The notes: generated from the sequence alone by a model not told the origin. A stretch of 64,000 nt of DNA from Takakia lepidozioides (GCA_030704615.1 CM060733.1:72602001-72666000), one strand, 5' to 3'; counted from the stretch's first letter, positions 1-64,000 are shown. A program made the numbers and translations.

Positions 1-2
1 TC

Positions 3-2366
3 TTGGTGATGCCTTTTGGGCTCACCAATGCACCAGCGACATTTAGCACGCTGATGAACAGCCTTTTCCAGGAGTGGTTGGATGACTTTGTGATCGTGTA
101 CATCGACGACATCTTGGTGTACTCGAAAACAAAGGAGGAGCACCTGGAGCACCTCAAAAGGGTGTTCCAAAAATTGCGAGAAGGGAAGCTGTATGCCAAA
201 GCTTCAAAGTGCGAATTCGGGGTCACAAAAGTGGAGTTCTTGGGGCACGTGATTACACAGGATGGGATCAAAATGGATGACAGAAAGGTGAGGGCGATCT
301 TGGACTGGGAGCCTCCGACTTCGGTCCCGGGAGTGCGATCCTTCCTAGGACTCGCCTCCTATTACCGGAAGTATGTGAGAAATTTCGCCAAGATCGCGGG
401 GCCGCTGTCGGACCTTCTGTGTAAATCCAAAGTCTGGGTATGGAACACATTTTGTGGCCAAGCTTTTGCTGAATTGAAGCAGCGGATGACGGAAGCTCCA
501 GTCTTAAAAATCCCGGAGTTCGATCGTCCGTTTGAGATTCATACAGATGCATCAGACTTCGCAATTGGGGGTGTACTTATGCAAGATGGACGTCCAGTGG
601 CTTACGAAAGTAAGAAACTGAATGAAGTGGAGCGACGGTGGCCGACGCACGAAAAAGAGATGAAGGCGGTGGTACATTGCCTTGAACTCTGGCGCCACTA
701 TGTTGGTTCCAACCCAGTGAAGGTGTTCACGGACAATGTCACGGTGAAGTATTTTGCCACGCAGCCCAAGTTGTCCCCAAAACAACTTAGGTGGCAAGAT
801 ACTTTGGCAGTGTTCGACGTGGATATCCAGTACAAACCGGGACGGGACAATGTGGTGGCCGATGCTTTAAGTAGAAAGCAGCAGCTCTTGTTGGTGTACA
901 AGGGCGAGACGGCGCTCCAAAGGAAGATCCGGAAGGCTTGCCGGAAGGATGAGCTGGCAAAGTGCGTGATGCAGAACTTGAGAATGGGGGTTAAATCGCA
1001 GTTCCACTTGCAAAACGGACTGCTCCGGTATAAGCAAAAACGTCTCTATGTGCCAAAGGGAGGGATCAGGGATAGTCTCTTGAGAGAATGCCATGATAGC
1101 CCGCTTGCGGGCCACGGTGGAGCCAAGCGCACTGCGGCACTCTTGAAGAAAGAGTATTTCTGGCCCAAACTGAGGGAGGAGGCAGAGGAGTATGTAAAGA
1201 CATGCACCACATGCCAACAAAACCGGAGCGAGTATAAAAAGCAAGCGGGGCTGTTACAACCCTTGCCGATTCCAGAGGGGACTTGGGAAAGCGTCTCGAT
1301 GGATTTCATGACTGCTATGCCGCTGTCAAAAGGATTCGATGCAATCATGGTGGTGGTAGATAGGTTCAGTAAAATGGCCCATTTCATCCCCACCAAGGAG
1401 ACGGCTACTGCGCAGGAGACAGGGCGACTTTACTTCGCCCACGTCTTAAAGCATCATGGAGTCCCGAAGGATATTGTCTCGGACCGCGACCCAAAGTTTA
1501 CGAGTAAATTCTGGAGAGCACTTTGGAAGAAGATGGGGACGAGGCTGAAGATGAGCACCGCCTTCCGACCTACGACGGACGGCCAAACGGAAAGAGTGAA
1601 TTCCGTAGTGAAGCAATTCTTGCGGAATTACGTGTCGGCAGACCAATCAGACTGGATGGAACACTTAGACGCGGCAGAGTTCTGTTATAATAACACAGAA
1701 CACTCCGCGACGGGAGTTTCCCCTTTTGTGTTGGTCTATGGAAAAGCACCTCTGGTGCCGACAAGTTGGGCCGCCCAGGACGTTGAGGAACCGGCAGTAG
1801 CGGCGGTACTTGAAGAACGCGAGCGTTTGTTGAAGCTCGCAAAGTACAACATTGCCAAAGCTAGGAAACGGTATGAAAGGCAGGCGAATCGGAAGCGGAG
1901 GGAAGTGAAGTTTGAGGCAGGCACAGAGGTCTGGTTGAACATCAAGAATTTTCGACTACCTCCGGAAATGAGTCCGAAGTTCGTACCTCCGTATGCGGGT
2001 CCCTTTCGCATTCGGAGGGTTATGAATGAGGATGTGTATGAATTGGAGCTGCCAGCAAACAGCAAGGTGCACCCAGTATTCCATGTCTCCCTTTTGAAGC
2101 CTTACTTCAAAGATGAAGCACGTCCGAATCGGCAGCAAGTGTTGCGTCCGCCACCTATGCTGTTGGATCATGAAAATGAACCCGAGTACGAGGTGGAGGC
2201 AATACTTAAGTCGAGGAGGTTCAAGAACCGAGAAACGGAGTATCTCGTCAAATGGAAGGGCTATCATCTTGTGGAGGCATCTTGGGTGCGTGCCTCAGAA
2301 ATGGGAAACGCATCCGAGGCAGTTGCAGCGTTCGAAGGGCGACCTCAAAAGCGGAAGAAGCGTTGA
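3..2366 (+). CDS. pol: Ty3/Gypsy (chromovirus) Pol, 5'-truncated by window edge: RT - RNase H - integrase - chromodomain
   Basis: Uninterrupted 787-aa ORF. RT: [12 protein letters not shown] and YIDD. RNase H: [12 protein letters not shown] and DALSR. Integrase: HHCC finger, SMDF and SDRD, and a [13 protein letters not shown] module. C-terminal chromodomain [20 protein letters not shown] followed by basic tail QKRKKR. Confidence 0.97.
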
Positions 2367-3272
2367 TGGGGACATCAACCTTGGAGCGTGGGGGAGGAAA
2401 TGCATGCTTAGCCCGGTTTAGCTAGCTCAGGAATCCGATTGCAAAAACTTGTATTGTACAAAAATTTGTGATAAAGGAAATGGGTTCCAAATATTGTGCG
2501 TCCTATTGTGTTTGGAATGGTGATGCATGGTGTGGTTGGCTGGTGTGTAGAATGCATGCTAGCTTACAAAAGTGGGAGAGGTAAATTGGGTTAATCGTGT
2601 GTTTGCGCAGTGCCGAAATCGGGTGACTCCCATCCAAGGGGCAAGGAAACTTGCGCCTTATTTGGGAGTTCAAGTGCTAGTGCGCACCTGGCGCGTGCGC
2701 GTACTATAACTGCGCTACCGAGGGGGTTGCCTTGTAGTGCGGGCTAACGCGGAAGCTACGTGCTTCCGTTCACGTACTATAATCGTGTAGCCTCGGGACG
2801 AAGTCGTAGTGCGGCTTCGGCGTGTTCCCGTACCTCAGGCCAGCATTCCAAGGCGGACCCAATTGTAGTGATTGGGGCGCACGGTTGGTTCAAGGTTATC
2901 TTCCTAGTCAAAGAGGGTTTCAGGTGAACCCTTGCTCAAGGTGATGCCAAAAGCGGCATCATGAGCGATCGCAAGCAATGTTGTTGCAGTAAGGCGATTC
3001 GATCCTCGGGGAGGATCGTTCCTTGGCCTTGAAGTAGGCCAAGAAGAGTGCACTGGGAGGAGCTGGAGAGGCTCCACCCTTGGCCGGGACTTGGAGGAAG
3101 TCGGCCGAACTAGCTAGTGGAGAGTGGAGTCAAGTGTGGGGTTTGGTTCTTTGCCATGGGACGCCATGGTACGGAAACAAACTCCTTGATGTGGGACGCC
3201 ACAACTTGGATGTTCGTTTCTACAAAATGGACAAGTCGATGAGGACATCGACTCCCTGTTGGTAGGGGTGTG

Positions 3273-3998
3273 TGTCGCGGCCCTTTGCCTTGAGGGCAGG
3301 GGGTCGGGACACATGAGAGGCTGCCCCTGTGGTGGGGGCAGCGGCGGCGATAGGTATGGGGGGCTGAAGCACCCTTGAGTGCCCAAGGCACTCAAGGAGG
3401 CGGAGGCGCTCACTAGGTGGAGCCCCGCACACCGGGTTGCGGTGGAGGTGGCTCCACAAGGGGTGGTGGTAGCTTAGTGGGACTTAGTGGGGGTGGCATA
3501 GGACTCACCATGGGGTGGAGACCTCGAGGTGGGAGTCGTGGGGAGTCTTGGGACTCATCACGGTCCATTGGGGCCGCGGTGAGTGGGCCAAGACTCACCG
3601 CGACTCACCACCGGGAGTCGAGGGTTTTCGTGGTGGTTCGCCATAAAATGGCATGGCTGGTTATGAAACCCCCGCGGACAGCTACAGAAGTATATATAGG
3701 GAGTAGTAACCCCGAGAACGGTGCAAGCCCGTTGGTGACCAAAAACTAGTGAGTAAGCGAGCGAGCCGGAAAGCGACCAAAGAGTGGGGAGCTGTTCCGG
3801 ACTGCCATCTACCAAAGGGAATTCTCCTAGTCCCAAAGAGGTGGAGGGTTTAGAGGGAAGCGAAGGGGGGACCGTTATGTCCCGGTGAGCAGCCGAAGCT
3901 CCAAGTTGGCCCGGGCGGCCAGGTTGGGAGTCAGGCGCGCGCATCAAAGCGAGTAACTATGACTTGAAGGGGAGCTTACCGGAGTGAGGTGCGCGACA
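3273..3998 (+). mobile_element. 3' LTR of the Gypsy element
   Basis: Starts TGTCGCG and ends CGCGACA (inverted termini). Preceded by PPT-like GGTAGGGGTGTG (3261-3272). TATATA at ~3691. Homologous to 14810-15652 in reverse orientation. Confidence 0.85.
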
Positions 3999-4945
3999 AC
4001 TTTCTTCCACTTCATTTGGTGTTGCTGTTACTGCACCACAACATATACCCTTAAAGCAACTCAGGCCTCCCAGTTGCATTTCTGCAACCTGCTCCCACTC
4101 TGGGTGTGCAGCAAACAGAGTGGCTTCCTGCTCCTCATCAAGCCCTCCCCTCCAGTCATACTCTCTGACTCCACGAGGTCTCCGAGTAGCAGGTAGCCTA
4201 CCAGATTTCTTAGTGGTGATCTGTATCTTGTGCTTCCCATCATGCACAGTCAATAATTGGGAATTCCAGTCATGGAATACCCTGGCCTGTTTCAGCCATG
4301 GTCGACCCAGCAATAAGGAGTAAGCTTCCATGACATCATCCATTTTCAACACAGTCACTGTGATCTTAAAAATCATCTTCTGAATATGTATCTTTACCCC
4401 TCTTATCAAGCCCAATGGCTGTACACTCCTTTGATCTGCCATTGTTACTGTGAATGGGGCTGGTTTCATGTTACTCAGACCAAGCTTCTGCCTTAATTGG
4501 TTTGTCATGATATTCACTCCCGAGCCTCCATCTATCAGTACATCAGTCAGGTCTGTGCTTCCAATTCTCAATTGGATTACTGGCATGGAATCATCAAAGT
4601 CCATGACAGTTTCTGGCCCTTCAGGTTTCACATTATAACTTGTCACCTTGTTGTTCAGGTCTGTATTCTCCGTCACATGAGCAATCTGATTGATTGTTTG
4701 ATACAGCTTGTGTCTACAATGGGGTGCCACAGCCAATAGCTGCCCAATTGTAATCTCAGCTTTGGACTGGCATATTACTTCAACCAAAGCCCCTTCATTA
4801 TCCTGCACCTGTGAAGCCTCTTGCATCACTTCATCTTCACCTTCCTCATTTTCTTTTTCAGAGTCCGTTGACTCTTGAATCCGTTCATGTATCGTTTTCA
4901 AGGCAGTGGGATAGTATACTTCATGTCCCACAGTCTTGACATATG
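3999..4945 (-). pseudogene. Gag-end/aspartic protease fragment of a second Gypsy element, interrupted by the chromovirus insertion
   Basis: ORF 3957-4931 has retropepsin motifs VLIDGGSGVNIM and LLLGRPWL, plus a degenerate zinc knuckle near 4945-4910. The reading frame runs into the LTR end at 3998. Confidence 0.85.
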
Positions 4946-6295
4946 CTCTGTTTCCTATCTACAGATCTGAGTTATAACTTTGGGTTTTGAGGAAACATTC
5001 CTTCCAAGTCCATCATATGTTTTCTGAGAATTATGCTTGCATTGTAGATTACAATGTTTTGGCAACTTGCAAATTGTGCGTTTATGTAGTCTGCATTATG
5101 CTTGCTTTAAAGCAAGCATAATTCTGACCACTTCCACGTTTTGCATTGGCTGCCTTGCAGTTTAAAGTTCTGCGTTTATCTTGGCTGCTTGCAGTTTGAT
5201 GTATTGCGTTTATCTGTTTTGGGCACTTCCGAGTTCACCATATCTGGTGTTTGAATTACGCTTGCTTTAAAGCAAGCTTGATTTCGGTGGCTTCCAAGTC
5301 CATCATATGTGTTCTCAAAATGCTTCCTTTCAACATTACATTGGATCCATTTGCCCCGGTCGTTTCTCCCTTAATTTGAGTAAAAGGGCCGCCTCTGTCC
5401 CCTTTCTTTAAAAAACTAAAACAAAAAAGACAGTCTGCCTTTGGGCACAAAATGTTGGAGATGTAATAATGACTGTTCCATTTCTTTAATATATATACAT
5501 ATATCCTGCCCTCGGGCAGAAAACGTTGGAGACGTAATAATGACGCAATTGGGACTACAAATTTGAGATACATGTTTGACCATGTTGTACATAGAATTAT
5601 GTTACAGAAGATTTTAGATGGGCACTTTTTCACTACAAAATGGGTGTCACATGTACACCATATTGGAAAGGATCCGCGTAGCCAACTACAGTCTCAACTA
5701 AAATTTAGTGACAAGGTGTTTGCTTTACAAAGTAGCAATTATCAACGGTTCCATCCTAGTTTGCCTTTTAAGTACACTCACTATACCCATGCTATACCCT
5801 TCCACCCAAAAGAACTGCAAAGCTTATCCAAAAAATATACTGGCTACACACAGCGACTAACACATAGCTAAATACCCACCATTTATTGCTCTTGAGCTAG
5901 AGTGACAGTAATGTACATCTCAAAAGGACTGATGCAGGCTTGACCGCAACGGGAGTGAGACAAGCTTTGCTCTATAACTCACAGGTAAAATTTACCTGTA
6001 CTCAGTGCCAGTAGATTAACTGTTCTCTGATGGCATGATACATATACTCTACACTCCTCTGGGCCACTCTACCATGACAGGCAGTTGAAAACCACACTTC
6101 CACTCAAAGCCCAGCCAAAAACCCATAAGTGAATTGGGGAAAAAAGGCCACTTGTCTCTTTTTTCTCTTTTCTGTCTTTTGAAGAAAAAACCAAACTAGG
6201 CTTTGTGGCAATGCCCACAGTTTCTTTCTTCCTATCCCACCTAATCCAAGTAACCACCCATTGCCAAAAAAAGGGGAGATGTCACTTGTCAAATT

Positions 6296-9200
6296 TCATT
6301 TGTTAGTGATGCGTGCAAGCTTATTGCTCATACCGATAGAATGGAGCTTTTCATAGATTTCGACTTCCACAGTACTAAATGTAACCATTGCTTGGAACAT
6401 ATATGGAAGGCCTGTTTGCAGACTGTTGAGGGTGTAGGCTCGGGTATCAGCTATAGCTTTCCGCTCTCTCTCTCGCTCCTCCTCCAGTTTCCTCCTCGCT
6501 GTCTCCAGCCGCATTCTGCGCTCTATAACCTCTGATCGCTCCGCAACACCCTCACTCACAATCATCTCGTAGTTTTCATCGCTTTCTGCAGAAGTACTTG
6601 TCGGAGACCGCAGGGGGAGAGCAGGTAGGGAGGGCAATTCCCGCATTGATGCACTCAGAAGAGAACTTTCTCTCTTCTCCAACTCTCTTAAACATGTCTC
6701 AACTTTCTTCTTGATTCGCAGCTCCTCTGCCTGCAGATGTGACATCTCTCGAACCACTGCAGCAAACCCAGCTATTGCTTCCTGGGCAACCTTGTCTGGC
6801 AGCTGATCAAGAGAACTCTGCCACTGCTGGCAGAGTGCATAAAGTGGGGCAGCACCCACACTATGGAGTGGGGAGCGAGGTGAGTGTGACCCATTCCTCT
6901 CTCTTTCCACATCATCAAGGCCAGTTTGCATGAGGCTCAGCCGCAACCAAGCATTCAGATTTTTCATGTAATCTCTCTGAGAGAAAACCACCCTTCCAAA
7001 TGACTCAACCCACCTGTCACAACCGACAGTCCGCCAGCCAAATATAGTTCTGAATTAGCTTAATATCCCTGCTATGGACATCATAGCTGTGCTTTCAGAT
7101 CACACTGCTGCAAAGTCAGATACTTCCCATACAACACTCGTAGTAAAAAATACAGAATATACTATTCATCTTTGGGGGAAAGAAGAAAAAACATGCCGAT
7201 GTGTAAGAGGCATTTACTTGCGAAGTGCTTAGTCTAAATGAACAATAGTAGCTTGCCGGTGAGAGCTGGGAAAAATGACAAGATAAGAGAGGTGTTTACT
7301 TGCTGAGTGCTGAGTCTAAATGAACAGTAGCTTGCCGGTGAGAGCTGCTGGTTGCCTCAACCGCAACAGACTTGTCAAGTGACCTCATCAATTCAACAGC
7401 CAGTTTCTGAGCTTGGTGGCAGTCACACATCTCCTTCCACATGCCCGACATTCTGTTCATCAAACCAAACATGCATAATGTTTCATTGACTGTCTGAAGA
7501 CAAGCTGCATTCCTCATGCGATAGCCCTTTCTGCAGTTAGAAAAAACTGAACCTACACAGCTCTGCATTGCGTTATTACACAAACCTCTACGAGAGCTCA
7601 ATTAATGACAACTTGCATATACATGTACTCCTCAGACCCTTCTTACCCTTCAAGTAGTTCCAAAAGTTGTGGGTAGAGCTCATCATCTCTCAACTTCTGC
7701 ACAGCGGTTGCAGCACTATCTACAGCTTGAATAGCAACCACCATACGAGTCTGAAGCATTTTGATAGTGGCGCGAGTTTTGTCAATTACTAGCTGATCTT
7801 CACCCTTGGCATCCTGATTTCGGTATGATGTGTACTTTTTCTCCAACTCAATCCTCAGTGCATCAGCATCCTGTGATACAAACAATAATGTAACTTCAAC
7901 TTCAACAGTGCCAACGTTTGATGACATCTCATCCAGCAGATGCAACAACATAAAAGTTGTAATTGCATAAATAGTATCTGTAAACAAACATGCAGACCGT
8001 GCACCGAAACAATGACAGTACACCCGACACGATGGAGTCACAAGTTAAAACACAAAATCCTTTGATGTAAATTGCCTCTGGAGACAGAACAAGAATAGAT
8101 TAAACTAAGAACCTGTTTCTTAATCAATTGACCTGCAAGGAAGGAAAAAACCACCTGTAAGGAAGGAAACAAACAAGAACGAAAATTCACGGAGTAAGGG
8201 GGGCAAACCATAACACATTGAAAGTACGATTTGTACCTTGACTTCATCATACAGCTTCTTTTCCCATGCATGAAGACGGTCGAGTGTGGATGCATGGCTG
8301 CCAGTCATGCCACATTCTTCGTTCCATGCCACACTGCTCAAGCTGCTTAAGCTTCGGATGCTTCCTATACTGGCAGTGTCATCACTCATGGTGCTCAGGC
8401 TGCTGGCAGACCTGAGATGACCTGGGGACGAAGACTTCACTGGATGCCTCCAAAATGTTGGATTGAACATTCTTGCAGACTCGCCAACACCTGTCTCAGA
8501 AAACATGGTATGATCAATCCACCCCAGAAATCAAACTATTGGAACAAGTCGATAAGTGCAATCTGCACAAGGCTCAGCTTGTGTAGCTTTAAAATAGACA
8601 ATTATAGACTTGGGGATTGGTATAAGAAAAGGAAAACGACCCGATGACCTACTTCATTCCATGAGAGAGAGCCCCACCACTTCTAATGCCCAGCACACAT
8701 TGAGCGAGGAAGGTGGGGAAGTGTTGGATTAGTGAAGAGGCTCTAACTCCAACAATCAAAGAACTAAACGACCCTAGTTGTAGGGAGTGAAACGGATGTG
8801 TAGGTACTGCACCAGAAGACCAAACCAAGGTACCGCTGCAGGTACAAGACTTGTGGCTCCTTCAAGACCTGTTAAAAAATTCTCATCTTTAACGTGCAAG
8901 TAATCTTACCTCGCAAACTTTCTGAGAAACTGGAGTGATAATGGACTTTCTTGGTCTCCAGCATGCGAGAGACTGCCTCCCCACTCTCGGCAGCTTTCAA
9001 GAAAAGGTCATCAACCTCCCTGAGCACATCAAGGAGATCCCGTCCACCCTTGGGAGGTACAACAATAACTAATTCCTTCTCAGTCTTGACAAAAAATTTC
9101 TCCTCACTCTTCGCAACTATTGCTGTCTCGGCAGGAGGATCAGGTATCACCTCCACCTTCTCTACAGGCTTTTCAATCTCTTGTTTCTCATCATCGGAAT

Positions 9201-10420
9201 CCTGCAGTGGACGTGAGTACACCAGCATATATGAGTTTTAAGTAAGATAGATATTGGACCCTGTAAATACAATTCTAGAAAGACCAACACCTCTGGCGCC
9301 ACGAACTGAACCACTACTCAATCAGGTCATCAGCAAGTGCAGAGTAAACCCAGTTTTCTGAAATATTTTATTGCTACCAGTGAAGACAACCCTCACTTCA
9401 AGAGAATCATGGCAGACCCTATAACATTCATACAGTAGAGTAACCTCAATCAGAGTCACAAGTGCAATCTGACTGACAGAATGTACTTTAACGTAGGCTT
9501 GTGGCTAAAGAGAAGATAACAACTCAGCCATATTTCAGTTCAGCGTTAAATTCAGACACTACCAGACACATACACTGGGAGTTTCACCCCCCAACGACGA
9601 AGATAGATGGACATGAATCTTCAAAACTGGTAAACGCACATACGCACATACTTTCACAGCCAAAACTGTACTATGACCATGTTACCTTAGGACGGGGTCC
9701 ATCGATATCCTCGTCTTCAAGTTCTGGCATCCCCTCCTCCTGGAGCTGCTTGAGTTTCCTATTCTCATCCACAGCGGCCTGAGCCTGCTGCTGCTTGGCC
9801 TTTCGCTGCTCCATGAGATGAAAAGAAGGTGGTGGAGGACGGAAAGGGTCAAGAAAGAGGTCTTGCCAGCTGCTACGAGCAGGTGGTGGGGGCGGGGGAG
9901 GGTTGCCAGGGTGAGGTGGAGGGGGTGGAGGTGGCGCTTGAGCTAGGTATTTCCAGTCATCATCCAGTGAGACAGGCGTAACAAGAGGGGGAGAAGGGGA
10001 GCACGGCTCCTCCAGTATCATAGGTTCTGGATGGCTGATAGCAGAATGGATGACTGTGGGAAGACTTACTGCACGAGAGATTGGGAGTTCGATACGAGGA
10101 GGTGAGGGAGGAGGCGGGGAAGGGGGAAGAATTGGAGAGAGAGGGGACGGAGGCATGGGTGGGGGTGGAGGGATAAGGGCTAACTTCGGAGTGGAAGGGG
10201 CGGGCGGCAATACAGTTGTTTTTGGAGTTCCTGGATCCTTGACCTCCCCTTCTGCAAATTGGCGGAACGCTGCCCCAGCGCCTTTCAGGGCCTGCAGATA
10301 TTGAGCATGAGAAGCTGCGAAAGAATGTCGAGAAGAGACAGCCTGCTTCATGAAGCGCTTGCGCGCCCTGCAACGCGCCACCCCCTCCTCATTCTCCACC
10401 TTCGAACTCACGCACCCCAT
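6296..10420 (-). CDS. DUF630/DUF632 domain protein (NRG2/APSR1/REL2-like family), 6 exons, ~791 aa
   Basis: Exons 10420-9686, 9201-8910, 8490-8237, 7870-7647, 7452-7300 and 7013-6296. All introns are GT-AG with consistent phases (2376 nt total). DUF630: MGCVSSK..VARCRARKRFMKQAV..FAASHAQYLQAL. Pro-rich linker. DUF632: FLKAAESG..VSRMLE, HASTLDRLHAWEKKLYDEVK, LRDDELYPQLLELL. Confidence 0.95.
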
Positions 10421-12527
10421 CGTCTTGTCGAGCCTTTGATCGGAGGATTTTATCTCACCAACAGCTTCCCTTTCCTTTCCACACAGGTTGACAGTCAAGC
10501 TTCAAGGCACCCAAAGCAACCACCACACTGCTTTGTAATTTGTCCCTCTACAAGAACTTCAATCACAGTTCAAGCCTTCGGTCCTCCTGCTTACGTGGAA
10601 TATACACTTCTATTGTAGAGGATGCGAACTCTTCTCCCTTCTTGGACTCATGAACTGAACATCCCAGACCCAAGATAGAGTTATCAACAACCCTGCGTCG
10701 CCCGTGCTGTGCAAACTATTGTGCCGAGAGAACCTACCGGAGTGCGATTTCACACACAAGTAACAAGGTGCCAATAATCTATCGGAACAGTTAACCCAAG
10801 GCTTCAGGACAAGCGACACTCCAAAAAATCACCGGTATCCCTGGACAAAGACTGCCCCTTCCGCGCTACAGGCCGGTGAACAACCGATGGCTTGTACTGC
10901 CAAGAAAATGAAAATCTTCGCTTGTATTATGAAAGAAGACAACCTAACGAGTCCCACGGCTCTCTCAGTGCCTGCTTCATCAAATCTTTCCAATGCATCC
11001 TCTCTCTAGCTCGACGTCGGCCCGAAAATCTGTGCCCCCTCGCTTTGCCACGAAAGACCCGACCCAAATGTCTGCTCTTTCCGAGTACAAGATGGAGGAG
11101 CAGTACCCACGAGGGAAACGTTCCACCAGGTATCTTGACAAGTCCAAAGTTGCCCTAGCTACCCTTTCACTGCACTTTCCCACAAACTATTCCTCCACCG
11201 TGAAACCCGGCATAACTCAGCCTCTAAATACCAGACGAACTGGCTCGTTGGACAATACGCGCAGAAGGAAGAGGGCAAAAGGGGTCGGTACGTCCAGGAC
11301 GGATCAAGGACCTGAGATGTAGGGCCACACAAGCAGCACGGTACAAGAAACCGACACAGACATATCGAAACAAGGCAGGAACAAGAAGAAAGGAAGCAAG
11401 AGAGGGATACAGGAAGATCAAGAGGAAGGACAGATGGATGTACAAGGAGGGCAAATTGTGTATGGAAGGAAGGTAGGCGAGCAAGTAGAGCAGAGCAAGC
11501 AGGTGAATTAGGTGAGGTCTTGAGCGGGGCAGCCAAGCACAGATTATGTATAGCGCAGCCATTGCCGTACTGGCCTACTGCCTCCTTTCGCCACCCTACA
11601 TTTGAAAACACGCTTAAGTGAGGCCTAATTAGCACAGAATACGTACCCTAATGGTCGTGCGTGGATGATGATGTGGGTGATTAATCGCAAACAAAACTCG
11701 GGCCATTGGATGCCAGCCTTAGGATTGCATCTACTGGAAGCTTCCATTTGCAGAGCAATTCTAATGACACGCACATGCACCCACAGTTGGATAAAACCCA
11801 TACCTTCTTCGTTAACGACCGTTCCATAAATCATTCATCTATTCACCGGGCGGGTGGAAAAAACGGCAAAGCTCCTGTCGGATGGCGAAACCTGCTGACG
11901 CCGCGGCGGCTTCCAAGCCTCGAGCCAGTTAGGCGCCGCCTCGGTAACCGTGCGTGCCACCAGGTTCGTCAAGGAACACCCGCCGAGAGAGCAGAAGTTC
12001 GGGCTCGCCTCGGAAGGTCGGCAGACAGCCGTGCCCTCTTCCGAGCCTGGGCTCACAGGCTCCGAACCAATTGGACAAGGACAGGCTCGGCGTGGACGTC
12101 GATCAGGGCGGGCTGGCGGGAGCCACGTGGCAGCGCAGACAACGGGTCCAATAGCGACGTATGGACACGCTCTGGAGCGCAGCCTAGAAATAAGTGCGCT
12201 AATCCTGTTTATTCGTCCTAACTGCCTGCTAATTTGGTTTAGGCAACCTTAAGGGTTTGGGCACCGCTTGTGAGGCCTCACCGGTTAAATCAAATCGGTG
12301 TTGACAGAGGGAGGCTCAATAATTGAACCATCAAATCATAGGTTCCAATATTGAGGGGCTGTTGCCACAAAGTTGAGTTTGGGCCCAGCCACGTGCCGCA
12401 GGCCTCAAAACCAGCCCCGTCGCGTGGCAGGCCAAACGGTCGGTGGCTGCAGCCCCGCCCTCTCTCTACCCACGGTCCCACGCCTCATCCGGCAAAACTG
12501 CATTTAAGCGAGACTTATTTCACCACA

Positions 12528-13678
12528 TCAATATATGAATAGAGACGTTTGTTTTGTTTGGAGTTGAGATGTCCCAAACTGCGGGCCCCACCCCCCACCA
12601 TGAGTGCTTGGTATGGTTGGAAAGCCTTTGATGAGGTGCACCCAACTTGGTCTCATGAATTTTTGGACCAGCGGTGTGGGAGATGTTGAATTTGTCTTTG
12701 GAAATTCACACAAAATAGCAAAGTCGGCTCTTCGACAATGATCGGAGCCTCGAGGGGAGGGATATCAAGGAAAGGGGTTCAAATCAGGTCGTAGGTTCTG
12801 TTAAAAATGATTAGACTTAGATGACTTAGATGACATTGGACACTTGGGCCAACGACACACGCTACCCTAGTCAATATATAAAGGAAGCCAATTTGTTTGT
12901 TTTGTAGCATTGAGATATCCCAAACCGCGGTGTCCCAGCCCTCGGGCTTGGTACCATTGGAAAGCCCTCCATGAGGAGGGGTGCACCAGCTTGGACTCAT
13001 AATTTTTGGACCTGCAGTGTGGGAGATGTTGAATTTCAAGTACTTTTGGTCGTTGGAAATTCGGGAAAAATAGCAAAGTGGGCTTTCCCGGGACAATGAT
13101 TGGAGCCTCGACATGCGATATATCAATAATGATTAGATATATTGCTACTCAATAAGTTCATGGACAAAAATAAATCGGGCCTTGACATGGGAGACGTACT
13201 TGGATACATAGGAGATTACACAATGGGTTTGGGCGTCGACATAGGAGATGCACATGGAAGATGCCCTTGGATACATAAAACATTGCACTTGGGCTTAGAT
13301 GGCCCTCGACATAGGAGACGCACTCGGATACATAGAAAATTGCACTTGGTCTTAGATTTCAATTCTTCACACATGGGCCAACGGCAGGGCTACCAAAGTG
13401 GGTTCTCCTGGAGCAATGATTGGATATAGTACTACTAAATAAACTCACGAAAATAAATAAATTCTTTACACATGGGCCTCGACATAGGAGATACACTTGG
13501 ATACGTAGGGGATTGCACTTGGACTTAGATGACACTTGGGACAATTGGGCCAACGACACAGACTACCCTAGAGGTCACACTTGGGCCTCGACATAGGAGA
13601 CGCACTTGGATACATATGAGATTGCACTTGGGTTTAGATGACAGTGGACACTTGGGCCAACGGCACAGGCTACCCTAG
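12528..13678 (+). mobile_element. Head-to-tail pair of non-autonomous Helitrons (12528-12870 and 12871-13678)
   Basis: Both units start TCAATATAT and end ...GGGCCAACG..GCTACCCTAG. Outer flanks are A and T, and the junction reads CTAG|TC. The first ~240 bp of the two units are homologous; unit 2 contains internal minisatellites and extra 3'-end copies. Confidence 0.75.
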
Positions 13679-13719
13679 TATACACTACATTTAGCCAGAA
13701 AATCATAGAATACCGACAG

Positions 13720-13910
13720 TAATAATAATAATATATAACATATGACGTCTCCTGAACGGTAAATTATGGTGTCTCTTGACCCCCAAGGGCTAGTTGCTGG
13801 CTTCCAGCAGGAAGATGAACACCTTTGTGACACCAATCGGTGGATTGAACCCACAACCACTTCCGAGGTGGTATGTGCCCATTACAACTGGGCTACAACT
13901 TGGTTATCAT
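13720..13910 (-). mobile_element. tRNA-derived SINE (diverged copy)
   Basis: Minus strand has A-box-like GTAGCCCAGTTG and B-box GGTTCAATCC. Body is shared with the copies at 20534 and 35915; AT-rich tail. Confidence 0.75.
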
Positions 13911-14348
13911 TGGGACAATATACTCTTTCGCATGTGCCTGTGGGATATGCATTATTGTCTAACATTGTTATCTGTCCTATGGCTCGAGAGTAGCACAAAT
14001 GTAACAGATGCGGCCTAGCCACATCGCATTGCTAACGTATGTTAGGCTAATGCTAACTATTGCTAAATAAAAATTTCGGCCGCACTACCTTGCTATAAAT
14101 ATTTTAGCTCTAACTATTGCTATCTACTCTTAAATAATCCTTCATAGTTTATAGCAACTTTAGCAGTACCCCCCTCCTAGTGCTAAATCTAAACTGGCGC
14201 GCCATTTTCGGGCAGTTGTCCGCGTCATTTCGCCTTTTCGCCATCTTCGCCATCTCCTTCTCCTTCGTGCTTTGCTTTTTTTTTTGCTTTGTAGTTCTTT
14301 TTGCTCCTTCTCTGTTGTTTGTTGTTGTTGTGCTCATGTATTCCACAT

Positions 14349-14590
14349 CATGTCTACGACAACGACAACATCAGATAGGTTAGATAGTGCAACAGGAGAT
14401 GTAATGGATTCACATGCAGGGGAAGTGCATGCGACTGAGATTCATCTTGGGAGGAGACCTAGACCTGGAAAGAGACCAAGACACACAAATTGGTCTGACA
14501 ATGTGATGCATTGGCTTGCTATGACAAAGAAAGAGGAATGGGAGGCTTGGAAGACAACCAGTGCGAAGTGGCATAGGCAGCCTTCACCAC
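14349..14590 (+). pseudogene. Possible Myb/SANT (trihelix-like) fragment, as in Harbinger accessory ORFs
   Basis: GKRPRHTNWSDNVMHWLAMTKKEEW..SAKW has Myb-like Trp spacing and is cut off by the LTR element fragment. Confidence 0.35.
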
Positions 14591-15652
14591 ATTTCTTAGG
14601 GTCCCACCAAACTGAGCCAAAAGCCCTTCCGAAAGGCTTGTGGCATTTTAGGCATTTGTTGGTCCAATGGAGCCTTCGGAGGATCCTCGGGCTCCGACTC
14701 CTCAAATGTTCCTTGCTCTTGAGCGGCCTCACCTTCAGCTTGCCTCTTCCGCTCGCCGCTCCGGTGCCGCGTTGCCCCCACCGGGCTCACTAGGAGTTGA
14801 TCTACCAAGTGTCGCGCACGTCACTTCGGTAAACTCCCCTTCATGTCATAGTTATTCATTTTAGTGCACGCGCCTAACCCCCAACCTGGCCATCGGGCCA
14901 ACTTGGAGCTTCGGCTGCTCACCGGGACATACAGCCCCCGCTTTGCTCCCCTACGCAACCCTCGACTACGCGGGTTGAGTGGAAATTCCCTTTGGTTGTA
15001 GGCAGTTCGGGCACTTAGTCGCTTTCCAGCTCGCTTGCTTGCTTAACTAGCTTTTGGTCGCTTAACAGGCTTGCACCATTCTCAGGGTTACTACTCCCTA
15101 TATATACTTATGTAGGTGTCGGCGGGGGTCTCACAAGCAGCCCATGTCATTTTTGGTGTACCACCACGGTGATCCTATACTCATTGTAATGAGTCGCGGT
15201 GGTGAGCCTCGGCCCACTCCCCGCGAACCCATTGGCCCGCGGTGAGTCCCGAGACTCCCCCACGACTCCTACCTACTTCCACTAAGCCCACTTGTGAATT
15301 CCCCTCATCTGCTCTAAGCCACCACCAGTCCGCAACCAGCCCAATACTCGGGGTCCCCACCGCCCACCGGTTGGGGAGCCCCGCCCTGTAAGTGTCTCCG
15401 CTCCCTTGGGTGACTTTGCCACCCAAGGACCATTCAGACCCCACTCCCACTGCTACCATTTCCCCCACCATAGGGGCAGCCCCTCATGTGTAACCCCCCA
15501 CCCTTGCCCTCAAGGCAAAAGGCTCCACACACCCCTACCAACAAGGAGTCGATGCCCTCATCGACTTGGCCAATTTCAAAGTTGCCCCCACCAGAGGACA
15601 ACCACTTTGTGTCTTGACTGCTCTTGCCCCTATGAGGCATAGGGTCGCGACA
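14590..15652 (-). mobile_element. 5' LTR (14810-15652) with PBS-like site and start of gag of a truncated Gypsy relative
   Basis: Termini TGTCGCG..CGCGACA; homologous to 3273-3998. On the minus strand the LTR is followed by CTTGGTAGATC (PBS-like TGG) and a gag-like ORF SPVGATRHRSG... No TSD, so not a solo LTR. Confidence 0.75.
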
Positions 15653-17569
15653 CATTTGCCATCCTATCCAAAATTTTCAATAAGTGCTTTCTATTGCATG
15701 TACTTCCCTCTATGCATGCAGGGCAGCAGATAGGCACCTTTTTGGAATGGAGGGAGATTCCAAACTGTATGCCAATGTCATTCCTCCTCTCCTTTAAGGT
15801 TCATCCTCAACCACTCAGTCAAAGGCTGCTGTGGAGGTCAATCAGGGCAAGCATGGCGATAAGGACGTTGATTCTGATTTTTCGTGTGAGTAAGTCCTGC
15901 CTTCCAATGTCTATTTCAAGTTTTTATTTCATATTGTTGTTGCTGCTCATTTCTTTCTCTTTATCTTCTCTCAAACCACCTACGTGATGTTGTCTTAGGA
16001 CTCCCTTGACTTGCACCCGGGGATAGTCCATTTTTATGCCAACAAGGAGTTTTTCCAAAGCCTTATGCAATCTAACAGTGGCAAGACAGCTCGCAGACCA
16101 AGGATCACCCCGTCGGCGGACTTCGGGCCACAATCGTAGAACACATGTATGTTGGTGCTAGGATGTTTGTAGACAATAGTGCAGCTGTAATAGGGGGATA
16201 CCTCTAGTTGCAGCATTGCTTTATCATCTTTTTCGACTTAGAACATTACCTAAATGGATTGAATTTCTTTCTAGGACAGCCTTCGCATGCAAGGATGACA
16301 TGGACCGCAACGATAGTAAATTGGACGGTAGATTTGTCCTACATAATTTTCGAAGCACAAATTTTGGCCTACCTGCTTCAAATTGGATTTTTTTGATTCC
16401 CAAGTTTGTGAGTACAGAGCCAGTCCACACAAAAATAGGTGGAAAAAAAGTGAAATTTTCAGGGAAGGTTTGTTATCATGTGAAGCACACAATTCCCGGG
16501 ACTCTAATATCATATGATGAAAAAACTGCCTGAATTTGGGGGGGGGGGAAGAAAAGAAAAAAAAAGAAAAAACGGTTTTTTATGCCCTTCATTTTTAGGA
16601 AGGATTTTTTTTGGGCCACATCTGAATATTATAATCTTCTAATATGGCAGTTGGATATGGCTGAAAAAATTGGCTCTCATTTTAAAGATAATAGAGTCTT
16701 CAATGCGCCTATGTGCCCCGCCAGTACGGCCCATGGGTGAGCTCCTAAGACCAGTGCCCATCCACCGGGTCCGCCAAAGGGTCCATCGGATAGTCTAGTC
16801 TGTTCTTGAGAGTCTGCTGGAGGGTCCACCGACTCTCCAGAGTCCACTGGAGAGGGTCCACTATGCAGTCTAGTCCGCTGGAGGGTCGATTCTACATGCA
16901 GAGTGGACCGTGAGTCCACCTATAGAGTCCACTGGAGGGTCTGGCCAGTCCGCTAGAAGGTCTGCCGCCGCAAAATAACAAGGACTTAGAAAAATTTCAG
17001 AAAGAACCATTATACAAAATATATATTAATTAATAACACACATTACTGCCACAGGACCACCTGACAACGTTGCTATTAACCACCACACTACCCGCTGCTT
17101 TCTGCAGGGGAATGCTAGTCCGTGAGCAGCTCACGTCAGTGGAAACTTCCGTGAGCAGAATTATGTTCACGTTTTTGGATGACGTCAACCGCATGAGGCC
17201 TATGCCCGCGGACATAAATGTCTCAGAAGGCCTATTTCCGCGAGTAGGAGTTGACAAAATCCGGGTAGTAGTCCCTCATTTTTTGGAAAATAATTTGTCT
17301 GAATGTGGATGAATGTTGGATGAATATGTGATGAATATGTGATGAAAAACTGTACGATGAATGAAGAATGGATGAATGAAAGTTGGCGCCCTCTCTGGAA
17401 GACTGACGAAAATCTAGAATGTGCACGAAAATGCGAAATTCTAGATGAAGTCCATCCTTGTCTACCTTTCATCCAGAAATGAATGAAAGATATTTTCCAT
17501 CCAAGACACAACAAATGCCTAATTTCGGGATGTGAAGTTCTCCTCATATCTTCCAGCTACCAATTCTTC

Positions 17570-18560
17570 TTCGACCTATTTCAGCCTATTTTGCCCTCTC
17601 ATCATATTCAGCCCTGAATTTACATATTGAATGCTAGAAGTTAGCTCGTTGGGTGGATGTGGGGTGATTTGGAGTGACTTTGACAAGTTATTGCTGATGT
17701 GGCAGCAAGAAAGTACCCAAAAACAGATAACAAGATGAAGATAAGCTTTGGAATGAATACTTTTCCGACCCCAGTCAGTGGGGGGACAATGGAGACAAAA
17801 AGGTGAGTGCTTGTTCGACTACAGAGAGAAGCAGTTGCAATTCAGAATTGGAACTACTGTTAAGTAGGGTTGGGGTGTTTTTCTGGAAGAACTTCACGTC
17901 ATCAGTGTCAGCTGCTAGTAGCAAAGCTGAGGGATGTATTCATGATCTGTACACGGGCAGGGATAGCTGAGGGACCAGGGATAGAGGTCCAGATTCATGT
18001 TCAAGTTCAGGCTGAGGAATCAATAGCTACAAGAATCAGCTGGAGTAGATGGTCAATTGTTGCAAGTGGAAACAATAGCGGCAGCAGCACAATTGATAGA
18101 ATGAGATGCTACTTATGAAGACACCTCAACACATTTCAGCTTGTTTTTCCAAGTAGGGTTGGGGTGTTTGCTAGAACAAATCTAGGCTGTCATCGTCAGC
18201 TGCTAGCAGCAAATCCAAAAACATATAACAGAGATGAGGAAAAACTTTGAAATGAACACTTTCCCGACCCCGGTCAATGGTGGGACAATGGAGACCAAAA
18301 GGTGAATGCCTGTTGGATTATAGAGAGAAGCAAATGCATTTCAGATTTGGAACTAGTATTATAAGTAGGGTTGGGTGTTTTCTAGAAGAACTCCACACCG
18401 TCAGTGTCCGCTGCTAGCAACAAGGCAAGGATGTATGCATGATTTGTACAAAGGCAGGGATAGCTGAAGGACCAAGGATAGAGTGTGGGTCTAGATTCAT
18501 CCAAGAGGGTCGGATTTCAAACACAAGATTACTTCTGATTCCCCGTGGATTAATAGCTAT
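17570..18560. repeat. Complex degenerate modular repeat (continues at 21690-22430)
   Basis: Modules CCGACCCCAGTCARTGG..GACAAAAAGGTG, TAGCTGAAGGACCAGGGATAGAG and TTTCAGCCTRTTTTGCCCTCTCAT recur in both blocks. Confidence 0.7.
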
Positions 18561-19149
18561 CAGAAAGTTCTTGAGCTCCTACCCGGATTTCATTGACACA
18601 TGGGCCAACCCATCTGCTCCAAAAATAATGTACACAACAGGCATTTTGGAGGACTGGTCCAGGGCCCACTTCAAGGACTGTGGATGGTACTTGGATCTCC
18701 CCAAGGATCAGACACCAATAGAGGAGAATACCACAGGTACCTCAATGACCATGCGGCGGCGATTGTTCCCCTGACGGACGCTCAGTTGCAGGAAATTAGA
18801 GATCTGCAGGCTCTGAAAGCTAAAGAACTAGGCGAAGGAAGGTCAAGGAGGTTGTAGCAACCCAGAATCCTCCCCAGCTGATCGTAAACCCCCCTGAACC
18901 AGATGCGATACAGAGTGGTGGCCCACAAGGTCCAAAGAGGAGTAGAAAGGAGAGCCACAAAGTCAAGGGTTTCCTAGACATGATGGCTTCTCGAAGGGTG
19001 GGAGCTGGAGTGGAGAAATCGGCGATCTGGGAGAATCTTTCATCTTCCTGACATTGGTTTGTATCCATGATGTTTTATGTCTGTCTTAGCTCTATTCTTG
19101 CTCGTAAGTCTGTTTCAATTCAACAGTTAACTCAATGTTCTATGTTATT

Positions 19150-20520
19150 TTTAGGCTGCAAGAGGTCCATCTTGGGTGAACGGAGAGAAGAAGGATTCAC
19201 ATGTGAGCTGGTGGTCATTGACATTCCTAATGGCCTCCTTGTTCCCGACGTCCCTCCACAAGGAAGTGTTCCGAGCTGGAATGCTTGGGACGATAAGTAC
19301 TGGCCATGGTCTTCAAGTTCTGCGCCTTCTTCTTGTCGAACAATGGGGCTTTGCTTATCCTGTAGGTAGCCAATGCCAAGTGCCGCCGGCAGTTAGCCAG
19401 TTTCCTAAAGTCGGTAGGCATGAAGATAATCAAAACGTGGAACGGTGTGAACAGTCTGTCTCTAACAAAGGGAGACTTCCCAACACAATAGAGACACTGC
19501 TATTTTTGTGCTCACTATCTTCTCACAGTTCCTAGAGGTGGTCTGATGTATAGAGCTTCTATCCAGTTTGTTTGCACTCCACAGGAAGAGTCTGCCATAA
19601 TGGCAGATGGGATGCTTGTGGTGGCACAAGCATCCCCACAGGCACTACGACACCATAGTATAATTTCTTTCTTGTTTTTGCTTTGCTAAAACAGAACATT
19701 GCTGCAATGCCTAGGATGATGCTTGCGCCACTGCAAGCACGTTCCCGAGCACTGCAGATGTATCTTTTTTATTTCACATTCAGCTTGTTATCATAGTCTC
19801 AATTTCAGTATGGTATCCTTTCGTGAGCCATTCAGTGTTGCATGGCAAGGTAGCATGCTTGTGGTGCCGCAAGCATGCTCCCAGGCACTGCGACACTACG
19901 GTGTTGGATGGTGCCCTCATTTCTGCCTCCCGTTCCTCTAATCGCAGACTTGAGCATTTGATGCACATAGTCTTGTGCGGATCCATAATCCTGCAACACC
20001 ATCTTCTGTCACTGAGTTCAGGGTTTGAGAGGGGGGTGGCATATCGACCCCACTTGCGATCTAGTGGGTGACGACCTTGTCTACAACTACGTGGACTCCA
20101 ACCTCACTCTGAAGCGGACATCGGGTGTTCCTTGGAGAGGTGCACGTGAGAAGAGCCCTGCCTTCATGCAGACTCTGATTGAGTCCTTGTAGCGGGCATG
20201 GCACCAGGCTTGTGGATCTTTCCCTTGGCACAAGTACAAAGTGCCTTCTCATTCTCAATTCCAATGTTTAATCTTCAAATTTAATCGATATTACATTCAC
20301 ATTGGCCACTTTACTCACTTCCTATCTACCTCCTCAGGAGCTTCATTCCATGCTTGCAAGGCAGCTGGGCGGCATCATTCAAGGGGGATGCAGATTTGTA
20401 CTCTAATGTGATAGCTCCTCTCCACGAGGGCTCCTCCTCCGCTACGTAGACAAAAGACATTGTCGTTACTAAGCCCTTGTCACCAAAGGATATGGACATA
20501 GATGACGATTTCAACTGTGA
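19150..20520 (+). pseudogene. Spliced beta-class DNA amino-methyltransferase (N6_N4_Mtase)-like gene, decayed (copy 1)
   Basis: Motif IV-like CELVVIDIPNGL (~19220); VFKFCAFFLSNNGALLIL; GVPWRGAREKSPAFMQTLIE (20124). Motif I-like LVDLSLGT|xASFHACKAAGRH is split by an intron at 20234-20337. Contains frameshifts. Confidence 0.6.
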
Positions 20521-20533
20521 GTAAGTCTGCACC

Positions 20534-20707
20534 GACAACCAGCATGTAGCCCAGTGGTAAGGGCATATACCCTCTCACGAGTGGTTGTTGGTTCAATCCA
20601 CCTGTTGGAAGTCATTACGGTGTCCACCTTCCCATCGGAAGGTAGTATCCCTATGGGGTCAAGTGATACCATAAGTTATGCTTGCTTCGGTTTAATTTTA
20701 ATTTTTA
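20534..20707 (+). mobile_element. tRNA-derived SINE, full length
   Basis: A box TAGCCCAGTGG, B box GGTTCAATCC, T-rich tail. 11-bp TSD AAGTCTGCACC/AAGTTTGCACC (one mismatch). Confidence 0.85.
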
Positions 20708-21481
20708 AAGTTTGCACCTCATGTTCATCTTTTTATAATGTTCCTTTTGTTCCCCTTCAGCGTCATCACGCATATTGCCCTTTTTTGCAAATCCGTGATT
20801 TTTTCCAAATCCGCCAGCACCATTCCGCTTGCCAGATTACGCGGAGGCACCAACTCGCCAATTTAGTCTTCTTGCTTCGCCAAGTTCTATGCTCGTCAAC
20901 GACATAAATGTCCATTCCGACCATAATGCCAGGGTCTACTTAGATATTAGTGCCTCAGATACCAATAGAAGTGGGTCCTTGTTTTCCAACTGATGGGAAT
21001 ATACAGTATACTTTTTCCGATTGGATTTCTCTCACATGATGTTTGATTTTCATTGAGAAGTTTTCAGACATGGTGTTGCATTGCCAATAGTTTTCCTCAA
21101 TGTCTGCTTTCAATCCTATGCCTGGTCTATGTCAAATGTCAAGTGCCAGTTGCCACGTTTGGGATCATTAGCAACGACAGTCTTCTTCATAACATTCGGG
21201 AACTCCTAACCTGCACATGCGATTCTACGCTTGAAATTCGAATGCAACAACACCATTCAGTTTGAATTGGCCGTATGCGGGAGCTCTTTCGATATCTGCA
21301 CAAAGTTTTTCCAATCCTTTCTAGCTTCAATTTGGAGGTCCTGGTTAAAGAAAAAGAAGAAAGGTCCTGGCAAGTTGTATTACATCGTGCCTTGTGGTGA
21401 AGAGACACCATAAGTTACGCTCCCTTCGGAAGGCGTTATACTTTATTACATCGTGCTTTCCATGTGCCACAGAACTTCTAA

Positions 21482-21640
21482 GAGTGTGTGTGTGTGTGAG
21501 AGAGGAGAGAGAGAGAGAGAGAGAGATGACTCCGGCCAAATTAACCGGCGTAACTAAGAGCCACTTCGCCTCACACCTACTGCCCCCTTTCGGGGGTGGG
21601 CCCTATAAAGAAAGCAGGTGTCCAGGGGACACCGGGTAAC
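21482..21640 (-). mobile_element. 3' end of a non-LTR retroposon with (TC)n/(AC)n tail
   Basis: Minus strand ...GGCGAAGTGGCTCTTAGTTACGCCGG..CCGGAGTCA(TC)n, the same end as 55629-55682. A SINE-type tail also lies at ~21401-21445 on the plus strand. Confidence 0.65.
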
Positions 21641-24600
21641 AAATGGATAGAGGTAACTAGGGTACCTAGGGTAGGTATCGAGGGGTGATTGGATTCAAGT
21701 TGACATTTAGTGGTTGTAATAGCTATGAGGGAACGAAGTGTTGTGAGGTGTATTGCTTTAATGAACACTCTTCCAACCCCAGTCAATGGTGGAACAATGT
21801 CCAGACAAAAAGGTGCCTGTCGTCGTCAGTGTCAGCTGTTAGTAACAAGGCTGAGGATGTAGCTGAAGGACCAGGGATAGAGGTCCAGATTCATCCAAGA
21901 GGGTCGGATTTCAATCACAAGATTACTTCTGATTCCCTGTGGATCAATAACTACAAGAAATCTGCGTGGATAGATGGTCAACTGGAAACAACAGCAGTAG
22001 CAGCACAATTGATAAAACAAGACACGACTAATGAAGACACCTTCTTCAACACATTTCAGCTTGTTTTTCCCTGTTATCAAAGTCGGCCCTAAATTTTCAT
22101 GTTGAATTCTTCAAGTTACTTTGTTGGTGGATCTATGGTGGTTTTGGAGTGATTTTGACATGTTATTGCCAATGTGGCAACAGGTGTTACAGAAAAACAG
22201 ATAACAGAGACGAGGAGAAGCTCTGGAATGAACTTGTTACCGACCCCAGTCAATGGTGCTGGAACAATCGAGAACAATGTGGTGAGGGCACTTTCTTCTT
22301 CAACCTATTTCAGCCTGTTTTGCCCTCTCATTAGACTCGTCCCTGAATTTGTATGTTGAATCCTGTAATTTAGCTGGTTGGGTGGATCTGTGGTGGTTTT
22401 TAGTGGCTTTGACAAGTTACTGCCGGTTCTTGATTTTGTAGTTGACCTCCACCTGTCGGTACCCCCTAAGTCAATGCCAAGCCATGGTGACTATGTGCAT
22501 TAACTGTAGAGCTTGTGAAGTTCAATCGCGATGAAGTTTCCGTGCTTCTGCTTGTAAATCAACTCCTTCATCCTACCAATGTCGATATGGGATTTTGTGA
22601 GGAAGAAGGGTTGATTGACAATCGGAGGCGTGGAAACTTCATTATACCTTTCCATGAAATGTGCAGCACGGAGGAAAGATCTTAATGAAATTTTGAGCAC
22701 ATAGAGATGATCTTCCATGCAGATAATCTTGCACTCGGCACTTCCACAGCCTGTGAGCAGGTTCTCAATACCATTCCTTCTTTGCATAACAACCAATCTT
22801 TGTAATCACAATGTACTGTGATAACATCGTCGATTTCCTAGGCACGATATTATCGACAGGCAGGTCAGCTCCATGTTGCCTTTACATCAACATGGGGGCG
22901 GGAAGGCATCTTATGCTATAGCTCCTCCCCAAACCACTGCGTTTGGAACAACTTACCCGCGAGTAGTTGGAGGGACATCAGTGGCACCGTCCACCGTCTC
23001 GCCGGAGTTTGACAGAGACATCAATTGGAAACACATCAAACAATCATCAAAAGCCTCCAAGCTTAACTTCCTCTAATTGTTGTCCTAATCCTTAGTTATC
23101 ATAATGCAACATAGGCATAGATCTCTTCAGATTCGTGCAGATTCTAGTGCTCAACAACTTCATGAGATATAGACATTTCACATAAGGTTTGTATGAAACG
23201 CCGCAAGCCTTGGTAGCTCGAGTCATACTCTTACAGAGTAGCTTCGTTCCCGCCCTTCACTGACTGAAACGTGTGTGCCTCATGGTGTATTTGAGGGTTT
23301 AATTTTTTCCCCTCCAATAATTCCAATAAAATTCCCAGGGCCATTGTCCCCTGTTATCTTTAAAAAAAAATTTAAAAAAAATGCCCACTTGAGTTTTCGT
23401 CGATAAACATCTATAAAAAGTTAATAAACTGCAAAAAATTCAAATGTCATTAGTAGGAGCATAAGTTGACAAGCTGCCTACAATAGATAAATAACTATTG
23501 ATAATGAGTAAATAACACAGTGAACGTTGTAGGTAGACCTAAGCGGCGTAGAGGTAACGGAACTGGTCGGACGGGAGAAAGAACGGAGTGCGAGTAACTG
23601 GGAAACGGGACAAAAGTGAAAACGGTTACTGGTGCTGCGTGCGAACAGGGCGGGAAGTCCAGCGCAGTGTGACCTGACGTCAGGGCGCCGTTAGTGTGCA
23701 AGCCGTCCGTTCACGCCGTTACTTTTAGGCCCACAGTCCTATACATATTAACTCACGGATCTACTGTGGGGCGGTACGCCCCTGCTTTACTCTGCAGCCG
23801 CCACGTCAGCCCTACCTAGACCTCAAAATCGATTCCTAGGTAGGTCAGCCAACTAAGTCGTCGTGTCAAGTGAACCCTGGTTAGACTTCATCCGTGGATG
23901 AATCATCTATGCATTGTGATTTCTGATTGGAGTAGGATAATTGATGAAAGTGTGGTGGGTGCTAAAGCGTAATTGGATGTTAGCAGGATGTGGGTACAAA
24001 AGGCGAGGATCCCAGTGAGGTGTCAGGATTTTGCTGCAGAGTACAATTCCCGGAACAGGTTATGAGGTGTCAGTCCCTTTTGCTCCAGGTTCCCAAACTG
24101 GTGTTCTGCCAGGTGGCATGGTGCCAGTGTCATTTGAGGTGCCAGGCACGCCAATGTGGATGCAAAGGGACCCTGTGGATGAACAAGTCTGAGGTGTCAG
24201 GATGAAAGATGCTGATTTCAGGGATGTGGCTGAGATGATTTTAGAATGGAAAAAATGCAGTCCAAGATTGTTGGTATGAGGAAAAGCTGTTACCAACCCA
24301 AAAATAAAGGGACACAAAAAGACCGCAACAGTTCGAAAGCAAGGGACAAACAGGGTTGCAAGTCGCAACTTAATTCCAATAACAAGCAAAAGGTCAAAGA
24401 GTTTGAATACAGTCCCAAAACCCATTAATGTGTCTTGGGTCGCAGGGCTCCGCTCCTTATCTTGTCGTACCATCATCTCCCATGTGACTCCCCTCATTTA
24501 ATTAAGACATAACTAACTCACACATCCAATTGGATTTACTGTAGGACGTTAGGACAAGTATTTGCATTTGTCCCCATACTAAAATATACTTGAGGATAAA

Positions 24601-27559
24601 TATCCAGCCTGAAAGCCACCAATCAGACAGTGCGGTCAATGGATGATGCGCCCCTTGCAGGATCGCGAGTCCTCCGTTTCCCATGGAGATGCTCCGATTC
24701 GCCATACCCTCCCCCATAACATCATCTGACATCAGCCGCGCTATGCGAGGCAGCATGGCATCATGGAAGCCACGCGACCCATCATCCATCATAACGCGAT
24801 GCCAGCACAGAGGAATGACGACGTCGCTGGACAGTAGTATGGCGTCCCGTTTCACCTGTGTGAAAATCGTCCATTTTGCACTTCTCAAGTGCAAATCGCA
24901 CTTGAAGACCATCAAAATGTGAAAAACTAGAGTTTACACGTTGCACTTTGCACATTCTTCATTCTCTGCAATTTAAATCTATTTTCATCACCCTGTTGTA
25001 TTCCGGGGCGACTCCTTGCCAGTTGCCTGAAAGGTCTCTGGTGCCGTAATGTCAATCGCTGGTGCGTGTTTGCTGGTAACCTTTGCCAGTGGAAAGTCTC
25101 AACATTTACATGCTCTCTAGTGGCATACATGCACATGCCTTACATGAACTACATGATAAGATGATGTTGTATGTATATGTATGTGTGGACAATGTATATA
25201 GAGAGAGATGGTCCATGTTATGACAAGTCCATATCCTCTTACGGCATCATCCCGATCACTGATGATATGATGGTATTGGTGTAGCATCCGCTATCTCTGA
25301 TATATTTTAGTTCTTCTAAACTTGCTATTTATCAATTTACTTTTGAGAAATGGATGTTTTTAAAAAGGAGCAAAGTCTATGTAAATAATATCCATCTTGT
25401 CAAAAATAATTTAATTTTCCTCCTGAAAATATTGATATATGTAACAAAATAATGGATGGTATCATGCTTACTATTTATTGACAAACCCCCTATCTAGTAT
25501 TGTAGAAAGGTCCATGAGAAATGTCCTTTAACGACTGACTATTTTTCTAATAAATCAACAATATTTATGTTTACATTGTTTAGAGCTGCTGAAAACATTG
25601 CTTTGAGTGAATAAGGTAGGGTGCCCTGATATGGTGAGCTGGTCTGGTCATGGTGTGGGGTTGTCTTGATATGGAGCTCTATAGAACACGAGAACCATAG
25701 GGTTCTCTAAGTTCTCAAATAACCTGGACAGGTCAACTACTACTCCCCTCCAAAATAGGGCACGTAAGTGTTATAAATGGATGAAAACATTATCAATAAA
25801 AGGATTTTTGGATGACATTCTCAAGAACGCATTTTATCATCCAAAGAAATCATTACCGTCCATGCGATGTGTCGCCCGCCTGTTACGAACAAGGACATCT
25901 CAAATTCAAAATTGGTTCTAGAACCTTACAATAGGCACCGCCCAGAGGGTTTGCAAATTTTCCAAATTAGGATACGGAATAGGTCATAATAGAGTGAGAT
26001 GGCATCCAATCAGGATTGGTCCAAGGCCATCTTGCACTACGTTTCCTCCTTTATTCAAACCCTGCCAGTATGTTCTATAAACACATACTATTATTTTTGT
26101 GCTCTCTTTTTCATCCAAATATGTATTATTACTGACTTTCACTTGAATCATAGAACTCCTAACCATGGTACAAAAAAAACTCCTATGGGCTTTGGATTAC
26201 TTTAAAGTAGATATTTTTTAGAATCAAACTATAGCTTTTGTAGGTTTAATGTAGGACAGTCTACTGATTATCTTCAAAATTGATATTATATTTATAATAA
26301 AATAAAATAAAATCCAAAAAAAAAGTTCACAATTAATTACTTTTTTATATGTGGTTAAAGTTTTACTCTATAACTCATCTACAGGTTAAAGTAACAAAGG
26401 TTTAAAATGTAGCCATCCATAATAGGGTGCTCTACCTTACATGAAATAGATATAACACAGGGCAAAGGCAAAGGTAAGTTATTTTGCTTATATCTACGAA
26501 AAGCCCTATTTTTGCAACGTAATGTTATAGGTCCCAAAGTTAGGAATGGTGAAAGATTTTACTAGTTAGTTGATTATATGCTCCTAAATAGAGAATTTAA
26601 ATTATTGTAATGAATACATCTACTGTTTAATGTTTTTTCAAATTTATGATGATAAGATTTAAATGACATGTTGTTTGTTTGGCCATATCTTAGACATATT
26701 AAACCCGTTCAATGCAGTTTTTAAGGGGATAGCCACATGGTTTCAATGCTAACCACATGTGACCTACACCTAAGTTTTTCTATTTAAGTCTCCTACAAAA
26801 AATCTATGGATTTTTCTTAAGTAAACTGGTTTAAATAATATTTTCTTAAATTGAAGAGGGGAAAGAATAATCTCAGACCGTTGGATCTATTCCAATCCAA
26901 CAACTTGTAAATAGTATCTATAACGTTTACTAGAGTTATGTAGCATGTCATTGTTTTTTATCTCTTATATTATTCCCTAAAAATATGTACTATATAATTC
27001 ATTATTATTTTTTGGACATTTGCTATTAGTTTCGTGGGATATCATTTGGATGAATAATACCACATTCTGTTGTAGTGAATCCACTCATTAATCCTAAGGC
27101 AGGGAAGGCTCGCAAACATTCCATGCATTTGTTTATTTCACTTGTGTATTTTTTCACCCATGAAAAGAAACATTCATTATCTATTCACGATGTCATTCAT
27201 CCAGACGTACTTTTTTTTTTAAACTTAAATTCATTCTTTTGAAAAAAAACCTTTTAGCTCCTTACTTAATACAGTTTGATCTTTCATTTATTTCATTTCG
27301 CGCCGTCTCACCCTCAATACATGGTCATTCATGGTGATGCTTTAAACATCATGTTTGAGCCTGCTAAATCAATTTTGAATGAAGCAATGAGTGAATTATC
27401 CATACACCCAAATAAAACATTCAGAAAAATAATAAAAATCAAATGCAATTTTGCAATGCATGCAATGAGAACTGCACAGGCAAACCCTGGGCGTCGTAGC
27501 ACAGTTAGCTGCAATATCAGGGAGTCGCAATAACAGACCCCTTCCCAACAACCCTGCCA

Positions 27560-27998
27560 CGTCATACATGACCCTGCGACGCTGCAGGATCGTAATGGCG
27601 ATGCCCAACGGAACTACCAGCGACGGGATGGGGTCGCAAGCCCACGGCGGCCACGTGGCCCCCTGCTTTTTGGGTTTATATTCCAACCGCGACCGTGAGA
27701 CGTTGCCGGTACGTCGCCGTTCACGACACCGTTGGATGGAGGGGGCGACGACGGGGCGTCGCCCGATGGAGACCCCGCCCTTGGCTGTGGCGATTTCGGG
27801 ACGTTGCGGTTTGGGTGGCTAGATGTCTGCCCTTCACTGATCCCCGGACGTCGAGCGACGCCCCGACGTCGGCCGGACGACGTCCATGCGTCGGTTTTTG
27901 GACTTTTTCCCCCCCCCCCCCCCAAACCCCCATCGATGACATCGTGGCTTCGCAATAGCGTCGCCGCGATGTCGCTAACCCCCCGTTTTCCTGTAGTG
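27560..27998. mobile_element. CACTA element terminus with subterminal repeats
   Basis: Ends TTTTCCTGTAGTG (reverse complement CACTACAGGAAAA). Dense GCGACG/CGTCGC repeats in both orientations. Confidence 0.75.
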
Positions 27999-28050
27999 TC
28001 AGGTGGTCTACTAAGATGTTATGAGGTATTATGGTGTGCTTACCTGGTTT

Positions 28051-28685
28051 GAGAGGTCCAGAGTAATGAGATCAATCGAAATTCGTTCAATAGGCCAACG
28101 GATGGTTGCCCATCCAAATGATTTTTGTTCGTTTTGAGACTTGGGCAATATGTTCAATGTATCATCTGATAGGTCCCAGAGTAATATGAGATCAATCGAA
28201 ATTCGTTGAATGGGCCAATGAGGCGTTCACCTATCATCCAATATTGTTCATTACGAAAGAAATCATGTCATGCGTGCACGGCTATTGCACCCATTGAACG
28301 GATGTGGTTGAAGCCCACCTTTTGCCCGCAGGTGCTTGAATATGTGTGCGGCACATATACGGAGACACAATAGAAGAAAAAATCATTTGTCTTCCCATCG
28401 ACGCACTCACCCCTCAACCAATTTAGAATTTAATTGAATGTAAATGAATTTCAAGCAAATAATTAGCGTTTGATTGGGGGTTTTTGGTAGGTAACGATTT
28501 ATTTTAAGCTCAATTTTATTCTGTGGCTTCAACCCTCGCACTGCTACATCGTTGCAAAAATTTGGATCAAACAAAAATGGGAATATATATATATCTTCGT
28601 TCACTATTGCAGAACTTTCTATGAAGAGTGCATGAAGTAGAAGACAAATCAAGTTTGGAGTGCAAAAGACGGAACAAACTATGAT
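28051..28685 (-). repeat. Inverted dispersed copy of 39545-40170
   Basis: About 630 bp of clear reverse-complement similarity, including ~120-bp satellite units. Confidence 0.85.
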
Positions 28686-28689
28686 GTTG

Positions 28690-30984
28690 TGGCGTGATTT
28701 GCACTGCCAATACGGAGAGCCTATCGTGATCTCGTCATCAATGAGGGGCCCAATGAGGTGTGATCAATGGTGGCCAACATCTGCATACTTTCCGACGAAA
28801 ATTGACTTTCTTCCAGACTCTCACGACGTGGTGGAGGTTGATCTTTGGCAAGTGCTCGGGCTGCATGCAAATCGGCAACAATGTCGTCCACATCTGGCAA
28901 CAGAGCCCCCGAAGCACGATAAAAACGGTCTGTCCATAGTCACTTCCATTCCTCTACAACTGCCTTGATGGTACCCTTGGAAGTTTCCAATACCCTCTCG
29001 TGGGCCCGGTCCTTAATCATTGTGTCGTCTCGACGATAAGCCGCCTCGTACGCCTCATTCATTCGGCGTTGACATATTATAGCATCTTCCACTTCGGACA
29101 GCAACAATTGTCTCTCAATCGGTTCTCAGTTATACAATTCGGTCTGTTCCGGCACCCATGGAACTGGTGGGAGCCGGAAAAACCTCGCCCCTCCCAAATT
29201 GCAACAAAACTGCTCTCTCTCCCATCAATTGACAATGTCTCCCGCACGTACCGTTATCTCCCAGTCAGATGTGACCCAGAAATATTGGGGTGATCTAACG
29301 TATTCCGAGTTTGCGGCATGTATGTTATGTATTCCTCTGGGTGCATCCCACAACAAGTTTTTGCCCCAATGCACACAATTGATAAATGTAAATGGGTGCC
29401 CATCCAACGGGAGGTTGTGCTAATTGTATTCAAAACTTGTCGGCATAATATCCTCCAAGCCCATCAACTCATGGAAACGGCGATGGATTGGTGCACGACA
29501 TTCTGGGCAAGCGGCCATCCGCAAACATGTCACGATAAGACACGTGGGATGGAACATATGTCCACATGATCCAAGCACATGACATCCCTCTGGGCCGTAA
29601 GGATTCATGCACATCGAACAAATTGTGCCATCTGATATTCATGACGGCAAAACGCCTCGTGGTATCTCCTCCCTTTCGGCCGTGTTGATATGACTGCTCA
29701 TCCTTGTTGTGGTGTCTCATTCCTCCTCTATCTCCAATTCTCAGTTTATGCTTCAGTTCAATCTCGAAATTTTGTGCTCACATGGACCGAACATACACTC
29801 CACATCTGCCGAATTCGTAAACCCGATGAACATACTTGATGCATGGCGGAGATCGATATACCTTTGCATGTTGTCATAAATGCTATCCACGTTGTGGTTT
29901 AACATACATGCGACACGTTGCAAGGTTGACAGTGCCCGCTCTACCCGTGCTTCTCTGGAGGCCAGGTGGGTCGCCCATTGTACCCAATTCTGTCAATCGC
30001 CATTCAATGGCACCCATGCCCGAATCTCCAATGCTTTTGACGAGCGCCATGCAGTTGTCATGGCAATGTCCCCCTCCCTTGTAACGCGATTGACATCAGA
30101 TATCGGATTGAATGGCGACCCTCGAGCATTCCCCGGTTTCCAATACTGGCTCTATTCATTTTTTCCTTATCTCATCCACAATTTGTTATTCCTCGACCAT
30201 GGTTTCATCGGTCGTATAATCACAGACGTCCGTAATTCCGTGAATGATGCGGTCAATATTGTGATTGGGCATTGTAAACTCCGCGATCATGTCCACGACG
30301 TTCGTTCCAACCTCATTGTGGACAACAGTGCCGTCATTGTTTGGAGGCATGTCTTGAAATCTACCCTCCAACTCGGCTATGCGCAGTCTTTGTCATTCCA
30401 GAAGGTCCTCTAGGGTCCTGATTTGCTGGTCTTTTTCCGCCAGTTGTTCCTCTAACGTTCCAGCCGGATGTTGCACCGGTACCTCGGGCACGCCCAGTAT
30501 CATAGCCTGGGGTGTTCCAAACGTGTCCGGGATGTACTCCAAATCGTATTGCATCATTGCGTTGTCAATTCACTGGACACAACAGTATGACCTCCACGTA
30601 CAACATGGCTGCCAAGGTGTACGAGATTTGGCCCTTTAAGGGAGGTTGACCCCACAATGTGCAATGCACCTCATTCGCCCTATGCTGGAAATGGAAGTTC
30701 GTGCAAAACCTGGAGTCTGCGTAATTGTTTCTGGTTTGCACGTCATGCCTGTGTCTAGGCCACAATCGATTGATGTTGAACCATTTCACGAATTTTTTGC
30801 ATTTCACCATCGGCCACCTTAACTCTTCCGGAAAATCCTCCCAGCCTTCTTCTGCTAGTATGCTAGGGTAATCATATACTTCCCAATTCAAGTCTTGCCT
30901 TGGCCCTTTGATTTTCTTAGGCGGTGGTCCATGTTCATCGGGGTCATCTCTTCCATGACGCTCATTGTCGTGGCCCTCTGCCAT
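28690..30984 (-). pseudogene. Decayed intronless gene with coiled coil and RING-H2 finger, probably transposon-borne
   Basis: CSMCMNPYGPEGCHVLGSCGHMFHPTCLIVTCLRMAACPECRAPI (C3H2C3, ~29625-29490). Coiled coil LEEQLAEKDQQIRTLEDLLE; NLS-like PPPKKIK. Several stops and frameshifts. Confidence 0.75.
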
Positions 30985-31524
30985 TTTGCAACAATCGGAG
31001 CAACACTAAAAGAGGTTTACTAAAAAGTAACAGACAATTAAATTCTACTCAAGCAAACGTGGAAATGGCTAAGAACTAAACGACAGGTAACCACATGGCG
31101 ATGTGGAAAAAGACAATACTATTGACCCTAAACCCTTAACCTGAAACGGGTTTGGTCTTTCCTTTGTCACAGGGGAGGTGTGTTGTGCTAATCACAACGT
31201 ACATCTTGAAACTGATAAATCTCAGCCTGTTGCCAGAATAGTTCTTAAAAGCTAATTTAGTAGAATGAAATGATCTTGGAAGCCAGAGGAGGGCCTATAG
31301 GAGCATTCTGCAACGACTTCACAGAAATCACAGCAAAAAATATCCCTCACCCAGCCAATGGCCTCCTTCTCTACGTGACTACGTGTCGTGGAATAATTAC
31401 ATGTCACACATACAGAAGTTGTGTGAAGAGGAAGTGAGAGGAGAATGAGCCTCCATTGGCTTATATGCCCCGCCGCCGCCCCCCCCTCTTCATTCCTCGG
31501 GCCACGCGCAGGGCACACCTTCTA

Positions 31525-32005
31525 GAAGCGACCGCCACCTTGGCGGTCGCTCCATTTTTTAAAATAATAATTAAAAGCGACCGCCATTACTTGCGGTCGC
31601 TCCATTTTACAAAAAAAAAATTAAAAAAAAACGACTGCCAGTAATGGCGGTCACTCCATTTCTAAGGGGGAAAACATTATAAAAATATTAAATAAAAATA
31701 AAACGACCGCCAGTAATGGCGTTCGCTGCATTTACAAAAAATAATGCTCCATTTTGCGATTAAAAAAAAAACAAATCGACCGCCAGTACGGTAATGGCGG
31801 TCGCTCCATTTCCAAAAACAAAACAAAAAAACGACCACCAGTAATGGCGGTCGCTCCATTTTTCCAAAAAAAAAAATTAAGCAACCGTCAGTTACCGCGG
31901 TCGCTGCATTTACCAAAAAAATAAACTAAAGTGATCGTTATGGGGATCGCTCCATTCCAAAACATTAAAAAAATAATCAAAAAAATAATGGCGGTCGTTG
32001 CATTA
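31525..32005. repeat. AGCGACCGCCA/TGGCGGTCGCT inverted-motif array 1
   Basis: Many copies, mostly as facing pairs separated by A/T tracts. Confidence 0.9.
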
Positions 32006-32465
32006 AAATAAAAAATAATGCAGATTTGGAACATTGGCACAATGTTTTTCATTACACCAGCAAATTACCAAACACAAACTAACAATGACGATGCCTTGGC
32101 CAACATTTTGGGTGTTATAAACATGAGCAACATTTTTTATTTCCCAAGACATACACAACACAATACACTACTCCATTGACAAGGAACACACAAGTATTAC
32201 TTCACTACTAATGTAAACATGTCCACAAAAATGTGCTGCTGCATGCCTAAAGTTGTTTGCTTTCAAAATCCTTCTACTGCTTCGACGACGAGACGAAGAA
32301 GATCATAATCTTGATGCTCCGATGGGCAAAAACAAAACTTTTTTTTTGGTCCTCCCCCCCCCCCCCACGAGGAGAATTGAGTGCGTCAACGCACTCAATT
32401 TCTTCATGATCATGATTTCAGGACGATCATGACGATAGGTGCGACCCCGGGTAACCGGCGGGTGG

Positions 32466-32502
<37 letters not shown>

Positions 32503-34379
32503 TTCTCTTCTCTCCCCCCCCCCCCTCCCCCCGGAGAACTGAGTGCATCACACACTCAATTTTTTCTTGATCATGATTTCAGGATGATCATTGACGACAT
32601 CGACGACATCGACGACAGTGTTGTGCAGGTCCGGATTTTCACCCCGGGTACCCGGCTGATGAGGGTCAGCATTTTTTTTATTGGCGATTATTTGCCATTT
32701 GGCCGCCTGAAAATCCCCTCGGCGAATGAAACAAAGGGAAAAAGTGGTCCAAATAAGGCAATTTTCGCCAAAAACTGGGGGTCTCAAAAAGGTCCTCGTC
32801 TGTGGACCCACGTGGGCAGCACAGATATAGCCATGGCGGGCCCCATGTAGGATGATTTGACGGGCCAGATGAGGAGTGGGTTTAGGATTGTGGGGCCTCC
32901 TCCGTTTCTCAAGGAGATTCTCGTCGCCAGTCTTGCGAGAACTATATGGCTTTCAATTATTTTTGTACTTCACCTTCTATTGCTCATCAACATCCATTTG
33001 ATTCGCAAAATATGACAAGGGTGGAAATACATATAGCCTACCAATTCGAGGAAAATTACCTAGAGTGGGCCACTACCTTACACCCAATATATATAGTCAC
33101 TCCTACCCGTTTTCAAAATCCTTAAAAAAACCCTGGTTAGGATCCGGGTTACCTATCCGCATCCGGACCCGTGCCATCACCAAAAACTCGGACCCTGATC
33201 CGGGTTCATTTTAAAACCGGACCCGGATCCGCCAGCTAGGTCCAGAACCCGTTAAACCTGCTACTCGCGGGCCAGAGTTGGTATAGCCATCTCCTCTAGT
33301 TCACTAGTTGACTTTCTAGAGAGTTCTACTTTCTAGATAGTTCTACTATTGTCGGTGGGTTGAAAAGCAACTCACTAATGGGTGTGGCTGCTGCAAGAGT
33401 ATACTTATAGGAACAGTGACCATATAAGGTTTGGGCTTGGTGAGAGTGGGGCCAGGTGGGATCACGACTTGGGGCTCGTCTTCAAGGTGGAGCGCTTGGG
33501 GCTGGTGGAGGGTGGGACCAGCTGCGTGAAGTGTTTGGGGTGGGAGTGCTTGGGGTTGACGAAGTAGGGCTGGGGGGAATTGGGTCGATCATCGTGCTTC
33601 TAAAGGGAGTCAATATGTCGTGTTTGCCGTGTTTGGAAGTTTTGCCGTTTTCACCCTTTCTTCCAAAATATATGCTTCCACGGTAATAGCCCCCTCTAAA
33701 CCTGTCCTCTCGGTTATAGGACTTGTTTCTCCCTCCTCTAGACCCTAGGCTCACGCTTAGAGGGCAAAGCGTGAGCCGAGCTCCTAGGCTCACGCGGCTA
33801 GGCTCACGCCGTAGCTATGCTCTTCCGGTCTTGAATACCATCCACGATATCTGGCCTGTTTGTGGGCCGATCGCCTACAAAAGGCTGGACTGTTCTTTGT
33901 CGTTTATGGAATTGGGACGCATTCGAAGGTGGTCTCAAAGAAGGAATCGGAGGGGGGTGTGCCCGAGATGGGCCGACATTAAATGGTCCGACATGTGAGA
34001 AACCACGGGTCTGCTGCGCAATACGTAAGTTAAGGTGGAATTGTAATGACAGGTTGTCATCATCCCAGGCTTCAACTTCCGTCCGGTCCAATGCAGCAGA
34101 ATGATGCATGCGTGTGGAAAACAGATCAACTCTATTGCTTCTTCATGTCCGCTGTGTTGATGGGGAGCTGGATCGGTTTTCGGATTGTGGTGGAGCTGGT
34201 CATAAAGGTGAGGCATGTTCCCGTCCCGTCGACTGTACAATGGATTCGACCCCATCGTTTGTATGAACAAGGTTGCGTACGTTGTTCGATTCTGGTAGTT
34301 CATCACCTATGAGCTCCATTGGGGCACTGCCGGTGGCTTCAGCGTGTAGTGGGGGGCAAGAGTCGACCCCAACTTCATT

Positions 34380-36730
34380 TTAAAGACCATATTCTGGGGA
34401 GGACACAATTACAGCATGACACTCATCTGCGATACGTACTTCGTCAAGAATGTCATCAAAGGTCGGCTGGATATAGGCATCATCCTCTGTGAACGTAAAC
34501 GGGTCATACGCATTGTCGGGAGCATCATCGCACCCATCTCCACTATCAGAGGCAGATGACTCCCCTCTGAGATGATTCTCTCTGAGACTCAGTATCGTCA
34601 CTCATCGAATCTCCCTTAGAAGCAGAGTCTTCAGAATGCGAATTCCTCTCATATCATGCTGCAGCATCATCCGCTGTCATCTCACGTAGCAATCGGCAAT
34701 TGGTACATACATACACCAATTTGTCAGCCCTCGCGGGATTCAACCTGTTGCGAATTTTGTTGTGAACAAATGAGTAACTGCTCCAATTTCGTTTGCAAGA
34801 TGAGGCAGAGCACACTTGGGCAAGAATAAGCTTCGCAATGGGAGCTAATGTTCTTGCTCCAGCACCAATCAAATCCCACCATTCACGTGGCAACATGTTG
34901 AGCTCTTTCGGATCCGGCATGTCCTCGAAAGGGTCGCGGCGATCTGAGAAGCATTGGTACTCGGATATAGCTTTCTCTCCCATGTTGCCAGGAGCCAGTC
35001 GCATGAGGACTCGTACGAGGCCGACCTTGGCATCAGCGTCGTCTCGGAGCATGGTACTGTCGAGCAAGAATGGATTGAGCAAAGCCCCCGCATAATGCAA
35101 GTCCGTTCGAACCATCGACCAGCGGTCGTAAAATGCATCCTCAGCACTGTACGCAAGTTCAGGTTCCAAGGAGAAGGGAAGATGCCTCAGGGATTGGACA
35201 TGCTTCTCAAGATTTTGCATTAGTAACCATGCCTTGCCCATTACTGGTTGTTTTCCATCGACCTCCCGCAAGACGATTAGCACCGGCTCTACCATATAAA
35301 CAAAGTTCTCACATTTCTTCCAGAAATCATCGCTGCGAATGGTGTTCCGAACCTTTCGACTTTTGCCCAATGACTTGGTTTTTCTCAAGTCCCGCAATGT
35401 CCGTATATACGCCTCCCATTGAGGATTGATGATGGTGTGCTCAAGACAGCTCTTCACCATCACCAACCGATCCACCATCAAGAAGTTAGTGGCAAAACGG
35501 GTTTCGCCTGGATTCCGGAGGCTGTATTTGGGTTCGTGCCTCCTATATATTGTCAAAAAGATGTGGTGTGTGCGGATAAACAACACAACGGTCTTCGCTC
35601 GCTTGACAAGTTGTTTCACCCACTGTTCTTTTCCCCAATCTTCCAAAATGAGGTCAAGGATATGAGCAGCACAGCCTTGATAGTACATATGGGGATACCG
35701 TGCCAATAACATGTCTGCAGTGTTTCTCATGTTAGCGGCATTGTCTGTGCATATTTGCACGATTCTATTATTTCCAACCTGTTTGATGAAGTCCATCAAT
35801 AGCTGGCATTGATAACGTCCATCTTTTTTCTCACCGCTAGTATCCACCAATCCCAAGAACTGTTCCCCAGCTGGACATACGAGCATGACATTGAACAATG
35901 GTCTGTTTGTAACAAAAAAAATAAAAAATAGGTGGACGCGTTGTCAAAGCAAGCGTAACTTATGGTGTCACTTGACCCAGAAGGGCTACTGCCTTCCGGT
36001 AGGAAAGTGGACACTTTTTGTAACAACCAACAGGGTGGTTTGAACCCACAACCACTCGTAAGAGGGTATATACCCTTACCACTGGGCTACATGTTGGTTG
36101 TTCTTTGTAACAGAACTCCAACCATCGGCACATATAGTGCTTTCATATTTTCTGATGCACTCGCCCGTCCTATCGTTGACCTTTTGGGTAAGCTCTGTCA
36201 TGGCGTCTTCTAGTAATCCTGTGCGGAGATTGTGATAAGAAGGAGGCACTTACGTGGATCTGGACTCCGCGATTGCTCTAACGGCAGAAACAAATGTCGA
36301 AAGCCTTGCCACATTAAACGGTATGTTGGCCTCGAAGAAAAACTGCGCCCATTTTTTATCCAACTGTCTTTTCGCAGACAAATTAATGTCTTCATGCATG
36401 GATTGCTGTCGTAATCCTCTACTCCGTTGAGGTGTAGGGGTACAAAGAGGTGTTGAAGCAGATATTGCTCCGGCACAACCCACTTGTCCAAAGACACATG
36501 AAGCCTCACAAGAGTGTGGGCAAAATGGGTTTTTACCCGCATAGATGTTTTAGGGCATAAACCCACCCCGACGCTCTTCACACCTCTATAGCCGAGGTGA
36601 GCGGAGCAGCCGATCCTTACGATAAAAAACTTCAGTCCACATAGGTTGCACTCAACAATGCCAGTGGCACTGACAGTGTTCAGGATTACCGTATACCAAG
36701 GGCTCAATTCCTCCCTCATCTTCACCCAAT
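34380..36730 (-). pseudogene. hAT transposase (BED finger - DUF659 - hAT dimerisation domain), interrupted by a SINE
   Basis: BED-like CNLCG..HLGY..LCPK; FFFEANIPFN; DGWSSVTNRPLFNVML (after removing the SINE); QICTDNAAN; CAAHILDLILED; ETRFAT; WW..SASSCKRNWS..HNKIRNRL. The expected catalytic E reads K. Confidence 0.92.
35915..36103 (-). mobile_element. tRNA-derived SINE inserted in the hAT transposase
   Basis: A and B boxes, T-rich tail, perfect 9-bp TSD TTTGTAACA (35906-35914 and 36104-36112). Confidence 0.9.
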
Positions 36731-37154
36731 ATCCACTCCCATGGGCCCTAGTGATGTAAGCAACAAAAAATGAACCTATGAATGTAGAGTGCAATACCTA
36801 CGAATGTAGAGTATAATGCGATAGCCCAACACTTCTATACCTGTCACCAACCCAAGTGGGTCGATGCACATTGTAGTGTTGAGCTTATACATAATCTGCT
36901 GAAGTGGCTTTGGTGGAAGCTACAATGGCAAAATGTGCACACCCTCCTCTTGGACTACACTCTCGTTCAATGGAATAGAACATCCAAAACAACCTCAAGT
37001 GTTTGCGCCAAAAGAAGTGAGGAGCTTGGTGACCCTACTCCTTTATATATGCTCCAGGAAGGATGAAAGTGAAATGAAAGTGAAATGACAAAATGACCAA
37101 CCAATAGCGCCAACCCGAAAAGGCGGTACAACCATATTTGTTATAATTTTAAAA

Positions 37155-37820
37155 TTAAGCGACCGCAGCTAATACTGCGGTCGCTATTTTTACTTTTTAC
37201 GAAACACAAGCGACCGCCACTATTGCGGTCGCTTTTACTTCCTTTCATTTTGTGAAATATTACGGTCACTTATATTTTGTATATTTAAGCGACCGCCTGT
37301 ATGGCGGTCGCTATTGTTTTTTATTTCGTATTGCGGTCGCTTGATTTGTTTATATATTTAAAATAAATCGACCGCCGATATGGTGGTCTCTTTTCTTCTT
37401 AATATTAAAAAAAAAAACGCAACCGCCAATACGGCGGTCGTTTTTAATCTTTATATTTTGAAGTTTAAGCGACCGCCAGTGTGGCGGTCGCTTTTATTTT
37501 ATATATTTTAAAATCTATGCGACCGCTTGTTTGGCGGTCGCACATATTTTTTATTTTTAAAAAGGCGACCGCCGGTGTGGCGGTTTTATTTTCATATGTC
37601 GCTTGTATTTTTTAAATTTTTAAGATAAAGCGACCGTCATATGGCGGTTGCTTGTTTTTTATGTATTTTTATAATTAAGCGACCGCCATATGGCGGTTGC
37701 TTGTTTTTTATATATTTACAAAATTAAGCGACCGCCAATAAAGCGACCGCCATATTGGCGATCGCTCTTACTTTTTTAATTTTGAAAAATAAAGCGACCG
37801 CCAGAATTGGCGGTCGCTTT
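37155..37820. repeat. AGCGACCGCCA/TGGCGGTCGCT inverted-motif array 2 (upstream of the hAT transposase)
   Basis: More than 20 motif copies in facing pairs with AT spacers; subterminal-repeat-like. Confidence 0.9.
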
Positions 37821-39169
37821 CATTTTATTAATTTTCAAAATGTATTTGCCACCGCCACCGTGTCGACAACGTGGCTGCTTAAGTGATAGTATTTTACCTA
37901 GTACTATTTTTACCAGAATATTCTCGAAACCAGACGTGAGGGAGGTCATGTCAGCGTCAAGTTTGACGTGACCTGATGCTGACTGACAGACGTGACGCTA
38001 ATAACCGGGTCCGCAGCATTGCCCATGCCCGGTTCTCCAGCTGGGACATACAATGCAGGCTAGAGTTATGGAGAAGAATGATTTTGTAATAGGAAATGAA
38101 TAAACTAAGAGGCCAAATGCTTGGAAAGTCCTGGCTCTAGTATGTGGCTTTATGCAGCCATATATCAAAACACGTGGTCGCTGAAGGGCTTTGTATGTCC
38201 TGTATTCTTGTCCTTCTCACCTTTATGGAACATGTGGATGTCCCTCACTGTTGGATCGGAATTCCAAATCTCAAGCCATCTGATTTTCTGCTCTGGCTCC
38301 ACAACCACAGTTGACAAACGATGCAGTTTCTCCCGTGTCATTTCGGGCTTGCTATGTTTTCCCAGTGGAACTTCATTTAGTTTATGAACTCTGGCCCGAA
38401 AGCGGGGTCGGCTTTTCGGAGCTGAATTTGAGTGCGTCAGTGCACTCAGATTCTTGACTCACAATTATTGCTTTGCATTGAGGAGTAGGTAAGCAACACC
38501 TTCTTCTTTTTACTTCCTCTCACCTTATCCCTTGTGCTAAAAAATTGAGTGTGTCGACGTACTCAGTTTCCTGACTCATTTTCTCTGTAGCTTCTTACCT
38601 CCTCTGTGTCCCACATGTTTCTATTCTTTCAGTTCGTCAGAACTAAGCGGAAGGTAAGAAACATAAAAGCTTCTCCTGGAACTGAGTGCGTCGACGCACT
38701 CAGATTTTGGAGTCTTCTTCTTGCCTTCACGTCCCGCTCAGTGAGCCTTCGGATAGACCTTTCCACAGACCTTCAGATAGACCTTGATATAGGACATGTA
38801 CACTGATAAAGTATCAAGGGAGACCATGGTGCATAATAGTAGACCTAATTCTGCCCAACATTCGCATCGTCTTGTGACTTCAAAACGCAGACCAAGTCCA
38901 TGAGCAGACCCAACCCATCTTAGCACTTTGAATATGCTATTATTCTCCTCTCGACAGACCTGTCTGTCGACAGACCTGACAACAGACGTACATAGAGCAT
39001 GTACACTCGTATAGTATCAAGGTGGACTATAGAGCTTGTGAGACGTTCTTCTATAGAGGTACTTCTGCAGGCCATCGGACAGTAAGAACCTTGAATCAGT
39101 TACAGTATACATATATCTGCAATAATCGACATTCAAACGCATGAAAGCCAATAGACACTTAAATTTCAT

Positions 39170-42100
39170 GTCAGACCATCACTTGGTACATTGAACATAC
39201 TGGCCAAGTCTCAAAGCAAACCAAAATCATTTCGATGGGCAACCATCCGTTGAGCCATTGAATGAATTTTGATTGATCTCATATTAGTTCGGGACCCGTG
39301 AGAGGGTGTAACAAACGTACTGGCAAAGTTTAAAAGCAAACAAAAATCATTTGGATGGGCAACCATCCGTTGACCCATTCAATGAATTCTGTTTGATCTG
39401 CTATTACTCTGGGATCTGTTGGGCTGCGTTTCGCGTGCACATGATTTTTTTTTAATTCTGTTTTTGAACCGTATACGTAATGACGGCATAAGCAACGCGC
39501 GTGCCAAACTTGGGAGTGAAAAAAATTCATTTGGACCCAAAACCACAGTTTGTTCCCTCTTTTGCACTCCAAAACTTGATTTGTCTTCTACTTCATGCAT
39601 TTTTCATAGAGAGTTATGCAATAGTGAGCGAAGATAACACCTTTTTTTTTCATTTTTTTTTGTCCAAATTTTTGCAGGGATGTAGCGGTGCAAAGGTTGA
39701 AGCCACAAAACAAAATTGAGCCCAAAATAAAATCGTTACCTAGCAGAAACCCCCAATCAAAGGCAGTGTAAACCTAATTATTTGCTTGAAATTCATTTAA
39801 ATTCAATTAAATTCTAAATTGGTTGAGGGGTGAGCGCGTCGATGGGGGGGGCAAATGATTTTTTCTTCTGTTGTGTCTCCGCACATGTGTCGCACATATT
39901 CAAGCACCTTCGGACAAAATGTGAGCTTCAACCACATCCGTTCAATGGGTGCAATAGTCGTGCACCCATGACATGATTTCTTTTTCGCAATGAACAATAT
40001 TGGATGACAGGTGAACGCCTCATTGGCCCATTCAACGAATTTCGATTGATCTCATATTACTCTGGGACCTCTCAAATGGTACATTGAACACACTGCCCAA
40101 GTCTCAAAGCGAACAAAAACCATTTGGATGGGCAACCATTCGTTGGCCCATTCAACGAATTTCGATTGATCGCATATTATTCTGGGATTTGTCAGATGGT
40201 ACGTTGAACATACTGGGAAAGCCTCAAATGGAACCAAAATCATTTGGATGGGCAACCATCTGTTGAGCCATTGAATGAATTTCGATTGATCTCATATTTG
40301 TCCAGGACCTGATACATGGTATGTTGAATATAGTGACAAAGTTCGAAAGCAAACAAAAATCATTTGGATGCTCAACCATTCGATTACCCAATGAATGAAA
40401 TTCGTTTCATCTCATATTAGACCGGGACCTGTTACATGGTATGTTGAACGTGCTGGCAAAGTTTGAAAGCAAATAGAAATGATTTGGATGGTCAACCATT
40501 TGATCGCCCATTCAATGAATTTCGTTTCATCTCATATTACACTGGGACCTATTACATGGTATGTTGAACATACTGGCAAAGTTTGAAAGCAAACAAAAAT
40601 CATTTGGATGGTCAACCATTCGATCGCCCTTTGAACGATTCGATCGCCCATTGATCAAGCTCTTTCTATGTGTGCCTTGTCTTTTGAAGCTCTGTTTGTA
40701 GTGTCTCATGCTTCGTAATGCGGTGCTTCTCCATGTCCACTTTCTCCAATGTGTTCATGTTCTCTACCCAGAACAGATCCACACATGTGTACAGAAATCC
40801 TTTAAAAAATAAATGACCATGAAAACTTTTGCAAGCCTCATCCCCAGCTTCAAGTTTGGATGGTCAATTGGTTTTTTAAGGATTTCTGCACACATGTGTG
40901 AATCTGTTTCAGGTGGAGAATATCAACACATTGGAAAAATTAGAGTTGGAGAAGCACCTCATTACGAAGCAAGAGACATTACAGAAGACCTCAGCATGTT
41001 GAACATTTGGATGATGAACCATTTCGTTTGTCACTTGAAGCGCTTCTGGAATGATCACATGTTTGTTGGTGGAAGCTAACGCATCCTCGTTTGTCAATCA
41101 TGTCTCCCCCTAGGCCACATTGATCTCGTACCAAGACCTATTACATGGTATGTTCAACATAGTGGCAAAGTTAAAGCAAACAAAAACCATTTGGATGGTC
41201 AACCATTCGAGAGAGAGGTGAATGATTCGATCGCCCATTGATCAAGCTTCTTTCATGGGTGCCCTGCCTTTTGAAGCTCTTTTTGTAGTGCTTCCTGCTT
41301 CGTAATGTGGTGTTTCTCCATGTCCTCTTTCTAGTGATATTCTTGACCTAGAACAGAGTCACAGATGTGTACATAAATACTTCAAAAACCAAGTGACCAT
41401 CAAAACTTGAAGCCTCATCCCCAACTTCAAATTTTGATGGTCATTTGGGTTTTTAAAGATTCCCATACACATGTGTGGATGTATTCCAAATCGAGAACAT
41501 CACCAGATTGGAAAAAGAAGAGCTGGAGAAGCACCTCATTACGAAGCAAGAGACATTACAGAATACCTCAGCATGTTGAACATTTGGATGATGAACCATT
41601 TCGTTCGTCACTTGAAACGCTTCTGGAATGATCACATGTTTGTTGGTGGAAGCTAACGCGTCCTCGTCTGCCAAACATGTCTCCCCCTAAGCCATATTGA
41701 TTTTTGTTCCGGGACCTGTTACATGGTATGTTGAACATAATGGCAAAGTTAAAGCAAACAAAAACCATTTGGATCGTCAACCATTCGAGAGGGAGGTGAA
41801 TGATTCGATCGCCCATTGATCAAGCTTCTGTCACGGGTGCCCTGCCTTTTGAAGCTCTTTTTGTAGTGTCTCCTGCTTCGTAATGCGGTGCTTCTCCATG
41901 TCCTTTTTTTGGTGACATTCTCGATCTAGAAGAGATCCACAGGTGCATAGAAATCCTAAAAAAAACCAAATAACCATCAAAATTTGAAGCCTTATCCCCG
42001 GACCCCAACTTCAAATTTTGATGGTTATTTGATTTTTTAAGGATTTCTATACACGTCTGGATCTCTTCCAGATCGATAATGTCACCAAATTGGAAAAAAA

Positions 42101-43110
42101 AAAGCTAAAGAAGCACCGCATTACAAAGCATAACACATTACAGAAGACCTCAGCATGTTCAACATTTGGATGATGTCAGATGAACCATTTCGTTCGTCAC
42201 TTGAAGCGCTTTTGGGTAGTTACAGCCTACGGTGGACCAAAATGAGACACACCACGAGTCCCTAAAAGTACGTAAAAGGGGATGTGGTGAATCCTCAACC
42301 ATTGGATTCACGTCAATTTATGATCTCAACCGTCTATTATTGACCATTAAAGACTTTATTTTCAAATCGTGATAGTTTCAGATCACGATAGTTTTTTTTT
42401 CAAATTTGACCTTGATCCACCCCGGGGGTTTACCTTTGGTCTATGTATTTAATGATGTAGTGTTGAGATTTCAAAGAATTATATATGTAAAGGACTTTAC
42501 GAAAATAGTTAGTTTGAAGGCTCAAAATAGTACATAAAGTTTATTTTACTTAATATTTTTGAGTGGATGTTTTCATTCTAGATTCTTTATTCCTCAAAGC
42601 ACATTTGGTCGAGTCCTTTTTTCTAATTCTCTATGAATCAGGCTTTTAAAAAAGTCCATAACGGAATTTATATGGACTATAACAAATCCTTATGGACTTG
42701 TTTAAAAGTCCATAATTTCTAACCATTTGTTTTTTTGGTTATAAGACTTGGAATAGGGGAAATATATGTAGTTGAGAGGTGTCCACCTTCCTACCGGAAG
42801 ACAGTAGCCCTTCTGGGTCAAGTGACACCATAAGTTACGCTTGCTTCGGCAACGCGTCCACTTTTTTTATGTAGTTGAGCCTTCATAACATAGTCTTTTT
42901 TTATTATCAGAATTGTCATTTAGGAGTATGATAATTTACAACTAATCAAGATCCCAAAAAAACAGTACTGTGACAGCATTTTTGGTCCACCGTAGGCTGC
43001 AACTGCCCTTCTGAAATGATCTCATGTTTGTTGGTGGGATGATGAAGGTAACGCGTCCTCGTCTGCCAATCATGCCTCCCCCTAGGCCACATTGATCTCG
43101 TACTAGTCGA
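39170..43110. repeat. Satellite-like array: ~120-bp units plus ~580-bp higher-order units with internal inverted arms
   Basis: AAATCATTTGGATGGNCAACCAT recurs about every 120 bp. CGATCGCCCATTGATCAAGCT occurs at ~40641, 41228 and 41806. Confidence 0.85.
42214..43008. mobile_element. MITE with ~29-bp TIRs and a 4-bp TSD, containing a 5'-truncated SINE (42777-42867)
   Basis: TIRs GGGTAGTTACAGCCTACGGTGGACCAAAA / TTTTGGTCCACCGTAGGCTGCAACTGCCC. Splits the satellite at GCGCTTCT (TSD TTTT/TTCT). The SINE has a 12-bp TSD TATGTAGTTGAG. Confidence 0.85.
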
Positions 43111-43279
43111 AGACTCCCCTAGGCCACATGGGACGGTTCATGTGATGCATTTTCATAAATGCGACGTGATACATTTGTGAAATGATATCACATCAATCGT
43201 TTAATGAGGCCAATGCACATCTTCCACACTATGGCGGAAATGTTCGTCACTTGAAGCCACAAATACAAATAATCCGTGC

Positions 43280-43640
43280 AAACAATCTCAAGAATCATAT
43301 GTACAGCAAGGTGTTTGATACTGCCGATGTTAATGTAGCCGATTTCTATAGGAATCATTTTGCTACTCCCATGCCAACAACACCAGGTCTACTAAGACTG
43401 CCATATTCCAAATTCCGTATCAGCCACCACGGACATGAAACCAGGAACTGAGCACCAAATCTCCAATTCATTCTATTTATGGTGGGCCATGGCTGATACT
43501 TTCGTTTGAACATGACAGTCTCAAAGGACCTGATGTTGTTGGCATGGGAATAGCAAAAGACTACTACAAAATTCAGCTAGAGGAACAACAATAGCATCAA
43601 ACACCTTCTAGTAAATATGATTGTTGACATTGGTTGTGAC
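43280..43640. repeat. Imperfect long inverted repeat (hairpin 1)
   Basis: TTTTGCTACTCCCATGCCAACAACACCAGGTC pairs with GACCTGATGTTGTTGGCATGGGAATAGCAAAA; arms ~150 bp. Confidence 0.75.
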
Positions 43641-43704
43641 AGCTCCAATCAATAGAGAACTCGCACCATCAGTTGCGCTCTAGCAGTAGTACCGGTCCCC
43701 CGAG

Positions 43705-44255
43705 TAAATAAAGTTCCGTTGTAAATACTAAATTGCATATGCTCGAGCCTCACAGATGTCATTTCAACAAAATCGGTCGTGTACTGTGTCACTGTTTGTA
43801 TATTCCAATGTTTCAATGTTTCTGACAGGTAATGAAAAAATGATATATTGGTTCCGTAGGAGTTAGACAACAAACGTTCCATATCTCATTCAAATGTCGA
43901 TACTACCATGAGAGGCATGGATCCAAAAGTAATAGGTGTACATGCGACCTCCGGACGTTCAAGTAGACCATTCGCTGGACCTAGTATCGAACGTTCGGAC
44001 TTCGGAGGTTGCATGTGTACCTATTACTTTCCGATCCATGTCTCTCATGATAGTGTCGCACATTTGAATGACATGTGGAACGTTTGTTGTCTAACTCCTA
44101 CGGAACCAATACATCGTTTTCTCATAACCTTATCAGAAACATTGGAACATTACAAATATAAACAGTGAGACAATACACAAACCATTTATGTTGCAATGAC
44201 AGGTGCGAGGGTCGAGCATATGCAATGTAGTATTTACAATGGGATTTTATTTATT
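43705..44255. repeat. Long inverted repeat (hairpin 2), arms ~250 bp
   Basis: Perfect core TTGGTTCCGTAGGAGTTAGACAACAAACGTTCCA and its reverse complement; loop around 43955-44000. Confidence 0.9.
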
Positions 44256-46714
44256 ACATGCATGATCAAAATTGAGTTATGTCTTCACAAATGAACCATT
44301 GTACGACCGCAAATCTAATATCTATGAGACTATGGTCTACTCCGTCCTATATACGTCTCGAGGCTCAGGCCAATATAATGGTTTGCCCAGGAACCAACGT
44401 ACTACGTGGTCTAATGTGACTCTCTCCTTCTTGTTGTCGTCATACAACCTTCATAGGATTGAATCCCAACAACCTCCCGTAGATTGGTCCTCGAACATAC
44501 TGTCAAGTTATTTTACCATTGGTGTGAAGTTAGCTAGGAAATAGCTACCTTTTATATTATTGACATTTGGGATTGACCCAAGTATCAATCCAGGGGCCAA
44601 TACATGTTTGGGCACCTGGCGTTGTTATCTTCACGGCAGATCGCGGTGGGCTCATCTTTCTCGAGTTGAGCCTCACCTCGTCTAGCTATGGCGCCGTAGT
44701 GTGGATTCCCCATGGCGTGGGGTGCACTTGGCTCGACTTAATATATGAGTGATGTTTTCATGTGCAAGCATGTGAGTTTGAGAGAGCTTGTATGCTTGTA
44801 TCATTCATTTTCCTTATCACTCGAGAAAGATGATCAGCTCGAGTCTGTGAGTGCCAGGTTCGAGTTGTTTTATAGCACTCGTGTTTTCATGAGAAGCGGT
44901 TTAGCCTAGAGTGCAGGGATCCGTGCATGAGCCTATCCAAAGCGGATAGAGTGCAAAGGCGAACAGGTTGCAGGTTTGCAATGGATAGAGAGGCGGGTAG
45001 CCTATGTTGAAGAGCGGCGTTGCATAGCTCAACGCTATGACAACCAAGTTTGGGCTTCTAGTGTGAAGCGGAGAAGATGTTGGCCACAAGTGGACGAACT
45101 GGTGGTCGTCTTCTTCAGCTGCAGGCCAAGTTAAGGAGCTGCAGAAATGTGGGCTGCGCATGGGAAGCTAGCATGTTGCAGGTTGGAGATGATATGATCA
45201 GCTCCAGGTATTTCTGCCCGAAACTAGTTGTTGCGGGTAGATGAGGAGCAGCCGAATGGTGGAGCTGCGAGGGGATGCATCGCAGCCCGTTGGGAGCTTC
45301 AGCTCCAAGCTCATGAAGAGGTATGAGTGAAGAGAGGGGACTGGTCCCTCTTGTGTGCAAATCAGTGCACTTGTGAAGCATGTGCTGAGTTGGAGTTTCA
45401 ATCTGAAACTCAGTAGTGTAAGGGCTCTTGGAGTGGCAAGAGCGGGGCTGGAAGGGCAGCAACGAGGCGCCCTAGAGCCAGGGGATATGCATGAGAAGTG
45501 CAGGTGCACCAAGTTTGTAAAGGTGTGTATTTTCAGATTCGTTTTTGTGAGCTTCATGAAGAAATGGAGCTTGTTGGGCAGCATATAGCTTGCTTGTTGA
45601 GTTGGAGGCACTTCTAGTGAGCTGTGAGAGCTCAGGAGTGCAGGGCGACGGGGCTGATGGCTCCGCAGAAGCCATAGCTCGTCGGCAGCATGTGCTGGAG
45701 CAAGCCCCAGCTCGGGAAGAGCTCGGGAACGCGTGGGAACGCCCGGGAATTCATGGGAACTCGTTGGGAGTTCTAGGGAACACAGGGAATAGTGGCCGTG
45801 ATGGGCCGTTGGGGCGGTATCACGAGATACCACGAGCCCAGGTCGTGATGGTTGACCATGACCGTTGACCGTGACCATTGGAAGTTGTGGTGCGGACACA
45901 ACGGGTGGGCACGGTGACCAGATCGTGGGGATGGCGGGCCGTGAAGGCTTGTGGGCGTGGTACCACGGGGTATCACGAGGCAGCCCGTGGCCAACGAGCG
46001 CCTAGGGCGGGCCATGAGGAGTCGTGGCGGTTGGAGCCACAGAAGGCCGCGAATAGTATATATATTCACTCGTTTCGTGGGACCTTGATGGGGAGGCTGG
46101 GCTCTGAAGAACAACGGTTTTGAGCTAGCTGATCCTGCAGAAAAGTCGGAATTGCCTCCCTGTTGCGTTTTAACAAAGGGGATTACTTCCCTGTAGGTAA
46201 TCTTTTCGGGTTTTCAGCCCAATTCTTAACTATGGGGAAGACCAGCCTGCAGGTAATTCATTTGGACAGAATGTTGTTGGGGCCTATATGTACCTCTATT
46301 TGCTCCATTTTTATGGATCCACCGTTTGTCCATGTCCTCCGTCCACTTATCCCCAGTCAAAGCGTCCATCATTTTCCTCTCCATATTCTGCGGAAAAAAA
46401 ACAAAACCCGTCCCAACCATGCTTGACATAAGGCCTCATCATGTCCCCTACCCCTGAAATAATTAACTACCACTTCTTTCACCCTATCCAAGGCCTCCGG
46501 TCTCGGGTAGTCTAACTTGTTGATCTGGCTATCCCGCTCGTGGGCTTTTTTTCTCTTCCACCGACCCCAGACGACGACCCGCCCCAGAACTTAAGTTCCA
46601 CGCCTGCCGCCATTGGCGAGGTCGCGGGTTCAAACCCGCTGCCCCCGTCCTATTTGTTTTTTGTTTTCTTGATTAGTGGCGCCGAGACGCCGTTTGATGC
46701 TTTAAAAAACAAAA

Positions 46715-47610
46715 AAAGCGACCCACCGTGTATTTCTTAAGAAAAAAAACCACGCAACCCGCGCATGGCGGTTGCTATATTTTATTTATATAAAAAATTA
46801 AAATAATAACAATAATAATAATAAACCGCCATATGGCAGTCGCTGCATTTTTTTAGATATATAAAAGAAGCGACCACCAAACTGCGGTCGCTTTATTTAA
46901 TTTAAAAAAAAACAAATAAGCGACTGTCATTTGGCGGTCGCGTAATATTTTAAATATACAAAAAGCAGCGACCGCCGTTTCATTTCTTAAAAAACCCAAA
47001 TTAGGGAAAAACAGCGACCGCCAGACAGCAATCGCCTAATTTTTATTTTTATTTTAAAAAAAACGAGCGACCTCCCTTGTGGCGGTCGCTTCATTTCTTA
47101 CAAAAACCTAAATCCGGGAAAAAGAGCGACCGCCCGCTTGGCAGTCACTTCATTTCTTAAAACAAATTGGGGAAAAAGAGCGACCGCCACATGGTGGTTG
47201 CTAAATTGTTTAAAAAACAAAAAAGAGCAACCACCAATTTCCTAAAAATACCCAAATTAGGAATAAAGAGCGACTGCCACACGGCGGTCGCTAATGTTTT
47301 TTTTTTTTAAAGAGCGACCGCCCTTCTGGCGGTCGCTTCATTTCATAAAAAATAATTAGGGAATAACAACGACCGCCACACGGCAATCGCTCAATTTTCT
47401 AAAAACTAAAAATGAGCGACCGCTGGATGGCGGTCGCTACATTAAAATTTAAAAAAAAAAACACTGACCGCCACTGGTGAAAAAATCAAACAAATTAGAG
47501 GAGACCGCCAGTGACGCTTCATTTAAAAATATATATAGAATCGACCGCCAATGGCGGTCGTTTAAAAAATAATAAATTGCAAGCGACCGCCAATATGGGC
47601 GGCCGCATTT
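46715..47610. repeat. AGCGACCGCCA/TGGCGGTCGCT inverted-motif array 3
   Basis: Same motif and spacing as arrays 1 and 2. Confidence 0.9.
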
Positions 47611-48479
47611 TTTTTAAAGGAATTACTAAATATTAATAAGTATCCACGTGTGTTTTATACCGTGGCTGCCATGTCATTAGAGAGGGTAGAAGTAAATCGT
47701 AAAAGTCAAATGTAAAAAAAATTACATGGATAAACGTCCAGTGTCGACGTGATGTGACGCACGTCGGACGTGACGGCCGATGTGACATCCAACGTGTTGG
47801 CGCCACATCACGTCAGGAATGATATCTAGGGCTGCGGAGGCAGCTGGTCAATTACAAAATAATAATGACCCCACCAGATGTGTCTTTCAAAGCGTACGTG
47901 CGGAAGTGGAAGACAACTGCCTGGAGCAATTGCTGCTTCAGGGAGTTTGCCAAAGAAGGTATTATATCACGTACCAAAGACTTCGAGCAGCAGCACGACA
48001 CAGAGCCGGCGATGAAGAGAATTTTATACAGGTCCTCCTTTTATACTTTCATCCGCTGACGTTTTCTTCACTTTTTCTATACTTCATATTGGTCTTGGTT
48101 TTGGCCCTTGGTATGGGGGATGGACCCCTCCAGATCTGAGTGCGTTGACGCACTCAGTTTTGAAGGGCCAAAACCCTCTCCCACTTTCCCACGAAACTGA
48201 GGAAGGAAGTGGAGGACGGGGTTGTCTTGTACTCCTCTTGTACTTTTCCTAGTATGGAGGATGGACCCCTCCAGATCTGAGTGTGTTGACGCACTCAGTT
48301 TGGGAGGGCCACAAACCCTCTCCCACTTTCCCACGAAAGTCAGGAAGGAAGTGGAGAACGGGGTTGTCTTCTGGTTTTCCAGGTCTGTGGGATGGACACC
48401 TCCAGATCTGAGTGCGCCGTTGACGCACTCAGTTTTGGAGGACGGGGGGAGGTGATGGGACCCCCATGATGTCGTATTT

Positions 48480-48722
48480 ACGTAGCGACGGGTAGGGCGA
48501 GCAGGCATAGGTATCGCCACAATGCGACCCCCAAGCAGGTGGAGGTACCTAGCGACGGGTATGGCGGGGGGCGGTGGTATCGCCACGATGTGTCCTCCGG
48601 GGGGGCACATTTACTCAGCGACGGGTTTGGCGGCGGGCATGGGTATCGCCACTATGCGCCCCCCAGGGGGTCGGAGTTACGTAGCGACGGGTATGGCGGG
48701 GGGAGGGGGTATCGCCACTATG
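48480..48722. repeat. ~65-bp tandem repeats with TAGCGACGGG/TATCGCCAC, CACTA-subterminal-like
   Basis: Four units; the GCGAC core is shared with 27560-27998. No CACTA TIR seen next to it. Confidence 0.6.
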
Positions 48723-50149
48723 GAGCCTGCAATTACAATGGGTTCTGTGAGGCCCTTGGCCAATCTTTTCAAGTCATGTACACAAACCAAATAAAGACAA
48801 CAAAAACAAAAAGAATGTAGTAGGCAATACAACAAAATGGAGAGAGAGATACTGGCCTCATGATGCTCCGAGGCAATGGTATCCCTGGGCCTGAGTGCGG
48901 GCAACTCAGGCACCTCGAGTTCAGGTGCCAAAAGTTGTCCCATTGATGGCAATGGAACCCCCATTGCCGCCAAGGATGCCATGAGTTGTGCTTGCTCTTT
49001 AGGAGAGGCTTGACCCCAACTGCCACTAGCTAGAGTCACACCAGCGAGCTGGCCAAATGCGAGGCCCTTCCTGGCCGAGGAAACCAATGGAGGTATCATG
49101 GACAAGAGAGGGAGAGGCGCCTTGGGTACCATGAGATGCATCATGCCATGAAGAACTCCCCAATCTTTCAACAGGAGCATCATTTGGGCCAAGCGGCCTA
49201 GCTACCTCCCCACGTATGGGACCCCTCTCCACCCTCTCTCTCTCTTATGCATTGATCAGCAAATCCCGTTGACGTGTCATAACCCTCCTAACCTCGGTGG
49301 TTGGAGAAGCACCGGGAGCAATATCCAATTGGCCCATCCTAGGACCATCTTGAAAAATCCTTATATTACCCGTATACAATGCTTCTAACAAAGGAGAGAG
49401 GGTAGCGCTAGATACTGCAGGCCCAATGGAGGACTCATCAATAGTACCAGTAGTATCCGACATAGGAGCCACTTCAACTACAACACCTTGGCCCAAGAGG
49501 GGGGCATCATCATCAACACGGTGCTCGGGGGGGGGGGGCACTGGTACTCTCGGGCTCATGAAATGAAGGAGCAAGCACAGGAGGAGGGGAAGGTCGGGGC
49601 GTCAAACCAGATTTCTTTCGTGTACTTGAACGATACGGGTTTGCTTCTGGTTTTTTTCCTTTTCTTTGTAGCTGGGGTCTTCTCCGAATCCTTGGCCATG
49701 TCTGAAATGAACTACAACAAATGAATTCAAAGAAAATATCCTAAAAAGCATAATGAAGAATGTAGAGTATTACATAGATTTTTATAGAGCAAAAAAGAAT
49801 TATACACTAGAAAAGACACTACAATATATCAACATCAAATAAACAAATAATTAATTAAAAAACTACACCAAATACAGACCATGGGACATACAAGTAGAAA
49901 TACAAAAAGTAGGAAAACACAATAATGCAGCCGTTAGCTTCGTAGTCTTCTCTCACGAGCCCTGAATCACAAAACACAGAGGCAGAGGCAGGGAGTACCA
50001 GACCCGAGCAAGAGGACGGTAGATGCCAGCGACCAGAGAACCAGCCAACGTCCGTGGGGCAAGGGGGCGAGACAGGGAGGTCAGTCACTACATGCACCAC
50101 AGCGCGCCAGCTCCCCATTCCTGCGAATGTGAGGTAGGTTGTGAGAGAC

Positions 50150-51548
50150 ACAGATGGAGAGGGTGCCTGCATCACCCAAAATCAGAAGAAAAAAAAGCCC
50201 ATATGGGTTGGGGTGCCTGCATGCACCAGCGCGGCCAGCCCCCCCGTTGCTACAAATTGCCTGATAGAGATGGTGAGGGAGAGAGAGAGGGTGTCTGCAT
50301 CACCCAATTTTTTTAAAAAAAAACCCATGTGGGCTGGGGTGCGTGCGCGCACCAGCGCAGCCAGCCCCCCTGTTGTGGCAAATTGCTGCACAGAGATGGT
50401 GAGGGAGAGAGAGAGGGTGCCTGCATCACCCAAAATAAAATAAAATAAAAACCCATGTGGGCTGGGGTGCCTGCGCGCACCAGCGCGGCCAGCCCCCCGT
50501 TGCTGCGAATTGCTGCACAGAGATGGTGAGGGAGAGAGAGAGGGTGCCTGCATCACCGAAAATAAATAAATTAAAAAAAAAAACCCAGGTGGGTTGGGGT
50601 GCCTGCGCGCACCAGTTCGGCCAGCTTCCCCCCCCCCCCTTGCTGCGAATTGCTTGACAGAGGTGGTGAGGGAGAGAGAGAGGGTATCTGCATCATCCAA
50701 AATCAAAAAACAAAAAAGGTCATGTGGGCTGGGGTGGCTGCAAATTGCCCCTACGTTGCTACGAATTGCTGCACAGAGATAGTGAGGGAGAGAGAGAGGG
50801 TGCTTGCATCATCCAAAATCAAAATAAAAAAAAAAACCCATGTGGGCTGGGGTGGCTGTGCCAGCCCCCCTATTGCTGCAAATTGCTGCACAGAGGTGGT
50901 GAGGGAGAAAGAGAGGGTGCCTGCATCACCCAAACTCAAAAAAAACAAAAATCCCATGTGGGCTGGGGTGGTTGCGCCAGGCAGGTTTCACACACCAGAC
51001 AGCAGTTGAAGTCCGAGCAGCAATAGGGAAGGTGGCTCCACAGAGAAGCCAATCAAAGAACAGTTACCTCATTTTGTAAGTCTCTGTCTCTCTCTGTCTT
51101 TCTAGCTGGGTCAATGGCCACAAGGCACAAACAATGTCCTGTTGCTCCCAATTGTTGCACAGAGGTGGTGAGGGGGAGAGAGAGGGTGCCTGCATCACCC
51201 AAAATAACAAATAAAAAAACCCATGTGGGCTGGGGTAGCTGCGCCAGCCCCCCTGTTGCTGCCAATTGTTGCACAGAGGTGGTGAGGGAGAGAGAGAGGG
51301 TGCTTGCATCACCCAAAATCAAAAAATAAAAACTCGTGTGGGCTGGGGTGGCTGCGCCAGCCCCCTTGTTGCTGCCAATTGCTGCATAGAGGTGGTGAGG
51401 GAGAGAGAGAGGGTGCCTGCATCACCCAAAAAAAAAAAAAAAAAAACCGTGTGTGCTAGGGTGGCTGCGAATTGCCCCCCCCCCGTTGCTACGAATTGCT
51501 TGACATAGGTGGTGAGGGAGAGAGAGAGGGTGCTTGCATCACCCAAAA

Positions 51549-51609
<61 letters not shown>

Positions 51610-52350
51610 GGCTGGGGTGGCTGCGCTAGCCCCCCTGTTGCTGCGAATTGCAGCGCAAAGGTGGTGAGGGAGAGAGAGAGAGGGTGCCTGCATCACCCAA
51701 AATAAAATAAAATAAAAAAACCCATGTGGGCTGGGGTGGCTGCGCCAACCCCCCTGTTGTTGTGAATTGCTGCACAGAGGTGGTGAGGGAGAGAGAGAGG
51801 GTGTCTGCATCACCCAAAATCCAAAAAAAAAACCTATGTGGGCTGGGGTGCCTGCTCGGCCAGCCCCCCCCCCCCCCCGTTGCTGCAAATTGCTTAACAG
51901 AGAGCTAGGGTGATAGAGAGAGGGTGCCTGCCATCACCCCAATTTATTAAAAAAAATAAAAAAAATCCAAGTGGGCTGGTGGGGCTGCGCGCATCAATGT
52001 GGCCAACCCCCCCCCCCCCCCCCCCCCCTTTTGCTGCAAATTGCTTGACAGAGAGCATGCGTGATAGAGAGGGTGTCTGCCATCACTCAAATTTGAAAAA
52101 AAGAAAAGCTCATGTGGGCTGGTGTGGCTGCGCACACCGATGCGGCCAGCCCCCCATTGCTGCGAATTGCTTGACAAAGAGCATGTGTGATAGAGAGGGT
52201 GCCTGCCATCACCCAAATTTGAAAAAAAAAAAAAAAAAACCCAAGTGGGCTGGTGTGGCTGCGCGCACCAATGCGGCCAGCTCCCCGTTGCTGCGAATTG
52301 CCTGACAGAAAGGTAGTGTGAGAGAATGAGAGGGTGTCATCACCCAAATT
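50150..52350. repeat. ~120-bp minisatellite array with an embedded (TA)n at 51554-51606
   Basis: Unit GAGGGAGAGAGAGAGGGTGCCTGCATCACCCAAAA..CCCATGTGGGCTGGGGTG..GTTGCTGCGAATTGC repeated more than 15 times. Confidence 0.92.
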
Positions 52351-52884
52351 CAAAAACCTAACCAAGCTCGGGTGGGGTGGGTGTAGGGTGCTTACCAGGG
52401 ACGGACAGCCGGGTCGAGCCAAGCTCCGGTGACCTACCCTGCAGCACATACACACATAGGGTAGTGGCCCCGGTGAGTTAACAGACCGACAGAGGTGGGG
52501 GAGCTGGAATTGGCGAGCTCGCCTTGCGAGGAAAAGGAAGACAGAGGGGAGGGTTTGAAGGTGCAAGGAAAGCAAGGTAAACGAAAGAGAAGGGATTCCT
52601 AGCTCACCTCCGGAAGACGCACGGCCGAGGGCGAGCAGCTCAACGTTGGAGCTTGGGAGACTCCACAGCCACGGCAAAAAGCAAGTGCACGAAACGCGCC
52701 TTCCTCTGAGCTCTCCCACGACAAGGTGACCTCCGCAACTCTCACCCTCTTGCTGAAATTTCTACCTTGCAAGCGGAGTGAAGAGGAGAGGGAGAGGGAG
52801 CTGGGCCGTGAGAGAGAGAAGGAGGTCGCTTGACGATTTTGAATTTTTTTTAATTAACGACGGTAATCAAATAAATCAAAAGAA

Positions 52885-53545
52885 TCCCGTCGTTGTGTAG
52901 TTGCGACCCCCTGGAGGTCGCTTCCGGGGACTTAGAAGTTTTTAGTGTGCACCCATTTCCCGTCGCTTTCTATAATCGACCCCCTAGAGGTCGCTTATGG
53001 GGACTTGGTAGTTTTAGAGCCGGATGCTAGCTAGTGTGGGCACCCATTTCCCGTCGCTTTCTATATGCGACCCCCTGGAGGTAGCTTCCGGGGACTTGGT
53101 AGTTTTTAGAGCCGGATGCTAGCTAGTGTGGGCACCCATTTCCCGTCGCTTTCTATATGCGACCCCCTGGAGGTAGCTTCCGGGGACTTGGTAGTTTTTA
53201 GAGCCGGATGCTAGCTAGTGTGGGCACCCATTTCCCGTCGCTTTCTATATGCGACCCCCTGGAGGTAGTTTCCGGGGACTTGGTAGTTTTTAGAGCCGGA
53301 TGCTAGCTAGTGTGGGCACCCATTTCCCGTCGCTTTCTATATGCGACCCCCTGGAGGTCGCTTTCGGGGACTTGGTGGTTTTAGTACTGCCGGATGTTGT
53401 GGGCACCCATTTCCCTTCGCTTTCTAGATACGACCCCCTGGAGGTCGATTCATGGACTTAGAAGTTTTGGTGCCGGATGCTGCGGGCACCCATTTCCCGT
53501 TGCACGGTATCTGCAACCCCCAGGTGGTCGCTTCCTGGGGGTTGG
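52885..53545. repeat. 92-bp tandem repeat
   Basis: CACCCATTTCCC starts at 52950, 53041, 53133, 53225, 53317, 53404 and 53487; the central units are almost identical. Confidence 0.95.
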
Positions 53546-55068
53546 AGCTTTTTTGAAAGCATGATGTCCCGTTTCATATAATTCATATATCAGTTGGATG
53601 TGCAATTTCAATAGTGAGGTTTTTGGATTTTTTTTTTATAGGTGATGGTATGCTCACGGCTCGGCCAATCATGGAGGATGATTATCAAAATGTAGCTCCA
53701 CCCGACGAGAACACCTCCAACAATGATGTCCGTATGCTTGATATACTTCCACCTCTTTCAAGACGTTGAAGACGTAGGGATGAGCGGTTGGCGGACGTAC
53801 CTGGAGATGTTCACGTGATTCATGCACAAGGCCTCGAGCATCCCGTTCCACATCCCAGCTTGCCACGTCGAGGTCCTGGCCTCTTAGTCCAGAGCCACGA
53901 GGCCCTGATCGAGCCACTTTGGACAAACCCCCTCGGGTGGAGTGTTGGTGCGGTGTTGGGCACGAGTGGCACCTGGAGGTGTTCCCGTGTTGTGGCAGGA
54001 TCATATTGTGGATGAACACTATCAGACATGGGGGATTGCCGATGCGGCAAGGGTGAGCCTTCTATAACCTATTGTTGTAACATTATTTGTGCTAGTATAT
54101 AAGGACGTACGTTTGTTGTAAGTACTCGTTTATTTAAAAATGACTTGTAATTGATACTGTAATAGAAGTTACTGTGGTTAAATATATGAGTAAACAACAA
54201 ACTAATTGTATGAATTATATATTACATGCAGCCACGAGTCGTTGCCCTCCAAAAGTGTAAAAACAGTACATCACAAATACGTGATGAGTTGGAGGTGGAC
54301 CATCCATTGCTGGATGTGACTTTGTTTTTCCCTCAGGTTGACACAGATAGGGTCCGTGAGACGAGGGGCTTACCCTACGTCCTTTGATTATTTGGTCGCC
54401 AAGCGCGCAGCCGGCCACCGCTTGCACCGGCACCTCCTCATGATGTCAATATTCCACGTCCATCACCAATACGCTCTAGTTGTACTAGTCCAGCTCCACC
54501 TCCTCCACCTTCTGATCCTCATCCATCTGTATCTCCTCCTCGTCCAGTTTGCACTAGTACACCGGCCCATGCAGAGTCACCTACATCACCTCCACTTTGC
54601 ATCACTCCACCGATCCATGAGTCACCTCTACCACCTCCACTTTGCACTAGTACTGCACCGACCCATGCGTCACCTCTATCACATCCAGTTTGCACTAGTA
54701 CAACAGCCCACGAATCACATCTACTTTCGAGTCCACCCCGTGGGCAATCACCTCCCAGCTGCTCACCTGATCATTCACATACCACTCCACCTCCTAGTTC
54801 ACATCACCAATCATCCCAACATATCCGGACAGCTGCTCCTTTCCAATCTCAGGCCCTCGTAGCTGTGTCACGTGCACGTCCCACCCGGACCCCTAGGAGG
54901 TGTAGGCCACCACCGGTACTTGAGGCACGACGGCCCGATGATCCTAGGGTTACTGACAAGGAGTATAGGACGATGTTGCAGACACCATTCAGGCCTAGCC
55001 TTTGGCGTGCACTAGTGCCTCCGGTCCCCATTCCTCAAGGCCAACCATTTCAGTTTGGGGTCGGCGAT

Positions 55069-55526
55069 ATTGTGTGAGAGCCGCCACCAACCCTTCCATG
55101 GGTCGTGGACTATTTGCAATGGAGGATATTGTGGTTCCTCAAGGGAGAGGGCAGATAGTGGACTTATTTCCCTACTTTGGCCCATACTACATGATTTTCC
55201 ACTGGGATCAGATGCGACGGGCAGCCCTTTGGGTGAGACCTTATGGTCTTTGTGTCAATGACCTCGATGTCTTCAATCGGGTGTTGGACCCTGGAACAAG
55301 GGTCATATGTGACAGAGATCCCGATGTGTTCGGGAATGTTGCAAGGTTCATCAATAGTTCAATTGGTAAACCTAAAATGACCAATGTATTGTGGGATGAG
55401 CGACATGACGGGGATGTTAGGCTAACACAATCGATATCAAATTTTGTTATGACATATGCCTGTAGTACGATTCCCGCCGGTTCAGAGTTGTTCGCCTCTT
55501 ATGAGTTCTCTGATAAGATGGGATGA
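55069..55526 (+). pseudogene. SET-domain (lysine methyltransferase-like) coding region at the end of a frameshifted Pro/Ser-rich ORF (~54338-55526)
   Basis: YCVRAATNPSMGRGLFAMEDI..FPYFG, GNVARFINSS, YACSTIPAGSELFASY. A frameshift near 55065 separates it from upstream ORF 54865-55077. Confidence 0.85.
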
Positions 55527-55628
55527 GAAAGGAAATCGGGAGTGGAGGGAGTTTGCCAAACGTTACAAACGTCACTCCCGCGGCCGCCGAGGAAACTCGT
55601 TCTAGGGGATGGTGATTAGTCATGTACA

Positions 55629-55682
55629 GAGAGAGAGAGAAGACTCCGGCCGAGGCCGGCGTAACTAAGAGCCACTTCGCCT
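55629..55682 (-). mobile_element. 54-bp 5'-truncated retroposon tail
   Basis: Flanked by a perfect 13-bp TSD TTAGTCATGTACA; (TC)n tail; same sequence family as 21482-21640. Confidence 0.85.
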
Positions 55683-55863
55683 TTAGTCATGTACACATAT
55701 CGTGGCCCCTATTGTGGCAGCGGTAGGGATTGGTGATTAGGGTTTAGGTTTTAGGCTGAATGTGCCATCGTACATATATTTTTTGGATGCAAATGGAGCA
55801 ATTCCCAACCATTGTATATTAAATGAATTGTGAATGTATTTATAGATCCAAGTACAAGAGCAA

Positions 55864-58567
55864 ATGAGTTCAGCGAACCCTCCAAAGGGCACGCAGGCCG
55901 AGGTGGTCAACAGTACTAGTATTGGCCGCGGAGAACAAGGCCCAGGTGACCATATTGCCCAAGACGGTGACGAGGTGGACAATGAACACAATATGGACAC
56001 TGACGATGTGAGAGCCATGGAGGATTTGTTAATGAACCACTTGGGGGAGGGACAACAAATTGGGGAGGATATGGCTCGCCCGGCCACATTGGATGAAGAT
56101 GCCGACCCAAATCCAATGGAAGCCGAGGCAAACACACCCTTGTATAAAAGAGCAAGAGTGAGTCAACTTTCCACTATACTGTTGTTGCTTAATTTGCAAT
56201 CCCGGTTCGGCATAAGCAACGTTGGCATGTCTGCAATCATGCGCACAATTGCGGACCACATCCTCGCCCCCCATTTGGAGCATAAAATGCCATGTTCAAG
56301 AAAGGAGGCAAGACAGGTTCTAGACACAGTGGGGATGGGCTACAAAATCATCCATGCATGTCCTTGTGATCGCACCTTGTACTATGAAGAGCATGCGCGT
56401 GCTACCACGTGTCCCAAGTGCAAAAAATCTAGATACCGAGATGATGTTCAAGGAAAGAAATCCCACGAAGGTACATTTCTCTTATATTCTCTTTCCTGCC
56501 ATTTATATTTATATACATATATACATGTGTCCACCAACTAATATATCATTTTAGGGTGTAGGGTTTAAGAGGTTGTATCATTCCAATATTATTAGGGTAT
56601 GCATATAGGTTATATGAATCCTTCAACTAATGTAGACTTTACAAAATATCTACATACAAACCTTTGCAAATATATACCCCTCTCTTACGTACAATATGTG
56701 GATCAAAATGACAGAAAGTAAATATTGATATATTTGTTGTGTTTGTGGGGGAGGTTAGAAAATGCATTATTTTCCAATCATCCCGCGCTTGAAAGCACAA
56801 TTCCGCAGTCCATCATTTGCCCAACTCATGAGTGGCATGCGGAGCATCGTTGAGCCCTCCCAGAAAGATGTGCGGCCCTCACGATTCGCCGGCATGGAAA
56901 CACACCGAGGAACAATGGCCTTTTCTGAAGGACGATCCAAGACTTGTTCGGATCAGTTTCTCCGCGGATGGTGTAAACCCATTCTCAGTCCAGTCAAATA
57001 GCCATTCAACATGGCGTGTGACTTTGGTTAACTACAACATCCTTCCTTATCTTGATATCAAGAAGGGTCATATCATGTTGGCTGCCATTGTGCCAGGTGA
57101 ATAACACAACTCTTTTTTTGTTGCTTTAGGATGTACGTGGTAGTACAATGTCGAATATATATGAAACTAAGAATATCATTTGTTCTGTTTGAATTTGAAA
57201 TAATCTTATATGTATTGCAAATAATTTGTGTTGTAGGGAAAGAACAAGTTGCGAATATGGATGTGTATCTGCGTCCATTGGTTGACGAACTCAAGATATT
57301 ATGGAATGGAGTTCCAGCTTATGATGCATCGGCACCCACTGGCCAACGTTCTTTTCTCTTGCGAGGGCTTTTGCTATGGACAATGCATGACTATCCAAGT
57401 ACATTTTAATTTGATATTACCTATTATATATATATATATATATATTCATATTCTACCGTATATCATGTGTTTGTATGTGCTCGTCATGATTTTTCTTTAG
57501 CAATTCATGTTTACGCTCGGTTCATTGAAATTATATGAGGCGATGAATGTTAAATCCCAACTAAATTCATGGTTTTGTGCAGTGCTTTAAGTTTGTTCGG
57601 GACTAAGCACAAAGGGGTACGCATCATGTTCATGTTGTGGGCCAGATAACCTTGATGCAAAGCATTCGAAGAACGTCGCAAAAATGATCTATGCCAACTA
57701 CCGGAAATTGTACAAGTCCAAAATGCATTGGACCATACATATTTCATTGAATGTCATGACATATTCATATGAAATTGCACCAAGTTCAGGGTTTATGACA
57801 AATTATATGGAAATTTCATGATGCGCATGATCTGAAAATCCGGCACCTCCTTGATCCCATGCATATTGAGAAGAATGTGTGCTCGTCACTTATTTGTGTA
57901 CTGAAAAACTTAACCAGGGGGAAGAAGAAACGCGGCGATGATTCCCTTGGTGTGAGGCGAGAGCTCCAAGCCCAAAACCGTATGCCACGACTATGGCCTG
58001 AAGCTGATGGTGTGGACGTGAACAATGCTCCCAAGTGGAAGTATAGGGCGCCAACTTGGACTTGGACAAAGGAGGAATACAAGCAAGTGTGGACCACAAT
58101 ACCAGCTATCCGGACCCCGACCGGGTATGGCGCATCTCTATGCAACAAACTTGAGGATGCCACCACTATCCATGGTTTGAAGTCTCATGACTACCCACAA
58201 TATTTGGCAAGACATCCTTCCCATTGCAATACAAGGGACACTCCATGAGGGCATTTGAAAAGCCATCTATCGACTTGGTGATTTATTCTGTTGGCTTTGC
58301 ACAAAAGAGATGGACGAGGCGGATTTTCCACGAATGAAGGAGGAGGCGGCCACGGTCTTGTTTATGTTGGAGATGCATCTTCCCCCTAATTTCTTTGACA
58401 TCCAAGTGCATTTGGTAGTGCACTTGGTGGAAGAGGCGGAGATTGCCGGGCCGGTCTATGCTCGGTGGATGTACTTTCTAGAGTGTTACATGAAGGAGGT
58501 CAAGGCACACGTGCGGCAAAAGGCACATCCCAAGGGTAGCATGGCAGAGAGGTTGAGTTATTCATGA
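55864..58567 (+). pseudogene. CACTA/En-Spm transposase (TnpD/Tnp2; Transposase_21 + DUF4218), spliced, frameshifted, 3'-truncated
   Basis: IHACPCD..CPKCKKSRY; YFPIIPRLK; DSPAWKH; ADGVNPF; DVYLRPLVDELKILW; WTMHDYP; DPMHIEKNV; LKSHDY; FFDIQVHLVVHL..GPVYARWMY..GSMAE. Confidence 0.95.
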
Positions 58568-59159
58568 GCAGAGACCGAAAATTCCATGAGCAGATGCCAC
58601 CGAACATAGCATTATCCGCCATTCGGAGGCATACTCTTCGCCGAACATAACTCCGAACCGCCGAGCCTGTGCCGAACTTTTAATCTCGGAATTACTGAAG
58701 CAGGGTCCACTGGCAAAGCAGAGCTTGTGCCGAACCTCCTTTTTGTATCCCGAAATTCTTGGAGAAAGGTCATGTCGGTTAGCCGTGCCACGTTCGACGT
58801 CGAACAGCGCCGGGCTGTAGTGCAAGAGGAGGAAAGTTTGAGCCCTAAGAAAAAACGAGAGGATGAGGGCATCGTCCACAATGGTAGCAAGGTTGGAGAT
58901 AATCTGTAGGTGTAATGTAACCCATCAGATCTCCAAAATATTCCCAACCACTCCCATTGTGAGCCCCAACCACATTCCTCGAGTATGAAACCTTGATGCC
59001 AGTTAGGACATATAAAGAAACAGGACCTCCAGCTGCAAACGATATGGGATAAAGATGTGGAAGGTCCAATTTGAAAACAGTCCAAAAAGGCCCAGAATGT
59101 GACAAACGACTAATATGCGCTTCATATTCATGCGAAATAGATTCTTAAAGGAAATGAGA

Positions 59160-60330
59160 GATGATGAATCGGCCAATCACGCCTCGGGAAATGGCCGCGA
59201 TACAGATTGAGTGCGTGGCCGTCCCAGGAGGAACCGATAGTTTCCAGCCGCTTCCCGACAACATAATACTGCACCGCAGCTCCCGGAGTGAATTGCCAGC
59301 GGTAGTATTCCAGGACGCACGCCGAAATGGAAATCTGAAGGAATTTTTGAAATTTCAAGTTGAATTGTTGAAATGGATGAAATGTAATAATGGATGAAAA
59401 CCCGAGGGAAATGGAAATGTGTAGGTACTTATGAAACATCAACTGTGGATTCATTTTGAGGGCAAAAGGCATGTTCGGTGCCGATGTCCAATGTGGAATG
59501 CATTTGATGACCGGTATTGGCATTGGGTATTCTCTCTCTGCAAATTCTTTCTATCGGAAGCAGGGGTTCTAATTCTCCTCATTCAGTCCATACATGTGAG
59601 ATGTCGTCGGGAGCTGGCAATCTATTTGAAAGCTTCAAGGATGAGGATCATTATCAAGACCTGGAATGGTGTGACCACCTTGTACTTGATGAAAGGAGAT
59701 TGTCCAAGTCAAATGACAATTATCTGACCGCATGTGAGTCTTAATCTTTCTTTCGTGTTTTGTGATATCTCATTCATGTCGTCTCTAACTCATGTCTTGT
59801 TTCCCACAGACCCGTCTTTTTTAGGCCATTTGTCTCGTCAGGGTACACCCTCCATCCACTAGTCATGCCTCTGTGAAGAAGTTCAAAAATTCATGGTGTC
59901 TTGGAGAGGGGCCATGTCAAATGGAGTGCCTTAGAGAGGGGCCCAGGAGAAGAGCCCTGCCTTTATTCAGACTCTCATTGAGACTTGTAGCTGGTGTTGG
60001 GCAGCCGCATCTGCATTGATTTGTCTATGGGCACACGTTCTTCTCCATTGTCATCTTCTATTTTTCCACCATCCCGTTTTTTTTTCAACATATTTTTTCT
60101 TATTTTCTGGATCTGTCTCCTGCACTAGGCGCTTCCTTCCATGCTTGCAAGGCTGCCGGCAAACACCTGTTTGGTATGAAAGGGGATGCGGACATTTCGT
60201 GCTTGCAAATTTGCAAGGGTTGCATCCTTTGCCATACTCAAGGAGCCTACTGTGCTTGTTGATCTGAACGAGCCAGACGACAAAGACCTCGATGACGATT
60301 TTCCTATGAGTAAGTTCATTTCGTCAATGT
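59160..60330 (+). pseudogene. Spliced beta-class DNA amino-methyltransferase-like gene, decayed (copy 2)
   Basis: WNAFDDRYWHWVFSLCKFFLSEAGVLILL; GVP*RGAQEKSPAFIQTLIETCS; IDLSMGT|xASFHACKAAGKHLFGMKGDADI with an intron at 60037-60128 in the same position as copy 1. Confidence 0.6.
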
Positions 60331-60819
60331 ATGTAATTTTAGTCCATGGAATGTTGCTGCTTGCTCTCCCCTGCTGTTTTATTTACTGTTTCTAATGCAA
60401 ATGTTGCATTTCCTGTGGCAGGAAAATATCCGGTCTCACAGGGCACAAGGTCTTTGATTCGTGGAATGGATTTTGTTGTAGCCCTCCGCATATTTACCTC
60501 CTCCCCGACTACGCAGAGGCCATTGCTCTAGAGCAAGCTGCCGTGCTCTCTCCTCCCGGCCCCAGCTATGGGTCCGACTTCACGCCACACATTTGGGCAC
60601 CTCATGGCAAGGTTCTTCATAGATGATAGTGCCGCAGTTTCCGGGGATAGTTGTAGTTCTACCACTGCAGATAATATATCTCCTTGAACATGAACATTGT
60701 TCGTAAATGAGGGGACACAGTTCCTGCTTTTCAAATCCTCCTCCTAAGTTGTTATAAAGGTTTATTTTTCCTCAAACCATTTTGACTGATGTGTTCTAGC
60801 TGTATGAAACATCACATTT

Positions 60820-61576
60820 CAGTGAATACAGGCTACGGTGACTACATTTTTGTGTCACAACACGTGTTTTACAAGACAGTTTTTGATTCAATTGTACCTT
60901 AGAGACAAATTTTTATTACAATGATGAAATGGGACTCACTCTTATGTTTCCAACTACTACAAGCTCTAATCTTTAGATTCTCACCAAGAAATGAAGTTGA
61001 TTTGTCGAAGTAATGGACTTTAGAAAAGTGCATATGACAGTGTTACAGTCCATAAAAAAAGGTGTTATGGACTTTTTGCACTCACTATAGAAAACAAAAA
61101 TGATAAAAGGGACTCATATTAGTATTGCTCTACTCTTAAAGACACTAAAGTCCTATAGAGAGCATCAAAAAAATGAAAGTTCTTATTTCTATATATTATT
61201 GTGAGCCTCAAAAAACTGATTTTTGCCAAAGTACATGAATGCATGGAAACAAAATAAAACAATGGATTTGCTTCACTAAAAGGTACATTTCATGTAGATG
61301 GAAAGTAGCTTGAGTCCCACTATGCGATATAATGAAAATAAAAAAGATTATAAATAAAATAAGAAAATGAAAATAATGTCTGTTATTAGAAAAAATAGAA
61401 ATAATGCCATAGTATCTGATACTGTCAACTTTAGACGGTCCATATCTTTCAGCATGGATGAATCTAGCGACTATAATTTTTCCATAATCATTAAATTAAA
61501 ATTGTAAAAAACCTTGGGACTTCTTGTGTAGGCCACCCTGTGGACTTTTCTGAGCCACCGTAGCTTGCATTCACCC
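60820..61576. mobile_element. MITE related to 42214-43008, 4-bp TSD ATTT
   Basis: TIRs GTGAATACAGGCTACGGTG / CACCGTAGCTTGCATTCAC. An empty-site version of the flanking repeat occurs at ~61845-61880. Confidence 0.75.
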
Positions 61577-61579
61577 ATT

Positions 61580-62070
61580 TGGAAAATTATGCAGTATCTT
61601 CAATATTAGTATGCACGTAGTACCTTCATTAATTGACACAACACAATGTCACCCACAATTTTTTTCACCTCTTCTTCGTATTTAAGATCTCATTCTGCTT
61701 TGTAGGGGGAAGATCCACCTATGATCTTCATCTGAGACACCACAATGTCACTCACATTTTTTTTTTCACCTCTTCTTCACATTTAAAACCTCATTGAGCT
61801 TTGCAGGGAAAACATCCTCCATATTGGATGTTTTTCCTGTCTGTATGAAACATCATATTTAGACAAATATGCAATATCTTAAATATTAATATACTAACAG
61901 TACCTTCAGTTGACACAAGTACACAATGTCACCCATAATTTTTTTCACCTTTTATTCAAATTTTAAATCGTCATTGAGTTTTGTAGGGAAAACATCATAA
62001 TAGAATCTTCATTTGGGACAACACAATGTCACTCGTAGTTTGTTTTTAGCTCTTCTTTGTATTTAAGACC
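61580..62070. repeat. Degenerate tandem repeat
   Basis: ACACAATGTCAC..TTTTTTCACCTCTTC..TTTAA..TCATT..GTAGGG recurs four times. Confidence 0.7.
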
Positions 62071-62199
62071 GCATACATGAGGTCAAGGGTGGGGGTGTCG
62101 TGCGCATACGTATCGCTACACAACTACATCGCTGTCCAAACCACACAACACATACACACACCACACAATGGTTTGTCATAAGAACTGCCGTATACGTCG

Positions 62200-64000
62200 T
62201 CTCTCTCCTTTGTGACAATGGGTCCAACGTTAAGCTCCCAGTTGTCCTCCGTAACTGAAACCTTAAGTCCAGCAGACTTAGAGGTAGGAGACGTGTCCTG
62301 TGGTTGATATGTTGCAACCTCTTGAGCAGTGACCACTGCCTGCTCTGTCAGTGACAATGCCTTATCCTGCCCTATCATCCCTTCCTTGAGGACTTCCTTA
62401 GTCTGAGAAAAATCCCCAATCTCATCCATCACCTTAGCCGACTTGGTTGCCAACTCCCTCTGAACCTCGAGCACCTCCCACGTGTGCCATGGATGCCTGC
62501 ACCTTGTGGTCTTCACCTCTTTACCCCCACTCGCTGCCTACGTCGTCTCGGTATGCAGGGAGATTGTCAAGGGAAGTTGAGTAACTAAAGTTGACCGCAG
62601 TCGGCGCTGCTCAGCCATACTCAAGCTAATGATTCAGGTCAAGCAATTGAGATCCATCACTTGCCCCAACACTTGATGACGTGATGCCTCGGAAAGAGAT
62701 GGCACCACCGTGGTACCAGTGGGAAAACCCATTGCCCTCTCGCGCTCGTCAGCATTGGACTCCACTAACTGCTGCAACTGGACACCCCACAAGAGGCCTG
62801 GTCCACTATCCCGGAAAGCATGAGATCCTGGAAAGCTGAGCACTGTAGGCAATGCTGCTTGTAAGTGACCCACCTTATTGACCATTGCCAAAGGTAAGCG
62901 GTCATCGTGTCTCACACTCTGAGACTGCCTCCCTATGTCCAAAATGCTATCCACCGTGAGGTTTGGTGGCCGCTGCACCCCATCAAATGCACGCTTGAGC
63001 AGTGCGGGTGGCATCAAGTTGGTCCACCATAGTCGTGGACGATGGGCCAGTGACCCCACTGCAGTTGCATCCAACAATACTGCTGACCCGAGCCACAACC
63101 AAACCTGATGCACACTGGCCATCACCTTGGCCTGAGAATCACCCATCAATGGTACAATCTCCAAGTTGTATGCTAGAGAGTCCGTCTGCTGAAGCTGTAA
63201 ATAGCGCAGGATCCTTAACATCTCCCAAAACAAGCACGACCTTGAGTCTTGCAATCCATTGTCATGTCTGGCCGATGAATGTCATTGGCAGGGCCAATCT
63301 GCCACTACCAAATGAATGGAGCCAACCCGCTCCAAATCCTACGCCCCTAGCAAAGAAATGTCTGCTGGCAATGTCTGCTGGTATCCACGAACTGCAGACA
63401 CCGGCAACAACTCAGGGTACTGCTGCACTAGTTGAGCAACATGGCGCAGTGAGACGCGGTGTGCAGTCTCATCCCTCTCCACATACAAGTAACGTTGTAC
63501 TCGTACACCTGCCTGTAGCACAGCAGCCAAACCAGTGCTGATCCCGCCAAACAAGTCCAGAAGGGAGATGCCTTCATCCGGGTATTGCCACACAATAGGT
63601 GTGGTGTCCAATGGCGACAGCTGAGGTGGTCCTGGTGCAATCACCGCACTCTCCTCCTCTCCTGATGGTACAAAAGCCTCCACCCAGGCTTTTGCTGCAA
63701 ATCCTTGCTTGTGCCCCACATTGGAGTGTGAGCAATCATGGCAGGCAACTCCGCCATACCATGCATGTCATCATGCTCTGCTAGAGGTAGCACATCCTCT
63801 GTGAGTGCATTGCCCTCCAATAACTATCCAGGCCAACTCACTATGGCTGTGAAGGCTGTACTATCGGCATCTTGCCCCGTTGGGCAGCAGCAATACCCCC
63901 AATGAATGTCACATGGAGTTGCATACGACGACCATCCCCTGATTGCCATCCAGGCCTATAGGAGGCTGACTCCTCCCATAAATCCAGGGTGAAGCCCATG
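62200..64000 (-). pseudogene. C5-cytosine DNA methyltransferase (DNMT3-like) embedded in a probable Gypsy-like polyprotein; decayed and running off the window
   Basis: Motif I LLDLFGGI, II YVERD, IV VVADWPCQ, VI LEIVP (ENV degenerate), VIII AHRPRLWWTNL, IX ERERAMGFPTG, X LGQVMD. Intronless; in-frame stops at ~63340, ~63283 and ~62635. Coding-like sequence continues on both sides. Confidence 0.88.

Follow-up and report, generated by a model that had tools for sequence, protein, structure and literature searches.

To our knowledge, VANDAL/VANC is the only transposon anti-silencing system that has been worked out, and VANC is neither a SET nor an MTase-fold protein. Reports on Arabidopsis VANDAL elements describe a transposon-encoded protein that acts on motif arrays in the element's own non-coding DNA (PMC5735166, PMC10398659). 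In red algae, Plavaka elements (EnSpm/CACTA) carry PAG2, in which PF01555 is combined with PF00856, and PAG3, in which a ParB-like domain is combined with a 2OG oxygenase, together with inverted-repeat arrays, and PAG genes move among TE families including Mutator (Petroll et al., 10.1101/2025.02.11.637652). SET cargo is also described for HarbingerS and oomycete MuDR elements (cited in PMC12730594), and in N4CMT the change of SPPY to APPA abolishes activity (PMC8885841). A preliminary description of the locus studied here knew of no CACTA family with both a SET and a DNA amino-methyltransferase (MTase) domain, a view that is not supported in the light of Plavaka PAG2 (10.1101/2025.02.11.637652). 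Chromatin-enzyme cargo of transposons is thus already known from red algae; its wiring in land plants is new. Neither a land-plant Tnp2-SET family nor a ParB-like/MTase-like family is described in the literature searched, Repbase and subscription journals lying outside that search.

The locus belongs to a window of 64 kb, the whole stretch of DNA that was analysed, which is transposon-rich land-plant DNA with retrotransposon pieces. A SET region, an En-Spm transposase and a spliced N4C/N6A-MTase-like gene had been proposed there in this order; all three genes are real and all are broken, and no gene at the locus is functional now. The first two comprise the following features.

53641-55526, plus strand: SET gene, spliced and broken, with an unknown N-terminal part, a proline-rich linker and a C-terminal SET domain
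53641-54052, plus strand: inferred N-terminal exon of the SET gene
54053-54231, plus strand: inferred intron of the SET gene
55101-55502, plus strand: SET domain (PF00856), by Pfam profile match, motifs and ESM Atlas neighbours
55616-55695: 54-bp fragment of a retroposon-like repeat of very high copy number, flanked by 13-bp direct repeats
55864-58550, plus strand: Tnp2-type CACTA/En-Spm transposase, broken, with PF02992 twice and DUF4218
58545-58570: breakpoint, marked by the end of transposase homology, a drop in depth and a spanning contig of about single-copy depth

The SET domain claimed at 55069-55526 is confirmed, since the ORF at 55002-55526 matches PF00856 at 26.6 bits (E 8e-6, Pfam), above the gathering threshold of 22.4 bits; its extent needed correction, as a longer gene, spliced and beginning at about 53641, has this domain at its C-terminal end. 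ESM Atlas neighbours of this ORF are SET clusters, among which Streptophyta are commonest. The window copy contains the motifs GRGLFA, RFINSS and ELFASY, that is, GRG and the terminal Tyr are retained and the His of RFINH is replaced, and it has no post-SET cysteines. The gene is interrupted by stops at about 53767 and 54385 and by frameshifts near 53915, 55053 and 55518. In same-species contigs, indels at 55053 and 55518 distinguish other copies; position 55053 is where the linker and SET frames meet, and the other copies differ there by one base and keep the frame intact. A homologue search with the SET ORF found no relatives, a first metagenome scan gave no confirmed match, and there were no SET matches in viral contigs, phages or PDB sequences.

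The transposase had been placed at 55864-58567 and called truncated, and both statements hold. PF02992 is matched twice (E 4e-21 and 7e-14) and DUF4218 once (E 1e-24) by Pfam, and homology stops at about 58550, the gene being cut off just past DUF4218. The Plavaka model has no Pfam match in this transposase, which matches Transposase_21 and DUF4218 instead. Its inferred introns are 56471-56758, 57097-57236 and 57399-57582; a probable RNA run contains a contig of a related transposase that is spliced from 56464 to 56757. The gene has several frameshifts and stops. A homologue search with exon 1 found nothing, and no TnpA-like second gene was recognised at the locus; DUF8039 occurs in the relative locus L006. 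The absence of terminal inverted repeats, seen from the beginning, agrees with our search for CACTA...TAGTG termini with a 3-bp TSD, which gave no convincing pair in 44-64 kb, the 3' end being deleted here. We tried TAGTG at 58818 and 60627 with CACTA at 49805, 49817 and 54017, and they form no TIR pair with a TSD.

That SET and transposase belong together is borne out by contigs of a same-species DNA run placed on 54750-60740, among which single-copy contigs have depths of about 64-85. Between 54750 and 58549, a stretch that takes in the proline-rich linker, the SET domain and the transposase, no 200-bp bin has a depth below 1100, and the SET 3' flank is connected to transposase exon 1 in a contig that derives from another copy. 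For these two reasons SET and Tnp2 are one multi-copy block in same-species DNA; no single contig of that run covers both the SET ORF and the transposase. Over 58550-59349 depth is 300-516, a three- to fourfold fall which is measured against equally fast-evolving upstream parts, contig depth not being copy number. The 54-bp insert between SET and Tnp2 is absent in another copy (joint 55619-55689), and the bin at this repeat reaches a depth of 79,800. The same retroposon-like, very high-copy repeat, with a GA-repeat end, also occurs at about 21500-21620.

Past the breakpoint, the MTase-like gene at 59.2-60.6 kb is a 3' half only and its whole 5' half is missing. Its pieces, and an orphan exon further upstream, are these.

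47818-48032, plus strand: orphan middle exon of the ParB-like/MTase-like family (tblastn with L001, 37% over 71 aa, E 1e-9)
59158-59358, plus strand: tentative linker exon, its end resembling the exon before motif IV in L001 and L004
59425-59733, plus strand: MTase-like exon, region of motifs IV-VIII, with the motif IV strand deleted near 59490 and a frameshift
59810-60036, plus strand: MTase-like exon with motif X (RGAxEK) and motif I (D-L-S-M-G-T), stops and a frameshift
60129-60309 and 60422-60626, plus strand: last inferred MTase-like exons, motif II region and conserved tail

The preliminary description had this gene at about 59160-60330. It is indeed spliced, as described, and relatives match it; it runs on to about 60626, and what is left is a 3' half without motif IV. 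We rejected 59160-59310 as the start of motif IV, of which a remnant lies near 59480-59495. In same-species contigs the other copies have loose letters before 59494, and one of them has 59158-59358 and the exon that follows it in colinear order (joints 59056-59154 and 59199-59372). The exon 59810-60036 is followed, after motif I, by a phase-1 intron that both window copies and five relative loci have in common. Pfam gave no match on the window copy's own MTase-like pieces. In a search of 1.8 billion proteins the exon 59425-59724 retrieves relatives, and the pieces 59488-59721, 59887-59991 and 60104-60196 match relatives in order, with E down to 2e-12. Motif II keeps its Glu in relatives and has Lys in the window copy. 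Probable RNA runs gave two contigs with a match of about 93% to the MTase exon, which does not show transcription of the window copy. The exon at 47818-48032 has the strand and relative position that the missing upstream part of this gene would have, and is a candidate for it.

The window contains four further pieces of the MTase family (15.7, 18.4-20.5, 38.0-38.5 and 47.8-48.0 kb), and these lie among the following features.

6299-10501, minus strand: DUF630/DUF632 host gene, the only clear host gene in the window
15684-15890: last-exon fragment of the MTase family
18418-20521, plus strand: second, diverged MTase-like 3' half, with motif IV kept (DIPNG) and intron positions shared
34657-38458, minus strand: hAT transposase (DUF659, hAT dimerisation), beside the palindrome array at 37.2-37.8 kb and a middle exon of the MTase family
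48680-49574, minus strand: two ORF pieces of one gene, pointing away from the SET gene

The ORF pieces at 48680-49574 have no Pfam match and no relatives were found for them, and tRNA and Rfam searches gave no match. ORFs at 62634-63767 (minus strand) resemble, by eye only, a C5-cytosine methyltransferase in a retrotransposon (motif LDLFGG). A 120-bp tandem repeat family lies at 40024-40638 and 28058-28689, inverted, with 88% identity over 650 bp.

Further searches, made exon by exon with the joined spliced model left out, gave 31 relative loci of the MTase-like gene (199 kb, many of them short). They come from plant-derived contigs, the JGI samples among them being, we assume, peat-moss metagenomes, and we infer that the host of the transposon cargo is a seed-free plant. 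The relatives share a layout of a DGNHR N-terminal domain, two middle exons, a conserved exon, a low-complexity linker and the MTase-like domain, and exon order is conserved across several organisms. The N-terminal domain may be called ParB-like by its motifs only; ParB_N has no Pfam or PDB profile match for the N-terminal half of relatives, and PDB profile searches with alignments of the MTase and ParB parts gave either no match or spurious ones. The family was not found in viral and prokaryotic contigs, and no direct donor emerged. Transposase neighbours vary: the gene is head-to-head with Tnp2 in L006, upstream of Tnp2 in L030 and beside a hAT transposase in L005, where the clade of the window's hAT (44% identity) adjoins a full gene, and no transposase is in view at L007-L012 and L031. 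The MTase-like gene is hence a cargo of DNA transposons, standing beside both CACTA and hAT, and its proposed link to CACTA is upheld by L006 and L030 and qualified by the hAT neighbour and the differing order. In L006 (1-10500), Tnp2 is on the minus strand and faces away from a gene with NIF (weak) and DUF8039, after which the MTase-like exons follow; no ParB-like exon was found in that locus. None of the 31 loci contains a SET relative, a weak test because many loci are short.

Structure modelling, suggested earlier as a check, gave a folded model for the relative P0015 (pLDDT 76), whose match to CcrM has Foldseek E 1e-6 and Z 12.5 (rmsd 4.6, 173 aligned). M.MboIIA (Z 11.6), bdelloid N4CMT (Z 10.9) and M.PvuII (Z 10.5) follow, and the top 8 structure-match rows are all beta-class DNA MTases. 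P0015 is thereby predicted to have the permuted Rossmann fold of beta-class amino-MTases, in the order IV-VIII, TRD, X-I-II. Its top ESM Atlas neighbours are phage fusions of ParB_N and N6_N4_Mtase (TM 0.64-0.65), and weak PF01555 and PHROG methylase matches for the family agree with the MTase fold. The model of the short piece P0006 was discarded as too poor (pLDDT 54, best Z 3.9). Motif IV reads [DN]-[ILVM]-P-[EDKN] in 23 of 23 reads, many from close relatives, and the aromatic residue of DPPY is missing in every one of them; no TSPPY or SPPY motif was found in the family. The SAM-binding motif I, canonically D-x-F-x-G-x-G and given above for the window copy, is DWQCGVG and DLTASTG in relatives. 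A tree of the motif IV exon had no resolution and no window row, and it was not relied on. The N4C/N6A-MTase-like label therefore stands as to the fold of the relative's model and falls short as to the catalytic motif [DNS]PP[YFW], which is missing, and the idea that the element writes DNA marks is not borne out, the catalytic motif being degenerate across the family. As for selection on the cargo, dN/dS of the MTase-like exons lies for the most part at 0.09-0.45; two pairs are near 0.7, and others are saturated at synonymous sites. These ratios indicate that the MTase-like domain is under purifying selection, and since it lacks the DPPY aromatic all the same, the family is probably a pseudo-enzyme or has altered chemistry.

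Repeats of GCGAC type had been noted upstream and are present at 48478-48722 and 52945-53481, within a larger set of arrays.

46710-47610: AT-rich array of spaced palindromes GCGACC-N10-12-GGTCGC (5 exact matches in the window, 0 expected)
48478-48722: 66/132-bp tandem repeats, inverted to the 92-bp array at 74-78%
50157-52350: 113-131-bp tandem arrays
52871-53567: 92-bp tandem array (5.9 units at 52945-53481) with six GCGACC-N7-GGTCGC palindromes at 0-1 mismatch

Similar AT-rich arrays lie at 31.5-32.0 and 37.2-37.8 kb. The three AT-rich arrays hold 22 palindromes with a shared half-site and spacers of 10-14 bases (0-2 in shuffles), and two of the three touch MTase-family exons. The inverted pair of 92-bp and 66/132-bp arrays lies upstream of the transposase. 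In L031 (1678-2619), an 84-bp tandem array with the palindrome TCCGCG-N4-CGCGGA is found just upstream of a full ParB-like/MTase-like gene. Such arrays fit putative element-specific binding sites. The 92-bp array upstream of SET shares the GCGACC half-site with the arrays beside MTase-family exons; of the hints at a single system made up of the SET element and the MTase gene, this is the strongest. A second palindrome, TGAGTGCGTCGACGCACTCA-like, forms small clusters at 32378, 38430-38700 and 48137-48430, near arrays and MTase-family exons.

We favour, at slightly better than even chances, a composite reading, in which two kinds of DNA-transposon cargo, now decayed, were brought together at the locus by nesting and deletion. 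It is likelier than one three-part element because there is no TIR or TSD, depth falls past the break and the missing upstream exon lies at 47.8 kb; the half-site shared between the SET-upstream array and the MTase-family arrays weakens it. In this reading a Tnp2-type CACTA family carries a SET gene of its own, which stands immediately before the transposase and follows a tandem array with palindromes, and a separate spliced accessory gene, ParB-like plus MTase fold, moves between DNA-transposon superfamilies. The CACTA element most likely inserted into or next to such an accessory gene, and a deletion ending at about 58550 would then have removed the CACTA 3' end and put Tnp2 beside the gene's 3' half. 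In intact copies, the palindrome arrays of the element would probably be bound by its ParB-like part. The MTase fold would grip or flip DNA bases or perform altered chemistry rather than standard 6mA/4mC writing, and the SET protein would methylate lysines, either of transposon proteins or of chromatin close by. By analogy with VANDAL/VANC, where it has been shown, and with red-algal Plavaka, where it is proposed, the net effect would be an element-specific escape from silencing.

The strongest competitor, which we consider possible and clearly less probable, is close to the single autonomous family first proposed: one large CACTA family would carry SET, Tnp2 and then the ParB-like/MTase-like gene, the locus would be an internally deleted copy, and the intact element would be a land-plant counterpart of the Plavaka PAG cassette. 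The three genes share a strand, a single deletion would account for both truncations, the GCGACC half-site is common to the arrays, L006 and L030 place the MTase-like gene in a CACTA context, and depth in the bin 58550-58749 is still some 4-5 times that of single-copy contigs. Against it stand the fall in depth at 58550, the differing order in L006 and L030, the lack of SET in every relative locus, and the lack of a TIR or TSD; moreover, four other MTase-family fragments in 64 kb make chance contact likely. One autonomous family with its parts in the order seen here is not supported. An autonomous CACTA of seed-free land plants with a complete self-targeting chromatin kit (palindrome reader, D-x-P-E MTase fold and SET) is doubtful; if it existed, its D-x-P-E active site would be new and would make or read an unusual DNA modification.

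It is more improbable still that the genes are passive cargo, host or foreign fragments captured in Pack-CACTA style with no role in the element. All three are broken here, the catalytic motif is degenerate and RFINH has no His, as such fragments would be; but the MTase-like exons are under purifying selection among copies, their order is conserved and an intron shared in several organisms, the association recurs with three transposase contexts, and the SET frame at 55053 is kept in other copies. Finally, that the MTase-like gene is a domesticated epigenetic enzyme like Marchantia DN4MT1, beside which transposons merely landed, is very improbable in spite of its conserved introns and of the transposase-free view at L007-L012 and L031, given the large number of decayed copies in each genome (four further pieces in the window, five loci in one assembly), the transposases and arrays as neighbours, and the lack of TSPPY/SPPY.

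The locus itself is a ruined copy and a poor experimental starting point, and its value lies in two testable land-plant candidates, a ParB-like/MTase-fold gene with palindrome arrays and a SET cargo in Tnp2-type CACTA; the conserved non-canonical motif IV also poses a clear biochemical question. Among described systems, bdelloid N4CMT (PMC8885841) and Marchantia DN4MT1 (10.1101/2021.02.12.428880) have in common with the family a beta-class amino-MTase fold, prokaryotic origin and introns, but they are host genes with an intact SPPY needed for activity, whereas the window family is transposon-borne with D/N-x-P-E. The phage ParB_N and N6_N4_Mtase fusions resemble it in structure, at the TM values given above, and in weak sequence matches to phage DNA methylases, and differ in having no introns. 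HarbingerS and MuDR elements are likewise DNA transposons with a SET accessory gene, of other superfamilies and hosts, with no amino-MTase-like gene reported for them (PMC12730594). VANDAL elements are Mutator-type, and function is shown there and inferred here. The closest likeness is to Plavaka, compared here by domain descriptions: an EnSpm-superfamily transposon with PF01555-type methylase, SET and ParB-like domains and arrays. There methylase and SET are fused, whereas here SET is a separate proline-rich gene on the other side of Tnp2; there ParB is joined to a 2OG oxygenase, whereas in our relatives a ParB-like part and the MTase fold make up one gene; further differences are the Tnp2-type transposase, the land-plant host and the degenerate motif IV found here. 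This suggests that red algae and land plants may have built similar kits from the same domains with different wiring.
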